Origin: Gemmatimonadales bacterium
Lineage (GTDB): Bacteria > Gemmatimonadota > Gemmatimonadetes > Gemmatimonadales > GWC2-71-9
Length of the DNA: 64,000 nt
Assembly (NCBI GenBank): GCA_035278885.1
Contig: DATEIR010000064.1
Location: 9,351-73,350 of the forward strand
Direction of reading: 5' to 3'
This document shows positions 1-64,000 of the stretch, one piece after another. Under the pieces are notes generated by a model that had not been told where the DNA came from, ran no database searches, and was given only the letters and a program-made list of their open reading frames with translations. The position numbers were made by a program, and so were the translations under genes. Positions within the stretch are counted from its first letter, which is position 1. Every line of letters starts with the position of its first letter.

Positions 1-643
1 CCGAGACGTCCAGCATGGCGCCGCGGACGTACCGGGCGGTCCCGCCGATGCCGATCAGCGTCAGGGTGGCGAGGGGCAGCGCGAGGTGGCGGAGCCGGTC
101 GGCCAGGCGCGCGCCGCCGGTGAGGAAGTCCGCGTCGAAGCCCGCCGCGCCGAAGGCCGGCAGCATGCGGGCGCGATAGGTGAAGAGCATCACCAGCATC
201 AGCCCCAGCCAGTACCCCGGCAAGGCGAAGAGCGTGACGGTCACCACCGAGAGTGCCGTATCGAGGGGACCGCGGCGAGCCGCCTGCACCACGCCGACCG
301 CGATCCCGAGCAGGTAGCTGAGCACCAGCGAGAGGCCGACCAGCCGTACCGTGGCCGGCCAGGCCTCTCCCAGCATGCGCCGCACCGGGCGTCCGGTCGC
401 GATGCTGGTCCCCCAGTCGCCCCGGACGAAGCGCCCCAGCCATGCCGCGTACTGGACCGGAGCCGGGCGGTCGAGGCCGAGGACGTGACGCTGTGCCGCG
501 ACCTGAGACTCGGTCGCGGCCGGGCCGACCAGGAGACGGGCGGGGTCACCGGGCGCCAGACGCAGCAGGAAGAACATCAGGGTGAGCACGCCGAAGACGA
601 CGGCGGCGCCGGTGAGCGCCCGACGCAGCAGCAGGCGGGACAT
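1..643 (-). CDS. ABC transporter permease (DppB/OppB-like peptide/nickel family); 3' end outside window
   Basis: Open to the window edge, so absent from the ORF track. My reverse-strand translation from ATG (643-641) reads MSRLLLRRALTGAAVVFGVLTLMFFLLRLAPGDPARLLVGP...LPGYWLGLMLVMLF...DRLRHLALPLATLTLIGIGGTARYVRGAMLDVS without stops. This shows an N-terminal TM segment, PGDP, and the conserved loop of binding-protein-dependent permeases. Confidence 0.75.
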   Translation of the reverse strand, partial: MSRLLLRRALTGAAVVFGVLTLMFFLLRLAPGDPARLLVGPAATESQVAAQRHVLGLDRPAPVQYAAWLGRFVRGDWGTSIATGRPVRRMLGEAWPATVRLVGLSLVLSYLLGIAVGVVQAARRGPLDTALSVVTVTLFALPGYWLGLMLVMLFTYRARMLPAFGAAGFDADFLTGGARLADRLRHLALPLATLTLIGIGGTARYVRGAMLDVS

Positions 644-694
644 GCCGCAATCTCCTGCCTCCCGTCCGGGCCCGCCAGTGAGATACCTTCCGGC

Positions 695-2113
695 GTGCGT
701 CGCTCCGTCCTGCTCCTCGCCGCGGCTCTCTCGACGGCCTGCCAGCCCGCGGCGGATCGTCGAGGCGCGACGGTCCTGTTCGCCTCCGGGGCCGATCTCC
801 AGAGCATCAATCCGCTGCTGACCCAGCACCCGCTCGCCCGCCAGGTGCAGCGCTACGTGCTCCTCACCACGCTCGCCCGCTACGACTCCGCGCTCGTGGC
901 ACAGCCGTATCTGGCCCGGGTGTGGAGCTGGAGTGTCGACCGGCGGACGCTGCGATTCGTCCTGCACCCGGGCGTGCGCTGGCATGACGGCGTACCCACG
1001 ACCGCGCGCGATGCCGCGTGGACCCTGACGGCGGCGCGCGACCCGGCGACCGGGTACCCCCGCCTCGCCGATCTGGCCGACCTCCGTGACATCGACGCGC
1101 CGGACGACACCACCCTGGTGCTCGGCTTCGCCCATCCGCAGAGCCGCTTCCCCGACGTACTGACGGACCTCGCGCTGATGCCGGCGCACCTCCTCGATTC
1201 CATCCCGCACGCCGCGCTGCGTCGCGCCGCGTGGAACGAGCGTCCGGTGGGCAACGGCCCCTTCCGCTTCGTGGCCCACGAGCCCAACCGGCGCTGGGTC
1301 TTCGCCGCCGATTCTTCCTTCCCGGCGGCGCTCGGCGGGCCGCCTCGGCTGCAGCGCTTCATCGTCGTCGTGGTGGACGAGCCGACCACCAAGCTCGCGG
1401 CACTCACCTCCGGCGAGCTCGATTTCGCCGGCATTCAGCCCGCCCATGCCGAGTTCGTCCGCCGCGACCCCGCGCTCACGGTGCTGACCTACCCGCTGCT
1501 GTTCACCTACGGCATCGTCTTCAACACCCGGCGGCCGCCGTTCGACGCGCTGGATGCCCGGCGAGCCGCGAGCGCCGCCATCGACCGCCGGGAGATCGTG
1601 GACGGCTATCTGTACGGGTACGGCACGCCCGCGGACGGACCGGTACCGCCGGATGTGCCCGGCTATCTTCCGGAGCCCGCGCCCCCGCAGGCGACGCGCG
1701 CCGCTGCGCGTCAGGCGGTCGGGGTCGAGCTGCTCACCGTCGGCAGCGGCGAGGCGGCGCTGGAGCAGATGGTCCAGGCGCGGCTCCGCCCCGCCGGCTT
1801 TACGGTCGCGATCCGGCAGCTCGAGCTGGGAGCGTTCCTGAGCCGGGTCTACGGCGCCCACGATTTCGACGCCGCGGTGCTCGGCATCAGCGGCGATCCG
1901 GGTCTCGGCTATCTCGGCCCGCTCGCGCAGCTGGCCGGCATGACGGCGCCGGCGGCGCCGGATGCGGCGCAAAGGTTCTTCGCCGACTCCGTGCCGGTCG
2001 CGTTTCTCTATCACGCCCGGGGGTTGCAGGGGATGAATCGAAGAGTGCGTGGGGTGGTGATGGATCTCCGGGGTGAGCTCCCCACCGTGCACGACTGGTG
2101 GGTGGCGCCCTGA
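695..2113 (+). CDS. ABC transporter substrate-binding lipoprotein, family 5 (peptide/nickel/oligosaccharide type)
   Basis: In-frame GTG at 695 inside ORF 86..2113 gives VRRSVLLLAAALSTAC (lipobox). The body (RFVLHPGVRWHDG, GNGPFRFV, FNTRRPPFD) fits the SBP_bac_5 pattern. The part of the tracked ORF upstream of 695 overlaps the divergent permease. Confidence 0.8.
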   Translation: MRRSVLLLAAALSTACQPAADRRGATVLFASGADLQSINPLLTQHPLARQVQRYVLLTTLARYDSALVAQPYLARVWSWSVDRRTLRFVLHPGVRWHDGVPTTARDAAWTLTAARDPATGYPRLADLADLRDIDAPDDTTLVLGFAHPQSRFPDVLTDLALMPAHLLDSIPHAALRRAAWNERPVGNGPFRFVAHEPNRRWVFAADSSFPAALGGPPRLQRFIVVVVDEPTTKLAALTSGELDFAGIQPAHAEFVRRDPALTVLTYPLLFTYGIVFNTRRPPFDALDARRAASAAIDRREIVDGYLYGYGTPADGPVPPDVPGYLPEPAPPQATRAAARQAVGVELLTVGSGEAALEQMVQARLRPAGFTVAIRQLELGAFLSRVYGAHDFDAAVLGISGDPGLGYLGPLAQLAGMTAPAAPDAAQRFFADSVPVAFLYHARGLQGMNRRVRGVVMDLRGELPTVHDWWVAP

Positions 2114-3096
2114 CGGCGCGCGCGGCCGCGCCGGTGCGGCTCGATCTCGCCGGCGGCTGGACCGACGTCCCTCCATACTCCACCCGGGCCGGCGGCGCGG
2201 TGGTGAGCGCCGCGGTCGAGCTCTTCGCCTGCGCGGAGGTGACGCCCAGGGCGAAAGGCTACCGGCTGGTGGCGCAGGACCTGAATCGGGAGATCGAGCT
2301 GGCCGACGCCGCCGACCTCGCCGGGGGCGACATGCCGCTCCTGCGCGCGGGGCTGCGGATGTTGCCCCCCGGACCCTGCACCCTGGTCACCCGGGCCGAT
2401 GCGCCGCCCGGCAGCGGGCTCGGCAGCTCCGGGGCCATGGACGTGGCGCTGGTCGCCGCGCTGTCGGCGGCCCGGGGTGAATCACTCGAGGTCCGCGCCA
2501 TTGCCGATCTGGCCTGCCGGCTGGAGGGGGTGGAGGCCGGCATCCCCGGCGGCCGGCAGGACCAGTTCACCGCCGCCTATGGTGGGTTCCTGCGCATCGC
2601 CTTCCGCGACCCCGACGCGGTGGTCGAGCCGATCACGCTCCCCGCCGAGACCGCCGACGCCCTCGCTCGCCGCATGCTGCTCTGCTACACCGGCGCCTCC
2701 CGCTTCTCCGGGGCGACCATCGGCCGCGTCATGGCCGCCTACGAGCGAGGCGATCCGACCGTCGCCGGTGCCCTCGACGGCATCCGCGGCGTCGCCGAAG
2801 CGATGCCCTCCGCCTTGCTCGCCGGTGACCTCGCCCGCGTCGGCACCTTGCTGAGCGCCAACTGGCGGCTGCAGCAGGCGCTGGATCCCGGGATGTGCAC
2901 GCCCGAGATGGCCCGGCTCGAGCGGGCGATGGTGGAGGCCGGCTGTCTGGGGGGAAAGGCCGCGGGGTCGGGAGCCGGGGGCTCGATGTTCTTTCTGGGC
3001 CCGGATGATCCGGGCCCCGCGGTGGCCGCGGCGCGCGAGCTCGGGATGCGGCTGCTGCCGGTCCGCTGGGCCCGCGAGGGCGTGCGGGTATGCTGA
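2098..3096 (+). CDS. GHMP-family sugar/sugar-phosphate kinase
   Basis: APVRLDLAGGWTD N-terminus, PPGSGLGSSGA (GHMP motif II) and GGKAAGSGAGGSMFF near the C-terminus. The GTG start overlaps the upstream stop by 16 nt. Confidence 0.8.
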   Translation: MGGALTARAAAPVRLDLAGGWTDVPPYSTRAGGAVVSAAVELFACAEVTPRAKGYRLVAQDLNREIELADAADLAGGDMPLLRAGLRMLPPGPCTLVTRADAPPGSGLGSSGAMDVALVAALSAARGESLEVRAIADLACRLEGVEAGIPGGRQDQFTAAYGGFLRIAFRDPDAVVEPITLPAETADALARRMLLCYTGASRFSGATIGRVMAAYERGDPTVAGALDGIRGVAEAMPSALLAGDLARVGTLLSANWRLQQALDPGMCTPEMARLERAMVEAGCLGGKAAGSGAGGSMFFLGPDDPGPAVAAARELGMRLLPVRWAREGVRVC

Positions 3097-5822
3097 CCGC
3101 GGAGGGGCTGGAGATCCGGCGCGAGGAGATCCGCAAGGCGCCCGATCTCGCGGCGCTGCTGGCGCGGATCGCGGAACGGAACCAGCGGCTGCTGAGCCAG
3201 CCGCCCGAGATCCCCGTAGTCAAGGCGCTGCTGTCGGCGGACGGCGGCGTCTGCCCCGAGCACGGCACCGCGCTCGAGTTCGATCCCTGGAGCCCGCGCG
3301 ACCACCGATGCCGCCGCTGCGGCCGAGCGTACCGGGGCGAGCGCCACGACCGGGCGTGGGCCCGCTGGCAGCACCTGTGGCTCGCCGAGCGAGCTGCCGA
3401 GCTGGCGGCGCTTGCCGCCCTGGACGACCGCGACGACGCGGCGGCCGCCGCGTCCCGCATTCTTGCCGGGTATGCCTCCGCCTATCCCGACTATCCCAAC
3501 GCCGACAACGTCCTGGGGCCGGCCAGGCTCTTCTTCTCTACCTATCTCGAGAGCATCTGGCTGACCGGGTACCTCGCGGCCGCCCTGCTGCTGCGGGAAA
3601 GCGGCCGGCTCGATTCGGTCCTGGCCGACGCGGTGAGCGGCGTCGCGGACGAGGCCGCCAACCTCATCGGCGAGTTCGACGAAGGCTTCTCGAATCGGCA
3701 GACCTGGCACAACGCCGCCCTCGCCGCCGCCGCTGTCTGGTTCGAGGACGAGGAGCTCGCGACTCGGGTGGTGGAGGGCCCCACCGGGATCATCGCCCAC
3801 CTGCTCCGGGGCTTCGGGGACGACGGCATGTGGTTCGAGGGCGAGAACTACCACCTCTTCGCCCTGCGCGGTGAGCTGCTCGCGATCGGCTGGGCGCGGG
3901 AGGCGGGGGTCGATATCGCGGCGGATCCGAGCCTCGCCGGCCGCCTCGCCGCCGCGTTGCGCGCGCCGGCACTCACCGCGCTGCCGGACCGCACCTTCCC
4001 GGCGCGGAAGGACTCACGTTACGGCGTCTCCCTGGCTCAGCCGATGTACCTCGAGCTCTGGGAGGTCGGTCTGGCGCAGCTGGGCCAGACGGCCGCGGAC
4101 CTCTGGCCCTGGCTCGACGCGCTCTATCGGACGGCTGCACCCGAGGCCGGACAGTTCGACTCCTATCTCCACGAGACCGGACGCCCCCGGCCCGCGGACG
4201 CGCGCACCAGGGCCGATCTCTCCTGGTGGGCATTGCTGGCGATGGCGCCCGAGCGGCCCCAGGGCGAGCGACCCTGGTCTCCCGGCAACACGCTCATGGA
4301 GCGCCAGGGGCTCTCCATTCTCCGCCGGGGCGATCGGTACGCCTCGATCGAGTGCGGCGCCTACGGCGGCGGCCACGGCCACCCCGATCGGCTGCATCTC
4401 ACCCTGCACGCCGGCGGGCACCATTGGCTGCCCGACCCCGGCACCGGATCCTACGTCACGCGCGATCTCTTCTGGTACCGCTCCACGCTCGCGCACAACG
4501 CGCCGCGTCTGGACGGACGCTCGCAGCCTCCCGGCGACGCCGAATGCACGGCATTCGAGGAATCGGGCGAATGGGCCTGGACCCGGGGCAGCTACGGCCC
4601 GCTCACCCGCACGCTGGTCGCCGGTCCACGCTACCTGCTGGATCAGGTCGAGCTGGCCGCCCCCGACGAGCATCGGCTCGAGCTGCCCTGGCACCTCCAG
4701 GGAGGGATCGAAGTCCTGGGCGGCGGCCGCTGGGTCCCCGACCGCCTCGACGACGAGTTTGCGAGCGGAGTCGAGCGCTACGAGCCGGCGGCGCCGGGGC
4801 CGCTCCGGATTCGCGCCCGTGCGGCGGACGGGACGATTTTGATGCTGCATCTCGATCTGACCGGCGAGCTGCTCCGAGCTCAGGCCCCGGGGCTTCCCGG
4901 GTCCGCCGGGCCGACGCCGTTCTTCCTGGCTCGCACGGAGGGCCGCGCGGCGCGGGTCTCGGCCGTGCTCGAGCTGGTCCGATCCGCCGAGCCGGTGGTG
5001 CGCGGACTCCGGACCGAGGGCGAGCTGGTGGAGGTCGACACCGCCACTGGCCTGGAGCGTCATCTGAGGGTCGTCGAAGGGTGGGAGGTTAGCGCCGGCC
5101 AGTCCACGATCCGGCTCAAGGGCCTCCGCCGCGCTCCTCCGCCGAGGGACCCCCTCTTCGATCTCAACCGCCCGGCCTTGGCCCAGGGAGTGGCCTGGCA
5201 TGCGGCGGTGGCGCCGGCTCTCGACGGGTCGTCCGATGGCTTCGAGGAGGCCGAAGCGCTCGCGCTCGATTACGAGGATCAGTACCGGCGCAGCGAAGAG
5301 CCCTACCCGGGACCGGACGAGTTCTCCGCCGTGGCCGCGGCGCTCTGGGATACAGAGGCGCTCTACCTGGCGATCGACGTGGTGAAGCCGGAGGTCATCG
5401 TCCGGCCCGACGACGCGCCGCCGCTTCGCTTCGACAACGATCCGGACGACATCCACGCCGACGGGATACAGGTCTACGTCCGCACGGCGGACGACGGACC
5501 GCTCTACGGCTTTCTCGTCGCGCTGGGCGACGAGGGCCGCCTGCGCGTGCACGGCGCCGGGTCGGGGGCGGGGACTCCAGAGATGGTGATCGGGCAATGG
5601 CAGCCCACCGAGGCGGGGTATCGCATCACGCTGGCGCTGGCCCTGCCGGGCTGGGAGCCTCGCGGTGGCGACACCGTCCGGTTCGATCTGCTGGTGAACC
5701 GGATGGAGCCGGGCCGGGAGCGCCGCTCGGGACAGCTGGTGTGGTCCGGGGGCGGCGGCTGGGTCTACCTTCGGGGGGACCGTCAGGATCCGGCCGCGCT
5801 CGGCGTGGTGGAGCTGCGCTGA
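3090..5822 (+). CDS. Heparinase II/III-like family protein with C-terminal CBM9/DOMON-like domain, no signal peptide
   Basis: GGGHGHPDRLHLTL and YRSTLAHNAP motifs are typical of the heparinase II/III C-domain. The N-terminal alginate-lyase-like region contains CPEHG...HRCRRCG. The tail (ALYLAIDVV...DDIHADGIQVYV) is CBM9-like. ATG overlaps the upstream stop (ATGCTGA). Confidence 0.7.
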   Translation: MLTAEGLEIRREEIRKAPDLAALLARIAERNQRLLSQPPEIPVVKALLSADGGVCPEHGTALEFDPWSPRDHRCRRCGRAYRGERHDRAWARWQHLWLAERAAELAALAALDDRDDAAAAASRILAGYASAYPDYPNADNVLGPARLFFSTYLESIWLTGYLAAALLLRESGRLDSVLADAVSGVADEAANLIGEFDEGFSNRQTWHNAALAAAAVWFEDEELATRVVEGPTGIIAHLLRGFGDDGMWFEGENYHLFALRGELLAIGWAREAGVDIAADPSLAGRLAAALRAPALTALPDRTFPARKDSRYGVSLAQPMYLELWEVGLAQLGQTAADLWPWLDALYRTAAPEAGQFDSYLHETGRPRPADARTRADLSWWALLAMAPERPQGERPWSPGNTLMERQGLSILRRGDRYASIECGAYGGGHGHPDRLHLTLHAGGHHWLPDPGTGSYVTRDLFWYRSTLAHNAPRLDGRSQPPGDAECTAFEESGEWAWTRGSYGPLTRTLVAGPRYLLDQVELAAPDEHRLELPWHLQGGIEVLGGGRWVPDRLDDEFASGVERYEPAAPGPLRIRARAADGTILMLHLDLTGELLRAQAPGLPGSAGPTPFFLARTEGRAARVSAVLELVRSAEPVVRGLRTEGELVEVDTATGLERHLRVVEGWEVSAGQSTIRLKGLRRAPPPRDPLFDLNRPALAQGVAWHAAVAPALDGSSDGFEEAEALALDYEDQYRRSEEPYPGPDEFSAVAAALWDTEALYLAIDVVKPEVIVRPDDAPPLRFDNDPDDIHADGIQVYVRTADDGPLYGFLVALGDEGRLRVHGAGSGAGTPEMVIGQWQPTEAGYRITLALALPGWEPRGGDTVRFDLLVNRMEPGRERRSGQLVWSGGGGWVYLRGDRQDPAALGVVELR

Positions 5823-6985
5823 TGGATCGAGTCGCCGGCTTCACCTCGACCGGCAGCAAGCGTCGCGAGGCGCTCTTTGGGGAAGAGCCCGGCGATGCTC
5901 CCGGACGCATGTCCCGCTCGGCCGGGTGCCGGGTCTGGGACGACCGGGGCAGGGAATACCTCGACTACATCATGGCTCTGGGCGCGGTCGGCCTGGGTTA
6001 TGGTCATCCCGCGGTCGCGGCCGCGGCGCATGCGGCCGTGGATGCGGGAGTGGTCGGGCCGCTGGCCCCCGAGCTGGAGGAAGCGGTCGCCGCCGAGCTT
6101 TGCCGGCTGATCCCCTGGGTCGAGCAGGTTCGCTTCGTGAAGAGTGGCGCGGAGGCCGTGGCCGCCGCGGTGCGGCTGGCCCGGGTGGCAACCGGGCGCT
6201 CCGACGTCCTGGGCTGCGGCTACCACGGTTGGCTGGACTGGTGCCAGACCGGTGCCGGCCGAGGGACGCCGGATCCGGTGAGGGCACTCTATGCGGAACT
6301 GCCGTTCAACGATCCGGAGCAGACCCGCAGCCTGATTCGCTCGCGCGGCGACCGGCTGGCCGCGGTGGTCATCGAGCCGTTCATTCTGGTGCCTCCCAGT
6401 TCGGAGTGGACAGCCGTGGTGCAGGAGGAGACCCGCCGGGTCGGAGCCGTGCTGATCGTGGACGAGATCAAGACGGTATGCCGGCTCGCCATCGGCGGCG
6501 GCTGCGAGCGGTTCGGCATCAGGCCCGACCTCGTGGTCCTCGGCAAGGCGATCGCCAACGGGTTTCCCCTGGCGGCTGTGGGCGGCCGCGCCGAGCTGAT
6601 GGACGGGGTGCGGAGGACCTGGATCTCCTCTACCCTGGCGAGCGAGATGGTGTCGCTGGCCGCCGCCCGCGCGACCCTCGAGGTGATGGTGACGGCGGAT
6701 GTTCCGGCCCATCTCGACCGGGTCGGCGACCGGCTCCTGGCGGGCTTGCGGAGCCTGGCGGCGCGATACCCAGCCGTCGTGGCGGCCGTCCGAGGGATCG
6801 GGCCGATGTGCTTCCTCGAGTGCCGCAGCGAGCCGCTCAGCGGCAGGTTGGCCGTGGGGGCGGCCCGGCGGGGGCTGCTGTTCAAGCGCAGCGCCTACAA
6901 CTTCGTTTCGCTGGCTCACGACGACACCATCGTGGACCGGACCCTGGGCCTGCTCGACGATGTGCTTCAGGTCCTGGCGCCGTAG
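5822..6985 (+). CDS. Class-III PLP aminotransferase (glutamate-1-semialdehyde aminomutase-like)
   Basis: In-frame ATG at 5822 shares one base with the upstream TGA. Motifs GLGYGHP, VKSGAEA, IVDEIKT and LGKAIANGFPLAAVGG (PLP-lysine context) are present. Confidence 0.8.
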   Translation: MDRVAGFTSTGSKRREALFGEEPGDAPGRMSRSAGCRVWDDRGREYLDYIMALGAVGLGYGHPAVAAAAHAAVDAGVVGPLAPELEEAVAAELCRLIPWVEQVRFVKSGAEAVAAAVRLARVATGRSDVLGCGYHGWLDWCQTGAGRGTPDPVRALYAELPFNDPEQTRSLIRSRGDRLAAVVIEPFILVPPSSEWTAVVQEETRRVGAVLIVDEIKTVCRLAIGGGCERFGIRPDLVVLGKAIANGFPLAAVGGRAELMDGVRRTWISSTLASEMVSLAAARATLEVMVTADVPAHLDRVGDRLLAGLRSLAARYPAVVAAVRGIGPMCFLECRSEPLSGRLAVGAARRGLLFKRSAYNFVSLAHDDTIVDRTLGLLDDVLQVLAP

Positions 6986-7057
6986 GCTCCGCCCACCCTT
7001 ACATTTCGCGTGACGGTGGCGCGGCCCGCGCCGCCGCTGGAGACGCAAGGAGAGTCT

Positions 7058-7252
7058 ATGTCACCCAGAAAACCCACGATAGACGGTCTCGACGACATCG
7101 ACGATGAAGACGGCGTGGCCGAAGAAGAGGCCGCCGAGGAGTCGGATCTCACGCTGCACGAGGAGGATGCCGACGAGGTCGGCTTGGGTCACCGGCCGCC
7201 CGAGGCCGGCGACCCGTACGTGACCGACCACGACGAGGAGGACGAGGCGTAG
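7058..7252 (+). CDS. Hypothetical small, highly acidic protein (64 aa)
   Basis: AAGGAGAG lies 5 nt before the ATG at 7058. The stop is 4 nt before the next gene's GTG. The product MSPRKPTIDGLDDIDDEDGVAEEEAAEESDLTLHEEDADE... is D/E-rich and predicted disordered. No family recognised. Confidence 0.4.
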   Translation: MSPRKPTIDGLDDIDDEDGVAEEEAAEESDLTLHEEDADEVGLGHRPPEAGDPYVTDHDEEDEA

Positions 7253-7256
7253 CTCA

Positions 7257-8057
7257 GTGCTGATCGACGTTCACGCCCACTTCCTGCATGACCGTACCGC
7301 ACGCGCCGACTGGCGGGAACGCAACGCCAGCCGGCTGCGCGCGGGCGACCGCATCGGCATCACCACGCACGTGGCGTCCATCCTGGGAAGCTGGGGGCAT
7401 ACCTCGCCGACCTACTTCCCGTCGGTCACCGATCTCGGCTACGGCAACGATGTCATGCTCCGCCTCCGGCGTGAGCATCCGGACCGGATCCGGGGATACG
7501 TCGCCGTCAATCCCAACTACGCCGACCACGCGCTGGCCGAGATCGACCGCTGCCTCGGCGCCGGCATGATCGGCATCAAGCTCGCGGCCAGCCGCCGCGC
7601 CGACGATCCGCTGCTCGATCCCATCTGCCGCCGCGCCGCCTCGGCCGGCGTGCCGGTGCTGCACCACGTCTGGCAGCACCGGCGCCGGGATTATCCGGGG
7701 CAGGAGGCGTCGGATGCCGTGGAGCTGGCGCGCCTCGCGGCGCGGCACCCGTCGGTCGTGTTCCTGCTGGCCCACATCGGCGGGGGCGGCGACTGGCTGC
7801 ATTCGCTGCCAGCCGTGCGCGACCTCGGCAACGTGATGGTCGACCTCTCCGGCAGCGGGGTGGACGGCGGCATGCTGGAGGCCTGCCTGGAAAGCGTCGG
7901 CGTCGAGCGGCTGCTCTGGGGCGCCGACCTCACCCTCGAGACCGGCTGGGCCAAGCTGCGCTATCTGGAGCATCTCCTCTCCGCCGAGGAGCAGGAGCTG
8001 GTCCGCTGGCGCAACGCGGCGCGAATCTTCCCTGCCGGCGCCTTCCCCGCCGACTGA
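7257..8057 (+). CDS. Amidohydrolase-2 family metal-dependent hydrolase
   Basis: LIDVHAHFL (HxH motif), LLAHIGGG and LLWGADL are typical of TIM-barrel amidohydrolase_2 proteins. Confidence 0.75.
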   Translation: MLIDVHAHFLHDRTARADWRERNASRLRAGDRIGITTHVASILGSWGHTSPTYFPSVTDLGYGNDVMLRLRREHPDRIRGYVAVNPNYADHALAEIDRCLGAGMIGIKLAASRRADDPLLDPICRRAASAGVPVLHHVWQHRRRDYPGQEASDAVELARLAARHPSVVFLLAHIGGGGDWLHSLPAVRDLGNVMVDLSGSGVDGGMLEACLESVGVERLLWGADLTLETGWAKLRYLEHLLSAEEQELVRWRNAARIFPAGAFPAD

Positions 8058-8833
8058 TGCGAATCGACGTCAACGCCTTTCTCGGGGCCTATCCCTGGCG
8101 GCGGGTGCCGGGCACCTCCCCGTCCGCGGTGCTGGCCGCGATGGATCGCGTCGGGATCGACCAGGCGTGGGTCACCCACCTGCCCGGGCTCTTCTGGCGC
8201 GATCCAACCGAAGGCAACGGCTGGCTGCTCGAGGCTGCCTCGCGGGAGCCGCGCTTCCGGCCCGTCCCGGCGGTGCATCCCGAGCTGGTCGGATGGGAAG
8301 CCGTGCTGTCGGCCGCGCGCGGCGCCGGCGCCCCCGCGGTGCGCTGCGACCCTACCTTCCTCGGCATCTCGCCGCTCGGACCGGGTATGCGCGCGCTGGC
8401 CGGCGCATGCGCCGCGGCCGGACTGCCGCTCATGCTCGCCGTTCGCCTGGAGGACGGCCGCCAGCGCCATCCCAACGACGGCGCCGCCGAGCTGCCGGCG
8501 GCGGCCATCCGCGCGCTGATCCGCAGCCACTCCGACCTGCGCCTCATCATAACGCACGCGGATCGGCCCTACATCGAGGAAGTCCACTTCGGATCGACCC
8601 CCTCGGAGGCCTCGCGGATCTGGTGGGACATCTGCTGGATCTGGGGGCCGCCGGAGGATCACCTCGAGACGCTGTTCGCGACGGTGGGCACCGCGCGCTT
8701 CCTGTTCGGCACCGGGCAGCCGCTCCGAATTCCGGAGAACGCCGTGGCGAAGCTCGATCTGCTCGATCTCCCGCCCGACGTGCGGAGCGCCATCGAGGGC
8801 GGCAACGCCGCGGCGGCGGAGGGCCGGTCCTGA
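8057..8833 (+). CDS. Amidohydrolase-like TIM-barrel protein, divergent (HxH replaced by DVNAF)
   Basis: ATG shares a base with the upstream TGA. The layout parallels the preceding gene (MRIDVNAFLG..., LIITHADRP, FLFGTGQP), but the first metal-binding His pair is absent. Confidence 0.55.
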   Translation: MRIDVNAFLGAYPWRRVPGTSPSAVLAAMDRVGIDQAWVTHLPGLFWRDPTEGNGWLLEAASREPRFRPVPAVHPELVGWEAVLSAARGAGAPAVRCDPTFLGISPLGPGMRALAGACAAAGLPLMLAVRLEDGRQRHPNDGAAELPAAAIRALIRSHSDLRLIITHADRPYIEEVHFGSTPSEASRIWWDICWIWGPPEDHLETLFATVGTARFLFGTGQPLRIPENAVAKLDLLDLPPDVRSAIEGGNAAAAEGRS

Positions 8834-9714
8834 TGCCCACGCTCGCCGAACGGCTCGAGTGGGGACTGATCCCGGCCGTGCCGGCGCCGTTTCGCGGGGC
8901 GGCGATGGACCACGATGCCCTGCGAGGATACGCCCGCTGGATGGCCGGTCAGCCCGTCGCCGGCGTAGCCGTCTGGGCCCACACCGGCCGAGGCCCGCAT
9001 CTCTCGACCGACGATCGGCGGGCGGTGCTCGAGGCATGGCGCGAGGCCATGCCCGACCGGGTCATCGTGGCCGGCGCGCGGGACGTCACGATGGCGATCG
9101 ACGCCCGGCGTGGCCGCGCCGACGCGCTGCTCGCCTTTCCCCAGCGGCACGATCCGGTCCCCTATCATCGCCGGCTCGGTCGGGAGCTGCCGGTGCTGGC
9201 GTTCTACCTCTACGAGGCCGCCGGAGGTGTGGCCTACGACGACGCCACGCTGCACGCGATCCTCGATCTGCCCGAGGTGCTCGGGATCAAGGTCGCGACC
9301 CTCGATTCGGTGATGACCTACCAGCGCATCGCCGCGGTCCTCCGGAGCCACCCCGACAAGCTCCTCGTCACCGGCGAAGATCGCTTCCTCGGCTACTCGA
9401 TCACGATGGGCGCGCACGCCGCGCTGGTCGGCATGGGCGCGGCTCTGCCGGACCTCCAGGCCGAGCTGCTCCGGAGCTGGGCGGAGCGCGACCTCGACCG
9501 CTTCGCCGAACTGTCCGAGCTGTGCGATCGCCTGGCGCAGGTGACCTTCATCGAGCCGATGGAGGGCTATATCCGCCGCATGCTCTGGGCCGCGGCCGCG
9601 GACGGGGCGTTGGCGCCGCAAGCCTGCGACGATCCGTGGGGTCCGGCGCTGCCCGAGGCGGAGCGGACCGCGGTGGAAGCCATGGTGCGGAGTGCGCGAG
9701 CGGCTCGCGCGTGA
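8833..9714 (+). CDS. Dihydrodipicolinate synthase/N-acetylneuraminate lyase (DapA) family protein
   Basis: In-frame ATG at 8833 (TGATG overlap) inside ORF 8167..9714. Motifs VWAHTGRG, VLAFYLYE and VLGIKVATLD (Schiff-base lysine context) are present. Confidence 0.65.
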   Translation: MPTLAERLEWGLIPAVPAPFRGAAMDHDALRGYARWMAGQPVAGVAVWAHTGRGPHLSTDDRRAVLEAWREAMPDRVIVAGARDVTMAIDARRGRADALLAFPQRHDPVPYHRRLGRELPVLAFYLYEAAGGVAYDDATLHAILDLPEVLGIKVATLDSVMTYQRIAAVLRSHPDKLLVTGEDRFLGYSITMGAHAALVGMGAALPDLQAELLRSWAERDLDRFAELSELCDRLAQVTFIEPMEGYIRRMLWAAAADGALAPQACDDPWGPALPEAERTAVEAMVRSARAARA

Positions 9715-10849
9715 CTTCGAGCGCTTCGCGCGCGGCCTCCCGGCCGACTTTCCCGGGTACGTGCGGGAAGGCTACCGGATCGACCTCAGCGCTCGCTACC
9801 TCGGCTACGCCCTGCCGCACCCGATCGGGAAAGGCTCGGGCCAGCTCAGCCTGAACCTCGACCAGCTCGAGACCGATCGCGCGGCCGGGCTCGCCTTCGT
9901 GGTGCTCAAGACCGTGATCGCGGAGGACCCGTCGGGCAGCCGCACCATGGGCGCCTGGGCGATCCACGAAACCAGGATGAAGGTCGAGCCGATCCGCTCC
10001 GTGTCCGGGCGGTCGGGTTGGACGGTCACCTGGAAGGGGCGGGGCTGGGACCGCTCCTTCGACGACTACCTGGCGCTGGTGCGCGCCGCGGGCGACTTGA
10101 CCCGGAGCGGTTTTCCCGCCGTCCCGTCGGCCAAGTTCCATCTGCCGCTTCTGGACGAGCCGTTCCGCGGCTCCGAATACCACCATACGACGGCGGCGCT
10201 CGCCCGCGCGTGGGGCGAGCCCGCCCTGGCGCTGGAGAAAGACTTCTCCCCCACCCTGGCCGGCGATCCGCTGGCCGACGAGCGCGGCCGGGTGCTCCGC
10301 TGGCTCGCGGAGGTTCCCCGGGAGATCCGCGCCGCTGCGGGCGACACGCCGGTTCGCCTGGCCCTCAAGCTGATGAACGCGCGCTACGACGACGATTTCC
10401 AGCTCGCCATGCTCGACGCGGCGGCAGGCGCGGATGCCCTGGTCTGCTTCAACCGGCTCTGGTCGGCGGAACGAGGCGTAGCTTACGGCGGGCCGGAGCT
10501 CTCGGAGCGAAATCTTCGAGTCCTGGCTGCCGCGGCCGGCCGCCGCCATCCTCCACTCGCCGGCACCGGGGACATCTGCTCCGGACGCCGGGTGCTGGAG
10601 TACGCCCGCGCCGGCTGTGAGTGCGTCCAGCTTCACACCTTCTTTCAGCTTCCGCTCTCGGAGTACCCCGCCACCGAGGGCTCCCGCACCGGCCGCGCGC
10701 TGCACGCGCTGGTGTTCCATCCGGAGCGCGGGCTGATCGCGGGGCTGCTGGAGCTGGAAGAGCAGGGCATCCTGCATCGCCAGAGGGGTGAGCTTCGCTT
10801 TCGGGACCTCGTGCCATCGCAGGCGACGGCGGCGAGGGCGGCGCCGTGA
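9692..10849 (+). CDS. Dihydroorotate/dihydropyrimidine dehydrogenase-like TIM-barrel oxidoreductase
   Basis: HPIGKGSGQLS, VVLKTV, LALKLMNA and GTGDICSGRRVLEYARAGCECVQL resemble the DHO_dh family layout. The gene overlaps the upstream gene by 23 nt. Confidence 0.6.
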   Translation: MRERLARDFERFARGLPADFPGYVREGYRIDLSARYLGYALPHPIGKGSGQLSLNLDQLETDRAAGLAFVVLKTVIAEDPSGSRTMGAWAIHETRMKVEPIRSVSGRSGWTVTWKGRGWDRSFDDYLALVRAAGDLTRSGFPAVPSAKFHLPLLDEPFRGSEYHHTTAALARAWGEPALALEKDFSPTLAGDPLADERGRVLRWLAEVPREIRAAAGDTPVRLALKLMNARYDDDFQLAMLDAAAGADALVCFNRLWSAERGVAYGGPELSERNLRVLAAAAGRRHPPLAGTGDICSGRRVLEYARAGCECVQLHTFFQLPLSEYPATEGSRTGRALHALVFHPERGLIAGLLELEEQGILHRQRGELRFRDLVPSQATAARAAP

Positions 10850-11997
10850 GGATCACCCGCGTCGAGCTCCGCCTGCTGCGGCTGCCGCTGGTCGAGCCGT
10901 TCATCATTTCCGGCGGCACCATGACCGAGCGGACGTCGCTCGTCGTCATCCTGCACGACGACGAAGGCAATCGCGGGTACGGCGAGTCGCCCCCGTTCGA
11001 GCTGCCCTTCTACTCCGACGAGACGCTGGCCGGCGCGCGCGATCTGCTGGAGCGGGTGCTGATCCCCCGGGTCCTCGGCAGCGACCCGGTTGGGCCGGAG
11101 GAGCTCGACCGCGCCCTCCGCGTCGGGGTTCGCGGCAATGCGTTCGCGCGGGCCGCGCTCGACACCGCTGCCTGGGATCTGGAGGCCGCGCGGCGGGGCA
11201 CCGGGCTCGCGGTCCTCCTCGGCGAGCGCCTTGGCTGTGCGCCCGCGCGGGAGATTCCCTGCGGCGTGGCCCTGGGCATCCCGCAGGACCGCTCGACCGA
11301 CACGTTGCGGCGCTGGATCGCCGCTGCGGTAGGCCATGGGTATCGCCGGGTGAAGATCAAGGTGGCCCCCGGCTGGGATACCGAGGCGGTCGACGCCGCT
11401 CGGCGCGAGCTTGCCGGCACGCGGCTTCCCCTCACGGTGGACGGGAACGGGGCCTACGAATGGCCCGAGCACGAGCCGGCGCTGCGGACGATGGACGAGG
11501 CGGAGCTGCTCTACATCGAGCAGCCGCTCCACCCCGACGAGCTGGTCGGCCATGCCCGCCTCGCCGAGCGGCTCCGCACTCCGGTCTGTCTGGACGAGAC
11601 GCTCAGGGACGCCCGCGCGGCGAGGCAGGTACTCGAGCTCGGGGGTCCCCTGGTCTGGAACGTCAAGGTGCACCGCGTGGGCGGCCTGTCCGAGGTGGTC
11701 CGGATCGTGGCCCTCGCACGCCAGGCCGGCGCGCGGCTCTGGGCCGGCACCATGCCGGAATCGGGCCTGGGCTCCCAGGCGGCCCTGGCCGCCGCGGCCA
11801 TGCCGGAGTTCGTTTACCCATCGGATCTGGAGCCCAGCAGTCGGTGGTTCGGGCCCGGCAAGGATGTCGTCGAGCTGACCATGTCGGCCGAAGGTCGCAT
11901 GCCCGTCCCCCGGCAGCCGATCGAACGGCTGCTCGTGCCCGACCGGCTGGCCGAGGCGAGTGCGCCGCTCCTCGACCTCAGCGTCCGTCCGCGTTGA
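10846..11997 (+). CDS. Enolase-superfamily enzyme, o-succinylbenzoate synthase / N-acylamino-acid racemase type
   Basis: YRRVKIKV (KxK), TVDGNGAY, YIEQPL, CLDE and NVKVHRVGG match the MR/MLE catalytic residue pattern. There is a GTGA-type 4-nt overlap with the upstream gene. Confidence 0.8.
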   Translation: MRITRVELRLLRLPLVEPFIISGGTMTERTSLVVILHDDEGNRGYGESPPFELPFYSDETLAGARDLLERVLIPRVLGSDPVGPEELDRALRVGVRGNAFARAALDTAAWDLEAARRGTGLAVLLGERLGCAPAREIPCGVALGIPQDRSTDTLRRWIAAAVGHGYRRVKIKVAPGWDTEAVDAARRELAGTRLPLTVDGNGAYEWPEHEPALRTMDEAELLYIEQPLHPDELVGHARLAERLRTPVCLDETLRDARAARQVLELGGPLVWNVKVHRVGGLSEVVRIVALARQAGARLWAGTMPESGLGSQAALAAAAMPEFVYPSDLEPSSRWFGPGKDVVELTMSAEGRMPVPRQPIERLLVPDRLAEASAPLLDLSVRPR

Positions 11998-12064
11998 CGG
12001 CGCGCTTCCCGGCCCCTACACTCAAGCACCTACCGTGTGGTCGTATTCCGTGCCTGGAGGCATC

Positions 12065-12235
12065 GTGGTCGAATACGCCCTCGTCCTCGTGCACAGCTCC
12101 ATGGCCGGCCTGGGGCTGCTCACCCAGCAGGTCAACACCTGGATCGGTGACATCAACTGGGCCCTGGTGGGCTACGCTGCGCTCTGCCTGGTGGCGTTCC
12201 GTATCGCATTGTGGGCCTTCAAGATGCCGCAATAG
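12065..12235 (+). CDS. Hypothetical small membrane protein
   Basis: GGAGG lies 4 nt upstream of the in-frame GTG at 12065. The product VVEYALVLVHSSMAGLGLL...WALVGYAALCLVAFRIALWAF has two hydrophobic segments. The N-terminal EYALV is reminiscent of Flp-pilin motifs, but no tad genes are nearby. Confidence 0.3.
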   Translation: MVEYALVLVHSSMAGLGLLTQQVNTWIGDINWALVGYAALCLVAFRIALWAFKMPQ

Positions 12236-12341
12236 CCCGGAACTTCGCTCACCCGGCGCAGGTGATCTTCCCTACAGCCGTTCCCGACCCGGCAACGCAT
12301 CCTGAGACCGCGGGCTTACTTCAGTCCTCGGGAGGGATGTC

Positions 12342-12554
12342 ATGGATTCGAGCGTCGGGTTTCAGGTCTGGGCCGCCCGGCTCTGTCTCGCGACGGTGGT
12401 GGTCCTAGGGTGGGCCGGCATGTACTTCGAGAACATCCGCTTCATCGCTCCAGCCGCGGGCTTTCTGATTTTGGCGGTCGTATGCTATATGCATCGACCC
12501 GCCCCGTCGCCTGTGCGTCGGCTGAGCCCGTCGGGGCAGTGGCGGTCGTTCTAG
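12342..12554 (+). CDS. Hypothetical small membrane protein (2 TM)
   Basis: GGGAGGG is upstream of the ATG. There are two hydrophobic helices (LCLATVVVLGWAGMYF, FIAPAAGFLILAVVCYM). Confidence 0.4.
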   Translation: MDSSVGFQVWAARLCLATVVVLGWAGMYFENIRFIAPAAGFLILAVVCYMHRPAPSPVRRLSPSGQWRSF

Positions 12555-12555
12555 C

Positions 12556-12852
12556 GTGCCGCTGACGCGGGAGCAGGTGCGCGAGGCGGTCGAGCGCGCC
12601 GGCGACGAACAGTGGCAGGCGCTCATCCGCCACCACGAAGATGCCTATCCGGAGAGCCGTCCGACGCCGGGTGACGTCTGCAAAGCCGAGGCTGAGCGGC
12701 TCAACCAACTCGGCCTCGGCGACTCTTCGGAGCTGAAGCTGCTCGAGTCACGCGTGGAGCGTCTCGAGCGGTCGGTCCGCATGACTCATCTGTTCGAGTT
12801 CGGCCCGAAGAAGGCTCACCTCCTCACCGAGCCCTTCGAAGGGTACTCCTAG
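12556..12852 (+). CDS. Hypothetical protein
   Basis: The GTG start is 1 nt after the preceding stop. The product is a soluble, charged, helical-looking 98-aa protein. No family recognised. Confidence 0.4.
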   Translation: MPLTREQVREAVERAGDEQWQALIRHHEDAYPESRPTPGDVCKAEAERLNQLGLGDSSELKLLESRVERLERSVRMTHLFEFGPKKAHLLTEPFEGYS

Positions 12853-12881
12853 GCAGCGAGGTCGGCGGCTACTTTCTCCCC

Positions 12882-15485
12882 ATGCCGCGCACGACCTATC
12901 ACCTGATCCCCCACACTCACTGGGATCGGGAATGGTACCTCACCAGCGCAGAGTTCCTGCCTCGCCTCGTCTCCACGATCGACGACCTCGTGGAGCGGCT
13001 CGGCCGAGCACCCGGCTTTCGCGCGTTCCTCCTCGATGGTCAGACCGTGCTGGTAGAGGACTATCTCCGGGTCCGTCCGGAGCACGCGGACGCCCTCACG
13101 GAGCTGGTGCGGGCGGGGCGGCTGCAGGTGGGGCCCTGGTACGTCCTGGCCGACGAGCTCATCCCCTCCGGTGAGTCGCTGCTGCGCAACCTGCTCGCCG
13201 GCGCCGCCGACGCCGGTCGCCTGGGCGGGCGGCTCGACGTGCTTTACTCGCCCGACGCCTTCGGGCATCCCTCGGCGTGGCCGTCCCTCGCGGCCGAGTT
13301 CGGCATTCCCTACGGCGCGCTGTGGCGAGGCCTGGGCGGCGAGCCCGGGCAGCAGGGGGATCTCTACCGCTGGCGCGATCGGGCCGGCCGCGAGGTGCGC
13401 CTTTATCACCTGCCGCCCGATGGGTATGAAGTCGGCGCCGCGCTGCCCTCCGATCCGGTGAAGCTCCGCGACGCCTGGGCCGCGATCGGTCCGGCGCTCC
13501 GGGCCCGCTCCACCACCGGCCACGTTGCCGTGTTCGTCGGAGCCGACCACCACGCGGCCCACCCGGACCCCGACGCCCTTCGGTCCGCGCTGACGAAGCT
13601 GGAGCCGGACGCCGACGTCCGGATCTCCCGGCTGGATGAGTTCCTGCGGGCCGCCTGGGAGGACGCGCCGAAGTCGGTGCCGGTGTTGACGGGTGAGCTG
13701 CGCTGGTCCTACGGCTATACCTGGACGCTGCAGGGCGTGCACGGCACCCGAGCGCCGCTCAAGCGCCGCCATGCGGAGGCCGAGCTCCGTCTGGAGCGGC
13801 TGGCCGAGCCCCTGGCCGCGCTCGATCGCTGGCGCCGTGGCCACGATCGCCGACCGATCCTCGACGCCGCCTGGCGCACGCTGATCCGAACTCAGTTTCA
13901 CGACTCGCTAGGTGGCTGCACTTCCGACCCAGTCGCCCGGCGCGTACTGGCCCGGGTCGAGGACGCCGCCGCGATCGGCGCCGAGCTGGAGCGCGCGGCG
14001 CTCCACTCGCTCGCGGGCTACGATCCCGACGCGGCGCGTGATGCGCCCGGGCAGGTCCGACCGGAGCTCCTGCTGTGGAATCCGGTGCCGCGCGCCAGGG
14101 CCGGGGTGGTCGTGGCCGACCTCGGCTGGTTCCGCCGCGACGTGCTGGTCGGGCCGCCCGGAGCACGAAGGCCCCGGACGGCGCCCGCGCCGTCGGAGCG
14201 CGAGCTCTCCGCCGTGCTCGGCGGCGCTCCGTACCAGGTCCTCGGCCGGCGTCGGAGGCACGATCGGCTCGACTCCGCGAGACACTATCCGGACCAGGAC
14301 GTGGTCGAGCTCGTGCGGGTGGCACTCGCGGTGCCGGAGTCACCCGGGTTCGCCCTGACTCGGCCCCGCGGGTGCGACGCTCCCGCGGCAGTTCGCGCGG
14401 TCGACGGCGGCATCGGGAACGGCCGACTCGCCGTCGGGGTCGATCGTGGTCGAATCTGGCTCCGGGACCTCGCCAAGGCACTCGAGCTTCCCTCGCTCTT
14501 CAGCCTCGAATCGGAGCCGGACGCGGGTGACACCTACACCTTCGCCCGCGGGAGTGGCCGGACGGAGTCATCGAGTCGCTGGGAGGTGCCGACTGTGCTG
14601 GCTGAGGGCCCGCTCGTCGGCGCCATCGAGACTCGGACTCGGCTGCTGGATGGGCGGGTCTCCGTGCGGCTGATCCTCTCCCTGCAGGCCGGCAGTGACG
14701 CGCTGCGCTGCACGCTCGAGCTGGACAATCAGGCGCGGGATCATCGCCTGCGGCTCCGCTGCGCCGCCGGAGGAAGGGTGCAGGGGACCACGGCAGGCGC
14801 GGCGTTCGGCGTCGCCCGGCGGAAGGTCGCCGCTCCGGACGGCAGGTACCCGAAGGAGACGCCGGTCGCTACCGCGCCCGCGCAGCGCTTCGTCGCGGCC
14901 CACACGCAAGAGGCAGGTGTAGCGGTGTTCGCGCCAGGCTTCTTCGAATACGAGGCCGGCGAGACATCGCTGTTCGTCACCCTGCTCCGAGCCGTGGGGC
15001 AGCTCTCTCGCGACGATCTGCCGACCCGCCCGGGCCACGCCGGCTGGCCAACCCCGGTGCCCGACGCGCAGTGTCTCGGCGCGGAGCGACTGCAGCTCGG
15101 AGTGACCCTCGCATCATCCGACTCCACTCCGTCGGCCCTGGCCCGGACCTGGGAGGATCTCTTCCTGCCCCCGCGCGCGGTCTGGATCCGGCAGTCGCTC
15201 GGGCTGGATCCGGTCCGAGGCGGCCTGGAGCTGCGTGCAGACGAACTGGTTTTCTCGGCGCTGAAGCCGTCGGCCGACGGCCGGAGCATGATCCTCCGCT
15301 GCTACAACCCGGGCGACCGGCGCGCCGACGGCGTAGCGGTCTTCGACCCGCCGGTGCGTGCCGCCGTCCGAGTCACCGCCGACGAGCGTGAAGTCGCACC
15401 GGTGACACTCGCCCCGGACAGGCGGCACGTGTCGCTCGCGGTGGACCCGGGTGAGATTGTGAGTCTCCGAGTCGATCCGGAATAG
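12882..15485 (+). CDS. Glycoside hydrolase family 38 alpha-mannosidase
   Basis: HLIPHTHWDREWY, GQTVLVEDY, GPWYVLADE and YSPDAFGH are hallmark GH38 N-domain motifs. Confidence 0.85.
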   Translation: MPRTTYHLIPHTHWDREWYLTSAEFLPRLVSTIDDLVERLGRAPGFRAFLLDGQTVLVEDYLRVRPEHADALTELVRAGRLQVGPWYVLADELIPSGESLLRNLLAGAADAGRLGGRLDVLYSPDAFGHPSAWPSLAAEFGIPYGALWRGLGGEPGQQGDLYRWRDRAGREVRLYHLPPDGYEVGAALPSDPVKLRDAWAAIGPALRARSTTGHVAVFVGADHHAAHPDPDALRSALTKLEPDADVRISRLDEFLRAAWEDAPKSVPVLTGELRWSYGYTWTLQGVHGTRAPLKRRHAEAELRLERLAEPLAALDRWRRGHDRRPILDAAWRTLIRTQFHDSLGGCTSDPVARRVLARVEDAAAIGAELERAALHSLAGYDPDAARDAPGQVRPELLLWNPVPRARAGVVVADLGWFRRDVLVGPPGARRPRTAPAPSERELSAVLGGAPYQVLGRRRRHDRLDSARHYPDQDVVELVRVALAVPESPGFALTRPRGCDAPAAVRAVDGGIGNGRLAVGVDRGRIWLRDLAKALELPSLFSLESEPDAGDTYTFARGSGRTESSSRWEVPTVLAEGPLVGAIETRTRLLDGRVSVRLILSLQAGSDALRCTLELDNQARDHRLRLRCAAGGRVQGTTAGAAFGVARRKVAAPDGRYPKETPVATAPAQRFVAAHTQEAGVAVFAPGFFEYEAGETSLFVTLLRAVGQLSRDDLPTRPGHAGWPTPVPDAQCLGAERLQLGVTLASSDSTPSALARTWEDLFLPPRAVWIRQSLGLDPVRGGLELRADELVFSALKPSADGRSMILRCYNPGDRRADGVAVFDPPVRAAVRVTADEREVAPVTLAPDRRHVSLAVDPGEIVSLRVDPE

Positions 15486-15530
15486 ACCCGAGGCCCTGCC
15501 TGGATCTCGCCGGCCGCGCTATGTTCTCGC

Positions 15531-15890
15531 ATGCCTCGACGGCCCGAGCTCCCGAAGCTCCCCTGCTATCCCTGTCCCCACCGATCCGCCTGCTGCGCCT
15601 ACGGCGTCACCCTCAGCGACGTCGAGGCGGCCGAGATCGCGCGGGAGCACGGGGCCGGCACGGTCTATCGGACCCGCTGGGGTGAGTGGCGGACCCGGGT
15701 GCGCGGCGGCCGATGCGTCTTTCTCCGGGACAACGTGTGCACCATCCATGCGCGCCCGTACTACCCCGCCGTCTGCCGCGGATTCCCCTGGGTCGATGCC
15801 GAGACCGGCGGACCCTACGAGTTCGACCGCACCATCTGTCCTGAGTTCGTGCTCCGCCCCGAGCTCGTGCACATCCATCCGCCGTCGTGA
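15531..15890 (+). CDS. YkgJ-family cysteine-cluster (CxxCxxCC-type) protein
   Basis: CYPCPHRSACC near the N-terminus plus CVFL...NVCTIH...PAVCRGFP. Confidence 0.65.
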   Translation: MPRRPELPKLPCYPCPHRSACCAYGVTLSDVEAAEIAREHGAGTVYRTRWGEWRTRVRGGRCVFLRDNVCTIHARPYYPAVCRGFPWVDAETGGPYEFDRTICPEFVLRPELVHIHPPS

Positions 15891-17149
15891 GCCGTGAGCG
15901 CCGCACCTGCGCCCTCGCGCTGCTCCTGATGGTCGCAGGTGCGGCGGAGCCCGGCGCCCTGAGCGCCCAGGACGATCCCGCGCTGGCCCGGGCGCGTCGG
16001 CTGCTCGCGTCCACGCCGCTCATCGATGGCCACAACGACCTGGCCTGGGAGATCCGGACCTCGTCCACCGCGCCGCGGGACGTCGCGGCCTACGACCTTC
16101 GCACCACCACGCCGGGCCACACCGATCTCGCCCGGCTGCGGTCGGGGCAGGTGGGCGCGCAGTTCTGGTCGATCTACGTGCCGGGAGAAGTGCGGGACAG
16201 CGGCTACGCCCGGATCCAGCTCGAGGAGTTCGACCTGGCCCGCCGCTTCATCGCCCGCTATCCCGACCGGCTCGCCCTCGCCCTCTCGGCCGACGATATC
16301 GAGCGTGAGTTCAAGCGGGGGCGGGTCGCCTCGCTGCTCGGCATGGAGGGCGGGCACGTGCTGGAGAACTCCCTCGGCGCGCTGCGGGCCTACTACGACC
16401 TCGGCGCGCGGTATCTCACCCTCACCCACAACGTCACGCTCGACTGGGCCGACGCGGCCGCCGACTCCGCCCGCCACGGCGGGCTCACCGAATTCGGCAG
16501 GGAAGTGGTGCGGGAGATGAACCGCCTGGGGATGCTGGTGGATCTCTCGCACGTCTCGCCCGGTACGATGAGCGACGCGCTCGACGTGACCGAAGCACCG
16601 GTCATCTTCTCCCACAGCTCGGCCCGGGCGCTCACCGAGCACGTACGGAACGTCCCCGACTCGATCCTGATCCGGCTCAAGGCCAACGGCGGCGTGGTCA
16701 TGGTGACGTTCGTGGACGCCTTCGTGTCCCAGGACGTGGCCGACTGGGAGCTGCGCCACGGCGACGAGCTCGCCCGGGCGCAGGCGGCCGGCGCCGACAC
16801 CACGACGCGCATGCGCGACTGGGCCCAGGCGAACCCGCGGCCCAGGGCCACGCTCGCCCAGGTGGCCGACCATCTGGATCACGTCCGGCAGGTCGCCGGG
16901 CCGGATCACGTCGGGATCGGAAGCGACTTCGACGGCTTCGACAATCCGCCGGTCGGGCTGGAGGACGTCAGCCGTTTTCCCTACCTGTTCGCCGAGCTGA
17001 TCCGGCGCGGCTGGAGCGACGACGATCTGCGGAAGCTCGCGGGGGGGAACCTGCTGCGCGTGCTGCGTCGGGCCGAAGCGACCGCGGCGCGTCTCCGTCG
17101 CGAGCGGGAGCCCTCCACCCGCACCATCGAGCAGCTCGACCGCCCCTAA
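15887..17149 (+). CDS. Membrane dipeptidase (peptidase M19)
   Basis: Signal-like N-terminus, then LIDGHNDLAWEIR, LTLTHN, VDLSHVS, FSHSSARAL and GIGSDFDG. Confidence 0.85.
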   Translation: MSRERRTCALALLLMVAGAAEPGALSAQDDPALARARRLLASTPLIDGHNDLAWEIRTSSTAPRDVAAYDLRTTTPGHTDLARLRSGQVGAQFWSIYVPGEVRDSGYARIQLEEFDLARRFIARYPDRLALALSADDIEREFKRGRVASLLGMEGGHVLENSLGALRAYYDLGARYLTLTHNVTLDWADAAADSARHGGLTEFGREVVREMNRLGMLVDLSHVSPGTMSDALDVTEAPVIFSHSSARALTEHVRNVPDSILIRLKANGGVVMVTFVDAFVSQDVADWELRHGDELARAQAAGADTTTRMRDWAQANPRPRATLAQVADHLDHVRQVAGPDHVGIGSDFDGFDNPPVGLEDVSRFPYLFAELIRRGWSDDDLRKLAGGNLLRVLRRAEATAARLRREREPSTRTIEQLDRP

Positions 17150-17862
17150 GGCGCCCGCCGCGCACCACCGCCTCTCGCCACCACCACCACGGCGAAGGCG
17201 ACTCCCATGGCCGCGAAGAGGAACCATTGCACCGCGTAGTTCAGGTGCGGTCCGTCGTCCACCTCCGGGGGGTCGAGCCGCCGCGGATAGCGGGGCAGCG
17301 CGCTGTCGGGCGCCTGCCGGAGCACCACCGGGAGCAAGGGATAGGGCAGGGCATCGCGCAGGGCGGGCAGGTCCAGTCGGGCCCAGGTGGAGCGCCCCTC
17401 CACCTCGAGCGGCCGACCTCCCCCGCTCCCGATCGGCTCCGCCAAGCCCGTCACCCGGTGCTCGCCCGGCTCCTCCAGCGGCCCGAGGTCCGCCCGCACC
17501 GCGTCAGGGGCGGGGACGAATCCGCGGAGCACGAGGAGCGCGGTGTCGCTCCCCGCCAGCCGCAGTGGGGTCACCACGTAGATGCCGGGCGTCTCGAGGT
17601 ACGCCTGTCCCCGGAGCACGAGATCGTGCTTCCCGTCGTATCGTCCGGTCGCCTCCAGGCGGCGGTACGAGAGGCTTGCCGAATCCCGCCGACCGGGCTC
17701 GTTCAGCGTGATTCGTGGTTCAATCCCGGCCCGGATGATCGCCGCGTTGAGGGCGCGCCGCTGGTGCAGCCGGGAGAGCTGCCAAAACCCCAGGCGGGCG
17801 AACCCCGCCGAGACCAGCAGAAGCGCTGCGACGGCGGGCCAGCGCCAGCGGGATGACGTCAT
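17146..17862 (-). CDS. SURF1 family (cytochrome oxidase assembly) protein
   Basis: In-frame ATG at 17862 gives MTSSRWRWPAVAALLLVSAGFARLGFWQLSRLHQRR... and C-terminal HLNYAVQWFLFA. Both are SURF1 hallmarks. The stop overlaps the convergent dipeptidase stop (CTAA). Confidence 0.75.
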   Translation of the reverse strand: MTSSRWRWPAVAALLLVSAGFARLGFWQLSRLHQRRALNAAIIRAGIEPRITLNEPGRRDSASLSYRRLEATGRYDGKHDLVLRGQAYLETPGIYVVTPLRLAGSDTALLVLRGFVPAPDAVRADLGPLEEPGEHRVTGLAEPIGSGGGRPLEVEGRSTWARLDLPALRDALPYPLLPVVLRQAPDSALPRYPRRLDPPEVDDGPHLNYAVQWFLFAAMGVAFAVVVVARGGGARRAP

Positions 17863-18031
17863 GGTGTCTGCAAAGGAGGACGGTCGGCGCCGCGGAACGA
17901 AACGATCCATCCGGGTAAGTGCCAGAACGGCAACGACATCAGAAATGCTGCCATGGAGGTCCGAGGTTTGCCGTAGGCTGGGCGGGTCAGTCCGCAGTCC
18001 GTCCGGAACATACCACGACCGAGGAGCCGCC

Positions 18032-18610
18032 ATGGGCACCATCCGACGCGCCTTCCCGCTGGTCACGGCACTGGTGGTCTTCGCCGCGGGGGTGGCGGCA
18101 GGCCAGGCCGCGCCCGGCCGCGCCGGCTTCTGGGGTGCCTTCGGGATCGGAGCCGGGGGCGAGGCATACGATCTCCAGGACGGCTTCGGCTACAGCGAGC
18201 AGCTCTACCGTCCCACCTTTTCGCTGCGCCTGGGCGGCACCGTCAATCAGCATGTCCGGCTCGGGGGCGAGATGTTGAGCTGGATCAATCAGAACGGCGA
18301 CGCCATCGAATCGCTGACGAGCGCGCTCTTCATCGGCCAGGTCTACCCCTTCGGCTCGAGCGGTCTCTACCTCAAGGGCGGCGCCGGACTGGGACGGAAC
18401 GCGGTGGACTTTCCTGACGGCTCCGGCCTCGGAGACACCGGGTTCGCGGGGCTGCTGGGCGCCGGACTGGAGATGCGGGTGAGCCGGCGCTGGTACCTCA
18501 ACCCTACGGTGGACCTGGTGCAGCACAGCTATACCGGCCGGGGAATCGACAATTATCGGGAGCGGCTCGTGACCTTCGGCATGAGCATCCTCTTCCAGAA
18601 CGGGCGCTGA
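18032..18610 (+). CDS. Outer-membrane beta-barrel protein (OmpA-barrel/OmpW-like small porin family)
   Basis: In-frame ATG at 18032 follows GAGGAG. Signal peptide is MGTIRRAFPLVTALVVFAAGVAAGQA. Alternating Gly/aromatic beta-strand pattern (GFWGAFGIGAGG, LYLKGGAGLG, GLLGAGLEMRV). Confidence 0.6.
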   Translation: MGTIRRAFPLVTALVVFAAGVAAGQAAPGRAGFWGAFGIGAGGEAYDLQDGFGYSEQLYRPTFSLRLGGTVNQHVRLGGEMLSWINQNGDAIESLTSALFIGQVYPFGSSGLYLKGGAGLGRNAVDFPDGSGLGDTGFAGLLGAGLEMRVSRRWYLNPTVDLVQHSYTGRGIDNYRERLVTFGMSILFQNGR

Positions 18611-18648
18611 CGTCGTTATCCTGTCCGTCAGCACGATGGTGCAGCACG

Positions 18649-19371
18649 ATGATGATCCGACACTCGACTTTCCGGACCGCCTCGTCGGTCCTTCTGCTGG
18701 TTTCGGCGGGTTGCAACAACGACCTGACTCTGCCGAGCAACTCCGGAAGCGGCCTCGGCCTGTCGCAGGTACACGGCGACGGGCAGCGGGGTACGGTCGG
18801 CGCTGCTCTCCCTGCCCAGCTGGTGGTTCGGGTGGTCTCGACCGGGGGCGCCGGCGTCCGCGGGCGGCAGGTGGCGTTCGTTCCGGTCGGGGACAGCTCG
18901 GCCCAGCGGCTCGAGCCCGATACGGCACTCACCAACTCGAGTGGTGAAGCATCCACGACCTGGGTTCTCGGCCCCGAGGCAGGCGAGCAGCGAGTCGAGG
19001 CGCACCTGGTGGTGGACGAGGCGGCGCCTCCCCCGGTGACTTTCAGCGCCGAGGCCGTTGCTGGCGCGCCTGACACGCTCGCGGCGGCGAGTCGGCTCAA
19101 CCGTGCCGGCCAGCGGGGCGAGGAGCAACCCGACTCGTTGGTCGTCCGAGTGGCCGACCGGTTCGGCAATCGGGTGTCGGGTGCCCTGGTCACCTGGGAG
19201 ATTGCGGCCGGCGGCGGCGAGGTGAGCCTGGCCCAGACCGAGACCGGGGCGGATGGAACGACCGCGGTGTCCTGGAAGCTGGGGGACGAGGTCGGGGTGC
19301 AGAAGGCGACCGCGGCGATCTCCGGGGTGACCGGCTCGCCGGTTACCTTTACCGCCGTCGTGCTTTTCTGA
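18649..19371 (+). CDS. Ig-like (Big_1-type) repeat lipoprotein, paralog 1
   Basis: Lipobox LLVSAGC followed by DLTLPS. Two repeats of the pattern GDGQ.G..G..L...LVVRV.D..GN.V.G..V.W....GGG. Confidence 0.7.
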   Translation: MMIRHSTFRTASSVLLLVSAGCNNDLTLPSNSGSGLGLSQVHGDGQRGTVGAALPAQLVVRVVSTGGAGVRGRQVAFVPVGDSSAQRLEPDTALTNSSGEASTTWVLGPEAGEQRVEAHLVVDEAAPPPVTFSAEAVAGAPDTLAAASRLNRAGQRGEEQPDSLVVRVADRFGNRVSGALVTWEIAAGGGEVSLAQTETGADGTTAVSWKLGDEVGVQKATAAISGVTGSPVTFTAVVLF

Positions 19372-19497
19372 TGGGCCCGCGACTGTGGCGTCACTGCCAC
19401 AAGCGCGGTCTGGCGCTGTTTCGTAACCTGTGTCTCTGAATGACTTGCATCGAATGAGCCCGGGTTATTCCGGGCATGCATTCTGCTTTCAAGACGC

Positions 19498-22400
19498 ATG
19501 ACCCCAACCGGCATCAGCGTGACCCACTTTCGTCGTCGGTGTGCTGCCTTCGTCGCGATCGCCGCGACAGCCCTGTTCCACCTCGGCTGCGGCGATGGCG
19601 TCGGCCTGCCGGACGAGGGTGTACCCACCGAGATCAAGGCCTTCAGCGGCGACGATCAGACCGGTTCCGCCGGTACTACGCTGGGGAAGCCCGTCGTCGT
19701 CCAGGTGACTGACCGGAGCGGACGCCCGGTCGCCAACCAGAGTGTCGCCTTCGCCCCGGCCAGCGGCTCGGGCAGCGTCACCCCGGCTTCGGTCAAGACC
19801 GACAATCAGGGGAAAGCTTCCACGGCCTGGACGCTCGGTGGGAGTGCGGGCCCCCAGTCGCTCACCGCCACGGCGGAGGGCGGCAATGCACCCGAAGGCC
19901 TCGACGTCGGCCTTACGGCTCACGCCGTCTCCGGCGCGGCGACCCGGATCGAGATCGCCAGCGGGAAGGACCAGACCGGCCCGGTGAGCTCGGCCCTGGC
20001 CGACTCGCTCGTGGTCCGGGTCGTCGACGTCGGCGGCAATCCGGTCGCGGGCGTCGAGGTGCACTGGAGCGTGATCGTTGGCGGCGGCACGGTCTTGCCC
20101 GAGGTCGTGGTTACCGGTAACGACGGCCTGGCCGCCGCGGAGCGGGTGCTGGGTGAAAGCGCGGGCCCCCAGTCGGCCCAGGCGGACGCTTTCGGCCTCG
20201 ACGGCTCGCCCCTCACGTTCAACCATACGGCGGTGCCGGCGACCCCGACCAGGCTGATCAAGGTCTCCGGCGACGGTCAGAGCGCGCCCGCGGGTTTCCC
20301 GCTGGCCGACTCGCTGGTGGTCAAGCTGGTCGACCAGAACGGCAACGGTGTCGGCGGACGCCCGGTCACCTGGGTCGTGGGCGGTGGGGAAGGCTCGGTA
20401 GACCCGGTGAACTCGACAACCACGCCGCAGGGCCTTGCGGTCACCCGCTGGACGATGCCGGCGGCGACCGGAGTCTACTCCATCGACGCCGTCTTTTCGG
20501 GGGTCGATCCGGTCGGCTTCACCGGCACCGCCACCAGCGACGTGCCCACCACGATCGAGCTGGTCAGCGGCGACCATCAGTCCGCCAGCGTGGGCGGCCA
20601 GCTGCCGGCACCGCTCAAGGTCAAGGTCACCGACGGCAATGGGAACCCGGTGGAGAATGTCGCCGTCACCTGGACCGCCAACGGCGGCGGCTCGGTCGGG
20701 GCGACCAGCACCGGAACCGATGCCCAGGGCATCGCCGAGGTGACCCGCACGCTCGGGGTCACGCCCGGGACGTACACCACGACTGCCGAGGTCGCCGGCC
20801 TGAGCGGCTCGCCGATCACATTCACCTCGACGGCGACAGTGGGCCCGGCGGCCAAGCTGACCATCGTGACCCAGCCCTCGAGCACCGCGCAATCGGGTGT
20901 GCCGCTCGAGACGCAGCCCGTGATCCAGCTGCAGGACGCGGCCGGGAACGACGTCGCCCTGGCAGGCCGCGCCATCACGGCCGGGGTGATCGGCGGATCG
21001 GTCACCGGCGCCACCGCCTCCACCGATGCGAGCGGCAAGGCGACATTCACGTCCCTGGCGATCGTTGGATCCGCCGGCCAGAGCTTCCAGATCACCTTCA
21101 CCTCCGGTGTGCTGCTGCCGGCCACCTCGGATCTGGTCACGCTGAGCCCCGGCAACGTCGGCAAGATCGCCTTCACTGCCACGCCTCCGACGACGGTGTC
21201 GGCCGGAGTCGTCTGGGTGCAGCACCCGGTCGTGCAGCTGCAGGACGCGGCCGGCAACGCCCTCGCCATCCCCGACGTGAACATCGTCGCGAACATTCAG
21301 ACCGGCGGCGGCACCCTGAACGGCACGAAGACCGTCGCCACCGACGACAACGGACAGGCGGAGTTCACCGATCTCTCGATCAGCGGCAAGGCGGGCGCAC
21401 GCACCGTGCGGTTCCGGAATCCCGCGCTCCCCGTGTCGGCTGCGATCACTGCGACGGTGAACGTGGTCGCGGGTCCGGCGAGCAAGATCTCGGCGGCCTC
21501 GGACGTGAGCCAGAATGGGACTGCTGGTACGGCGGTGGCCGAGCCTCCGGCGGTCCTGGTGGCGGACGCGTTCGACAATCCGGTGGCCGACATTGCTGTC
21601 ACGTTCGCGGTGACGGCCGGCGGCGGGACCATCGCGCCCACCACGCCCGTCCCTACCGGTGCCGACGGCATCGCGGCGCTGACGAGCTGGACGCTGGGCC
21701 CGAGCCAGGGCGCGAATACCGTCACCGCGAGCGCGACGGGGCTGACCGGCAGTCCGGTCACGTTCAACGCGTCGGTCGCCGCAATCAACACCAGTACCCA
21801 GATCTCGGCGGCGCCGAGCAGCTCGGTGGTCGGGGAGCCGGTGGACGTCACCGTCACCGTCACCAGTGGGTCGGGAACCCCGACCGGCAGCGTGTCGCTC
21901 ACGGTGGACAACGTCGATCAGGGATCGAAGACGCTCTCGGGCGGGCAGGCCGTATTCCCGGTCACGTTCACGACCGCCGATGGTCACCACAAGCTGGCGG
22001 CGGCCTACACGGGCGAAGGCGCCTTCGGCGGAAGCAACGACAACCTCGACTACGCGGTGAACGAGGCGGAGACCTCGGTGTCCGTCGTTTCGGATCACGC
22101 GGGTCAGACGCCGCCCCAGGGTGAGAGCATTCAGTTCACCGCCACCCTGAGCGTCACCGCCCCCGGCGCCGGGACGCCCACCGGCAGCGTGCAGTTCAAG
22201 GACAACGGGAGCAACCTCGGCGCGCCGGTGGCGCTGACCGGCGGGACGGCCGTCCTGCCGACGACCGAGCTCCTCGAAGGCTCGCATTCGATCACCGCCG
22301 AGTACCTGGGCGACGCGAACTTCGCCGGGTCCACGTCGGACGCGATCTCGCAGGACGTCGGGCCGCCCCCCGACACCGGTCCTATCGGCATGGGGGAGAC

Positions 22401-22956
22401 CTACAACACCGACGAGGACACCCCCCTCCAACCAGATCCAGGCGGGGGGGTCCTGGCGAACGACAGCGACCCCGACGGCGATCCGATCACCGCAGTACTG
22501 GTCTCCCCGCCGCAACACTCCAGCACTTTCAGCCTGAATTCCGACGGAAGCTTCAACTACCAGCCTGCCGCGAACTACAACGGCCCGGACTCCTTTACCT
22601 ATCGCGCCTCGGCCAACGGCCTCGCCACCGGCGTGCTCACCGCGAGCCTCAACGTGGCCCCGGTGAACGATGCGCCGGTCGCCGCGGACGACGACGCCGG
22701 CACGTCGCTGGTAGACGTCACAGTGTCCCAGCCGGCCCCAGGCGTGCTGGGCAACGACAGCGACCTGGATGGCGACGGACTCACGGCGGTGCTCGATCAG
22801 AACGTGACCCACGGAACGCTTGCGCTCAACGCCGATGGCAGCTTCAGCTACACCCCCGAGGCGGGATATACCGGGCTGGACGCGTTCCAATACCACGCCT
22901 TCGACGGCACTGCCGCTTCCAATACCGTGACCGTCACCTTCCTTGTCACGCCCTGA
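19498..22956 (+). CDS. Large Ig-like repeat lipoprotein with C-terminal cadherin-like/tandem-95-type modules, paralog 2
   Basis: Lipobox FHLGCGD. It has about 5 GD.Q-type Big_1-like repeats and about 3 'QP...PV(I/V)QLQDAAGN' repeats, further Ig-like modules, and two modules containing LANDSDPDGDP / LGNDSDLDGDG. Confidence 0.8.
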   Translation: MTPTGISVTHFRRRCAAFVAIAATALFHLGCGDGVGLPDEGVPTEIKAFSGDDQTGSAGTTLGKPVVVQVTDRSGRPVANQSVAFAPASGSGSVTPASVKTDNQGKASTAWTLGGSAGPQSLTATAEGGNAPEGLDVGLTAHAVSGAATRIEIASGKDQTGPVSSALADSLVVRVVDVGGNPVAGVEVHWSVIVGGGTVLPEVVVTGNDGLAAAERVLGESAGPQSAQADAFGLDGSPLTFNHTAVPATPTRLIKVSGDGQSAPAGFPLADSLVVKLVDQNGNGVGGRPVTWVVGGGEGSVDPVNSTTTPQGLAVTRWTMPAATGVYSIDAVFSGVDPVGFTGTATSDVPTTIELVSGDHQSASVGGQLPAPLKVKVTDGNGNPVENVAVTWTANGGGSVGATSTGTDAQGIAEVTRTLGVTPGTYTTTAEVAGLSGSPITFTSTATVGPAAKLTIVTQPSSTAQSGVPLETQPVIQLQDAAGNDVALAGRAITAGVIGGSVTGATASTDASGKATFTSLAIVGSAGQSFQITFTSGVLLPATSDLVTLSPGNVGKIAFTATPPTTVSAGVVWVQHPVVQLQDAAGNALAIPDVNIVANIQTGGGTLNGTKTVATDDNGQAEFTDLSISGKAGARTVRFRNPALPVSAAITATVNVVAGPASKISAASDVSQNGTAGTAVAEPPAVLVADAFDNPVADIAVTFAVTAGGGTIAPTTPVPTGADGIAALTSWTLGPSQGANTVTASATGLTGSPVTFNASVAAINTSTQISAAPSSSVVGEPVDVTVTVTSGSGTPTGSVSLTVDNVDQGSKTLSGGQAVFPVTFTTADGHHKLAAAYTGEGAFGGSNDNLDYAVNEAETSVSVVSDHAGQTPPQGESIQFTATLSVTAPGAGTPTGSVQFKDNGSNLGAPVALTGGTAVLPTTELLEGSHSITAEYLGDANFAGSTSDAISQDVGPPPDTGPIGMGETYNTDEDTPLQPDPGGGVLANDSDPDGDPITAVLVSPPQHSSTFSLNSDGSFNYQPAANYNGPDSFTYRASANGLATGVLTASLNVAPVNDAPVAADDDAGTSLVDVTVSQPAPGVLGNDSDLDGDGLTAVLDQNVTHGTLALNADGSFSYTPEAGYTGLDAFQYHAFDGTAASNTVTVTFLVTP

Positions 22957-23087
22957 ACCTCTGACCGGGGCTGGCGCACTCCGCCATGCCCCCGGAACCA
23001 TGTAGCTAAGCAACATCACCGCAACGCCTTGCGCGTTGTGTGACGTGGCTCCTAGTGGCCGGGGCGGAGAATCCGTACCGTGAGCCG

Positions 23088-24980
23088 ATGCGATACACTC
23101 CCTTTCTCGGACTGGTGGCCGCGCTAACTCTCGTCTCCTGCGGCGGGGACGATCTCGTCCTGCCGAGCAAGGGGGAGCCCGCCGACGTATCGGTTGTGGC
23201 GGGCAACCAGCAGAGTGGCAGGGCTGGCCAGAAGCTGAACGACCCCGTCGTGGTCGAGGTGACCGACGTGGATGGGCGGCCGATCGGGGGGGCGACCGTG
23301 GAGCTCGAGCTCGACGGCGTCCTGGACACCGTCAGCACCGGCAATGATGGCCGCGCCAGTGCCGAGCTCACGCTCGGCTCCTCGGTGGGTCAGGTCACGG
23401 GTCACGTGCGCGTGGTCGCGCCGGTGGGACCCCAGCCGGTGCAGACGACCTTTACGGCCACCGCGGTCTCGGCCTCCGCCAACGGGCTGACGATCGTCTC
23501 CGGCGATTCCCAGACCGGGGCCGCGGGTACCGCGCTTTCCGAGCCCCTCGTGGTGAGCGTGACCGATGCCTTCGGCAACCCGGTTGCCAACATCCCGGTC
23601 ACCTGGGCGGCGGTCGGCGGGGGCAGTGTGAGCGCAAGCGAGACCACGACCGACGAGGCCGGTCTTGCGTCGGTCACTCGCACGCTTGGTCCCACGGCGG
23701 GATCCCAGAGCACGACCGCAACTTCGGGAGGTCTGGCCGGCTCACCCGCGACCTTTACCCATACGGCCACATCCGGCAGCGCCTCGGGAGTGGTGGTGGT
23801 GTCCGGAGATCATCAGAGTGCTGCCCCCAAGGCGACGCTGCCTGACCCGCTCATCGTCCGCGTCACCGATGCGGACGGAAACCCGGTGAGCGGGGCGGCG
23901 GTGACCTGGGTGGTCACCGCTGGAGGAGGGAGCGTCAATCCCACCACCAGCTCGACCGACGCCGACGGGCAGGCCGGCACGACGTGGACGCTGGGGCCTT
24001 CGGTCGGCACCAACACCGTGCAGGCGGTGGTGTCCGGCGTCGGCACCGCCTCGTTTACCGCGACGGGGGTAGCGGGCGCGGCCTCCGAGATCCGCATCGT
24101 CTCCGGGAATAACCAGAGCGGCCAGGTCGGCGCCCAGCTCAGCGCCGACCTCGTGGTGGCGGTGCGCGACAAAGATGGGAATGCCGTGGCCGGGGCGACG
24201 GTGACCTGGGCGGTCACCGACGGCGGCGGGCAGGTGACGCCGGCGGCCACCAGCACCGGCGCCAACGGTCAGGCTTCGGCGGAGTGGATCCTGGGCCCGT
24301 CCAGCGGCGGCCAGACCGTCCGGGCGACCGCCGGCTCTGCCGGACACGTGGACTTCCACGCGAGCGGCACCGCCACCGCGCCGCCGGCCCTGGCGATCGC
24401 CACACAGCCGTCGGCGGCAGCCACTCTGGGCGTGCCGTTCGCGACCCAACCGGTCATCCAGCTGCGCGATGCCTCCGGGAACGCCATCCAGCAGTCGGGA
24501 GTCTCGGTCACCGTCGCGATCGCGTCGGGCCCGGGCCGGCTCACCGGCACGGCCTCCCGTACCACCGACGCCAGCGGACAGGCGACCTTCACCGACCTCG
24601 CCATCGCGGACGCGAGCGGTAGCCATACCCTGATCTTCGCCGCCTCGGGGTACACCTCGGTCGTCTCCGGCTCGATCACGGTAACGCCGCCGGCCAACCA
24701 GCCGCCGACCGCCGTAGACGACCAGTACACGACCGCGGTCGGCACCGTGCTCACCGTGGACGCGCCGGGCGTGCTGGCCAACGACACCGACCCGGAAGGC
24801 GGCACGCTGACGGCCGGCGTGGTAGACCAGCCGGCCAACGGCTCACTCGCGCTCGCGTCGGACGGGTCGTTCACCTACACCCCGAACGCGGAGTTCACGG
24901 GCCAGGATACCTTCACCTATGTGGCCGGCGACGGGACCGATGCGTCCGCCCCGGCGACCGTGACCATTTCGGTGCAGTAG
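23088..24980 (+). CDS. Ig-like repeat lipoprotein with C-terminal cadherin-like/tandem-95-type module, paralog 3
   Basis: In-frame ATG at 23088 gives MRYTPFLGLVAALTLVSCGGDDLVLPS (lipobox). There are four GD.Q-type repeats, one QP..PVIQLRDASGN repeat, and a terminal module with VLANDTDPEGG. Confidence 0.8.
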   Translation: MRYTPFLGLVAALTLVSCGGDDLVLPSKGEPADVSVVAGNQQSGRAGQKLNDPVVVEVTDVDGRPIGGATVELELDGVLDTVSTGNDGRASAELTLGSSVGQVTGHVRVVAPVGPQPVQTTFTATAVSASANGLTIVSGDSQTGAAGTALSEPLVVSVTDAFGNPVANIPVTWAAVGGGSVSASETTTDEAGLASVTRTLGPTAGSQSTTATSGGLAGSPATFTHTATSGSASGVVVVSGDHQSAAPKATLPDPLIVRVTDADGNPVSGAAVTWVVTAGGGSVNPTTSSTDADGQAGTTWTLGPSVGTNTVQAVVSGVGTASFTATGVAGAASEIRIVSGNNQSGQVGAQLSADLVVAVRDKDGNAVAGATVTWAVTDGGGQVTPAATSTGANGQASAEWILGPSSGGQTVRATAGSAGHVDFHASGTATAPPALAIATQPSAAATLGVPFATQPVIQLRDASGNAIQQSGVSVTVAIASGPGRLTGTASRTTDASGQATFTDLAIADASGSHTLIFAASGYTSVVSGSITVTPPANQPPTAVDDQYTTAVGTVLTVDAPGVLANDTDPEGGTLTAGVVDQPANGSLALASDGSFTYTPNAEFTGQDTFTYVAGDGTDASAPATVTISVQ

Positions 24981-25124
24981 CCCACCCGGCTACATTTCAC
25001 CTGCACGTTCTTGCACCTGGGCGGACGGAGGGTGTGATCCACCTCCTGGTCCGGCCCAGGGCCCCTGTGCTAGGCTTCCGGTAACAGCAGACAGCCCAGT
25101 TTCTTCCCTCTCGCGGGCGGTGCC

Positions 25125-27086
25125 TTGCGCTCCCCTCGGGTTCTCGTGGCGTACCCGATTCTGACATCGCCGAAATCGCGCTGGTGGCGCCTCGCGCCGC
25201 TCGTGCTGCTGGCCGCCTGCGGTGGCGATTTGACGCTGCCGAACGAGGGCCAGCCCGCGTCGCTGACCGTGGCCGGCGGCAACAACCAGAACGGGACGAT
25301 CGGCGAGGCGCTGATCGATCCGCTCGTGGTGCGGGTGACCGACGGCTTCGACGACCCGGTCGCCGGGGTCACCGTGGTCTGGTCCGCCGAGCCCGGCGTC
25401 TCCGTCGAGCCGGTCACGAGCGTGACGGCGGCGGATGGGTATGCCAGCACCCAGCTGATTCTGGGGTCCTCCGTCGGCACCTACGTCACCCGCGCCTCGC
25501 TGAGCGGAGTGGCCAACCCGCCGGAGCCGGTCGTATTCACCACCACCGGCGTCGCCGCTCGGCTGTCGTTCGTCACCCCGCCGCCGGCCATCGCCGCCTC
25601 GGGTGCCGCCTTCGATCCGCAGCCCGTGCTTCAGCTGCAGGATGCGTCGGGCGAGGACATCGCCCGCGGGGGCGTCGCGGTGACCGTGCAGATCTCCGAC
25701 GGCGGCGGGAGTCTATCGGGCACCACCACGGCCACCAGCGACGCACAAGGCCGGGTCGCCTTTACCGACCTGGCGATCCGCGGCTCGCCCGCGACCCGTA
25801 CCCTGATCTTCGCGGCCGATGCCTTCGCATCGGCCACCGCGGCGGTGGCTGTCGGCGTGGGCGCGCCGGCGTCGATCGAGTCCTCCGCCGGCGGTGGCGA
25901 GTCGGCCGTCGTCGGCACCGCGGTCCCGACGGCGCCAGCCGTGCTCGTCCGCGACGCCGACGGCAACCCGCTCCCCGGTATTCCGGTCTCGTTCAAGGTG
26001 ACCGCCGGCAGCGGCTCGGCCAGCGGCCGTACGCCGGTGACCGATGCGAACGGCGTGGCGACGGTGGGTGCCTGGATTCTGGGCCAGAAGGTCGGGGCCA
26101 ACACACTCCAGGCGACGCTCTCGGGCCTCGAGGTGAGCGGCAGCCCGGTGGTCTTCACCGCGACGGGCACGCCCGGCCCGGTGAGCGCGTCGAAGAGTCT
26201 GGTGGTCGCCGAGCCGGCGCAGATTGTCGCTTCGACCGGCACCAGCGCGAGCACCATCACCGTCAGCGCGCGCGATGCGTTCGACAACCCGATTCCCGGG
26301 CTGGCGGTGACGCTGTCTTCGACCGGCACCGGCAACACCCTGACCCAGCCGACCGGTCCGACCGGCAGCGACGGCACCGCATCCGGCAGCTTGAGCGCCA
26401 CCCTTCCAGGCGATCGGGTGGTGAGCGCCGTGATCGGCGGCGTGGCCGTGACCCAGACGGCGACCGTGCGGGTCTCGGCCGGTACTCCCGTCGCGGCTAA
26501 GAGCACCGCCACCGTCCCAGGGGGCACCGCCGGGCAGGTGACCACCATCCAGATTCAACTGAAGGACGCTCAGGGGAACCCGGTGGAAGGCCGCCGGGAC
26601 GCGATCGGGGTGGCGATCAGCGGGGCCAACACGGTCAACCAGGTGCCCGTCAGCGAAGAAGGTGGCGGGACCTATACGGCGAGCTACACGCCGCAGAAGT
26701 CCGGCAGCGATGCGATCAGCGTCAAGGTGCTGGGGGCGGCTCTCAGCGGCTCGCTGACCAGCATCGTGATCGCGGGGCCGCCCAGCGCGCAGACCTCGAA
26801 GGTCGACATGCCCTCGCGCGTGACCGTCATTCCCAATCAGCTCCCCGTGCACCTCACCATCACCGCGTTCGATGCGCTGGGAAACCGAGTCACCAGGGGT
26901 GGCGCCAATTTCGAGGTGCGCGTCGAGGATCAGAGCGAGGGTCCGCCGCTCGAGCTGACCGACAACCGGGACGGGACCTACAGCGCCACCTTCAATCCCG
27001 GAACCGGGGTCTTCCTGGTCCATGTCCGGCTCGATGGCGTGGAGCTGAAAGACAGCCCGTATCAGCTCATCGTGAGCTTCTTCTGA
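25125..27086 (+). CDS. Ig-like repeat lipoprotein with invasin-type Big_1 and filamin-type repeats, paralog 4
   Basis: TTG start as in the track (start uncertain). Lipobox LLAACGGDLTLPNEG. GD/GN.Q repeats, an intimin/invasin-like module (ITVSARDAFDNPIPG), and two filamin-like modules (GTYTASYTP, GTYSATFNPGTGVFLVHVRLDG). Confidence 0.75.
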   Translation: MRSPRVLVAYPILTSPKSRWWRLAPLVLLAACGGDLTLPNEGQPASLTVAGGNNQNGTIGEALIDPLVVRVTDGFDDPVAGVTVVWSAEPGVSVEPVTSVTAADGYASTQLILGSSVGTYVTRASLSGVANPPEPVVFTTTGVAARLSFVTPPPAIAASGAAFDPQPVLQLQDASGEDIARGGVAVTVQISDGGGSLSGTTTATSDAQGRVAFTDLAIRGSPATRTLIFAADAFASATAAVAVGVGAPASIESSAGGGESAVVGTAVPTAPAVLVRDADGNPLPGIPVSFKVTAGSGSASGRTPVTDANGVATVGAWILGQKVGANTLQATLSGLEVSGSPVVFTATGTPGPVSASKSLVVAEPAQIVASTGTSASTITVSARDAFDNPIPGLAVTLSSTGTGNTLTQPTGPTGSDGTASGSLSATLPGDRVVSAVIGGVAVTQTATVRVSAGTPVAAKSTATVPGGTAGQVTTIQIQLKDAQGNPVEGRRDAIGVAISGANTVNQVPVSEEGGGTYTASYTPQKSGSDAISVKVLGAALSGSLTSIVIAGPPSAQTSKVDMPSRVTVIPNQLPVHLTITAFDALGNRVTRGGANFEVRVEDQSEGPPLELTDNRDGTYSATFNPGTGVFLVHVRLDGVELKDSPYQLIVSFF

Positions 27087-27089
27087 TGG

Positions 27090-27118
27090 TTGACCCCCCT
27101 CCCGCCGGCGGCTATCTT
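27090..27118 (+). promoter_or_regulatory. Putative sigma70-type promoter for the tRNA-Leu/tRNA-Thr pair
   Basis: TTGACC (27090-27095), a 17-nt spacer, then TATCTT (27113-27118), about 12 nt before the tRNA-Leu 5' end. Confidence 0.45.
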
Positions 27119-27130
27119 GCTCCGCCGCAC

Positions 27131-27212
27131 GCCCTGGTGGTGAAACTGGTAGACACGCTATCTTGAGGGGGTAGTGCCGAAAGGCGTCGCGGTTCGAATC
27201 CGCGCCAGGGCA
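27131..27212 (+). tRNA. tRNA-Leu (anticodon GAG)
   Basis: Hand-folded. Acceptor GCCCTGG/CCAGGGC, D-arm GTGAAACTGGTAGACAC, anticodon stem CTATC/GGTAG with loop TTGAGGG, long variable arm, T-arm CGCGG-TTCGAAT-CCGCG, discriminator A. CCA is not encoded. Confidence 0.85.
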
Positions 27213-27224
27213 TTCGGATCACCG

Positions 27225-27296
27225 GCCACTGTAGCTCAGGGGTAGAGCTCTCGATTCGTAATCGAGCGGTCGTCGGTTCAAATCCGACCAGTGGCT
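27225..27296 (+). tRNA. tRNA-Thr (anticodon CGT)
   Basis: Hand-folded. Acceptor GCCACTG/CAGTGGC, D-arm GCTCAGGGGTAGAGC, anticodon stem CTCGA/TCGAG with loop TTCGTAA, T-arm GTCGG-TTCAAAT-CCGAC. Confidence 0.85.
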
Positions 27297-27316
27297 CTCC
27301 TTTTGTGAATAGCATC

Positions 27317-27348
27317 CGGCCCGCCATGCACGGCGGGCCGTTCTGTTT
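27317..27348 (+). terminator. Rho-independent terminator (probably bidirectional, shared with convergent mgtC-like gene)
   Basis: 9-bp GC stem CGGCCCGCC/GGCGGGCCG (27317-27325 / 27332-27340) with a 6-nt loop, followed by TTCTGTTT. Confidence 0.6.
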
Positions 27349-27802
27349 AGTGCTCGCTCTTGTCGAAGCGGGCCAGCACGTGAAGCACCACGGCCAGCAG
27401 CACGGTGACTCCCACGGCCAGTCGGAAATGCGCCAGGCCCGCGGCCATCCCCATGGCCGCCGTCGCCCAGATCGAGGCCGCGGTCGTGAGGCCCTGCACC
27501 CGGTCCCCGCTCCGGTTCACGAAGATCATCCCGCCGCCTAAGAACCCGATGCCCATCGCGACGGCCTGGACCACCCGGACCGGGTCCGAGTGCCCGGCGC
27601 CGATCTCCGCACTGGCCAGCTCCGCCAGCCCGGTGTAGAGCGCGGCCGCGATCCCCACCAGCATGTGGGTGCGAAGGCCGGCCGACTTGCCCGCGTGCTC
27701 CCGCTCCCAGCCCAGCACGCCGGCCAGCAGGCCCGCCACGAGCACTCGGCCCAGGATGTCGAAGTCGGGATGCACGGCACGCCTCCGGGGGGAGGAGTGC
27801 AA
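27347..27802 (-). CDS. mgtC: MgtC/SapB family membrane protein
   Basis: LLAGVLGWEREHAGKSAGLRTHMLVG and GIGFLGGGMIF are signature MgtC motifs. The start could be a few codons downstream. Confidence 0.75.
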   Translation of the reverse strand: MHSSPRRRAVHPDFDILGRVLVAGLLAGVLGWEREHAGKSAGLRTHMLVGIAAALYTGLAELASAEIGAGHSDPVRVVQAVAMGIGFLGGGMIFVNRSGDRVQGLTTAASIWATAAMGMAAGLAHFRLAVGVTVLLAVVLHVLARFDKSEH

Positions 27803-27834
27803 CGTAGCGCGGCGGTGTGGTTCCGGCGAGCGGC

Positions 27835-28890
27835 TTAGGAGGCGGTGCCGAGCAGGAGGCGGCGCATCGGGTGTCTGGCGTACACCGGCTGCAGGGCGAG
27901 ATAGCGAGCCACCACGCGGGTGCCCGGCACCAGCAGCTCGTAGCGATCCAGCAGCTCGAGGGACGCGGCGCCGGCCGGCATGGTCGCGGTCGTCTGCAGG
28001 TAGTGAACGGCGAAGGCGACCGCCTCCGCCTGATGCTCCGCCGTATTGTCGTGTCCGTAACGGCGCTGGTCCGGGATGGGCGGCACGTCCCGCCAGAGCG
28101 CGCGGAGCTGGGCCGGCGCCCGGGACTGCCAGCGGTGTCCCAGCTCGTGGGCCATGGCGTGCCGGAGCTGCTCCTCGCTCACGATCCGGGCCGGGTCGAG
28201 CGCCAGCGAGTCGCGTCGGCCCACGTACTCACCCAGTCGCCCCGCCTGGCGCCCTCGGAGACCGACCAGGCCGACCGGACGGCTGGGCCGCCCGAACAGC
28301 GCGTAGAGGGTGTCGGCGTAGGGGCTGGACTCGATCCGGCGGGTCACGGCGAAGATGGCGGCACTGTCGTCGGTGGCGGCGAGCGTCGCGCGCGGGGTCC
28401 ACTCCCGCGACGCGAGACTGTCGAGCCAGGCCGGGTGACCCACCATGTCGAGCAGCACTCCGGGAGCGTCGGTCGCGAAGACGCTGCCCTCGACCCGGAT
28501 CATGTAGATCGGATGGGCGCCCTCGTCGGCCACGTAGGCCAGATCGACCGTGGTCGCCCGCCAGGTCCGGCCCTTGCGCGACCGCACCGGCCCGACCAGC
28601 GGCGACGCCTGCACGATCTCGCCGTCGCTCGCGCGAAACACGACCCCCGTGTCGGTGAGGAGGAGCTGCCCCGCGCGAGGTGGAAGCCCCCGGGCAGAGA
28701 AATAGCCAGCGATGACCGTCCCGGCTCGGAGATGGCCGCGGACGCCTTGGCCGGGGGCGTGTGTGGCTTCGGCTCGCACGGTGTCTTCGCCGGCGGGGGC
28801 GTAGCCGGCGGGCGCGACGCGCGGAGCGGAGGCGGCCGGTCCCCCGAGCAGGGCGGCGACAAGGGCGAGCCGAAGGACCGACAGCGTCAA
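27835..28890 (-). CDS. Secreted HExxH zinc-metalloprotease-like protein
   Basis: In-frame TTG at 28890 gives a signal-like start, (M)TLSVLRLALVAALLGGPAASA. It carries an AMAHELGHRW (HExxH) motif. The tracked ORF continues to 29187, but that extension overlaps neighbouring genes. Confidence 0.55.
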   Translation of the reverse strand: MTLSVLRLALVAALLGGPAASAPRVAPAGYAPAGEDTVRAEATHAPGQGVRGHLRAGTVIAGYFSARGLPPRAGQLLLTDTGVVFRASDGEIVQASPLVGPVRSRKGRTWRATTVDLAYVADEGAHPIYMIRVEGSVFATDAPGVLLDMVGHPAWLDSLASREWTPRATLAATDDSAAIFAVTRRIESSPYADTLYALFGRPSRPVGLVGLRGRQAGRLGEYVGRRDSLALDPARIVSEEQLRHAMAHELGHRWQSRAPAQLRALWRDVPPIPDQRRYGHDNTAEHQAEAVAFAVHYLQTTATMPAGAASLELLDRYELLVPGTRVVARYLALQPVYARHPMRRLLLGTAS

Positions 28891-29093
28891 CGCTGCGCCA
28901 CCGTGCTGGGCGAGGCCGCCGCCGGTGCTTCCGTCGCGCTCACCGGATTGACCCAGGTCGTGTCGATCAGGATCGCGGTCAGCAGCACGATGAGCAGAAC
29001 CATCGTGCCCAGGATGACGGCGGCGGTACGCGGCGGGACCGGCGTCAGGGCCTTGGTCGGCAGGGCGGCGGTGGTGCTTGGTTCGGGGGTCAC
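28887..29093 (-). CDS. Hypothetical small single-pass membrane protein
   Basis: One clear TM segment (AAVILGTMVLLIVLLTAILI). Its TGA overlaps the TTG start of the downstream HExxH gene (TTGA). Confidence 0.4.
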   Translation of the reverse strand: MTPEPSTTAALPTKALTPVPPRTAAVILGTMVLLIVLLTAILIDTTWVNPVSATEAPAAASPSTVAQR

Positions 29094-29117
29094 GGTGCGG
29101 GGTCTCGGTTGAGGTGA

Positions 29118-30668
29118 TCAGCCGGGGATGCGGAGGCGCATCCCCGCGCGGAGCGTGTTGTCCTGGTGGATCGCGTTCGCCCGGCAAAGGGCGGGGAGCG
29201 ACACCCGATAGCGGCGGGCGATGGCGGTGAGCGTCTCGCCCCGGCGAACCTTGTGGGTGCGCGAGGCCGCGTGATGGGGCTGCGCGCCGGCGGCCTGCAT
29301 CGCGAGCGCCGACGGGATGGCGACGGTGGGTATCACCAGCCGGGTGCCGGCGGCGGGCCGGGTGGTGCCCTTGAGCTTTGGATTGGCGGACCGCAGGTCC
29401 GCGGTCGAGAGCCGGTAGCGCGCCGCGATGGTGGTGAGCCGCTCCCGTTTCCGAACCACGTGGGTCAGGAAGTGCACCCGCTGGGAGGCCGGCATGGCGG
29501 CATAGGCGCGGGTCACGTCCTCGCCGGTGCCGACCGGCACCCGGACGACGGAGGAGGTCCGCGGCGGCGTGGCCAGCCGCAGGTATTGTGGGTTGAGCGC
29601 CCGGATGTCGCTCAGCGAAGTGCCGGCGAGCCGGGCCACGACATCGAGGCCGGTGGCGTCGGAGACCAGGAGCGAGTCGTAGCCGAAGGGAGCGCCGGCC
29701 GCCGGCGTGAAGCCGTAGCGTGCGGGCTGCTTGGCGATGAGCGCGGCCGCGATCAGCTTGGGCACGTAGTCCCGGGTCTCGGCCGCGAGCAGGTCCGATG
29801 CCGCCAGCCGGAAGAACGCGGCATCGCTGGTGACGCCGGGAAGCTCATCGGCGGGCTCGGCGGTCTCCCCGCTGTCCGCGCTGTCGGCGGCATCGGCCAG
29901 CGACTCGGCGGCCGAGTCCGCGGCCTCGTCGGCGAGGGTGTCGGCGCTCTCCTCGTCCGCCGCGGCGGCGGTGTCCACCGCCGGCTCGGTCCACTGCAGC
30001 TTGCCGAGGCTTCGGGAGACCTTACCGGCGCCGGCGTTGTAGGCAGCGGCCGCGAGATAGAGCGACCCGAAGCGCTCCCGCAGATCCCGGAGGTGCCGGG
30101 CGGCCGCGTCGGTGGCCTTCACCGGATCCCGGCGCTCGTCCACCCAGGTATCCACCCGCAGTCCGTAGCCCCGACCGGTCCCCCGCATGAACTGCCACAT
30201 CCCCACGGCCCGGGAGCGGCTCACCGCTTCGCTGGAGTAGCCGCTCTCGATGAGCGCCAGGTACCCCAGGTCGCCGGGAAGCCCTTCGGCTTCGAACCGC
30301 CGACGGATCATCGGCTCGAAGTGCGACCCGCGCTCGAGAAAGACCGCCATCCGCTCCCGGGCCGGGCCCTGGAAGTAGCGCAGGTAGTACTGCACCCGGG
30401 GATGTTCGGCATAGGTCCGGACGTCGATGTCCCAGCGCACTCCGCTGGCGTCGAACGCCGGGACCAGCACGTCGTCCGGAGAGCCGACCGCGAGGTCCTC
30501 CAGGACTTCGGCGTCGGCGGCGCCGATCTGCTGCGAGGGCAGCGGCTCGACCACCGGCGGGACCAGGGAATCGCCGAACGCGGCCATCGGCGTGGTTGGA
30601 GCGGGAGGAATCCCTGGGGCGCACGCTCCAAGAGCGGCGACTCCGATGGATAGCAGCAGTCGCTTCAT
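29118..30668 (-). CDS. mltD: Lytic murein transglycosylase (MltD-like) lipoprotein with C-terminal LysM repeats
   Basis: Lipobox VAALGAC. SLT domain motifs LALIESGYS, GMWQFM and AAYNAG. Three LysM-like segments (e.g. HVVRKRERLTTIAARY, HKVRRGETLTAIARRY). Confidence 0.85.
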   Translation of the reverse strand: MKRLLLSIGVAALGACAPGIPPAPTTPMAAFGDSLVPPVVEPLPSQQIGAADAEVLEDLAVGSPDDVLVPAFDASGVRWDIDVRTYAEHPRVQYYLRYFQGPARERMAVFLERGSHFEPMIRRRFEAEGLPGDLGYLALIESGYSSEAVSRSRAVGMWQFMRGTGRGYGLRVDTWVDERRDPVKATDAAARHLRDLRERFGSLYLAAAAYNAGAGKVSRSLGKLQWTEPAVDTAAAADEESADTLADEAADSAAESLADAADSADSGETAEPADELPGVTSDAAFFRLAASDLLAAETRDYVPKLIAAALIAKQPARYGFTPAAGAPFGYDSLLVSDATGLDVVARLAGTSLSDIRALNPQYLRLATPPRTSSVVRVPVGTGEDVTRAYAAMPASQRVHFLTHVVRKRERLTTIAARYRLSTADLRSANPKLKGTTRPAAGTRLVIPTVAIPSALAMQAAGAQPHHAASRTHKVRRGETLTAIARRYRVSLPALCRANAIHQDNTLRAGMRLRIPG

Positions 30669-30720
30669 TGCGGCCGATCGTCGAAAGGGTGCGGAGCTGC
30701 GGTAGGGAATCGCGCGCGTT

Positions 30721-30755
30721 CAAACGCACAAAGCGGGCCGCCGGGCGGCCCGCTT
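30721..30755 (-). terminator. Rho-independent terminator downstream of the 30884..33382 gene
   Basis: 10-bp stem AAGCGGGCCG/CGGCCCGCTT (30731-30740 / 30746-30755). On the minus strand it is followed by TGTGCGTTTG. Confidence 0.55.
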
Positions 30756-30883
30756 CAACGTGTTGCGTGACAGTGACTTGGCTTAGGGTTGGAAGTGCTG
30801 CTCAGCCCGGCCTCGGGCAAAACCCGGGTGGCGCCCGCAAATCGCCCGCGCGATGCTCGCTCAAAGGGCGCCGAGATTCGGCA

Positions 30884-33382
30884 TCAGTAGGGCAGTCCGG
30901 TGGTCAGATACCAGCGCGTTCCTTCCTGTCCATGGGCCGCGGTGAGCGACAGGGCGTAGCGTGCATCGAAGAAGGCCAGCCAGAAGCCGCCACCCGCCGA
31001 CGCATGCACACGGGTGGAGGTGGTACCGTCGGCCCAGACCCGCCCGGCGTCGGCCAGGGCGAGGATGCCGATCTGGGTCGGCACCGTATGGCGGAACACC
31101 CACCCGATCGCCTGCCGGACTTCCGCTCCGCCATAGACCGACGCGTCGCCCGCGAACCGCTGATAGAGGTAACCCCGGAGCGTGTGCTGGCCGCCGAGGA
31201 AGGCGGCTTCGTCATAGGGGAACGCTCCCCATGCGTGCCTCCCGCCGAGGCGGAGCGCCAGCAGCGGCCCGCCCGCGCCGGCGAGAGGCAGGTGGAGCGA
31301 CGCGTCGGCGTGCAGGTCGCCGAAGCTGAGGTCGGCACTCCACACCGGCGCGAACGCCGACGCGCCGACCACGACCCTGGCCTTCGGCTCGGGCCGGGTG
31401 GTGTCGGGCGACTCGGCCGAGAGCTCCGCCGCCGCGCCCAGCCTTCCGAAACCGGTGGCGCCCAGCGGCCGCTCGGCGCCTACCACCTGGGCAGGATCCA
31501 GACTGGTCGTCGTGTAGCGCAGCACCGGCCCGACCGTGAGCCGGGCATGCTCCGTCAAGCTGTACTCGTACGCCGGCGCCAGGCTGAACTGCCATTGATG
31601 GACGTCGTAATCCGACGTTTGGATCGGAGCCGGCGTCTCGTTCCCCAGGCCGGCAAAGCGGACGACCTCCAGCTCGGATGCGCCCAGGTGCAGCAGGAAC
31701 CGGCTCTGCCGGTCGGCGCGCGGGAGGTCGGCGTCGAAGGCGAACCGGAATCCTTCGGCTCCCGTGGCGTATTCGCCGCCCAGCCGCAGCTTGGAGCCGT
31801 AGGGCTCCTTCCGGAACGCGTAGTCGGTCCGGGTGCCGGCGGCCCCGAGCACGATGCCGAGGTCGGGATCGTAGCCGAACCTGGGACCCACGCCCTTGGC
31901 GCTGCCCCAATCGCGGGGAGGAATGCCGGCCTCGATGGGATCCTCGATGTTGAGGTCGCGAGGAATCTCCGGGTCGTGCACGTCGACTCCGGGCCGGTCG
32001 GCGCCGGCCAGCTCGGCAGCGGGGTCGCGGATCACGCGCAGCCGGGTTCCGCCGCGATCGGGACCGGTGACCGTGAGGTGGTCGCCTCCACCGCCGAGAT
32101 AGAGGCGGACCTCGCCGGTTTCGTCGGGGAGGAAGCGCCGCTCGAAGACCGGGGGGCTGCCGGGCTCGTTCCGCAGGGTCAGGGTGAGGCCCCCGTCGCC
32201 CTCGCGCTTCGCGTCGGCCCATTCGGCCTCTCCGCTGGCCACGACGTCCACATCGGTCGCCAGCTGCCGATAGTAGGCGCGGGCCTGCGCCGGCAGGGCG
32301 TCGCGCCGCGCGATGAGGGCCGTGCGAGTGGGGCCGACCCAGTCGCCCTTGAAGGACGCGGGCAGGCCGGCCAGGGCGCTGTCGATCGCGGCGTCGCTGA
32401 TCCGGACCACCAGGTCCGCGGCAACGGAGTCGAAATCGGCCCAGCTCAGTCCGCTGAGCAGGCGACGGTCGAGATCCCTTCCGTTCCAGGTCAGGCCCAG
32501 GAGCTTGGGGTAGGTGGGCTCGAAGATCACCAGCTTGGGATGAGCCTGGCGGGCGAGCTTGAGGAACAGCCCGTCGTATCGGGCGAACGCCTGGTCCCGG
32601 TCCCGCGGGATCGGCCGCCAGAGGGTGCGTCCGTTCCGCTCGACGGCAGCCCACTTCCATTGGTCGCGATGCCGGTCCCAGTCGCCCATGAGCTGGTCCA
32701 TGAGCCTGGCGCGCAGGAAGGCCCGTGCATCCACCTGATGCCTCGATCCGGCGTTCAGGCTGTCGATCAGCTCGTCGCTGTCCGCCACCGCGTCCGCACC
32801 CGCGAAGCCGTCCTTGGGCTTTTCTTCGATGTAACCCAACAGTCCCGCGAACTCCTTGCGGTACTCGCCCAGTGCCGGATCGTCGGGCATCACCACCAGC
32901 GTCGGCTCGACATGGAGCACGCGGGCCGAGCGCAGGAGCCGCGCGGCAACCAGGGGTCCGCCGGGGTAGCCGGCGCTGATGGCGTCCTGCACCAGGCGGT
33001 GCGCCACCGTCTCCCGGAAGATCGGCGGCACCGCGGGGGTCGGATCCTTGTCCAGCGAGCGGAAGACGTAGGTGTTCCCGTCCTCGCCCTTCATGTCCAG
33101 GGAGCGGGTCTGCTGCCCGCCGCCGAGCTCATCCGGCGTGAGTCCCCCCGCGTAGCCGTGCAGATCGAGAACCTTCGCCGTGACCGGCTCGGTCCAGAGG
33201 TCCCGATAGTGCGCGCCGAAGAGCGTCCGGTGCAGGCTCCCCCGCTGGTACTGAGGCCCCGGGACCACCCGGCGGCTTTCGTCGGTGGGCTCCGACGTGG
33301 TGCCGACGGCGGCCCCGTATTCCTGCGGCGCGGCCGCCTGGGGCGCCCCGGCGAGAACGAAGAGGAGCACCAGCGGCTTCAT
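30884..33382 (-). CDS. Secreted protein: novel N-terminal domain (kinase-like DRH/DxD motif) fused to Omp85/BamA-type beta-barrel, paralog A
   Basis: In-frame ATG at 33382 is preceded by GGAGGAGGGG. Signal peptide is MKPLVLLFVLAGAPQAAA. C-terminal third has FLGGQHTLRGY (Omp85 loop-6-like), ALADAGRVW and a terminal ...TTGLPY. The N-terminal ~450 aa is shared with 36693..39281. Confidence 0.75.
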   Translation of the reverse strand: MKPLVLLFVLAGAPQAAAPQEYGAAVGTTSEPTDESRRVVPGPQYQRGSLHRTLFGAHYRDLWTEPVTAKVLDLHGYAGGLTPDELGGGQQTRSLDMKGEDGNTYVFRSLDKDPTPAVPPIFRETVAHRLVQDAISAGYPGGPLVAARLLRSARVLHVEPTLVVMPDDPALGEYRKEFAGLLGYIEEKPKDGFAGADAVADSDELIDSLNAGSRHQVDARAFLRARLMDQLMGDWDRHRDQWKWAAVERNGRTLWRPIPRDRDQAFARYDGLFLKLARQAHPKLVIFEPTYPKLLGLTWNGRDLDRRLLSGLSWADFDSVAADLVVRISDAAIDSALAGLPASFKGDWVGPTRTALIARRDALPAQARAYYRQLATDVDVVASGEAEWADAKREGDGGLTLTLRNEPGSPPVFERRFLPDETGEVRLYLGGGGDHLTVTGPDRGGTRLRVIRDPAAELAGADRPGVDVHDPEIPRDLNIEDPIEAGIPPRDWGSAKGVGPRFGYDPDLGIVLGAAGTRTDYAFRKEPYGSKLRLGGEYATGAEGFRFAFDADLPRADRQSRFLLHLGASELEVVRFAGLGNETPAPIQTSDYDVHQWQFSLAPAYEYSLTEHARLTVGPVLRYTTTSLDPAQVVGAERPLGATGFGRLGAAAELSAESPDTTRPEPKARVVVGASAFAPVWSADLSFGDLHADASLHLPLAGAGGPLLALRLGGRHAWGAFPYDEAAFLGGQHTLRGYLYQRFAGDASVYGGAEVRQAIGWVFRHTVPTQIGILALADAGRVWADGTTSTRVHASAGGGFWLAFFDARYALSLTAAHGQEGTRWYLTTGLPY

Positions 33383-34584
33383 ATCCCCTCCTCCTGCGTC
33401 AGCCAGGCCGAGTAGACCTCGGCGCTCTCCCCCTTGGCGCGGGTTCCTTCGCGAACCACCGTGGTGACCGAAAGCCGCACCCTGCCGTCCCGGGTGACGT
33501 CCAGGCGCATGAACCCGGCTGCCTCGCGCGCAAAGAGGGTTCCATCGATGTGGCGCACCAGGCTCGAGTGGCCCAGGATCCCGGCGCCGCTCACCAGCTG
33601 ATAGCCGGCGCGGGTGATGCGGGGCGTCCCCCCGCGGATCACCTGCAGGTTGTGGTCGTGGCCCGAGACCATCGCCAGCGGCGGGTGGTCCTTGAACGCC
33701 TGCTCGAACGCGTCGCGCATCAGCGCGTACTTGTGCCCCGAGATGTCCTGGTTGGAGATCCCGGACTGGCGGGCGAGCGGATACATCGAGCCGATGATCG
33801 GGAGCGGCAGCCACATCCACGACTGGAAGTTGCGGAGCGGGAAGATGTGGTCGCTCCAGGTGAAGAAGCCGCCGTGCTCGCCGCCCGAGCGCAGGGGGTG
33901 GTGGGTGAGCACCAGCGCATGCCGGTCGCCGGCGTCGCGAAGCGCGCCCCGCAGGGAATCGGTCACTTCCTGGTAGGTGTGGGTGGGACACGGGGCGTCG
34001 GGGCCGTACGGCTTCACGTCGTTGTGGACCCACCACTCGCTGTCGAGCACGATCAACCGGAGGTGAGTTCCCAGGTCCACCACTTCGGGGCCGGGACAGC
34101 CGCCTTTGGGCAGCAGCCGGACGTCCTTGGCGCCGAACTTGGCGACCACGGTGTCCATCCGCCGGATCGAGTTCCAGCCGTCGCGGCCCTGCCGGTCCCA
34201 GTCGTGATTCCCCGGGATCAGCAGTCCCTGCGCCTTGCCTCGCCGGATCGCGACCACCTGGGCCCGGATCTTCCGCTCGGCGTCGTCCCGGGTCGGCGAT
34301 CCGAGCGGGGGCACGCCCCGCGGGTAGACGTTGTCGCCCAGAAAGACGACGTACTGCTTCACCGCGCGGAGGGAATCCGACTGCTTGGCCAGGTCCCGAA
34401 GCACCGGCTCGCCGTCGTACGCCTTGCTGCCCGCGTCGCCGATGAGAAACAGGGAGACTTCGATGCTGTCCATCGGTGCGACCGGCGCCGGCGCCGCCGT
34501 GGCGGGCTCGAGCGCGCGGGTACACCCTCCGACGAGGATCGCCGCGGCCAGCGCGGCCCAGCCCGGGCTACGGACGCCAGGCAT
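33379..34584 (-). CDS. Calcineurin-like metallophosphoesterase lipoprotein
   Basis: Lipobox AILVGGC. Motifs LIGDAG, FLGDNVY, PGNHDW, LTHHP and SGHDHNLQ. The stop overlaps the downstream start (ATGA). Confidence 0.8.
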   Translation of the reverse strand: MPGVRSPGWAALAAAILVGGCTRALEPATAAPAPVAPMDSIEVSLFLIGDAGSKAYDGEPVLRDLAKQSDSLRAVKQYVVFLGDNVYPRGVPPLGSPTRDDAERKIRAQVVAIRRGKAQGLLIPGNHDWDRQGRDGWNSIRRMDTVVAKFGAKDVRLLPKGGCPGPEVVDLGTHLRLIVLDSEWWVHNDVKPYGPDAPCPTHTYQEVTDSLRGALRDAGDRHALVLTHHPLRSGGEHGGFFTWSDHIFPLRNFQSWMWLPLPIIGSMYPLARQSGISNQDISGHKYALMRDAFEQAFKDHPPLAMVSGHDHNLQVIRGGTPRITRAGYQLVSGAGILGHSSLVRHIDGTLFAREAAGFMRLDVTRDGRVRLSVTTVVREGTRAKGESAEVYSAWLTQEEGI

Positions 34585-35413
34585 AGGTCGTGAGCGTAGC
34601 GTCCTTGCCCGCGCCCTCGTCGCTGATCAGCAGCGAGAGGTCCGGGGCGATCGCGATGCCTTCCGGCTGCCGGTGACGCTTGGGATCGAGCTTGCCGCCA
34701 CCGAGCACCCGGCCCGCCGCGTCGACCTCGGCATACGCCTGCTCCGGGCCGGCCAGCAGCAGGTAGGTCCCGGTTCGGGGATGGCGGACCAGCGCGGACC
34801 CATGGAAGCCCTTGGTGCCCGTGGCCCGCTCGAGATCGTGCTGGGAGATGACCATTCGCGGCTCGGGCTCGAGCTGCCAGGTCTCGCTGTCGACGCCCAG
34901 CACGATGACCGCGTCGTGCCAGCGGCGGCTCACCACGTTCTTGCACAGGAGCAGGAAGGCGCGGGTCGCCTCGTCCCAGGCGAGTCCCTCGACCTCACAG
35001 GCGCCTTGCAGCTCCTCCGCCACGTCGGCGCTGGAGACCACCGCGCCATCGGCCCCTTCGCTCCCAGCCACGATCTCGCCGCTGCTGGTCACCAGGAACA
35101 CCCGGCCGTTCACCACCTGGATGTCCTCGAAGTCGCCCTTGAGCACGTGCCCCGCCCGGCCCAGCCCGAACCGCTTGACCACCTTGCCCGAGCGCGGGTC
35201 GAGCTCCCACACCAGCGCGTGCTCGTCGCCATGGCCGAGCAGGCGTCCGTCGGCGGTGAAGGCGATGCCGGAGATCTCCCGGAGCTTCTTGTCCAGGTGC
35301 ACCTCCGACGTGGGCTTGCCGGCCAGGTCGTAGTGGGGCAGGGCGGGCTCGCGGCCGCGGGCGGCGGCCATGAGCAGCGCGGCGCCGCCGACCACCGACG
35401 CGCCGAGCCTCAC
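34568..35413 (-). CDS. SdiA-regulated/YjiK-like beta-propeller protein with N-terminal signal/anchor
   Basis: In-frame GTG at 35413 (GTGA overlap with the upstream stop) gives VRLGASVVGGAALLMAAA. Motifs REISGIAFT, CEVEGLAWD and PEGIAIAP are typical of SdiA-regulated domain proteins. Confidence 0.6.
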   Translation of the reverse strand: MRLGASVVGGAALLMAAARGREPALPHYDLAGKPTSEVHLDKKLREISGIAFTADGRLLGHGDEHALVWELDPRSGKVVKRFGLGRAGHVLKGDFEDIQVVNGRVFLVTSSGEIVAGSEGADGAVVSSADVAEELQGACEVEGLAWDEATRAFLLLCKNVVSRRWHDAVIVLGVDSETWQLEPEPRMVISQHDLERATGTKGFHGSALVRHPRTGTYLLLAGPEQAYAEVDAAGRVLGGGKLDPKRHRQPEGIAIAPDLSLLISDEGAGKDATLTTYAWRP

Positions 35414-36468
35414 GGGGCGGTCCCCTGGACCGCCGCCCCGGCGTCGCTGGGGGAATACTCGGTCAGCTGGGGTCCGAGCCGCTCGCGCAGCGCGCCGAGC
35501 AGGGAGTCGGGCCCGCAGCGCTTCTTGAGCCGGACCTGGTAGGTGAGCGTGGGCAGGCCATCCACGCCGGGGTCGTCGGACTCGAGGCCCCAGCGCTTGG
35601 TGCAGTCCTCCAGCACGGCTTCGACGGCGCGTCGGGTCTCGACGTCGGCGGCGGCGTGGACTCGCAGGATGCCCTCCCGTTTCGAAGGTGGCGGGGGCGG
35701 CGCGTCCGCGCCCTCCGTGAGCGGCTTCACCTCTTCCGGCCGGAACCACTCCGCCATCGGCGCGGGATGGCGATCGGTCGCCTTCCCCAGGAGCGTCCGC
35801 AGCACGCCGCCCTTGGCCGGCTGCTCGCCCAGGGCGATGTCCGCGATCACCGGCTGACTGGTCTGCCACTTCCACAGCGCGACGACCACCAGGTTGTAGA
35901 GGCCGGAGAGCGCCGCCGAGGCTTCCAGCGCGCCCACGCCGGCGCCGAGGCCGACCGCGATGGCGATGAAGACGTACATCGCGTCCTTGGTGTCATCCAG
36001 CGAATTGCGGAAGCGCACCAGGCCCGCGATGCCGGCAAGGCTGAAGGCGATCGCCAGGCTGTCCTGCACGATCACCAGAATGGCCGCGACCGCGATAGGC
36101 AGGAGGGTGATGGTGGTGACCACCGAGTGGTCCACCTTGCGGCGCTCGCGCGTGGCCACATAGGCCCAGGCGATGGGCAGCATGAGCAGCAGCGCGCCGG
36201 CCATGGCGACGACCGCGACCAGCCAGCCGCGGCCGCCCCACGCCGCACTCTGCACCGCGCTGCCGAGGGACTTCTCACCTACGGCGGAAAGACGGTCCTC
36301 GAGCGTGGGCGGGCCGCTGAAGCCCCGGGTGATCCGGGCCAGGGCGACCACGGCGGCGATGACCGCGAGCTGAAACAACGCGAGCCACGCCAGGCGCGGC
36401 TTGGGAACGTTCCCCCCGGGGGGCAACTCGGAAGCGTGGCTTGCGCCCATGATGCGCGATCCCTCCAA
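35410..36468 (-). CDS. DUF4956-type polytopic membrane protein with C-terminal soluble domain
   Basis: Several TM segments and GLVRFRNSLDDTKDAMYVFIAIAVGLGAG, which I recognise as the DUF4956 core. The start may be the ATG at 36450 (MGASH...). Confidence 0.6.
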   Translation of the reverse strand: MEGSRIMGASHASELPPGGNVPKPRLAWLALFQLAVIAAVVALARITRGFSGPPTLEDRLSAVGEKSLGSAVQSAAWGGRGWLVAVVAMAGALLLMLPIAWAYVATRERRKVDHSVVTTITLLPIAVAAILVIVQDSLAIAFSLAGIAGLVRFRNSLDDTKDAMYVFIAIAVGLGAGVGALEASAALSGLYNLVVVALWKWQTSQPVIADIALGEQPAKGGVLRTLLGKATDRHPAPMAEWFRPEEVKPLTEGADAPPPPPSKREGILRVHAAADVETRRAVEAVLEDCTKRWGLESDDPGVDGLPTLTYQVRLKKRCGPDSLLGALRERLGPQLTEYSPSDAGAAVQGTAP

Positions 36469-36692
36469 AGAGGTCAGGTAACGCCCACCCCGTCAGCGAC
36501 CGCCGATTGCAGCATAGAAACGAGGCCAATCTACTGCCCCCCTGAGGATTACACTGTGGCAATTGTCACGAGACTGACGCGGGTAGTCGCACGCCGGAGG
36601 GGAGGTGTGGCCCAGCCGCGTCCCACAGTGGAACATAGGCTTGACGCCCGACCGCTCATATCTTTGGGCCGGAAATCTCTCGTGGAGTCGTC

Positions 36693-39281
36693 ATGTCGAA
36701 AGCCCGCCGGGCACCGGTCCGACGGCCGGCTCTTTTTGGCCCCGCGCTCGTGCTCACGTTCGCGGGGTTCCCAGCTGGGCTTGCCGCGCAGGTGCCCGGA
36801 CAGGATTCGCTGGTGCCCGGCAGCACCGTCCGCATGGCGGCCGGTCCGGAGTACGAGGCGGGCCTCGTGCACCGCTTCTTCTTCGGCAGCCGATACCGGA
36901 AGCTGTGGGCGACGCCGATCGAGGTTCCGGTCCTCGACCTGGAGACCTTCGCCGGCGGACTGCGACCCACGCGCAAAGGCGGCGGCGAGCAGACCCGATC
37001 GCTCCGCCTCCAGGGTGCCGACGGCAAGGAGTACAGCTTCCGGTCGGTGAACAAGGACCCCTCGGGCGCCCTCCCGCCCGAGCTGCGTGGGACCGCGGCC
37101 GCCGACGTCGTGCGCGATCAGACCAGCGCCGGCCACCCGGCCGGGGCGCTCGTCGTCGCGCCCATCCTCCGAGCCACCGGCGTTCTCCACGTCGAGCCGC
37201 AGCTCGTCGTCATGCCCCGTGATTCGTCCAGGCTGGGGCAGTTCACGGCCGAGTTCGGCGGGATGCTCGGGACCATCGAGGAACGGCCCGAGGAGGCCGA
37301 CGATGCCGCGGGCTTCGCCGGCGCGGCCGACATTATCAGCACCGACAAGCTGCTGGAGGAGCTGCGGGAGAGTCCCAGCGACCGGGTGGATGCGCGAGCC
37401 TATCTCGTCGCGCGCCTGCAGGACATCTATCTCGGCGACTGGGACCGGCACCGGGATCAGTGGCGCTGGGCCCGCTTCGGCGAGGAGAAGCCCCGCCGCT
37501 GGGTGCCGATTCCCCGTGACCGCGACCAGGCGCTCGCGCGCTACGACGGTTTTCTCCTGAGCTTCGCGCGCGCCAGCACACCGCAGCTGGTGCGCTTCGG
37601 CGCGGACTACGCCGGGATGCTGGGCCAGACCTGGAATGGCCGGGATATCGACCGTTGGTTTCTCACCGGGCTGGAGCGGCCGGTCTGGGATTCGATCGCC
37701 CTGGCGCTCCAGGCCAAGATCACCGACTCGGTCATCGCGGCGGCGGTGGCCGCGATGCCGCCGGCCTACCAGCCGCTGGATTCAGCCTGGCTGGGACACG
37801 CCCTGCGCCAGCGCCGCGACCATCTGCCCGACGCGGCCGAGGCGTTCTATCGCCACCTCGCCGGCGAGGTGGACGTCGAGGCGACCGACAAGGACGAGCT
37901 GATCACCGTGACCCGGCACGACGGCCGCTACACCTCGATCGCGGTGGCGCGGGTGGAGAAGGACGGCACCGTGGACCCGCCCTACTTCGAGCGGCGCTTC
38001 GATCATCAGGACACCAAGGAGGTCCGGCTTCATCTCGCGGAAGGGAATGATCGGGTGGTGGTAGAGGGGCCGGGCGGAGGCGGAATTCGGATCCGGGTGC
38101 TGGCCGACGGTGGCGCCGATTCGCTGGCCGACTCGTCCCGCGGAGGACGGCTGAAGCTGTACGCCCCGGACGGCAATGACGGGTTGGCGGCCGGCACCGA
38201 CGTAGCGGTCGACCGCTCCACCTACGAGCCTCGCTCGGCCGCCGTGCGCAACTGGGGCGACCGCTGGCTGAGCCAGACCTGGCTGGCCTACGGCCCGGAT
38301 CTCGGCGCGTTCTTCGGCGCCGGGGTGGCATTCACCCAGTACGGCTTCCACCGGGACCCGTTCGCCCATCGCTCGCGGATCCGGGTGGGATACTCCACCG
38401 GCGCGGCCACGGGACGTGCCGACTATGCCGGGGTGTGGTACCGGGAGAACTCCCGCGCGCACTTCAACCTGCTGGCCAGGGCATCGGGCATCGAAGTGCT
38501 CCGGTTTCACGGATTCGGCAACGAGATCAGCGCGGTGGAGGACAACGAGTTCTACCGGGTGAAGGAGACGGATATCAGTCTCTCCCCCTCCTACACCTTC
38601 CCGATCGCTTCCCGGATCGAGTTCTCGGTGGGGCCGCTGCTCAAGTTCACCGAGACCGACCTGGACGAAGATCGCTTCATCGCCGAGGCCCGGCCGTACG
38701 GCGCCGGGAACTTCGGCCGCTTCGGCCTCCTCGGTCGGCTGGAATACGAAGGACGCGATCGGCCGATCGCGGCGACGCGAGGAGCCTTCGTCCGAATCCA
38801 GGGCGGGTACTACCCCAGCATGCTCGACGTGGAGGAGGCCTTCGGCGAGGTCCACGCCATCGCGACGAGCTACTTCAGCGCCCCGTCGATGCCGCTCGAG
38901 CCCACGCTTTCCTTCCGCGCGGGAGGCAAGCGGGTCTGGGGCCGGTATCCCTACCAGGAGGCGGCGTACATCGGCGACATCTCCACCGTGCGGCTGGGCC
39001 GAGACAACCGCTACGGCGGGGATGCTTCTCTCTACGCCGGCTCCGAGCTCCGCCTGTTCCTCACCGAGTTCTACTTCCTCGCCCCCGGCGACCTCGGCGT
39101 GTTCGGTCTGGCGGATGTGGGACGGGTGTACCTCGAGGGCGAGGAGTCGGACGTATGGCACGGCGCGGCCGGCGGCGGCATCTGGCTCTCGCTGCTCGAC
39201 CGCGCCAACACCATGAGCCTCGCCGTCGCGAAGAGCGAGGAGAGGACCGGGGTGTATCTGACGGTGGGATTCGGGTTCTAG
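36693..39281 (+). CDS. Secreted protein: novel N-terminal domain (kinase-like DRH/DxD motif) fused to Omp85-type beta-barrel, paralog B
   Basis: Signal peptide ...LVLTFAGFPAGLAAQ. It shares FRSVNKDP, VLHVEPQLVVMP, LGDWDRHRDQWRWA and PIPRDRDQALARYDG with paralog A. C-terminal GLADVGRVY and a terminal ...LTVGFGF. Confidence 0.75.
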   Translation: MSKARRAPVRRPALFGPALVLTFAGFPAGLAAQVPGQDSLVPGSTVRMAAGPEYEAGLVHRFFFGSRYRKLWATPIEVPVLDLETFAGGLRPTRKGGGEQTRSLRLQGADGKEYSFRSVNKDPSGALPPELRGTAAADVVRDQTSAGHPAGALVVAPILRATGVLHVEPQLVVMPRDSSRLGQFTAEFGGMLGTIEERPEEADDAAGFAGAADIISTDKLLEELRESPSDRVDARAYLVARLQDIYLGDWDRHRDQWRWARFGEEKPRRWVPIPRDRDQALARYDGFLLSFARASTPQLVRFGADYAGMLGQTWNGRDIDRWFLTGLERPVWDSIALALQAKITDSVIAAAVAAMPPAYQPLDSAWLGHALRQRRDHLPDAAEAFYRHLAGEVDVEATDKDELITVTRHDGRYTSIAVARVEKDGTVDPPYFERRFDHQDTKEVRLHLAEGNDRVVVEGPGGGGIRIRVLADGGADSLADSSRGGRLKLYAPDGNDGLAAGTDVAVDRSTYEPRSAAVRNWGDRWLSQTWLAYGPDLGAFFGAGVAFTQYGFHRDPFAHRSRIRVGYSTGAATGRADYAGVWYRENSRAHFNLLARASGIEVLRFHGFGNEISAVEDNEFYRVKETDISLSPSYTFPIASRIEFSVGPLLKFTETDLDEDRFIAEARPYGAGNFGRFGLLGRLEYEGRDRPIAATRGAFVRIQGGYYPSMLDVEEAFGEVHAIATSYFSAPSMPLEPTLSFRAGGKRVWGRYPYQEAAYIGDISTVRLGRDNRYGGDASLYAGSELRLFLTEFYFLAPGDLGVFGLADVGRVYLEGEESDVWHGAAGGGIWLSLLDRANTMSLAVAKSEERTGVYLTVGFGF

Positions 39282-39331
39282 CGGGAAGGTGCGGGACGGG
39301 GCCGTGCAGCGCCCCGCCCCACCCCGAGCGG

Positions 39332-40339
39332 TCAGGCCGCGGTTTCGGTGGCCCGGGCGGCCTTCCGGGTCTCGACCTGGCGCTTGAGCCAGTCGATCTG
39401 GTCCTTGATGGACTGGCGGGTGGCCTTGCCGGCGAGCCACTCCAGGGCGCGGCGCCGCTCTTCCTCGGTGAACACGGGCGACTCGGCCAGCCGCTGATAA
39501 AAGGCGACCTGCTTCTCGGTCGGCGCATAGGGCCCGACCCGAGCCGGTGACTCGACGCGCTCCACCGGAAGCATCGGTGCCGCGGGTGCGGCAGGCACGG
39601 CGGCGGTCCCAGCCTGGTGGTCCACCACCCGGGCCTGGCCTCCTCGGCGCGCCGCGGCGATCACCTGCGCGCGGACGTTGCCGGGAATGAGCCGGAACCG
39701 CGCGTTCCGCGCGGCCTTCATGGCGCCGGCCTCGTACCAGTGGGGGTTGAGCTGCCGGCCCCGCCGGGTCACGACCTCCTCGCCCGCCAGAATGCGCCGA
39801 ACGAAGTCGCGAATCTCGGCCTCTTCGAAGTGGTCGGCCATCCAGGCCAGGTAATCTCGGCCGTCTTCGGTCTGGAGCAGCTCGCGGTACGTGCGGCCGC
39901 GGTACTTCTTGCCGGGCACCCTGGTATCGAGGTCGAGCTGGGCCGGGTCATAATACATGGGCTGGCGCTTGACCCCGATGACCTGGTCGAGACGGACGTC
40001 ATGGCCGTCGGGTGAGACGGCGAAGCGGGCCGCACGCACCTTGAAGAGCGCCTCCCGCTCCTCGCCGTCGCCCAGCACTTCGTACTGCAGATCCTCCTCG
40101 CGAATCACCTGCCCCTGCGAGACCAGCGCCATACAGCACTCGTCCACGCCGGTCTTGCTGAGACCGACCACCTCCTGGCCGCCCTCCTTGACGACGTACA
40201 CCAGGTCCTGGGCCGCCACGCCCTCCAGCTCCTTGCGGAGCGCCTCTTCATCCATCCGATCCATCAGCTGGAACGGATCCCATTGCGGCGGGGTCGGGAG
40301 CACCGACTCGTTGGGATTCGTGCTTGTATCCGACATCAT
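39332..40339 (-). CDS. Hypothetical protein (possible mobile-element origin; DUF3820-like PGKKYRGRTYREL...YLAWM motif)
   Basis: AGGAGG lies just upstream of tandem ATG ATG (40339/40336). No confident family. The central motif resembles the FGKYKG...YL.W segment seen in phage/ExoX-associated small domains. Confidence 0.55.
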   Translation of the reverse strand: MMSDTSTNPNESVLPTPPQWDPFQLMDRMDEEALRKELEGVAAQDLVYVVKEGGQEVVGLSKTGVDECCMALVSQGQVIREEDLQYEVLGDGEEREALFKVRAARFAVSPDGHDVRLDQVIGVKRQPMYYDPAQLDLDTRVPGKKYRGRTYRELLQTEDGRDYLAWMADHFEEAEIRDFVRRILAGEEVVTRRGRQLNPHWYEAGAMKAARNARFRLIPGNVRAQVIAAARRGGQARVVDHQAGTAAVPAAPAAPMLPVERVESPARVGPYAPTEKQVAFYQRLAESPVFTEEERRRALEWLAGKATRQSIKDQIDWLKRQVETRKAARATETAA

Positions 40340-40632
40340 GGCCTCCTGCCACTGGTCCGATAGCACCACGCCGGAATCGAGCAATCGGGTTCGCAACAAA
40401 CGGCGTTGGTGCGTTTAAACGTGCCTTCAATCTAATAGTCGAACGGGGTTGGTCAATACCGGTTAACTGTAACGCCGACAGTCACTTACAATTGTCGATT
40501 CGGTAAATTTTCGGGGAGCGATGTTTTGAAGGTGTTCGGATGCTGCTCCTGCCCGCCCACGGCCCAAAAACTCGAGGGGGGCCGGCCAATGCCAGCCCCC
40601 CTCAGGAGTGCGCAGGTGCTTGGGAGTGTCGA

Positions 40633-40812
40633 CTACTCATCGCGTTCGTTCTTGTAGAGCCAGTACTCGGGGCCAGCGAGGTTCTCAGGCCAATCGTCGA
40701 GGTGGAGATCCCCGCGCCACGCCTCGGGTTCGGCGGGCTCCCAATCCGCATCCGGCGTGTCCCAAGGGAGGTCTCCATCGCCTTCCCAAGGGCGCCCATC
40801 CTGTAGGCTCAT
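40633..40812 (-). CDS. Hypothetical small acidic Trp-rich protein (59 aa)
   Basis: AAGGAG lies 6 nt upstream of the in-frame ATG at 40812. Product: [59 protein letters not shown]. Confidence 0.4.
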
Positions 40813-41083
40813 ACCACGCTCCTTCGTGTTCCGGGGGGCACCTGCGCCGGCCTCTCGGAGCAAATGCCGGGCCGACTGCTGGGGTTCCATCCAGGCTTTC
40901 TATGGTCTGGCGAGCTGCCCGTCCCCCGCCTCACAACTATCGGCTAAGGGCGGGCTTTCGCGTGGTGGGCAGGGTCACGGGGCGGAGGATCGACTGGTCA
41001 CGCACCCTTGTGAACGGAAGTACGAGCAGAATGAGAGGGTCGAGCCGCCTGGCGGCGTCCCTACCGCAGGCCCGGGCTGTGGA

Positions 41084-41089
41084 CTACAA
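41084..41089 (+). promoter_or_regulatory. Possible -10 element (TACAAT) for tRNA-Pro
   Basis: Near-consensus TACAAT lies 16 nt upstream of the tRNA 5' end. No convincing -35 element. Confidence 0.3.
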
Positions 41090-41105
41090 TTCCCCTCCGC
41101 CGGAA

Positions 41106-41179
41106 CGGGACGTGGCGCAGTCCGGTAGCGCACTGCAATGGGGTTGCAGGGGTCGCGGGTTCAAATCCCGCCGTCCCGA
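41106..41179 (+). tRNA. tRNA-Pro (anticodon GGG)
   Basis: Hand-folded. Acceptor CGGGACG/CGTCCCG, D-arm GCGCAGTCCGGTAGCGC, anticodon stem CTGCA/TGCAG with loop ATGGGGT, T-arm GCGGG-TTCAAAT-CCCGC, discriminator A. Confidence 0.85.
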
Positions 41180-41189
41180 TGAGCACAAG

Positions 41190-41213
41190 AGGCCGACCTC
41201 TCGAGGTCGGCCT
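41190..41213 (+). terminator. Hairpin downstream of tRNA-Pro (putative terminator)
   Basis: GGCCGACC/GGTCGGCC stem (41191-41198 / 41205-41212) followed by a weak T-run (TTCTCAT). Confidence 0.4.
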
Positions 41214-41270
41214 TCTCATAGACGTCCGGACACCGTTCCCCGATCTCGATCCGTCCACTACCGAGGCTCT

Positions 41271-41744
41271 ATGCGCTCTGCCGCGCTCGCGTCCGCCGTT
41301 CTGCTTCTCGCTGCCTGCCGACCCGACGCACCCGCCGGTGGTGCGGCCGTCGGGGGAGCCTCCGCCGGCGGCTTCGCTGCGGAGCTGGCTGTCGACACCA
41401 CGGCCCTTACCCGGATGCCGTCTGGTCTGCGCTACCAGGATGTCAGCGTCGGATCGGGGGAAGAGGCGACCGCGGGCCGCACCGCCGTCGTGCACTACAC
41501 CGGCTGGCTGCCGGATGGGAAGAAGTTCGACAGCAGCCGGGACCGGGGTGAGCCCTTCTCGTTTCCGCTCGGCGCGGGCCAGGTCATCGCGGGTTGGGAT
41601 CAGGGTGTGGCGGGAATGAAGGTGGGTGGTCGCCGCAAGCTGGTCATCCCGCCCGAGCTGGGCTACGGCGCGGCGGGCGCGCCGCCCGACATCCCGCCCA
41701 ACGCCACCCTCGTCTTCGACGTGGAGCTGCTCGGGGTTCAGTAG
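41271..41744 (+). CDS. FKBP-type peptidyl-prolyl cis-trans isomerase lipoprotein
   Basis: In-frame ATG at 41271. Lipobox LLLAAC. Motifs [55 protein letters not shown]. Confidence 0.85.
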
Positions 41745-41756
41745 CCGCGGGCTCGT

Positions 41757-42641
41757 TCAGTTGTCGTCATCGTGATCCCGGACCCGGTGATCCTGGCTGC
41801 CGGGGCGGACCAGGCTGATGGTGCCCTGGAACGACTCCAGCGTCACCTGGGCGCTGCCCGCCCCGATGGTGAAGTTGAATCGCTTGCCCTTGCGGGTCTC
41901 GGTCAGCGTCACCGGGAAGTCGGACTCGAATTCTCCATTGAAGGTGGACACCGCGACCGAGGCGCTGGCGTTTTCCGCCATGGCGAGCGTGATGTCGCCG
42001 TTGTGGGTGGAGAGCGAGTACCGCCCCCCGGCGTGCACCGGACCGTCGTAGCTCAGGTCGCCGTTCACCGAGGTGGCGGTCAGCGTCGTCGCATCGCTTC
42101 CCTCGAGGTCGACGCTGCCGTTGACGGTCTCGGTCGAGATCTCGCCGGCGCTGCGATGCACTTCCACGTCCGCGTTGACGGAGTTGGCCTCGATCCGCCC
42201 CTTGGCCCCGGTCACCGACACGCTCCCCTGCACCGACTTCACCGACACCAGGCCCTCGCCGCCCTCGGCGCTCACGTCGCCCTGTACCGTTTCCGCGGTG
42301 ATCTGCCCTCGCGCACCGGTGATGGTGATGTCGCTGTACACCGCGGAGATGTCGAGCGCCATCCAGGCCGGCACGGTGAGCTCGATATCGGTAGATGACG
42401 GCGGGCCGCGACGCCCGGTCGTCCGGACGCTCAGGGCGGTGGCGGAGCGCTCGATCTCGACCCGCCCCCGGCCGTCGGGGTCGGCCACCACGCGGACCGC
42501 GTTCTTGGGCCAGGTTTTCACGTCCACGTCGCCGGCGTAGAGATCGACCTCGAGCCGCTGCCCCTTCTCGACGGACACGGTGGAATCGATCTGCTGGATC
42601 AACGTCAGAGCCGCCAGAGCGGGCGCCAGGGCGAACAGCAC
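41757..42641 (-). CDS. DUF4097-family beta-strand-repeat (putative adhesin-like) protein
   Basis: Repeated G(D/S)V.V...G.I...SV.G(D/S) strands, and a position downstream of the anti-sigma gene. GTG start. Confidence 0.7.
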   Translation of the reverse strand: MLFALAPALAALTLIQQIDSTVSVEKGQRLEVDLYAGDVDVKTWPKNAVRVVADPDGRGRVEIERSATALSVRTTGRRGPPSSTDIELTVPAWMALDISAVYSDITITGARGQITAETVQGDVSAEGGEGLVSVKSVQGSVSVTGAKGRIEANSVNADVEVHRSAGEISTETVNGSVDLEGSDATTLTATSVNGDLSYDGPVHAGGRYSLSTHNGDITLAMAENASASVAVSTFNGEFESDFPVTLTETRKGKRFNFTIGAGSAQVTLESFQGTISLVRPGSQDHRVRDHDDDN

Positions 42642-42654
42642 GGGTGTGGTCCTT

Positions 42655-43347
42655 TCAGCTCGCGGCGGAGACCAGCGACGCGGCCTGCCGCAGCAGGTCG
42701 AGCTTCCGACGCATGGTCTCGGCGAGATGGGAGTTGAGATACGCGTTGGCGGAATCCGCCGCCACGGCGCGGCGAGCCTGCTCGATCGCCTGGTCGATGA
42801 CCCGAAGGTTCTGTTCCAGCACCCGCACCGTCGTGGTGTCGAGGCGTCCCCGGCCCTCTGCCAGCACCCGCTCCAAATCGGCCACGGCGGCGTCGTAGCC
42901 CGGCGCCGCGCGGCGCTGCCAGGACACCGGGGTCCCCAACCCGCTCTCCGCCGCCACGGCCCCGGGCGAGGCGGTACTCGCGGTCGCTGCCACGGGTCGC
43001 AAGCTCGGGCGGAGCAGCCACACCGAGCCGCCGGACAACACCATCAGGGCGATTCCTGCCGCCAGCAGCTGCGGCAGCGAGAAGGCGAAGCGGCGTGCTC
43101 CGGCGGCTCGGAGGGCACGACCCGGGGCAGGGGCCGCGCCGATCCGCGCCGCGATGCCGGGCCAGAGATCGGCCTCGGGACCGGTGGATTCGAGCGCGCG
43201 GGCCCGCGCCACGACCCGCCGAAGGTCCGCCAGGGTGGCCGAGCACTCGGCGCAGTGCGCCAGGTGCCGCTCCAGGTCGGCCCGGTCGGGTGCGGTAAGC
43301 TCGTCATCCAGATATTCCGACAGCCGGTCGGTCCACACGTCGCTCAT
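42655..43347 (-). CDS. Anti-sigma factor (zf-HC2 type), single-pass membrane
   Basis: In-frame ATG at 43347 follows GAGGAG. HLAHCAECS (H-x3-C-x2-C) motif and a central TM segment (LPQLLAAGIALMVLSGG). Confidence 0.75.
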   Translation of the reverse strand: MSDVWTDRLSEYLDDELTAPDRADLERHLAHCAECSATLADLRRVVARARALESTGPEADLWPGIAARIGAAPAPGRALRAAGARRFAFSLPQLLAAGIALMVLSGGSVWLLRPSLRPVAATASTASPGAVAAESGLGTPVSWQRRAAPGYDAAVADLERVLAEGRGRLDTTTVRVLEQNLRVIDQAIEQARRAVAADSANAYLNSHLAETMRRKLDLLRQAASLVSAAS

Positions 43348-43358
43348 AGACTCCTCGC

Positions 43359-43931
43359 TCACCGGTCGAGATGCTGCCGCAGTGCCATCCGGGCCCGGTG
43401 GAGCTGCGATTTGGAGGTCCCCGCCGCCAGGCCCAGCATGTCGGCGATCTCCTCGTGCCGATACCCTTCGATGTCGTGCAGCACGAACACCTGCTTGGCC
43501 CCCTCGGGCAGCCGCGAGATCGCGGCCTCCATGTCCACCGCGGCCTCCGGGGTCGCCCGCCGGCCGGGCAGGACCTCCAGCACCAGATCGCCTTCGAGGT
43601 GCCGTTTGCGCCGGATGCCGATCGTCTCCCGCCGGCTCAACAGCACGTTCACTGCGAGTCTGTGGAGCCAGGTGCCGAATGCCGACTCGCCGCGGAATGT
43701 GCCCAGCTTCTGCCAGGCCCTCACGAACACATCCTGCACCGCCTCGTCGGCCTCGTCGTCGCTCAGCATCCGCCGGGCGAGACCGTGGACCCGGTTCACG
43801 TGACCCCGATAGAGCCGCTCGAAGGCGTGGGCATCCCCGCTGGCCGCCAGGGTCGCGTCCACCGCGTCGGAATCGGTTCGCAGGGTCGGTTCGTGCGGCA
43901 GTGCCGTCGCTCCAGGGCCAGGTGACCTCAT
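43359..43931 (-). CDS. ECF-type RNA polymerase sigma-70 factor
   Basis: In-frame ATG at 43931. Region 2 ([15 protein letters not shown]) and region 4 ([33 protein letters not shown]). Confidence 0.85.
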
Positions 43932-44051
43932 CGCGGACCATTGGATCGCGCGATGGGCCAAAAGGTTGCCGCGGAAGCGGGGGAGGGGGAAGGGCTGGTG
44001 ATCGGCCTGGAGCACCCTAGATTCTCCGCCACCTTCTGCTTGGACCTCCCG

Positions 44052-45722
44052 ATGGCCTCCGCGACCCACACCATGCCGATCATCGCTCCCCGGGGCACCA
44101 CGCTCTCCTGCAAGGGGTGGCACCAGGAGGCAGCGCTCCGGATGCTGATGAACAACCTCGATACGGCCGTGGCCGAGCGGCCGGACGAGCTCATCGTCTA
44201 TGGGGGGAGCGGGAAGGCGGCGCGGAACTGGGAGTGCTACGAGCGAATCGTCGCGACGCTCCGCCGGCTGGAGAACGACGAGACCCTGCTGGTGCAGAGC
44301 GGCAAGCCCGTGGGTGTCTTCCGGACGCATGACGAGGCGCCCCGGGTCCTGATCGCCAACGCGCATCTGGTGCCACGCTGGGCCACCTGGGACGAGTTCC
44401 GCCGCCTCGAGGCTCTGGGGCTCACGATGTACGGCCAGATGACCGCGGGCTCCTGGATCTACATCGGCACCCAGGGGATCCTGCAGGGCACCTACGAGAC
44501 CTTCGCCGAGTGCGCCCGGCAGCACTTCGGGGGCACTCTCGCGGGGCGGCTGGTGGTGACCGGCGGGCTGGGCGGCATGGGTGGGGCCCAGCCGCTCGCG
44601 GCCACCATGAACGGCGCCGCCTTCCTGGGCGTGGACGTGGACGAGAGCCGGATCCGCCGCCGGGTGGAGACCGGTTACTGCGACCGGCTCGAGACCGACC
44701 TGAGCCGTGCGCTCGCGCTGGTCGACGATGCCCGCCGGCGGCGCCAGCCGCTGGCCGTCGGACTGGTCGGCAACGTCGCCGAGGTGCTGCCGGAGCTGGT
44801 TCGCCGCGGGGTCGTGCCGGACGTCCTGACCGATCAGACGTCCGCCCACGATCTCCGCCTGGGGTACATCCCCGCGGGCCTCGACCTGGCGCAGGCCGCG
44901 GAGCTGCGCGAGCGCGACCCGGCGGACTACGAGGCCCGGGTGCTCGACTCGATGACCGTCCACGTCCGTGCCATGCTCGATCTCCAGGCCCGGGGAGCGA
45001 TCACCTTCGACTACGGCAACAATCTCCGGGGACAGGTCGCCGACCACCGGGGGATGCGCGAGGCGTTCACCATCCCGGGCTTCGTGCCGGCCTTCATCCG
45101 GCCGCTCTTCTGTCGCGGCGCCGGGCCGTTCCGTTGGGCCGCGCTTTCCGGCGACCCCGCCGACATCGCCGAGACCGACCGCGCGGTGCTGGAGACGTTC
45201 CCCGGGAACGAGGCTCTGGCCCGCTGGATCCGGCAGGCCTCGGAGCGGGTCCAGTTCCAGGGGTTGCCGGCACGCATCTGCTGGCTGGAGTACGGCGAGC
45301 GCGCGGAGATGGGCCTCCGCTTCAACTGGCTGGTGAAGCACGGGAAGGTGCGGGCGCCGATCGTGATCGGACGGGACCACCTCGACACCGGCTCCGTCGC
45401 GTCACCCAACCGGGAGACCGAGGCCATGCGCGACGGCTCGGACGCCATCGCCGACTGGCCGCTGCTCAACGCGCTGCTCAACACCGCCTGCGGTGCCAGC
45501 TGGGTGTCCCTGCACCACGGCGGCGGCGTGGGCATCGGCTACTCCATCCACGCCGGCATGGTCGCGGTCGCGGACGGCACCGCCTCGGCAGACCGCCGGC
45601 TCGAGCGGGTGCTCACGGCCGATCCGGGTACCGGGGTCATGCGGCACGCGGATGCGGGGTACGAGATCGCCATCGACACGGCGCGCGAGCGTGGGGTGGA
45701 CCTGCCGATGATCAATGGGTGA
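44052..45722 (+). CDS. hutU: Urocanate hydratase
   Basis: [63 protein letters not shown] and DQTSAHD. The start is taken at the ATG giving [10 protein letters not shown]..., which yields a typical HutU length. Confidence 0.9.
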
Positions 45723-45779
45723 GCGGGCGGCGCGCGATGGGACTTCGATGCGTTCGACTACGCGCCTGCGGCGCTTCAG

Positions 45780-45845
45780 CACAAAGACACGAAGGACACA
45801 AAGGACACGAAGAACGGCGATGCTAGTTCTTCGTGTCTTCGTGTG
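45780..45845. repeat. Intergenic tandem CAC(G/A)AAG repeat forming an imperfect hairpin
   Basis: Four 8-9-nt units (CACAAAGA CACGAAGGA CACAAAGGA CACGAAGAAC), a 10-nt loop, then GTTCTTCGTGTCTTCGTGTG. It lies between the hutU stop and the hutI start. Confidence 0.7.
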
Positions 45846-45903
45846 AACTGGCCGCGGGAGTACTGCGGAGCGCTGCGATGACCGCCATTCTTCAGGCTCA
45901 GCC

Positions 45904-47130
45904 ATGAAGCTCATCCACAACATCGCCCAACTCGCCACGTGCCGGGCCGAGGGCGGGCAGGGCGAGATCCATGCGATCACCGACGCCGCGATGGCGTGGG
46001 ATCGGGACACGATCGTGTGGGTCGGGCGGCGAGCCGAGCTGCCGGCGAGCTGCCGCTCCGCGGAGGCAGTGGACGCCGGCGGCGGGACGGTGGTGCCGGG
46101 GCTGGTGGATTGCCACACGCACCTGGCTTTCGCCGGCTGGCGGGCGGAAGAGTTCGTCGAGCGGATCGAAGGCCGGAGCTATCTCGACATCGCCCGCGCG
46201 GGCGGCGGTATCGCGCGCACCGTGCGGCTCACCCGTGCCGCGAGCGAGGCGGTGCTGCTCGAGCGGGCGGAGGGATTTCTCCAGGCCATGCTGCGCCTGG
46301 GCGTGACCACGGTGGAGTGCAAGAGCGGCTATGGGCTCGACCGGGAGCACGAGCTCCTGCTCCTGCGGGTCTACCGCCGGCTGGCGGAGAGCCAGCCGAT
46401 CCGTCTGGTTCCCACCTTTCTCGGGGCCCACGTCGTGCCGCCGGAGTTCCGGAGCGATCGGGCCGGGTACCTGGCGATGCTCGAGGCGATGCTCCCCGAC
46501 GTGGCGTCCGAAGGGCTCGCGCGCTTCTGCGATGTCTTCGTGGAGGAGTCGGCGTTCTCGCCGGATGAGGCGCGCCGGCTGCTCCGTGCGGCTCAGCGCC
46601 ACGGTCTCGGCGCCAAGCTGCACGCCGATCAGCTGAGCGCGGGCGGCGGGGCGGAGCTCGCCGCCGAGGTGGGGGCAGTATCCGCCGATCACCTCGAATG
46701 CGCCTCACCGGCCGGGATCGAGGCCATGGCTCGCGCCGGCGTGGTCGCCGTGAGCCTGCCGATCGCGACGCTCTACCTGGGCCAGACGCCGTTCGCCGCC
46801 CGTCGGTGGATCGCCGCCGGAGTGCCGGTTGCGGTGGCGACAGACTTCAATCCCGGCTCCGCCCCGAGCTACCACCTGCCCTTGGCGCTCACCCTGGCCT
46901 GCACGCTCCAGCGCATGACCCCCGCGGAGGCGCTCAAGGGGGCCACTCTCTATGCCGCCCGCGCGGTGGGGCTGGAGGATCGGATCGGCTCGCTCGAGCC
47001 CGGCAAGGCGGCGGACTTCGCGGTGATCGACACCCCTGACGTGGCCCACTGGCTGTACCACCTGCAGCCCAACGGCTGCCGGCTCACGGTGGCTGGGGGC
47101 CAGGTCCGCTGGCGGGCTCTGCTGAGCTAG
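45904..47130 (+). CDS. hutI: Imidazolonepropionase
   Basis: VPGLVDCHTHLAFAG, ECKSGYGL, LHADQLS, SADHLE and ATDFNPGS. Confidence 0.9.
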   Translation: MKLIHNIAQLATCRAEGGQGEIHAITDAAMAWDRDTIVWVGRRAELPASCRSAEAVDAGGGTVVPGLVDCHTHLAFAGWRAEEFVERIEGRSYLDIARAGGGIARTVRLTRAASEAVLLERAEGFLQAMLRLGVTTVECKSGYGLDREHELLLLRVYRRLAESQPIRLVPTFLGAHVVPPEFRSDRAGYLAMLEAMLPDVASEGLARFCDVFVEESAFSPDEARRLLRAAQRHGLGAKLHADQLSAGGGAELAAEVGAVSADHLECASPAGIEAMARAGVVAVSLPIATLYLGQTPFAARRWIAAGVPVAVATDFNPGSAPSYHLPLALTLACTLQRMTPAEALKGATLYAARAVGLEDRIGSLEPGKAADFAVIDTPDVAHWLYHLQPNGCRLTVAGGQVRWRALLS

Positions 47131-47292
47131 CCGGCGGCTCGAGGCTGGGCCGTCGAGTCTCGGAGCCCGGGACTCTGGCGTAAGTGGGCCTGGCTTCGCA
47201 TTATGGACCGGGGTCGGCGGCCGCCGATCCCGGTTCTCGTACGTCCGATCTTCCATCCGGGCCGCTCGGTCCGGCGTCATTCCCGGAGGGGT

Positions 47293-48504
47293 ATGCAGGC
47301 CGTTCCGGTCCGCACCCCGGAGCTGATTCTTTCCCACGAGCAGGCCACCCCGGCCCGCCCGCGGCTCCATTCGGTCGATCTCGTTCGCGGTCTGGTCATG
47401 GTGCTCATGACTCTCGACCACGTTCGGGCGTACTTCAGCGCCGTCCGAATCGAGCCGGCCGACTCATCCCAGATCTCGTCCGGCCTGTTCCTGATCCGCT
47501 GGGTGACTCACGGGTGCGCGCCGGTTTTCGTGCTGCTGACCGGCACCGGAGCCTACCTCGCGCTGGCCAACGGCGTCCCCCGCCGCGACCAAGCCCGCTT
47601 CCTCGCGACGCGCGGACTGGGGCTCGTCCTGCTCGAGCTGACGCTGGTGCGGGTCCTGTGGACATTCAACATCGACTATGCCGGGCAGCCATTGGTGGTG
47701 CAGGCGATCGCGGCGATCGGGGTCTGTATGATCGCCCTCGCCGCCCTGCTTGCCTTGCCGCTGCCGGTGGTAGCGGGTGTGGCGATTTCGATCATCGCCG
47801 GGCACAACCTGCTCGACCGGGTCGACCCGGGCGTCCTCGGCGCCTGGGAGCCCCTCTGGCGGGTGTTGCACGTGCCCGGTCAGGTGCAGCTGGGCGGACT
47901 CTCCCTGGTGGTCGTCTATCCGGTCCTGCCCTGGATCGGAGTCATCGCCGCGGGGTACGCCCTGGGGCCGGTGTTCGCGGCCTCCGCCGAGGTCCGACGG
48001 CGGGCGCTGATCCGGCTGGGGATCGGGTGCACGTTGACCTTTCTCGTGCTTCGCGCCTGGAACGGCTACGGTGACTCGGCCGAGTGGACGATCCAGAGCA
48101 CCCCGGCCCGCACCCTGCTGTCGTTCCTCGACACGACGAAGTATCCCCCATCGCTCCTGTTCCTGCTCATGACGCTGGGTCCCGCGCTGCTGGGTCTGGC
48201 GGCGGCGGATGCGTGGCGGGGTGTGCTCGGCGAGGTGCTCGCGCTCATGGGGCGGGTCCCACTGTTCTACTACGTGCTGCACCTCGGGCTGATCCATGCG
48301 CTGGCGCTGATCATCGGGACCCTGGCGGGGTTCGAGCCCCGGGCGTTCCTCACGGCCTGGCCTTTCCTGCCGCGAGGGTGGGGGTACGGGTTGCCGGTGA
48401 TCTTCGCCTTGTGGGCAGCGGTGGTATTGGCCCTGTACCCGGCCTGTCGCTGGTTCGCCGCCGTGAAGGCCGAAGGCCGAGACAGTTGGTTGCGTTACCT
48501 GTGA
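47293..48504 (+). CDS. DUF1624 / heparan-alpha-glucosaminide N-acetyltransferase-like polytopic membrane protein
   Basis: In-frame ATG at 47293 follows GGAGGGG. RLHSVDLVRGLVMVLMTLDHVR near the N-terminus and many TM segments. Confidence 0.7.
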   Translation: MQAVPVRTPELILSHEQATPARPRLHSVDLVRGLVMVLMTLDHVRAYFSAVRIEPADSSQISSGLFLIRWVTHGCAPVFVLLTGTGAYLALANGVPRRDQARFLATRGLGLVLLELTLVRVLWTFNIDYAGQPLVVQAIAAIGVCMIALAALLALPLPVVAGVAISIIAGHNLLDRVDPGVLGAWEPLWRVLHVPGQVQLGGLSLVVVYPVLPWIGVIAAGYALGPVFAASAEVRRRALIRLGIGCTLTFLVLRAWNGYGDSAEWTIQSTPARTLLSFLDTTKYPPSLLFLLMTLGPALLGLAAADAWRGVLGEVLALMGRVPLFYYVLHLGLIHALALIIGTLAGFEPRAFLTAWPFLPRGWGYGLPVIFALWAAVVLALYPACRWFAAVKAEGRDSWLRYL

Positions 48505-48541
48505 TCGAACGCGCTCAAGCTTCCTCATGGAGGGCATCGAG

Positions 48542-48931
48542 ATGATCCATTGCATCACCCGGGTTCACCCCCTTGGCTTGGTGGCGCTCCTGGCCCTCGC
48601 CGCCTGCGGCGGAGGGTCGAAGTATGCCGGCGACTGGAAGCGGGACCTCTCCGGAGAAGGCGAGGTTCGGATGAAGATGGCGTCGAACGGAGGGGTCGAG
48701 CTCATGCTGCCCTCGCCCCGCTGGCCGGACAGCGTGGACATCAAGAGCAACGCGGCGTTCGCCGGGGACACGCTGATCTTCAAGGCCGATACCGCCGCGA
48801 TCCCGTGCCAGACCACCGACGCGCGCTACATCGTGAACGTCGCGGAGAACGAGCTGCACATCGCCGGCGTGGGCATGGACGCCTGCGGGGGACGGCGGGC
48901 AGCGCTGGTGGGGACATGGACCAAGGGGTAG
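48542..48931 (+). CDS. Hypothetical lipoprotein
   Basis: Lipobox LLALAACGG. The internal ATG at 48542 follows GGAGGG. No family recognised. Confidence 0.5.
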   Translation: MIHCITRVHPLGLVALLALAACGGGSKYAGDWKRDLSGEGEVRMKMASNGGVELMLPSPRWPDSVDIKSNAAFAGDTLIFKADTAAIPCQTTDARYIVNVAENELHIAGVGMDACGGRRAALVGTWTKG

Positions 48932-48943
48932 GGGGAGCGGCTA

Positions 48944-49029
48944 GGCGGTGAAGGCGAAGGGCGAAAAGCGAAGGAGGCGCGATGAGCTACTCGTGCGCCT
49001 CCTTCGCTTTTCGCCCTTCGCCTTTCGCC
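48944..49029. repeat. Long perfect inverted repeat (30-bp arms) filling a convergent intergenic gap
   Basis: Arm 48951-48980 (AAGGCGAAGGGCGAAAAGCGAAGGAGGCGC) is the exact reverse complement of 48995-49024. The loop is 14 nt. Flanking GGCG/CGCC can extend the stem. Confidence 0.85.
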
Positions 49030-49032
49030 TTC

Positions 49033-50094
49033 TCAGCCCACCGCCGGCCACTGCTGACTCACACAATGAAACGCCCCGAGGCCCCACACCAGATCGGTAC
49101 AGTCGATGCCGATGACCTCGCGGGTCGGGAAGAGTTCCTGCAGGGTCCTGCGGGCCTCGTCGTCGCGCTCGGGATCGTAGGTGGGGAGCAGGACCACGCC
49201 GTTGGCGATGTAGAAATTGGCGTAGCTCGCGGGGAGCCGCTGCTCCTCATGAAATACCGGCCGAGGCATCGGCAGCGTCACCACCCGAAGCGGGTGGCCG
49301 TCCTGGTCCCGCATGTTCCGGAGCCGCTCGAGGTTCTCCTGCAGCGGCTCGTGGTTCTCGTCGGCCGGGTCGTCCTCGACCACCGTCACCACGGTCCGCT
49401 CGTCCACGAACCGGGTCAGGTCGTCCACGTGGCCGTCGGTGTCGTCACCCACGATCCCATCGCCGAGCCAGAGGATGTGGCGCACGCCGAGGTAGGCACG
49501 GAGGTAGCCCTCGATGGCGTCGCGGCCGAGCGCGGGGTTGCGGTTGGGATTGAGGAGGCAGGCCTCCGTCGTGAGGAGCGTCCCCCGGCCGTTCACCTCG
49601 ATCGACCCGCCCTCCAGCACGATGCCGGGATGGAATACCGGCAACCCGTACTCTTCAGCCACCCGGGTCGGAATGACGTCGTCGAGGTCGTAGGGCGGGT
49701 ACTTGTCGCCCCAAGCGTTGAACTTCCAGTCCACCACGGCCTCTTCCCGGCCTCGCGCTCCCTCGCGCTGGACGAAGATCGGCCCGTGATCCCGGCACCA
49801 GGCGTCGTTGGTGGGGTTCTGGTGGAAGAAGACGTTGCCGGCCCCGGCACCCTCGTCGGCCAGGAGCCGACGGACGTCCTGCTCCATGTCGGGGCCGGCC
49901 ACGTTGATGTGGACCTCTTCATGGTCCGCCAGGTAGCGCACCATGGCGGCGAAGATGCCGGGGACGGGGCCGAACTTTCCGGGCCACGAGGCTTCCTTGT
50001 GGGGCCAGCTGAGCCAGGTGCCGCGATGGAGGGCCCATTCGGGGGGCATGGCGAAGCCGAGGGCGGAAGGAGTGACCTTCCCCTTTTCCGTCAA
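49033..50094 (-). CDS. aguA: Agmatine deiminase
   Basis: MPPEWALH, WCRDHGPIF, FNAWG, GGSIEVNG, DGHVDD and a terminal GAFHCVSQQ (catalytic Cys). Start is either the TTG at 50094 (TTGA overlap with the aguB stop) or the ATG at 50049. Confidence 0.85.
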   Translation of the reverse strand: MTEKGKVTPSALGFAMPPEWALHRGTWLSWPHKEASWPGKFGPVPGIFAAMVRYLADHEEVHINVAGPDMEQDVRRLLADEGAGAGNVFFHQNPTNDAWCRDHGPIFVQREGARGREEAVVDWKFNAWGDKYPPYDLDDVIPTRVAEEYGLPVFHPGIVLEGGSIEVNGRGTLLTTEACLLNPNRNPALGRDAIEGYLRAYLGVRHILWLGDGIVGDDTDGHVDDLTRFVDERTVVTVVEDDPADENHEPLQENLERLRNMRDQDGHPLRVVTLPMPRPVFHEEQRLPASYANFYIANGVVLLPTYDPERDDEARRTLQELFPTREVIGIDCTDLVWGLGAFHCVSQQWPAVG

Positions 50095-50978
50095 TCCAAA
50101 TACCGCTTCGTCAGCTCGCCGTATGCGTCGATCCGCCGGTCGCGCAGAAACGGCCAGTGGGTCCGGCTCACGTCCACCTTGCCCAGGTCGCACGTGGTGG
50201 TGAGGACTTCCTCGCCGGTGCCGCCCTTGACCAGGATCCGACCGCCGGGGTCGGCCACGAAGCTGCCGCCCCAGAACTCGATGCCGCCGTCCGCCGGCCC
50301 TTCGTGCCCCACCCGGTTGACGGCGCACACGTAGACGCCGTTGGCGATGGCGTGCGACCGCTGGATGGTCTCCCAGGCCGCCTGCTGCTGCGCTCCGTGC
50401 TCCGCCTTCTCCGGCGGGAGCCAGCCGATGGCGGTGGGATAGAACAGGATCTGGGCGCCGCTCATGGCGGTGAGGCGGGCGGCTTCCGGGTACCACTGGT
50501 CCCAGCAGACCAGCACCCCGATGCGGGCAAAGCGGGTGTCCCAGCTGTGAAAACCCAGATCGCCGGGGGTGAAGTAGAATTTCTCGTAGTATTGAGGGTC
50601 GTCCGGAATGTGCATCTTCCGGTATTTGCCGAGGTAGGTGCCGTCCGCGTCGATGATGGCGGCGGTGTTGTGGTACAGGCCCTCGGCCCGCTTCTCGAAC
50701 AGCGACGCCACGAGGACGATGCCCAGCTCCTTGGCCAGGTCGGCCAGCCGCTCCGTGCTGGGCCCGGGAATCGGCTCGGCGAGATCGAAGAACCGATGGT
50801 CCTCGACCTGGCAGAAATACTGGCTGCGGAAGAGCTCCTGGAGGCAGACGATCTGGGCGCCGCGCGCGGCGGCTTCACGGACCCCGGCCATCGCGGTCCG
50901 CATGTTGGCCTCGGGGTCCTCGCCGCAGCGGGATTGCACCAGGCCGAGCGTGACCTGATCGTGAGTGGGACGTGCCAT
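50091..50978 (-). CDS. aguB: N-carbamoylputrescine amidase (CN-hydrolase family)
   Basis: VCLQELF, YRKMHIP, VLVCWDQWYPE (catalytic Cys context) and FWGGSF. The start is at the in-frame ATG 50978 (alternative 50990). Confidence 0.85.
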   Translation of the reverse strand: MARPTHDQVTLGLVQSRCGEDPEANMRTAMAGVREAAARGAQIVCLQELFRSQYFCQVEDHRFFDLAEPIPGPSTERLADLAKELGIVLVASLFEKRAEGLYHNTAAIIDADGTYLGKYRKMHIPDDPQYYEKFYFTPGDLGFHSWDTRFARIGVLVCWDQWYPEAARLTAMSGAQILFYPTAIGWLPPEKAEHGAQQQAAWETIQRSHAIANGVYVCAVNRVGHEGPADGGIEFWGGSFVADPGGRILVKGGTGEEVLTTTCDLGKVDVSRTHWPFLRDRRIDAYGELTKRYLD

Positions 50979-51119
50979 GGGTCGGAACATAATGGCGCCC
51001 GTGGCGCACGCCATGCCGTCGTGACCGGCATCACGACGTGATGAGGCGCGGAGGGGCGATTTTAGGGTATCGGGATGAGACCGGCCGCGAACGGCCACAC
51101 CATGAGGGAGAGGACCACG

Positions 51120-51944
51120 ATGACGAGGACGCTATCGGCCACGCTCACTGCCGTCGTGCTGCTCGCCGCCTGCGGGGGCGAGCGGCGAGCGGACACCGCC
51201 ACCCAGGCTGCCGACAGCGCGGTGACCGCTGCCACGCCGGGGGCACCGGGCGATAGCGCGGCTCAGGCGGCCCCGACGACCTCGGCTGCCGCCGACTCCG
51301 GGGCCGCGGCGTCCACTTCACCCGCGACGCCGACCGACACCGGCGCGAAGCGCCCATCCAGCAGCAAGGCGGACGGGAAGAAGCTCGCCGCCTCGGAGGC
51401 GGTGACCGCGCACCGGGCCGCCCCGGCGCAGTCGGGTCAGGCGAAACGAGACACGGCCCGGGTCAAGGCCGAGCAGGACACGGCCAAGGCGGCCGCCGCG
51501 GCCACGCCGCAGGACACCGGAAAGGCCGCCGCGCAGGACACCGGGAAGGCCGCCGCGCCGGCGGGCTCGACCAGCACGGCCACGGCCCAGGCCGACCAGC
51601 CGCTGCGCGACGCGTACCATCAGCCGCCCAAGGACACGGTGGATCAGGCGACGTACGACGGCTGGAAGCAGTTCAACCTGAACTGCGCCCGCTGCCACGG
51701 CGAGGACGTCATGGGGACCACCATCGCCCCCCACCTGATCCTGTCGCTCAAGCCAGACGGCCCCATCAACACCAAAGAGCTGTTCATGCAGACGGTGTGC
51801 GCGGGCCGACCCGCCAAGGGCATGCCGGCATGGTGCGCCCTGGGCCTGGACATGCAGAAGATCAGCGACATCTATCTGTACGTGAAAGGGCGGAGCGACG
51901 CGAAGCTCAGCCCGGGGCGGCCGGCGGTAAAAGGGGGAGGCTGA
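51120..51944 (+). CDS. c-type cytochrome lipoprotein with long Ala/Thr/Pro-rich linker
   Basis: Lipobox LLAACGG. Low-complexity linker containing a duplicated QDTGKAAA (24-nt direct repeat near 51505-51555). C-terminal CARCH heme motif and GMPAW. Confidence 0.65.
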   Translation: MTRTLSATLTAVVLLAACGGERRADTATQAADSAVTAATPGAPGDSAAQAAPTTSAAADSGAAASTSPATPTDTGAKRPSSSKADGKKLAASEAVTAHRAAPAQSGQAKRDTARVKAEQDTAKAAAAATPQDTGKAAAQDTGKAAAPAGSTSTATAQADQPLRDAYHQPPKDTVDQATYDGWKQFNLNCARCHGEDVMGTTIAPHLILSLKPDGPINTKELFMQTVCAGRPAKGMPAWCALGLDMQKISDIYLYVKGRSDAKLSPGRPAVKGGG

Positions 51945-51949
51945 GCCTC

Positions 51950-53899
51950 TCAGCGGCCCGGCACCCGCACCGCCGCGGCTCCCAGTCCCGCGGGCCAGCG
52001 CAGGGTGATCGACTCGCCCTGCCTGGTGCGGTCGAGTCCCCGCTCGGACTTGGCGATCGTCTCGACCGGGTGCCGCCAGGACTCTCCCTCCGGCGTCGCG
52101 ACCGGAGTAAGCTCACCGAATACCGATAGCTCGGTGGTGAACACGCCATCCGGGACGACGCTCGGGTTCCACCGGAGGCGAGCCTCCACCGCACCGCCTC
52201 GGTCGAAGCGAAGCACCTTCTCCAGCCTGCGCTCACCGGTGCCGAGCCCGAGGGTGACCTCGAGCCCGCCGCCGCGGCGGCGGACGGCATGTTCAGCGGC
52301 GACTCGGGCCCAGCTCAGCAGCGGCTGGTAATCCCCGTGGACCCAGTGTTCCTGGCCCAGGTCAGGGGCGACGATCCGCTCCACGAAGAGTGCTCGATCC
52401 TCCGCGTCCACCGGCGGACGGCTCTCGAGCCGGATGCCGGCCTCGATATCGTGAATGCTCGCCGTGCCGCCGTCGCCATGCCCGTCGTGTGATGCGCCGC
52501 GCTCCAGTGCCAGCTGGTGATAGCTCTCCAGGCGGCGGGTGAGCACGTTGGCGTAGTTCACCCCGGCGGCGAAGACGGTGTACTCCTCCAGCGCGCCGCC
52601 CCGGTCCAGCCCGATGACCGCGGAGAACGCGTCGGAGTGAATCCAGAGCTCGTCGTGGCCGTCGCCGTCGAAGTCGAGCACTTCGTACGCCAGTCCCTTT
52701 CCCCGCCGCAGTTCCGCCTCGGCCAGGGCGAGCTGGCGCCAGAGCGCTTCGCGCAGGTGCGGCAGATAGAGTCCGCCGAAGACGCCGTGCCAGTAGGCGT
52801 CGTTGCACTGGGCCCGTCCGATGGCCCGGCGAGCCGCGGGAGGATCTCCCCGGCGGCGGCAGAGCTCGGAGAGCGCCTGCATCTTCTTGTGCATCCGATT
52901 GGATTCGGGGTACTTCACCAGGAAATTCCGCCAGTGGGCCCCCCGCACCAGCGCACCGTCCGGGCCAGCCATCCGGGCCTCGCCGAGGTCGCGCTCGAGG
53001 CGCGCCAGCCTGAGCGCCGCGGGCGCGGGCAGCGACCACGATTCCATCTCGCGGTAGGACGCGGTCGGGAGATAGGCGATCCCGTTGCTGGGGACCGCTG
53101 CCAGCGCGTCGTCCAGCCGGCTCAGCTGTACCTCGCCCCGGTTGATCAGGTCCCACACCGTGTCGATGAACCGGTCGAGCCATCCCTGCTCGTAGACCCA
53201 GCTCTTGGTGCCGGGCCAGCCCCCGAATTTCTCGCCGTCGTCGGCGAGCACCGCGAGACTATGGCCGGCCGCGCGCAGCTCCCGGAAATAGTGGGCGGTC
53301 TCCTCGGGAGGCCGAAACGGGATCAGGTAGCGGAGACGCTCGTCGATCGGAAAGAGCGCCACCCGTCGTCCGTCGCTCTCGGTCCAGAAGGGCGCGTGCA
53401 GCCGGTCGGGGCTGAATCCGGTGGCGAGGAAATGACGGTCGTCCACCAGCGCGTAGTCCACCCCGGCGGACGCGAGGTCGGCCGCGAGCTCCGGCTCCCA
53501 CACCCGTTCGGTGAGCCAGAGCCCCCGGGCGTCCACCCCGAAGCGCCGCTGCACCGCCTCCGCCATCCAGCGGATCTGCTCCACCCGATCGGCCCGGGGC
53601 AGCGCGGCGAGAATCGGCTCGTAGAAGCCGGCGAGGAGGATCTCCAGCCGTCGGTCGGCCGCCAGGCGGCCCAGCCGATCGAGGTAGCCGGGCTCGTGCT
53701 GCTCCAGCCACTCGAGCAGCGGACCGGAAAGGTGGAGCACGGCCGGAAGGAACTCGCGCTCGCTCAGCCGCTCGAGCAGCGGCCGGTAGACGTCCTCGAG
53801 ATGCTGGGCGAAGACGTGGTCGAAATTCCCCACCGGCTGGTGGAGGTGGAGGCCGAACACGAACCGGAGCGGGCCGGCCGGGTGACCGGCGTCGGTCAC
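51950..53899 (-). CDS. Glycoside hydrolase family 57 (alpha-amylase / 4-alpha-glucanotransferase type)
   Basis: In-frame GTG at 53899 (GTGA overlap with the glgA stop). Motifs FGLHLHQPVGN, WLTERVW and DDGEKFG. Confidence 0.8.
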   Translation of the reverse strand: MTDAGHPAGPLRFVFGLHLHQPVGNFDHVFAQHLEDVYRPLLERLSEREFLPAVLHLSGPLLEWLEQHEPGYLDRLGRLAADRRLEILLAGFYEPILAALPRADRVEQIRWMAEAVQRRFGVDARGLWLTERVWEPELAADLASAGVDYALVDDRHFLATGFSPDRLHAPFWTESDGRRVALFPIDERLRYLIPFRPPEETAHYFRELRAAGHSLAVLADDGEKFGGWPGTKSWVYEQGWLDRFIDTVWDLINRGEVQLSRLDDALAAVPSNGIAYLPTASYREMESWSLPAPAALRLARLERDLGEARMAGPDGALVRGAHWRNFLVKYPESNRMHKKMQALSELCRRRGDPPAARRAIGRAQCNDAYWHGVFGGLYLPHLREALWRQLALAEAELRRGKGLAYEVLDFDGDGHDELWIHSDAFSAVIGLDRGGALEEYTVFAAGVNYANVLTRRLESYHQLALERGASHDGHGDGGTASIHDIEAGIRLESRPPVDAEDRALFVERIVAPDLGQEHWVHGDYQPLLSWARVAAEHAVRRRGGGLEVTLGLGTGERRLEKVLRFDRGGAVEARLRWNPSVVPDGVFTTELSVFGELTPVATPEGESWRHPVETIAKSERGLDRTRQGESITLRWPAGLGAAAVRVPGR

Positions 53900-55410
53900 C
53901 GCGCCGCGGCCCGCGCGACGGCACGCCGATACACGCCGAGGTACAGCTCGACCGACCGCTCCCAGCTGAAGTCGCGGGCCATGCCGCGCCGGACCATGGC
54001 CTGCCAGCCGGAAGGCTCGGCGTAGGCGGCCAGCGCCCGGAGCGCCGCTTCCTCGAACGCCGGTGGGGTGTAGGCGTCGAAGGCGAAACCGGTGACGCCG
54101 TCTTCCACCGTGTCCGCCAGCCCCCCCACCCGGCGCACGATCGGCGGGGCGCCGTAGCGCTGAGCCCGCATCTGGGTGAGGCCGCACGGCTCGTAGAGCG
54201 ACGGCATGAGGAAGATGTCGGCGCCCGCCATCAGCCGGTGCTCCAGCCGGTCGGTGAAGTCCAGCTGCACGCCCATGTGATTCGGCGCCGAGGATGCCAG
54301 GTCGGTGAGCGCCTGCTCGTAGTAGGGGTCGCCGCTTCCGAGGAAGACGAACTGGGCGTCGCGGGCGAGCAGCGCGCGGGCCTGCAGGATGAGGTCGAGC
54401 CCCTTCTGCGTGACCAGCCGGCCGGTCATCCCGAAGAGCGGCGTGCGGCGCCGCTGGGGCAGGCCGAAGGAGCGCTGCAGCGCCGCCTTGCAGCGCCGCT
54501 TGCCTTCCAGCTTGTCGGCCGAATACTGCGCGGTGATGAGCGGGTCGGTGGTCGGGTTCCAGAGCCGCTGGTCGATCCCGTTGAGCACGCCGACCAGCCG
54601 GTCGCCCAGCCAGATGAAGGCGTTGTGCAGGCCGAAGCCGCCGCCCGGGGTGCGGAGCTCGCTCGCCTGGGTGGGGCTCACCGTGGTCACGTAGTCGGCG
54701 AAGGCCAGCCCGCCCTTCAGCAGGTTCACCTTGCCGTACCACTCGAGGTGGGTCCAGTTGAACAGCTCCCAGGGGAGCCCGATCTCCGGCATCACCTCGG
54801 GGCCGAAGTGGCCCTGATATCCGGGGTTGTGCACCGAGAGCACGATGCTCGCCTGGCGGGCCCAGGCCTGCTGCTGGAGGACGGTCCGGACGTACACCGG
54901 CGCAAGGGCGGTGTGCCAGTCGTGAGCGTGCAGGAGGACGCGCTGCTGGGTGAGGCGGGGGACCGCCGTCATCGCGGCCAGGGCGAAGAAGGCGAACCGG
55001 CGCGCGTTGTCGGGATAGTCCGCGCCGCCCTCACCGTAGATACCGGCCCGGTTGAAGTAGCCGAGGTGCTCGACGAAGAACACCTGGACCCCGGTCGGCG
55101 GGCCGGCCACGCGGAAGATCCGCGCCTCCTCCGCCCGCCCGCCGATGGGGACGACGAACGGAGGCCCGACCGGCTCGAGGTCGGGGTCTTCGTCCCGCAC
55201 CGTACGGTAGAGCGGCAGAATGGCGATGACGTCGAGCCCGGCGGCCACCTGGAAATTGGCCAGGCCCGCCACCGCCTCGGCGAGGCCGCCGGTGCGGGCG
55301 TAGGGGTAGTACTCCGCGCTGATGTGGACGACGGTGACCCGCTCGCCGCCCGGAGCGGTCAGGGGAGCAGGGGACGCCGGCGCCGCCAATGCTGGGGGAA
55401 GGGTAGCCAT
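53896..55410 (-). CDS. glgA: Glycogen synthase (ADP-glucose type)
   Basis: VHISAEYYPYARTGGLAEAV, HAHDWHTA and PSLYEPCGLTQM. Confidence 0.9.
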   Translation of the reverse strand: MATLPPALAAPASPAPLTAPGGERVTVVHISAEYYPYARTGGLAEAVAGLANFQVAAGLDVIAILPLYRTVRDEDPDLEPVGPPFVVPIGGRAEEARIFRVAGPPTGVQVFFVEHLGYFNRAGIYGEGGADYPDNARRFAFFALAAMTAVPRLTQQRVLLHAHDWHTALAPVYVRTVLQQQAWARQASIVLSVHNPGYQGHFGPEVMPEIGLPWELFNWTHLEWYGKVNLLKGGLAFADYVTTVSPTQASELRTPGGGFGLHNAFIWLGDRLVGVLNGIDQRLWNPTTDPLITAQYSADKLEGKRRCKAALQRSFGLPQRRRTPLFGMTGRLVTQKGLDLILQARALLARDAQFVFLGSGDPYYEQALTDLASSAPNHMGVQLDFTDRLEHRLMAGADIFLMPSLYEPCGLTQMRAQRYGAPPIVRRVGGLADTVEDGVTGFAFDAYTPPAFEEAALRALAAYAEPSGWQAMVRRGMARDFSWERSVELYLGVYRRAVARAAAR

Positions 55411-55420
55411 TCCGATTGCC

Positions 55421-57574
55421 TCATCCCGTGGGCGGGTCGTCGCCCGCGGTCTCGCCCCGGATGGCCGGGACGTAATACTCCTGAACGTAATCCTGCACCA
55501 TCCGCCGCGCGGTAAAGCGGCGGCCGGCCAGCCGCATCGCGTGCCGCATCTTCTCTACCCAGCCGTGGGGCACCCCGGCGGCGTTGCGGGTGTAGTAGAG
55601 CGGGACGATCTGGTCCTCCAGCAGACGGTAGAACCGCTCGGCGTCGGCCGCGTCCGCGTCCTCGGTTTCGCCGGCCGGTGCGATGGCCCAGCCGCTGAGG
55701 CCGTCGTAGGCCTCCTGCCACCAGCCGTCGAGCGTGCCCAGCTGGGGCACCCCGTTGAGTCCCGCCTTCATTCCGCTGGTGCCGGAGGCCTCGAGCGGCA
55801 CGCGCGGCAGGTTGAGCCAGAGATCCACGCCCTGGACCAGCAGGTGGGCCAGGTGCATGTCGTAGTCTTCCAGGAAGGCCACCCGGCCCTCGAATTCCGG
55901 GTCGCGGGTGAACTGGTAGACGCTCTGGAGCACTTCCTTGCCCGGGTTGTCGGCCGGGTGCGCCTTGCCGGCAAAGATGATCTGCACCGGGCGCCGCTGG
56001 TTGACCAGCAGGCCGCGCAGCCGGTCGAGATCGCGGAAGATCAGGTTGGCCCGCTTGTAGGTGGCGAAGCGCCGGGCGAAGCCGATGGTGAGAGCGGAGG
56101 GGTCCAGCAGGGTGCCCGCGCCCACCACTTGCGCCGCCTCCTTGAACCGCGCGGCGAAGCGGCGGCGGGCATCCTCCCGCACCCGGTTGGTGAGGGTGTA
56201 CTTGAGCTTGGTGTGCTCCTCCCAGAGCCGGTGGGTGTCGAGCGTCAGGACCTGGTCCCACAGCGCAGGGTCGTCCACCCGCTCGCCCCAGTCGCGGCCC
56301 AGATGGTCGTCCAGCAGCTCCATGAGCGAGCTCGCCATCCAGGTGGCGAGGTGGACCCCGTTGGTCACGTGCCCGACCGGCACCGCCTCCCATGGCCGCC
56401 CCGGCCAGAGGTCGCGCCACAGGTTGCGGCTCACCTGCCCGTGTCGGCGGCTCACTCCGTTCACCCGGGCGGAGAGCCGCATGGCGCACACCGTCATGTG
56501 GAACTGACCCGGCAGCGCAGGGTGCTCGCCGAGCTGGTACAGCTCGTCGCGCTCGATCCCCATCTCCTGCCAGACCGGGCCGGCACACGCCTCGAGCTGC
56601 TCGACCGAGAACGCATCGTGGCCGGCCGGCACGGGCGTGTGGGTGGTGAAGACGCCCTGGGCGCGAACCCGCTTCACGGCTTCGCCGAGCGAGGTGCCGG
56701 TGGTGGTGAGCTCCCGGAGCCGCTCGATCATCATGAAGGCGGCGTGGCCCTCGTTGGCGTGCCAGACGGAAGGGTTGATGCCCATCGCCCGGAGCACCCG
56801 CACGCCACCCACGCCGAGGATCCACTCCTGCCGGACCCGGAGCTCGGGGCCGCCCGCATAGAGCTTGTTCATCAGCCCGCGGTCGTCGGCGTGGTTGGTC
56901 TCGAGGTTGGTGTCCAGGAGATAGAGCGGCACCCGGCCCACCATGACCCGCCAGGCGCGCACCTGCACCGGTCGTCCCGAGGTCTCGACCGTAGTGAGGA
57001 ACGGCTGGCCATTGGGCCCGGCGACGGGGGTCACCGGGGTGAGGCTGATGTCGTACTCCTCGTCGCTGTCCTCCTGCCACCCGTCGAGCCGGAGTCGCTG
57101 GTCGAAGTACCCCTTCATGTAGAAGAGCCCCACCGCCACCATGGGCACGCCCAGGTCGCTCGAGGCCTTGCACTGGTCGCCGGCCAGGACGCCCAGGCCC
57201 CCCGAGTAGATCGGCACCGAGCTGTGCAGCCCGAATTCCGCGCAGAAGTAGGCCACCGGCCGCCCGTCGAGCTCGGGGTGGGCACGCCGAAACCAGGTGT
57301 CCCCGCTCGAGGTCTCGTGCCGCATCCGGGCCAGCACCTCGTCATAACGGCGGAGGAAATCGCTATCGCTGGCGCACGCGGCGAGCCGATCGGGGTCCGA
57401 CCGGCAGAGCAGCTCGAGCGGGTTGTGCCGGGTGAGGTGCCACAGCAGGGGATCGATGCTCCGGAAGAGACCGCGCGCCTCGCGGCTCCAGCTCCACCAG
57501 AGGTTCATCGCCAGCTCGGAGAGGCCTTCGATGCGGACGGGGAGGTACGGAATGCGCGTGGGCTGGGTCGTCAT
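55421..57574 (-). CDS. glgP: Alpha-glucan phosphorylase (GT35)
   Basis: LSELAMNLWWSWS, YFCAEFG, GGLGVLAGD and EASGTSGMKAGLNG (PLP-lysine context). Confidence 0.9.
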   Translation of the reverse strand: MTTQPTRIPYLPVRIEGLSELAMNLWWSWSREARGLFRSIDPLLWHLTRHNPLELLCRSDPDRLAACASDSDFLRRYDEVLARMRHETSSGDTWFRRAHPELDGRPVAYFCAEFGLHSSVPIYSGGLGVLAGDQCKASSDLGVPMVAVGLFYMKGYFDQRLRLDGWQEDSDEEYDISLTPVTPVAGPNGQPFLTTVETSGRPVQVRAWRVMVGRVPLYLLDTNLETNHADDRGLMNKLYAGGPELRVRQEWILGVGGVRVLRAMGINPSVWHANEGHAAFMMIERLRELTTTGTSLGEAVKRVRAQGVFTTHTPVPAGHDAFSVEQLEACAGPVWQEMGIERDELYQLGEHPALPGQFHMTVCAMRLSARVNGVSRRHGQVSRNLWRDLWPGRPWEAVPVGHVTNGVHLATWMASSLMELLDDHLGRDWGERVDDPALWDQVLTLDTHRLWEEHTKLKYTLTNRVREDARRRFAARFKEAAQVVGAGTLLDPSALTIGFARRFATYKRANLIFRDLDRLRGLLVNQRRPVQIIFAGKAHPADNPGKEVLQSVYQFTRDPEFEGRVAFLEDYDMHLAHLLVQGVDLWLNLPRVPLEASGTSGMKAGLNGVPQLGTLDGWWQEAYDGLSGWAIAPAGETEDADAADAERFYRLLEDQIVPLYYTRNAAGVPHGWVEKMRHAMRLAGRRFTARRMVQDYVQEYYVPAIRGETAGDDPPTG

Positions 57575-57732
57575 CCGGACAACATAGCGAGGCGTCGGGC
57601 GGGGGGGCAGTCTCGTCCGCGGGTGTCAAAAGCCAATACGGCGACGTGACGCGCAAGGTGACTGGATCGTGCAAACTGGTGCGCCGTTGACCGGCATGGT
57701 CGTAGCCGGAGGGAGTGTGTGCGGTTATTCAC

Positions 57733-57770
57733 CACGAAGACACGAAGACCACGAAGCCCACGAAGAAAAC
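57733..57770. repeat. Intergenic tandem CACGAAG repeat (4 units)
   Basis: CACGAAGA CACGAAGAC CACGAAGCC CACGAAGAAAAC between the glgP start and the ettA stop. The unit is the same as at 45780-45845. Confidence 0.7.
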
Positions 57771-57827
57771 GCGTTCTGGTGGGGTGTTTGTCGCGGCGGG
57801 TCAAAGGCAGCCGCCTGACAGCGTCGC

Positions 57828-59504
57828 TCAGCGGACCAGCTTCTTGAACCGGATCCGGTGCGGCTGGTCGGCCGAGGTGCCCTTCCGCTTGTGATAGTCG
57901 GCCGAGTAGTCGGCGTAGTTCCCCTCGTACCAGACCACTTCGCTGTCGCCCTCGAAGGCCAGGATATGGGTCGCGATGCGGTCGAGGAACCAGCGGTCGT
58001 GGCTGATCACCACCGCGCACCCGGCGAACCCCAGCAGCGCGTCCTCCAACGCCCGGAGCGTGTCGACGTCGAGGTCGTTGGTCGGCTCGTCGAGCAGCAG
58101 GAGATTGCCTCCGCTCTTGAGCAGCTTGGCCAGGTGCAGCCGGTTCCGCTCGCCGCCGGAGAGGGTGCCGACCTTCTTCTGCTGATCGCTGCCGCGGAAG
58201 TTGAACCCGGCCGCGTAGGCCCGGGCGTTCACGCTGCGCTTGCCGAATTGCAGGGTGTCCTGGCCGTCGGAGATTTCCTGATAGACCGTGTTGTCCGGGT
58301 CGAGCGCGTCCCGGCTCTGGTCCACGTAGGCGATCTGCACCGTCGACCCCACGGTGAGCGAGCCCCCGTCGGGCTGCTCCTGGCCGGTGATCATCCGGAA
58401 GAGCGTGGTTTTGCCCGCGCCGTTGGGGCCGATCACCCCCACGATGCCGCCGCGGGGCAGGGCGAAATTGAGATCTTCGATCAGCAGCCGGTCGCCGTAT
58501 CCTTTGCTCAGATTCCTGGCGACCACGACCTCGTCGCCCAGACGCTCGGGCACCGGGATCAGGATCTCGGCGCTGCCCTCGGTCTGCCGCGCCGCCTCTT
58601 CCCGCAGCTCCTCGTAGCGGGTGATGCGCGCCTTGTTCTTGGCCTGCCGGGCCCGCGGGGCCAGCCGCACCCACTCGAGCTCGCGCTGCAGGGTCTTCTG
58701 CCGGGCCGAGGCCTGCTTTTCCTCGGTGGCGAGCCGGCGCTCCTTCTGCTCCAGCCAGGAGGAGTAGTTCCCCTCCCAGGGGATCCCGGCGCCCTGATAC
58801 AGCTCGAGGATCCAGCCGGCCACATTGTCGAGGAAGTAGCGGTCGTGGGTCACGGCGACCACCGTGCCGGGGAACTGCGCCAGGAATCGCTCCAGCCACC
58901 AGACGCTTTCGGCGTCGAGGTGGTTGGTCGGCTCGTCGAGGAGGAGCATGTCGGGCTGTTCCAGCAGCACCCGGCAGAGCGCCACCCGGCGGCGCTCGCC
59001 GCCGGACAGCCTGGTGACGTCCGCGTCACCCGGCGGGAGGCGAAGCGCGTCCATCGCGATGTCGACCTTGTGGTCCAGCTCCCAGAGGCCGAGCGCGTCG
59101 ATCCGCTCCTGCAGGTTGCCCTGCTTCTCCAGCAGCCGCGTCATCTCGTCGTCGTCCATCGGCTCGGCGAAGCGGGCGCTGATCTCCTCGAACTGCCGGA
59201 GCATGCCGCGCTGCTCGGCCACGGCCTCCTCCACGTTGCCGCGCACGTCCTTGGCCGGATCCAGCTGCGGCTCCTGAGGGAGATAGCCGATCCTGGTGCC
59301 CGGAAGCGGGCGCGCGTCACCCAGAAAGTCCTTGTCCACCCCGGCCATGATCCGGAGCAGGCTGGATTTCCCGGCGCCGTTGGCGCCCAGGACGCCGATC
59401 TTGGCGCCGGGGAAGAAGGAGAGATAGATCCCCTTGAGGATCTCGCGGGAGGGGGGCACGACCTTCCGGAGGTCGCGCATCGTGAAGATGTATTCGCCGG
59501 CCAT
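57828..59504 (-). CDS. ettA: Energy-dependent translational throttle protein EttA (ABC-F ATPase)
   Basis: [15 protein letters not shown]..., two Walker A sites ([18 protein letters not shown]) and two LSGGE signatures. Typical EttA length. Confidence 0.9.
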
Positions 59505-59507
59505 AGG

Positions 59508-59550
59508 CGGGGGAAGATAAGAAGAAAGGGCGCCCCAGCGGGAGCGCCCT
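59508..59550 (-). terminator. Rho-independent terminator between the SWIB gene and ettA
   Basis: Stem AGGGCGC/GCGCCCT (59527-59533 / 59544-59550). On the minus strand it is followed by TTCTTCTTATCTT. Confidence 0.55.
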
Positions 59551-59573
59551 CGGGACGACGGGATGGCCGACGA

Positions 59574-59930
59574 TCAGCTCATGTGACGGCTGACCAGCTT
59601 GGTCATGTCGAACATGGAGACCTGGCTCTTGCCGCCGAACACCGGACGGAGCTTGTCGTCGGCGTTGATGGCGCGACGGTTCCGGGCGTCCTGCAGGCCG
59701 TTCCGCTTGATGTAGGCCCAGAGCTTCTTGGTGATCTCGGTCCGCGGCATGGCGCTGTTGCCGATGACCGCGCCCAGCGCCGCGTCGGGCTGCATCGGCT
59801 TCATGAACGCCGCGCTCGGCGTGCGCTTCTTGCCGGACTTCTTGGCGGACTTGCGGGCGGTGGTCTTACGGGCGGGCTTCCGGGCGGACTTCTTGGCGGA
59901 CTTCTTGGCGCTCTTCTTCTTGGTGGCCAT
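59574..59930 (-). CDS. SWIB/MDM2-domain protein with Lys-rich histone-H1-like N-terminal tail
   Basis: In-frame ATG at 59930. N-terminal MATKKKSAKKSAKKSARKPARK..., then PRTEITKKLWAYIKRNGLQDARNRRAINADDKL (SWIB core). The rest of the tracked 701-aa ORF is antisense to the next gene. Confidence 0.8.
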   Translation of the reverse strand: MATKKKSAKKSAKKSARKPARKTTARKSAKKSGKKRTPSAAFMKPMQPDAALGAVIGNSAMPRTEITKKLWAYIKRNGLQDARNRRAINADDKLRPVFGGKSQVSMFDMTKLVSRHMS

Positions 59931-59993
59931 CGCGTGTCTCCCAGTGTGGGTGAGGACTCTGCGTGCCGCGCTACCTGCGGAACTCCCGAGACA

Positions 59994-60022
59994 ACAGTAC
60001 ATACCGGGGGCTGAGTTTCCAA
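59994..60022 (-). promoter_or_regulatory. Putative sigma70-type promoter of the SWIB gene
   Basis: On the minus strand: TTGGAA (60022-60017), a 17-nt spacer, then TACTGT (59999-59994), about 60 nt upstream of the ATG. Confidence 0.35.
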
Positions 60023-60024
60023 GA

Positions 60025-60128
60025 GGGAAAATGCGGTTTTCCGAGGGAAAACGGCCGTTTTCCTCCGAAAAAGGCAGATTTTCCCCCGGAAAACGCCCTT
60101 TTCCCCTCGGGAGCGGGCTATTTTTCCC
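60025..60128. promoter_or_regulatory. Array of helically phased GGAAAA / TTTTCC half-sites (4-5 tandem 6-bp-arm palindromes)
   Basis: GGGAAAA(60025-31)..TTTTCC(60037-42); GGGAAAA(60045-51)..TTTTCC(60058-63); CGAAAAA(60066-72)..TTTTCCC(60079-85); CGGAAAA(60087-93)..TTTTCCC(60099-105); TTTTTCCC(60121-28). A/T runs recur every 9-11 bp. Confidence 0.8.
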
Positions 60129-60182
60129 TCTGAACGCGCCGGCCGCCGGCCGGCACCTCGCTCCTCGTACCGGGTCTTCGCC

Positions 60183-61430
60183 ATGCCGTCCGTCTCCCTC
60201 CGCTCTCGCGCCGCCGCACTCCTCGCGCCACTGATTTTCCTGCTCGCCGCCCGGCCGGCCCCCGAGCCTCGTCGCCCGGCGTGCGCCGACGACAACGGCG
60301 GCCTGGTGCTCGCCGAAGGGCTCTGCGCCGTGGTGGTGGCGAGCGACGCGGGTGGCGTTCGCCAGCTCACCGTGGGACCCGACGGCGCGCTCTATGCCGC
60401 GCTGGCTCGCGGCGGGGCCGGCGTCCTCGCCCTGCGCGACCGGGACGGCGACGGCAAGCCCGAGGAGCGGGAGACGTTCGGCCCCGGTGGCGCGAACGAC
60501 GTCGCGCTGCACGAGGGATACCTCTACCTGGCGCTGAACGATCGCGTTCTCCGCTGGAAGCTCACGCCGGGCCGCCTCGTCCCCGCGGGCGAGCCGGAGA
60601 CCGTCGTGGCCGACCTGCCGGACGGCGGCGATCACCAGGCGAAGAGTCTCGCGTTCGGCCCGGGCACCACGATGTACGTGAACATCGCGTCCGCCACCAA
60701 CAGCTGTCAGCGGATGAACCGGATGGCCGGCTCGCAGGGTCTCGATCCCTGCCGGGAGCTGGAGCGCCGCGCCGGGATCTGGGCCTTCGACGCCGTGCGG
60801 CAGCGCCAGCGCTTCGCCGACGGCCGCCGGGTCGCGACCGGCCTGCGCAACGCCAGCGCGCTGACCACCCAGCCGGGCACCGGCGCGATCTGGGCGGCGG
60901 TGCAGGGGCGCGATCAGCTGGGCGACAATTGGGGCTTTTCCGATCAGGCCAACGCGGAGAATCCGGCGGAGGAGCTGGTGCACGTGCAGCAAGGCGATGA
61001 CTTCGGTTGGCCCTACTGCTACTTCAGCGTCACCTACGACAAGAAGGTGCTGGCCCCCGAGTACGGCGGCGATGGCCGCAAGATCGGCCGCTGCGCGGCC
61101 GCCAAGAATCCGGTGATCGCGTTCCCCGGCCACTGGGGGCCGCTCGCGCTCGCCTTCCACGATGGCGAGGGTCTGGGTCCGACGTTCCGGGACGGGCTCT
61201 TCGTCGCGTTCCACGGCTCCTGGAATCGCGCGCCGATGCCTCAGGCCGGGTACCGGGTCGTCTTCGCGCCCTTCGTCGATGGCAAGGCCACGGGGAAGTA
61301 CATCACCGTCGCCAGCGGCAGGAATCCCACCGGGCTCCGCCCCAGCGGGCTCGCGGTAGCGGATGACGGATCGTTGTTCGTGGCGGCGGACGCGAACGGG
61401 AAGATCTGGAGGATCGTCCGGGCATCGTAA
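60183..61430 (+). CDS. PQQ-dependent sugar (glucose/sorbosone) dehydrogenase-like beta-propeller protein
   Basis: Signal-like N-terminus. Motifs GLRNASAL, NPAEELVHVQQGDDFGWPYCY, AFPGHWGPLALAF and HGSWNR. Confidence 0.7.
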   Translation: MPSVSLRSRAAALLAPLIFLLAARPAPEPRRPACADDNGGLVLAEGLCAVVVASDAGGVRQLTVGPDGALYAALARGGAGVLALRDRDGDGKPEERETFGPGGANDVALHEGYLYLALNDRVLRWKLTPGRLVPAGEPETVVADLPDGGDHQAKSLAFGPGTTMYVNIASATNSCQRMNRMAGSQGLDPCRELERRAGIWAFDAVRQRQRFADGRRVATGLRNASALTTQPGTGAIWAAVQGRDQLGDNWGFSDQANAENPAEELVHVQQGDDFGWPYCYFSVTYDKKVLAPEYGGDGRKIGRCAAAKNPVIAFPGHWGPLALAFHDGEGLGPTFRDGLFVAFHGSWNRAPMPQAGYRVVFAPFVDGKATGKYITVASGRNPTGLRPSGLAVADDGSLFVAADANGKIWRIVRAS

Positions 61431-61440
61431 GAGGCTCCCG

Positions 61441-62730
61441 CTACCTCCCGAGCTCCTTCTCGACCTCCCGAAGATCCGCGCCGATCTCGACCGGCCGGTT
61501 GGCGCCCGGGGGCGGCGGCTCGGTGTCTCGATGGAACTGCAGCAGGGTACCGGGGTCCTTGAGCACGTGGCCGGTGAGCACGGCCACCACCCGATCCTGC
61601 GGACGGATCGTGCCCTGCGCGACGAGAGCCCGTACCCCGGCGACACTCGCGGCGCTCGCGGGCTCGCAACCCACTCCACAGGCGTCCACCGCGGCCTTGG
61701 CCGACAGGATCGCCTGGTCGTCCACCGCCAGCACCACGCCGTCGGTCTCCCGGATCGCCCGCACCGCGCGCTGGTAGGACGCGGGGTCGCCGATCCGGAT
61801 CGCGGTCGCCACCGTCTCGGCGCGTACCGCGTATCGATGGGCGAATCCCTCGGCGAAGCTGCGCGCGAACGGCGCCGCGCCCGACGCCTGCACGGCGGCG
61901 AGCCGAGGAAGGCGAGGGATCAGTCCCCAGGCGTGGGCCTCGTGCAGCGCCTTCCCGAACGCGGCGGTGTTCCCCAGGTTGCCCGCCGGTAGCACGATCC
62001 AGTCCGGCGGATCCCAGCCGAGCTGCTGCAGCAGCTCGAGCACGATCGTCTTCTGCCCCTCCAGCCGGAACGGATTGATCGAGTTGAGGAGGTAGACACC
62101 GAGCTTCACGCTCGCCTCTTCCACCAGCCGGAGGCAATCGTCGAAGTCTCCCCGGACCAGCAGCGTCCGCGCGCCGTAGGCGAGCGACTGGGCCAGCTTC
62201 CCCAACGCGACGTTGCCGGCCGGGACCAGCACCAGCGCGGGGATGCCGGCCTGCGCGGCGTAGGCCGCCAGCGAGGCCGACGTGTTGCCGGTGGACGCGC
62301 AGGCGACGGCGGCCGCGCCGAGGCGCACGGCCTGGGTCACGCCGACCGTCATGCCCCGATCCTTGAACGAGCCGGTCGGGTTGTGGCCCTCGTGCTTGAG
62401 CAGCAGCCGGCCGAGGCCGGTGTAGCGGTCCAGCGCCTCGCGATGGAGCAGGGGCGTGTTCCCCTCGGGATGGGACACCACGCGCTCGGCGCCGGGGAGC
62501 ACGACGTCGCGGAAGCGCCAGACGCCCGAGGCGGGCGCGTCCAGCCCTCGGCGCTGGCGGGTGTTGAAGCGCTCGATGAGCTGGTCGCGGGTCAGGTCGG
62601 GCGCGCGATGCTGCAGCTCCAGAAGGCCGCCGCACACCGGGCAGCGGGGGCGGGCATCGTTCACCGGCAGCTCGTTGCCGCATTCCCCGCAGGCCTGCCA
62701 GGTAGGCGGCCGATCGGTGCGGAACTTCAC
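61441..62730 (-). CDS. thrC: Threonine synthase
   Basis: N-terminal Zn-ribbon-like CGECG...CPVCGG, then HNPTGSFKDRGM (PLP lysine) and ASTGNTSAS. GTG start overlaps the thrB stop. Confidence 0.9.
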   Translation of the reverse strand: MKFRTDRPPTWQACGECGNELPVNDARPRCPVCGGLLELQHRAPDLTRDQLIERFNTRQRRGLDAPASGVWRFRDVVLPGAERVVSHPEGNTPLLHREALDRYTGLGRLLLKHEGHNPTGSFKDRGMTVGVTQAVRLGAAAVACASTGNTSASLAAYAAQAGIPALVLVPAGNVALGKLAQSLAYGARTLLVRGDFDDCLRLVEEASVKLGVYLLNSINPFRLEGQKTIVLELLQQLGWDPPDWIVLPAGNLGNTAAFGKALHEAHAWGLIPRLPRLAAVQASGAAPFARSFAEGFAHRYAVRAETVATAIRIGDPASYQRAVRAIRETDGVVLAVDDQAILSAKAAVDACGVGCEPASAASVAGVRALVAQGTIRPQDRVVAVLTGHVLKDPGTLLQFHRDTEPPPPGANRPVEIGADLREVEKELGR

Positions 62731-63680
62731 GCCCGCCTCGATGGATCATCGGTGAGCCGCGCACCTCGCCGATCGACCGCGCCCACGACCGACTCCGCCC
62801 GCCGACCACCGGCTGCGTGGGACGCCACCATGGCCGCCGCCACTCGCTCGGCCCGCTCGCGACCCCGTGCCAGGGCGAACGCGGTCGGACCGCTGCCCGA
62901 GATCGAGCTCCCCAGTGCGCCGGCCTCGAGCGCGGCCGCCTTGGCCTCGACGAAGCCCGGCAGGAGCCCGGCGCGCGCGGGCTCCGCGATCCGGTCGTCG
63001 ATCGCGCGGCCCAGCAGCTCGTAGTCGCCCGCCGCGAGCGCCGCGACCATCGCCGCTACCTGGGCTGCCTGGTGCAGGGCCACCGCCCGCGGCACGTCCC
63101 GGGGGAGGACGGCCCGGGCGTCGGCGGTGCGCATCCGCTGGTCCGGCCGCACCAGGACGACGAACAGCTCCGACGGCACGGGGAGCTGCACCAGGTCGAG
63201 CGGATCCACCGCGCGCAGCAGCACGATGCCGCCGAGCAGCGCCGGCGCCACGTTGTCCGCGTGCCGGCCCGCCACCGCCTCCTCGGCGTCGAGACACGCC
63301 TCGATCAGCGCCTCACGTTCGAGGGGGGAGCCCAGCAGCGCGTTGGTGGCGACGGCGCCCGCGACCGCCGAGGCGGCGCTCCCGCCCTGGCCGCCGGCGA
63401 GGGGAAGTCCCTTCCGGACCCGAAGGCCGATGCCGCGCTCGGGCGTGACGCCTGCCCGGCGCAGCACCGCCAGCGCGGCCAGCCCCGACGCGTGCCGCTC
63501 GGCGTCGGCCGGCAGCTCCGGGTGGCCGGCCTCGAGGATCCGCACGCCCCGGCCGTCGGTCCACTCCGCTCGTACCTCGTCGCCGGGGCCTTCGACGGCG
63601 AGCCCCACGATGTCGAGCCCCGGGCCTACGTTCCCCACGCTCGCCGGGGCGAAGGCGGTCACCGCGGCGGGGCCGCTCAC
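62727..63680 (-). CDS. thrB: Homoserine kinase (GHMP family)
   Basis: In-frame GTG at 63680 (GTGA overlap with the hom stop). Motifs APASVGNVGPGLD, GLPLAGGQGGSAASAVAG and SGSGPT. Confidence 0.85.
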   Translation of the reverse strand: MSGPAAVTAFAPASVGNVGPGLDIVGLAVEGPGDEVRAEWTDGRGVRILEAGHPELPADAERHASGLAALAVLRRAGVTPERGIGLRVRKGLPLAGGQGGSAASAVAGAVATNALLGSPLEREALIEACLDAEEAVAGRHADNVAPALLGGIVLLRAVDPLDLVQLPVPSELFVVLVRPDQRMRTADARAVLPRDVPRAVALHQAAQVAAMVAALAAGDYELLGRAIDDRIAEPARAGLLPGFVEAKAAALEAGALGSSISGSGPTAFALARGRERAERVAAAMVASHAAGGRRAESVVGAVDRRGARLTDDPSRRA

Positions 63681-64000
63681 GCGCCCGCCAGCCGCAGGAT
63701 GTCGTTGAGCACCCCGGCGGCCGTGACTTCGGCGCCCGCGCCGGGCCCGCGGATGACCAGCGGGTTGGCCTTGTAGCGCGCCGTGGTGAACACCAGCTGG
63801 TTGTCCGAGCCCCTGATGGACGCGAGCGGACTCCCCACCGGCACCGGCCGGAGCCCGACGGCGATCCGGCTCGGTGTCACCGTGGCGACGTAGCGGAGCA
63901 CGGAGCCCTGGGCCCGGGCCGCGTCCACCCGCCGCTTCCACCCGGCGTCGAGCTCCTCCAGGCGCTCGAGGAACTCGGCCAGCGGAATGGCTCGGGCCCA
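63677..64000 (-). CDS. hom: Homoserine dehydrogenase, C-terminal part (5' end outside window)
   Basis: The reading frame is open to the window edge. C-terminal ...NQLVFTTARYKANPLVIRGPGAGAEVTAAGVLNDILRLA is typical of Hom. It sits upstream of thrB-thrC. Confidence 0.8.
   Translation of the reverse strand, partial: WARAIPLAEFLERLEELDAGWKRRVDAARAQGSVLRYVATVTPSRIAVGLRPVPVGSPLASIRGSDNQLVFTTARYKANPLVIRGPGAGAEVTAAGVLNDILRLAGA

Follow-up and report, generated by a model that had tools for sequence, protein, structure and literature searches.

Organization of the locus

The window analyzed here is a stretch of 64,000 nt from a Gemmatimonadales genome with a GC content of about 70%. It holds a four-gene operon on the minus strand that encodes a DUF4956 protein, a beta-propeller of the SdiA-regulated type, a metallophosphoesterase (MPE) lipoprotein and an 832-aa fusion protein, P1. 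The gene for an 862-aa paralog of this fusion, P5, is transcribed divergently. The features are as follows.

About 30721..30757, minus strand: intrinsic-terminator-like hairpin that closes the four-gene operon, a 12-bp GC-rich stem followed by UUUGUGCGUUUG
30884..33382, minus strand: P1, 832-aa fusion with signal peptide, kinase-like domain, beta linker and Omp85 barrel
About 30887-31894, minus strand: barrel of P1, placed by alignment to P5
About 32243-33265, minus strand: kinase-like part of P1, placed by alignment to P5
33382-33379, minus strand: ATGA overlap of the MPE and P1 genes, preceded by GGAGGAGGGG (read from the sequence)
33379..34584, minus strand: MPE lipoprotein of the purple-acid-phosphatase type, 401 aa (PF00149, lipobox)
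34584-34568, minus strand: 17-nt overlap of the propeller and MPE genes (read from the sequence)
34568..35413, minus strand: SdiA-regulated/YjiK-type beta-propeller with an N-terminal signal or anchor, 281 aa (PF06977, ortholog)
35413-35410, minus strand: GTGA overlap of the DUF4956 and propeller genes (read from the sequence)
35410..36468, minus strand: DUF4956 polytopic inner-membrane protein, 352 aa (PF16316; alternative ATG start at 36450)
36469..36692, no strand: divergent control region of 224 nt with a CRP/FNR-like palindrome
36693..39281, plus strand: P5, 862-aa fusion paralog (AF2 full-length model, pLDDT 86.8)
36825..37862, plus strand: predicted atypical protein-kinase-like domain of P5, residues 45-390 (AF2, pLDDT 92.7)
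37866..38222, plus strand: predicted all-beta linker of P5, residues 392-510, not POTRA (DSSP, strands only)
38259..39266, plus strand: predicted 16-stranded Omp85 barrel of P5, residues 523-858 (DSSP, 16 long strands)

The five open reading frames of a preliminary description of this DNA were all found at these coordinates, and the overlaps by which it had chained the genes are visible as the GTGA, 17-nt and ATGA junctions. The hairpin terminator that it had placed at the end of the operon agrees with the stem, with UUUGUGCGUUUG and with the folding energy (MFE -33.9 kcal/mol, z = -2.8; 0 of 200 shuffled sequences fold equally well). The palindrome in the control region, TGTGG-CAATTG-TCACG at 36555-36570, is the sole match to TGTG-N7-TCACG in the window and is kept in three related loci (L001, L003 and L005); it is a candidate regulatory site of the CRP/FNR type.

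The fusion proteins

P1 and P5 align along their full length with 40% identity (E = 1e-177), which bears out the proposal that they are paralogs, and both carry a signal peptide that can be read from the sequence. Orthologs of P1 with 83% identity are found in the same operon. P1 contains the motifs GGGQQT, GDWDRHRDQW and IPRDRDQAF and the L6 motif LRGY, and its profile matches are NF047779 (1.7e-15) and, weakly, Omp85 and ShlB. Both fusions are modeled as an atypical protein-kinase-like (PKL) domain followed by an all-beta linker and a 16-strand Omp85 barrel, without POTRA domains. Clustering at 50% identity divides this large family into about 3,300 clusters. Members occur in at least 594 species and range over Gemmatimonadota, Ignavibacteria, Chlorobi, Bacteroidota, KSB1, Latescibacterota and Acidobacteriota. 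The hosts are free-living bacteria of soil, sediment and water.

Omp85 proteins are usually regarded as POTRA-bearing insertases or translocases, and their barrels are closed by a lid-lock. The C-terminal barrel of P5 matches the BamA and TamA barrels in the PDB (Foldseek E about 1e-10, TM up to 0.76 for 4n74), so that the Omp85-type barrel noted in the preliminary description is supported both by the 16-strand model and by its structural matches. The Omp85 Pfam family PF01103 scores 22.2 and 18.5 bits on the two window fusions, just under the cut-off of 24, and many homologs carry PF01103. The L6 motif reads TLRGY in P1 and TVRLG in P5, where the Gly is replaced. R767 of L6, D808 and G810 of P5 are invariant in 67 sequences and coincide with lid-lock positions of Omp85 proteins.

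The N-terminal part of the fusions had been described as about 450 residues that are not POTRA repeats. This is borne out for P1 and P5, whose residues 1-450 have no Pfam match at E <= 10; POTRA domains are absent both from the Pfam matches of the fusions and from the AF2 model, which has no beta-alpha-alpha-beta-beta unit. DSSP finds no such pattern in the P5 linker either, and the single sequence match of the linker is a weak one to the profile of a designed Ig-like protein (E = 0.01). One could take P1 and P5 for BamA/TamA-type assembly factors of the ordinary kind whose periplasmic domains have diverged and whose neighbors are unrelated, as both have the barrel fold and the lid-lock residues that Omp85 proteins typically show, and some relatives are annotated as "BamA/TamA family". 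However, the N-terminal domain has a kinase fold instead of POTRA, the partner genes are conserved, in some cases as fusions, and neither TamB-like nor BamD-like genes recur in the neighborhood of related loci, which makes this explanation extremely improbable.

The kinase-like domain

Structure prediction and Foldseek assign the N-terminus of the fusions to a protein-kinase-like fold. The best PDB match of the P5 domain is CtkA (3akk, E = 1.3e-4, probability 1.00), with a modest TM-score of 0.49-0.55 normalized to the target. The top eight PDB matches (E <= 0.01) are all kinases, among them CtkA, HipA, PI4KIIα, the bacterial Ser/Thr kinase 7vkc and COQ8A. Fam20, RIO and WaaP come next and kinases make up most of the remaining list; Legionella kinases were also matched. 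In the viral library BFVD a phage protein with a PI3/4K domain (E = 4e-7) and a phage CotH kinase (E = 2.8e-4) were retrieved. A kinase-like N-terminus had been proposed from the sequence, and the nearest structures are indeed HipA/CtkA, PI4KIIα and kinases of the CotH type.

The kinase elements occur in canonical order. A GGGxQT Gly-rich loop lies between beta1 and beta2, the candidate basic residue in beta3 of P5 is R117 or K121, and the acidic residue in alphaC is D142. The loop D251-R-H-x-D-Q256 follows alphaE, and D276-R-D278 stands immediately after a strand. R117, K121, D142, D249, D251, R252, D276, R277 and D278 are invariant. G97, G98, T101, H253 and Q256 are invariant in 67 mostly Gemmatimonadales sequences and are kept in at least 90% of 47 sequences from several phyla, in which R117, K121, D142, D251, D276 and D278 do not vary. 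The putative catalytic residues are conserved across phyla, and the CotH/PI-kinase-like motif that had been noticed in the fusions corresponds to DRHxDQ and DRD, both invariant or nearly so.

The assignment as a kinase rests on the predicted fold and on motif order. Profile comparison gave no significant link of the domain to CtkA (E = 0.58) or to HipA (hhalign probability 0.1, E = 0.46); in the latter, non-significant alignment the catalytic loop alone was aligned, and GDWDRHRDQW is set on the HipA loop GATDGHAKNF. The CotH profile (PF08757) matches none of the window proteins and 2 of the 47 family members (best E 0.011). In the fusions Gln stands where kinases usually have the Mg-binding Asn, and the beta3 Lys is possibly Arg. 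With these differences, the domain may have a chemistry unlike that of ATP-dependent kinases or may be limited to ligand binding.

CtkA is secreted by H. pylori, and its place as the best PDB match raises the question of whether the barrel exports a kinase-like effector to the surface or the medium in the manner of a type V autotransporter. With its passenger at the N-terminus and the Omp85 barrel at the C-terminus, the fusion recalls the original type Vd model. This explanation is very unlikely, however. The fusions have no POTRA, the hosts are free-living in soil, sediment and water, and of the partners one is a lipoprotein and another a periplasmic protein with an anchor. In Bacteroidota the MPE is part of the same polypeptide. 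The "passenger" of PlpD itself stays in the periplasm (PMC11116518).

The operon partners

The MPE scores 25.7 bits against PF00149 (Metallophos; cut-off 21.5) and has the lipobox LVGGC, in keeping with its earlier description as a calcineurin-type metallophosphoesterase lipoprotein. Purple acid phosphatases are recognized by the blocks GDXG, GDXXY, GNH(D/E), VXXH and GHXH, and all five can be read from the translation of the MPE as GDAG, GDNVY, GNHD, VLTH and GHDH. The propeller, which has a short hydrophobic N-terminus, matches PF06977 just under the cut-off of 21 (19.4 bits, E = 6e-4) and has weak matches to Phytase-like and PQQ_2. Its proposed YjiK/SdiA-regulated identity is supported by orthologs: the L001 protein to which it aligns with 40% identity (E = 1.7e-45) is annotated with PF06977, and PF06977 is recorded for the equivalent propeller genes in L001, L086, L088 and L089. 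The DUF4956 protein exceeds the PF16316 cut-off (45.9 against 30.6 bits) and at least four strong transmembrane segments are predicted, consistent with the polytopic membrane protein of the preliminary description. In some related loci DUF4956 homologs are fused to a Ser/Thr kinase.

In Bacteroidota the MPE and the fusion are united in one protein. The protein P0282 and more than 100 proteins of Bacteroidota, where this form is widespread, carry Metallophos, the kinase-like region and Omp85 in a single chain, with the MPE in front of the kinase-like domain and the barrel. The Bacteroidota proteins that align to the window MPE and to P5 are about 1,210-1,270 aa long. In the triple fusion P0386 of Larkinella the N-terminal domain is 39% identical to the window MPE (E = 2e-72), and residues 384-1210 are 34% identical to P5 (E = 1e-132). 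A propeller ortholog, likewise of 281 aa, is encoded directly upstream of the Bacteroidota fusions, and in Chitinophaga PPK1 is shared as well.

A "Metallo" subfamily of Omp85 proteins, defined by PF00149 plus Omp85, was catalogued in 2014 by Heinz and Lithgow without an assigned function (PMC4104836). The catalogue named the domain a metalloprotease and described no kinase-like region (PMC4104836). From the shared architecture of PF00149 plus Omp85, the fused Bacteroidota form is probably this subfamily, and because the fused form has the "Metallo" architecture, the window may be regarded as its split form. The two are homologous, with 39% identity in the MPE and 34% to P5, and they share the same propeller. 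They differ in that the "Metallo" proteins have PF00149 in the barrel polypeptide, whereas the window fusions lack PF00149, have the MPE as an adjacent lipoprotein gene and come as two paralogous barrel proteins. The system had been put forward as undescribed, and for the fused architecture this does not stand, since it was catalogued in 2014 (PMC4104836). It does stand, as far as we found, for the kinase-like domain and the polyphosphate link of these fusions, on which our literature search returned no publication.

Conservation of the neighborhood and linkage to PPK1

The neighborhood was sampled in 80 species-representative loci, with partners counted within 10 kb. The MPE was found in 26 loci, the propeller in 27, DUF4956 in 25, PPK1 in 26 and a second paralog in 10. 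Independent events are fewer than these counts suggest, since many loci come from related lineages. At least one of MPE, propeller, DUF4956 and PPK1 was present in 56 of the 80; the other 24 have none of the partners, partly owing to short contigs. For PPK1 the chance expectation is estimated at about 0.4 in 80 loci (a single-copy gene and 20 kb of a genome of about 4 Mb). The gene set is conserved far beyond chance, and the co-occurrence of MPE, propeller and DUF4956 that the preliminary description anticipated extends across phyla. None of the three outcomes that had been taken to count against that description was found, namely an N-terminal match to a well characterized family of known function, a gene set lacking conserved co-occurrence, or barrels that are ordinary TamA/BamA orthologs with POTRA domains.

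PPK1 stands beside the fusion gene in Gemmatimonadota, Ignavibacteria, KSB1 and Chitinophaga. The N-terminal extension of PPK1 has a weak CYTH match in L014 (E = 1.9e-4, just under the cut-off) and none in L080. No VTC domain was seen, and the 64-kb window also lacks PPK1. The earlier statement that the canonical polyphosphate partner is missing is thus right for the window but not for the system, as PPK1 adjoins the fusion in relatives. Bacteroidota and Ignavibacteria have an HD+PycTM inner-membrane protein where the window has DUF4956.

SixA-like and PAP2 genes were also observed near fusion loci, and one locus (L090), the sole case of lpx adjacency seen, adjoins lpxD, lpxC/fabZ and lpxA.

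Two explanations draw on these neighbors. The first is phosphorus scavenging, in which an outer-membrane-anchored MPE of the purple-acid-phosphatase type and a phytase-like propeller would hydrolyze external or periplasmic organophosphate or polyphosphate, the kinase-like domain would be a non-catalytic ligand binder and PPK1 would store the phosphate gained. The intact phosphatase motifs of the MPE, the weak Phytase-like match of the propeller, the nearby PPK1, SixA-like and PAP2 genes and the soil and sediment hosts fit this explanation. It does not account for PKL catalytic-type residues that are invariant across phyla, beyond what a scaffold needs, and Omp85 barrels are closed by a lid-lock whose residues are conserved here. 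In addition, Pst, PhoB and SusCD-type genes do not recur among the neighbors, and such a protein is not mentioned in one omics study of Pi starvation in Bacteroidota. Scavenging is therefore considered unlikely.

The second is remodeling of outer-membrane lipid or LPS, in which a phosphatase and a kinase-like domain of the lipid- or sugar-kinase sort, both tethered to the inner leaflet of the outer membrane, would tune how heavily lipid A, the LPS core or inositol lipids are phosphorylated. A lipid-related role has likewise been proposed for PlpD, another Omp85 protein. The structural matches include PI4KIIα and WaaP, 7 loci have PAP2 genes and L090 adjoins the lpx genes. However, the lpx adjacency is limited to that single locus, lipid kinases reach no higher TM-scores than protein kinases do, and the recurrent linkage to PPK1 and to DUF4956 or HD-PycTM is left unexplained. 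Lipid remodeling is thus a rather improbable reading.

Proposed function

The locus encodes a conserved envelope module, and PPK1 is found close to it in many genomes. The best explanation appears to be a polyphosphate-linked phosphoryl transfer or turnover in the envelope, to which we give a probability of roughly 0.4. By analogy with PlpD the PKL domain and the phosphatase would face the periplasm, where they could form a phosphotransfer/dephosphorylation pair with an envelope molecule or polyphosphate as its substrate. The polymer, synthesized by PPK1 at the inner membrane, may serve as phosphoryl donor or as cargo, and it may be handed outward via the DUF4956 or HD-PycTM protein. ATP is not known to occur in the periplasm, and we know of no PKL-fold enzyme that uses polyphosphate.

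A more specific version of polyphosphate-linked turnover is a trans-envelope system powered by polyphosphate. In such a system DUF4956 or HD-PycTM would carry the polyphosphate made by PPK1 over the inner membrane, the Omp85-tethered atypical kinase would take it as phosphoryl donor in a periplasm free of ATP and phosphorylate an envelope component, the purple-acid-phosphatase-type enzyme would undo or trim this modification, and the two paralogs would heterodimerize. This version is speculative and, in all its parts together, improbable. If it were true, it would be the first polyphosphate-driven kinase-fold enzyme and a new role for Omp85 barrels.

The fusions represent a very large and widespread branch of Omp85 in which a kinase-like domain takes the place of POTRA and is joined with an acid-phosphatase-type enzyme through a shared operon or in one polypeptide. 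That PPK1 and DUF4956 are repeatedly linked to it hints at a use of polyphosphate outside the cytoplasm. The host phyla figure prominently in soils and phosphorus-removing sludge, and Gemmatimonas aurantiaca was obtained as a polyphosphate-accumulating isolate. Cultured and sequenced hosts such as Chitinophaga, Larkinella and Chlorobium limicola make the idea directly testable.

Comparison with known systems

The fusions share with BamA and TamA the 16-strand barrel, the L6 Arg and the beta13 Asp/Gly positions, but they have no POTRA, no BAM or TamB partners nearby and, in the window, a barrel below the Pfam threshold. With the HipA/CtkA, PI3/PI4-kinase and CotH types the N-terminal domain shares a predicted bilobal PKL fold and a putative DxHxx(N/Q) catalytic loop after alphaE. 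It further resembles atypical kinases in having a candidate D-x-D element at the DFG position and a GxQ-containing Gly-rich loop as in HipA. It differs from them in the lack of significant profile similarity, in Gln for the metal-binding Asn, in Sec export and in being tethered to an outer-membrane barrel.

In yeast, VTC couples polyphosphate synthesis to membrane translocation, and the vacuolar endopolyphosphatases Ppn1 and Ppn2 are metallophosphoesterases. The likeness of this set to the module is a conceptual analogy, in which metallophosphoesterase-type polyphosphatases act beyond the membrane that the polymer crosses, and the homology seen does not go further than the superfamily level. 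A parallel in gene content is seen in Gram-positive bacteria. The preliminary description linked DUF4956 with polyphosphate polymerase and CotH genes, and this is documented for Gram-positive pel loci, where the three travel together (PMC7112168). Both sets have a secreted-type atypical kinase, a polyphosphate-synthesizing enzyme and a DUF4956 membrane protein. In the module, however, the kinase is of another family and PPK1, with or without a CYTH-like extension, takes the place of the VTC-like polymerase. The diderm module adds the outer-membrane barrel, the MPE and the propeller to the Gram-positive type of set.

PlpD, the type Vd protein, likewise joins a 16-strand Omp85 barrel to an N-terminal enzymatic domain. 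That domain is a patatin lipase and POTRA is kept; a patatin domain was not found in the fusions by Pfam or Foldseek, and the two have no sequence relationship outside the barrel. The enzymatic domain of PlpD is periplasmic, and PlpD dimerizes (PMC11116518). By analogy, PlpD may serve as a model for the topology of the fusions, and the two paralogs could pair as PlpD does.

Gene organization of the locus

The window has a G+C content of about 70% and its nearest relatives are Gemmatimonadales metagenome-assembled genomes. A preliminary description had placed here an envelope system of two kinase-like/Omp85 fusion proteins with metallophosphoesterase, beta-propeller and DUF4956 genes, and the sequence bears out its five open reading frames. 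These are given below with two nearby genes that were also considered.

30884-33382, minus strand: P1, 832 aa, fusion of a kinase-like domain, a beta linker and an Omp85 barrel
33379-34584, minus strand: MPE, 401 aa, metallophosphoesterase lipoprotein
34568-35413, minus strand: propeller, 281 aa, SdiA-regulated/YjiK-type beta-propeller
35410-36468, minus strand: DUF4956 protein, 352 aa
36693-39281, plus strand: P5, 862 aa, paralog of P1
27347-27802: MgtC-like gene, syntenic in close Gemmatimonadales relatives only
29118-30668: SLT+LysM lytic transglycosylase gene, syntenic in close Gemmatimonadales relatives only

The SLT/LysM and MgtC genes were rejected as parts of the system because their synteny, seen in 1 of 80 loci, is restricted to close relatives. 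The junctions of the minus-strand operon are GTGA, ATGA and 17-nt overlaps, and the operon ends in a hairpin with a 12-bp GC-rich stem and a U-rich tail (-33.9 kcal/mol, z = -2.8), as had been described from the sequence. P1 and P5 are 40% identical end to end and each carries one signal peptide by inspection, which also finds the lipobox LVGGC in MPE and a short, hydrophobic N-terminus in the propeller. The DUF4956 protein has at least four strong transmembrane segments.

The database call of P5 (P0001, 822 aa) begins 40 codons later, omitting 36693-36812 and with it the signal peptide; the homologs extend over all 862 aa. In a relative that is 83-90% identical, the P5 ortholog (L003:4113-6691) is called as two genes of 483 and 376 aa; either the gene is frameshifted or a pseudogene, or the assembly is in error. 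A sigma-70 promoter scan of the region gave no match. The divergent control region (36469-36692) holds a CRP/FNR-like palindrome, TGTGG-CAATTG-TCACG at 36555-36570, which is the sole TGTG-N7-TCACG match within the 64-kb window. It is kept in the equivalent intergenic regions of related loci, as TGTGc-N6-TCACG in L001 and L005 and identically in L003. Cyclase (PF00211) or cNMP-binding genes adjoin the module in some relatives (L088, L085).

Elsewhere in the surroundings, synteny with L003 and L086 places a series of large secreted proteins bearing Ig repeats of the Big_1/invasin type at 19498-27086, and tRNA-Leu(gag) and tRNA-Thr(cgt) lie at 27131-27297, upstream of the MgtC-like gene. A tRNA-Pro(ggg) at 41106-41179 lies within a long spurious ORF (40608-41744), the 3' part of which probably encodes an FKBP-type protein, judging from synteny with relatives.

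The fusion proteins

The N-terminal domain of the fusions has been difficult to place by sequence. Residues 1-450 of P1 and P5 had no Pfam or NCBIfam match in scans at E <= 10, and phmmer of P5 against PDB sequences returned a chance match only. AlphaFold2, given 67 homologs, modelled P5 residues 34-520 confidently (pLDDT 92.7). Foldseek comparison of this model with the PDB gave eight best matches that are all kinases, and kinases dominate the remaining list. The best placed is H. pylori CtkA (E = 1.3e-4, TM 0.49-0.55 on the target), and further matches include HipA, PI4KIIα, Legionella and other bacterial Ser/Thr kinases, COQ8A, Fam20C, RIO and WaaP. In the viral library a phage PI3/4-kinase-domain protein (E = 4e-7) and a CotH kinase (E = 2.8e-4) were matched.

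In the model, the order of secondary structure and the conserved residues fit a predicted kinase core. P5 has beta1, a GGGxQT loop and beta2, followed by beta3 with R117 and then K121, alphaC with D142, alphaE, the sequence G-D-W-D251-R-H-x-D-Q256, two strands and P-I-P-x-D276-R-D278. Across 47 sequences from multiple phyla, nine residues never vary (R117, K121, D142, D249, D251, R252, D276, R277 and D278). G97, G98, T101, H253 and Q256 reach at least 90% conservation in this wider set and do not vary among the 67 sequences.

Sequence links to known kinases are not significant. A profile search of PDB sequences gave CtkA at E = 0.58, which is unusable as evidence, and hhalign of the 47-sequence profile with E. 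coli HipA gave a probability of 0.1, with the catalytic loops as the aligned part. Pfam matched CotH in only 2 of the 47 kinase domains (E >= 0.011). The fold match, taken with these non-significant links, points to a protein-kinase-like fold in a new and highly divergent form, which by sequence comparison would not be a member of the HipA, PI3/4K or CotH families. The kinase-like character first proposed from a CotH/PI-kinase-like motif, for which structure prediction and Foldseek had been suggested, is supported by the fold, its kinase matches and the conserved residues.

In the full-length model of P5 (pLDDT 86.8), residues 392-510 form an all-beta linker without a POTRA-type beta-alpha-alpha-beta-beta unit, and residues 523-858 form a 16-strand barrel that matches those of BamA and TamA (E ~1e-10, TM up to 0.76). 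The Omp85 Pfam scores of the two fusions, 22.2 and 18.5 bits, are just under the cut-off of 24. The L6 arginine (R767) and D808/G810 of beta13 are invariant. An Omp85-type barrel behind a non-POTRA N-terminus had been expected, and both parts are found here.

Partner proteins

MPE scores 25.7 bits with Pfam Metallophos, over the cut-off. Purple acid phosphatases are defined by a five-block motif, and all five blocks can be read in MPE (GDAG, GDNVY, GNHD, VLTH and GHDH). The protein is probably active, as a phosphomonoesterase or an anhydride hydrolase. The propeller scores 19.4 bits with SdiA-regulated, just below the cut-off of 21, with a faint Phytase-like match, and by sequence appears to belong to the YjiK/SdiA-regulated family. 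The DUF4956 protein is over its cut-off at 45.9 bits. Searches of the PDB with these three proteins by phmmer yielded nothing of use; there was a weak match between the propeller and the one in a glutaminyl cyclase. The accessory genes of Gram-positive pel loci include DUF4956 alongside cotH and a polyphosphate polymerase (PMC7112168), in agreement with the linkage given for other phyla in the preliminary description.

Distribution and conserved neighbourhood

With a profile of the two N-terminal domains, representatives of 3,334 clusters (50% identity) were retrieved; for 1,640 the match is at E < 1e-30. Family members are usually about 850 aa long. Among GTDB contigs (one genome per species) a relative is encoded by at least 594 stretches. 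Those with the 80 best matches come from Gemmatimonadota, Ignavibacteria, Bacteroidota, KSB1, Latescibacterota and Acidobacteriota, with one bin labelled Armatimonadota, and include Chlorobium limicola and other Chlorobiaceae. The 80 loci, many on short contigs, were searched by tblastn with the window proteins and the polyphosphate kinase (PPK1) of a relative.

Genes found within 10 kb in the 80 loci
MPE: 26
Propeller: 27
DUF4956: 25
PPK1: 26
Hanks-type Ser/Thr kinase, often fused to DUF4956: 27
Second fusion paralog: 10

Of the 80 loci, 56 have one or more of MPE, propeller, DUF4956 and PPK1, and the proposed co-occurrence of MPE, propeller and DUF4956 with the Omp85 fusion (26, 27 and 25 loci) is borne out. 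The commonest order, on one strand, is DUF4956, propeller, MPE and fusion, as in the window. In Ignavibacteria the order fusion, propeller, MPE, fusion (L046, L049, L054) repeats the layout with two flanking paralogs.

The preliminary description had noted that the canonical polyphosphate partner is missing. This holds for the 64-kb window, where tblastn found no PPK1, TLC, HD-PycTM, SixA or PAP2 gene, but not for the family, as PPK1 lies within 10 kb of the fusion in 26 of the 80 loci; about 0.4 loci would be expected by chance on our own estimate (20 kb of a ~4-Mb genome). PPK1 is directly upstream, sometimes overlapping the fusion gene (L004), or directly downstream. In some Gemmatimonadota the PPK1 directly downstream has an N-terminal extension of about 370 aa (L014:12490-15633, L080:8560-11733). 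The extension in L014 matches CYTH (triphosphate tunnel) weakly, just below the cut-off (E = 1.9e-4), and a Pfam scan of that in L080 gave no match.

Recurrent neighbours also include an HD+PycTM membrane protein (12 of the 80 loci), a SixA-like phosphatase (8 loci) and PAP2 (7 loci). The HD+PycTM (Pycsar-effector-type TM) protein takes the place of DUF4956 in Bacteroidota and Ignavibacteria (L088:5870-7072, L089:5701-7002), where a SixA-like His_Phos_1 gene is often beside PPK1. The fusion of DUF4956 to a Hanks-type Ser/Thr kinase domain (940 aa at L004:3022-5844, with PPK1 and the fusion gene a few kb away) is also found in L007, L008, L009 and L016.

Putative function

The domain architecture and the conservation of putative catalytic residues are established. 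The kinase-like domain is coupled to MPE by operon and by fusion, both are coupled to the propeller and an inner-membrane protein, and the module is frequently adjacent to PPK1. In PlpD, which dimerises, the enzymatic domain is periplasmic (PMC11116518). With PlpD as a model for topology, the kinase-like domain and MPE would lie in the periplasm under the barrel. They may act as a phosphorylation/dephosphorylation or polyphosphate-processing pair, for which polyphosphate from PPK1 could be donor or cargo, possibly delivered by DUF4956 or HD-PycTM.

Nucleotides may be supplied instead of polyphosphate. In one Gemmatimonadales subclade (L011, L017, L023, L026, L061) MPE and the fusion stand between a TLC (ATP/ADP-translocase-like) MFS transporter, directly upstream, and an MFS+HEAT-repeat protein, directly downstream, all on one strand in one operon. 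This arrangement may hint at nucleotide movement across the inner membrane for the module.

Four other roles explain the full set of linked genes less well than does a phosphorylation/dephosphorylation or polyphosphate-processing pair. In the first, phosphorus is scavenged and the kinase-like module is non-catalytic; the second is remodelling of lipid or LPS, the third type-V-like secretion, and the fourth an ordinary BamA/TamA role, the only one that is excluded. With regard to scavenging, a protein of this kind goes unmentioned in an omics paper on Pi starvation in Flavobacterium.

Relationship to known Omp85 proteins

One cluster representative, P0282, is a single chain of 1,335 aa with Metallophos at 69-266, the kinase-like region at 468-900 and Omp85 at 1084-1297. 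Among the 120 matches listed for it, all but the four closest relatives are about 1,180-1,280 aa long and 32-36% identical, with a coverage that is usually 93-99%. Where a source is named for these, it belongs to the Bacteroidota (Larkinella, Chitinophaga, Catalinimonas, Arcicella, Rapidithrix, Nafulsella and Desertivirga), and the annotations are "metallophosphoesterase" or "BamA/TamA family outer membrane protein". In Larkinella P0386, residues 26-343 align with the window MPE (39% identity, E = 2e-72) and residues 384-1210 with P5 (34% identity, E = 1e-132), including GDWDRHDDQW and PIPRDRDQAF. These alignments indicate that the window MPE and fusion genes are a split form of the Bacteroidota triple fusion. 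Their fusion in one chain is strong evidence that the two proteins would work together, in the same compartment. Upstream of the triple fusion, Larkinella and Chitinophaga encode a 281-aa SdiA-regulated propeller and an HD+PycTM membrane protein, and Chitinophaga also has PPK1 adjacent. This arrangement argues that the module has been conserved between Bacteroidota and Gemmatimonadota, its predicted inner-membrane component being HD-PycTM or DUF4956.

In the literature covered, which is a part of the journals, there was no paper on a kinase-fold Omp85 protein or a polyphosphate link of the family, and the system was not described under SdiA-regulated with PPK or metallophosphoesterase. The Leptospira "noNterm" Omp85 proteins are a different group that genuinely has no N-terminal domain. 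The triple fusions have the same PF00149-plus-Omp85 architecture as the "Metallo" Omp85 subfamily of Heinz and Lithgow (2014), in which PF00149 was taken for a metalloprotease, no function was given and the kinase-like region was unmentioned (PMC4104836). The preliminary observation is thus confirmed and its interpretation supported, with corrections on the polyphosphate partner and on "undescribed". The system is not entirely without precedent, since the fused barrel family was already catalogued in 2014. What appears to be new is the split form with two paralogs, the identification of a kinase-like domain, and the conserved module together with its PPK1 linkage. As predicted here, the module falls among the known Omp85 proteins with non-POTRA, putatively enzymatic domains.
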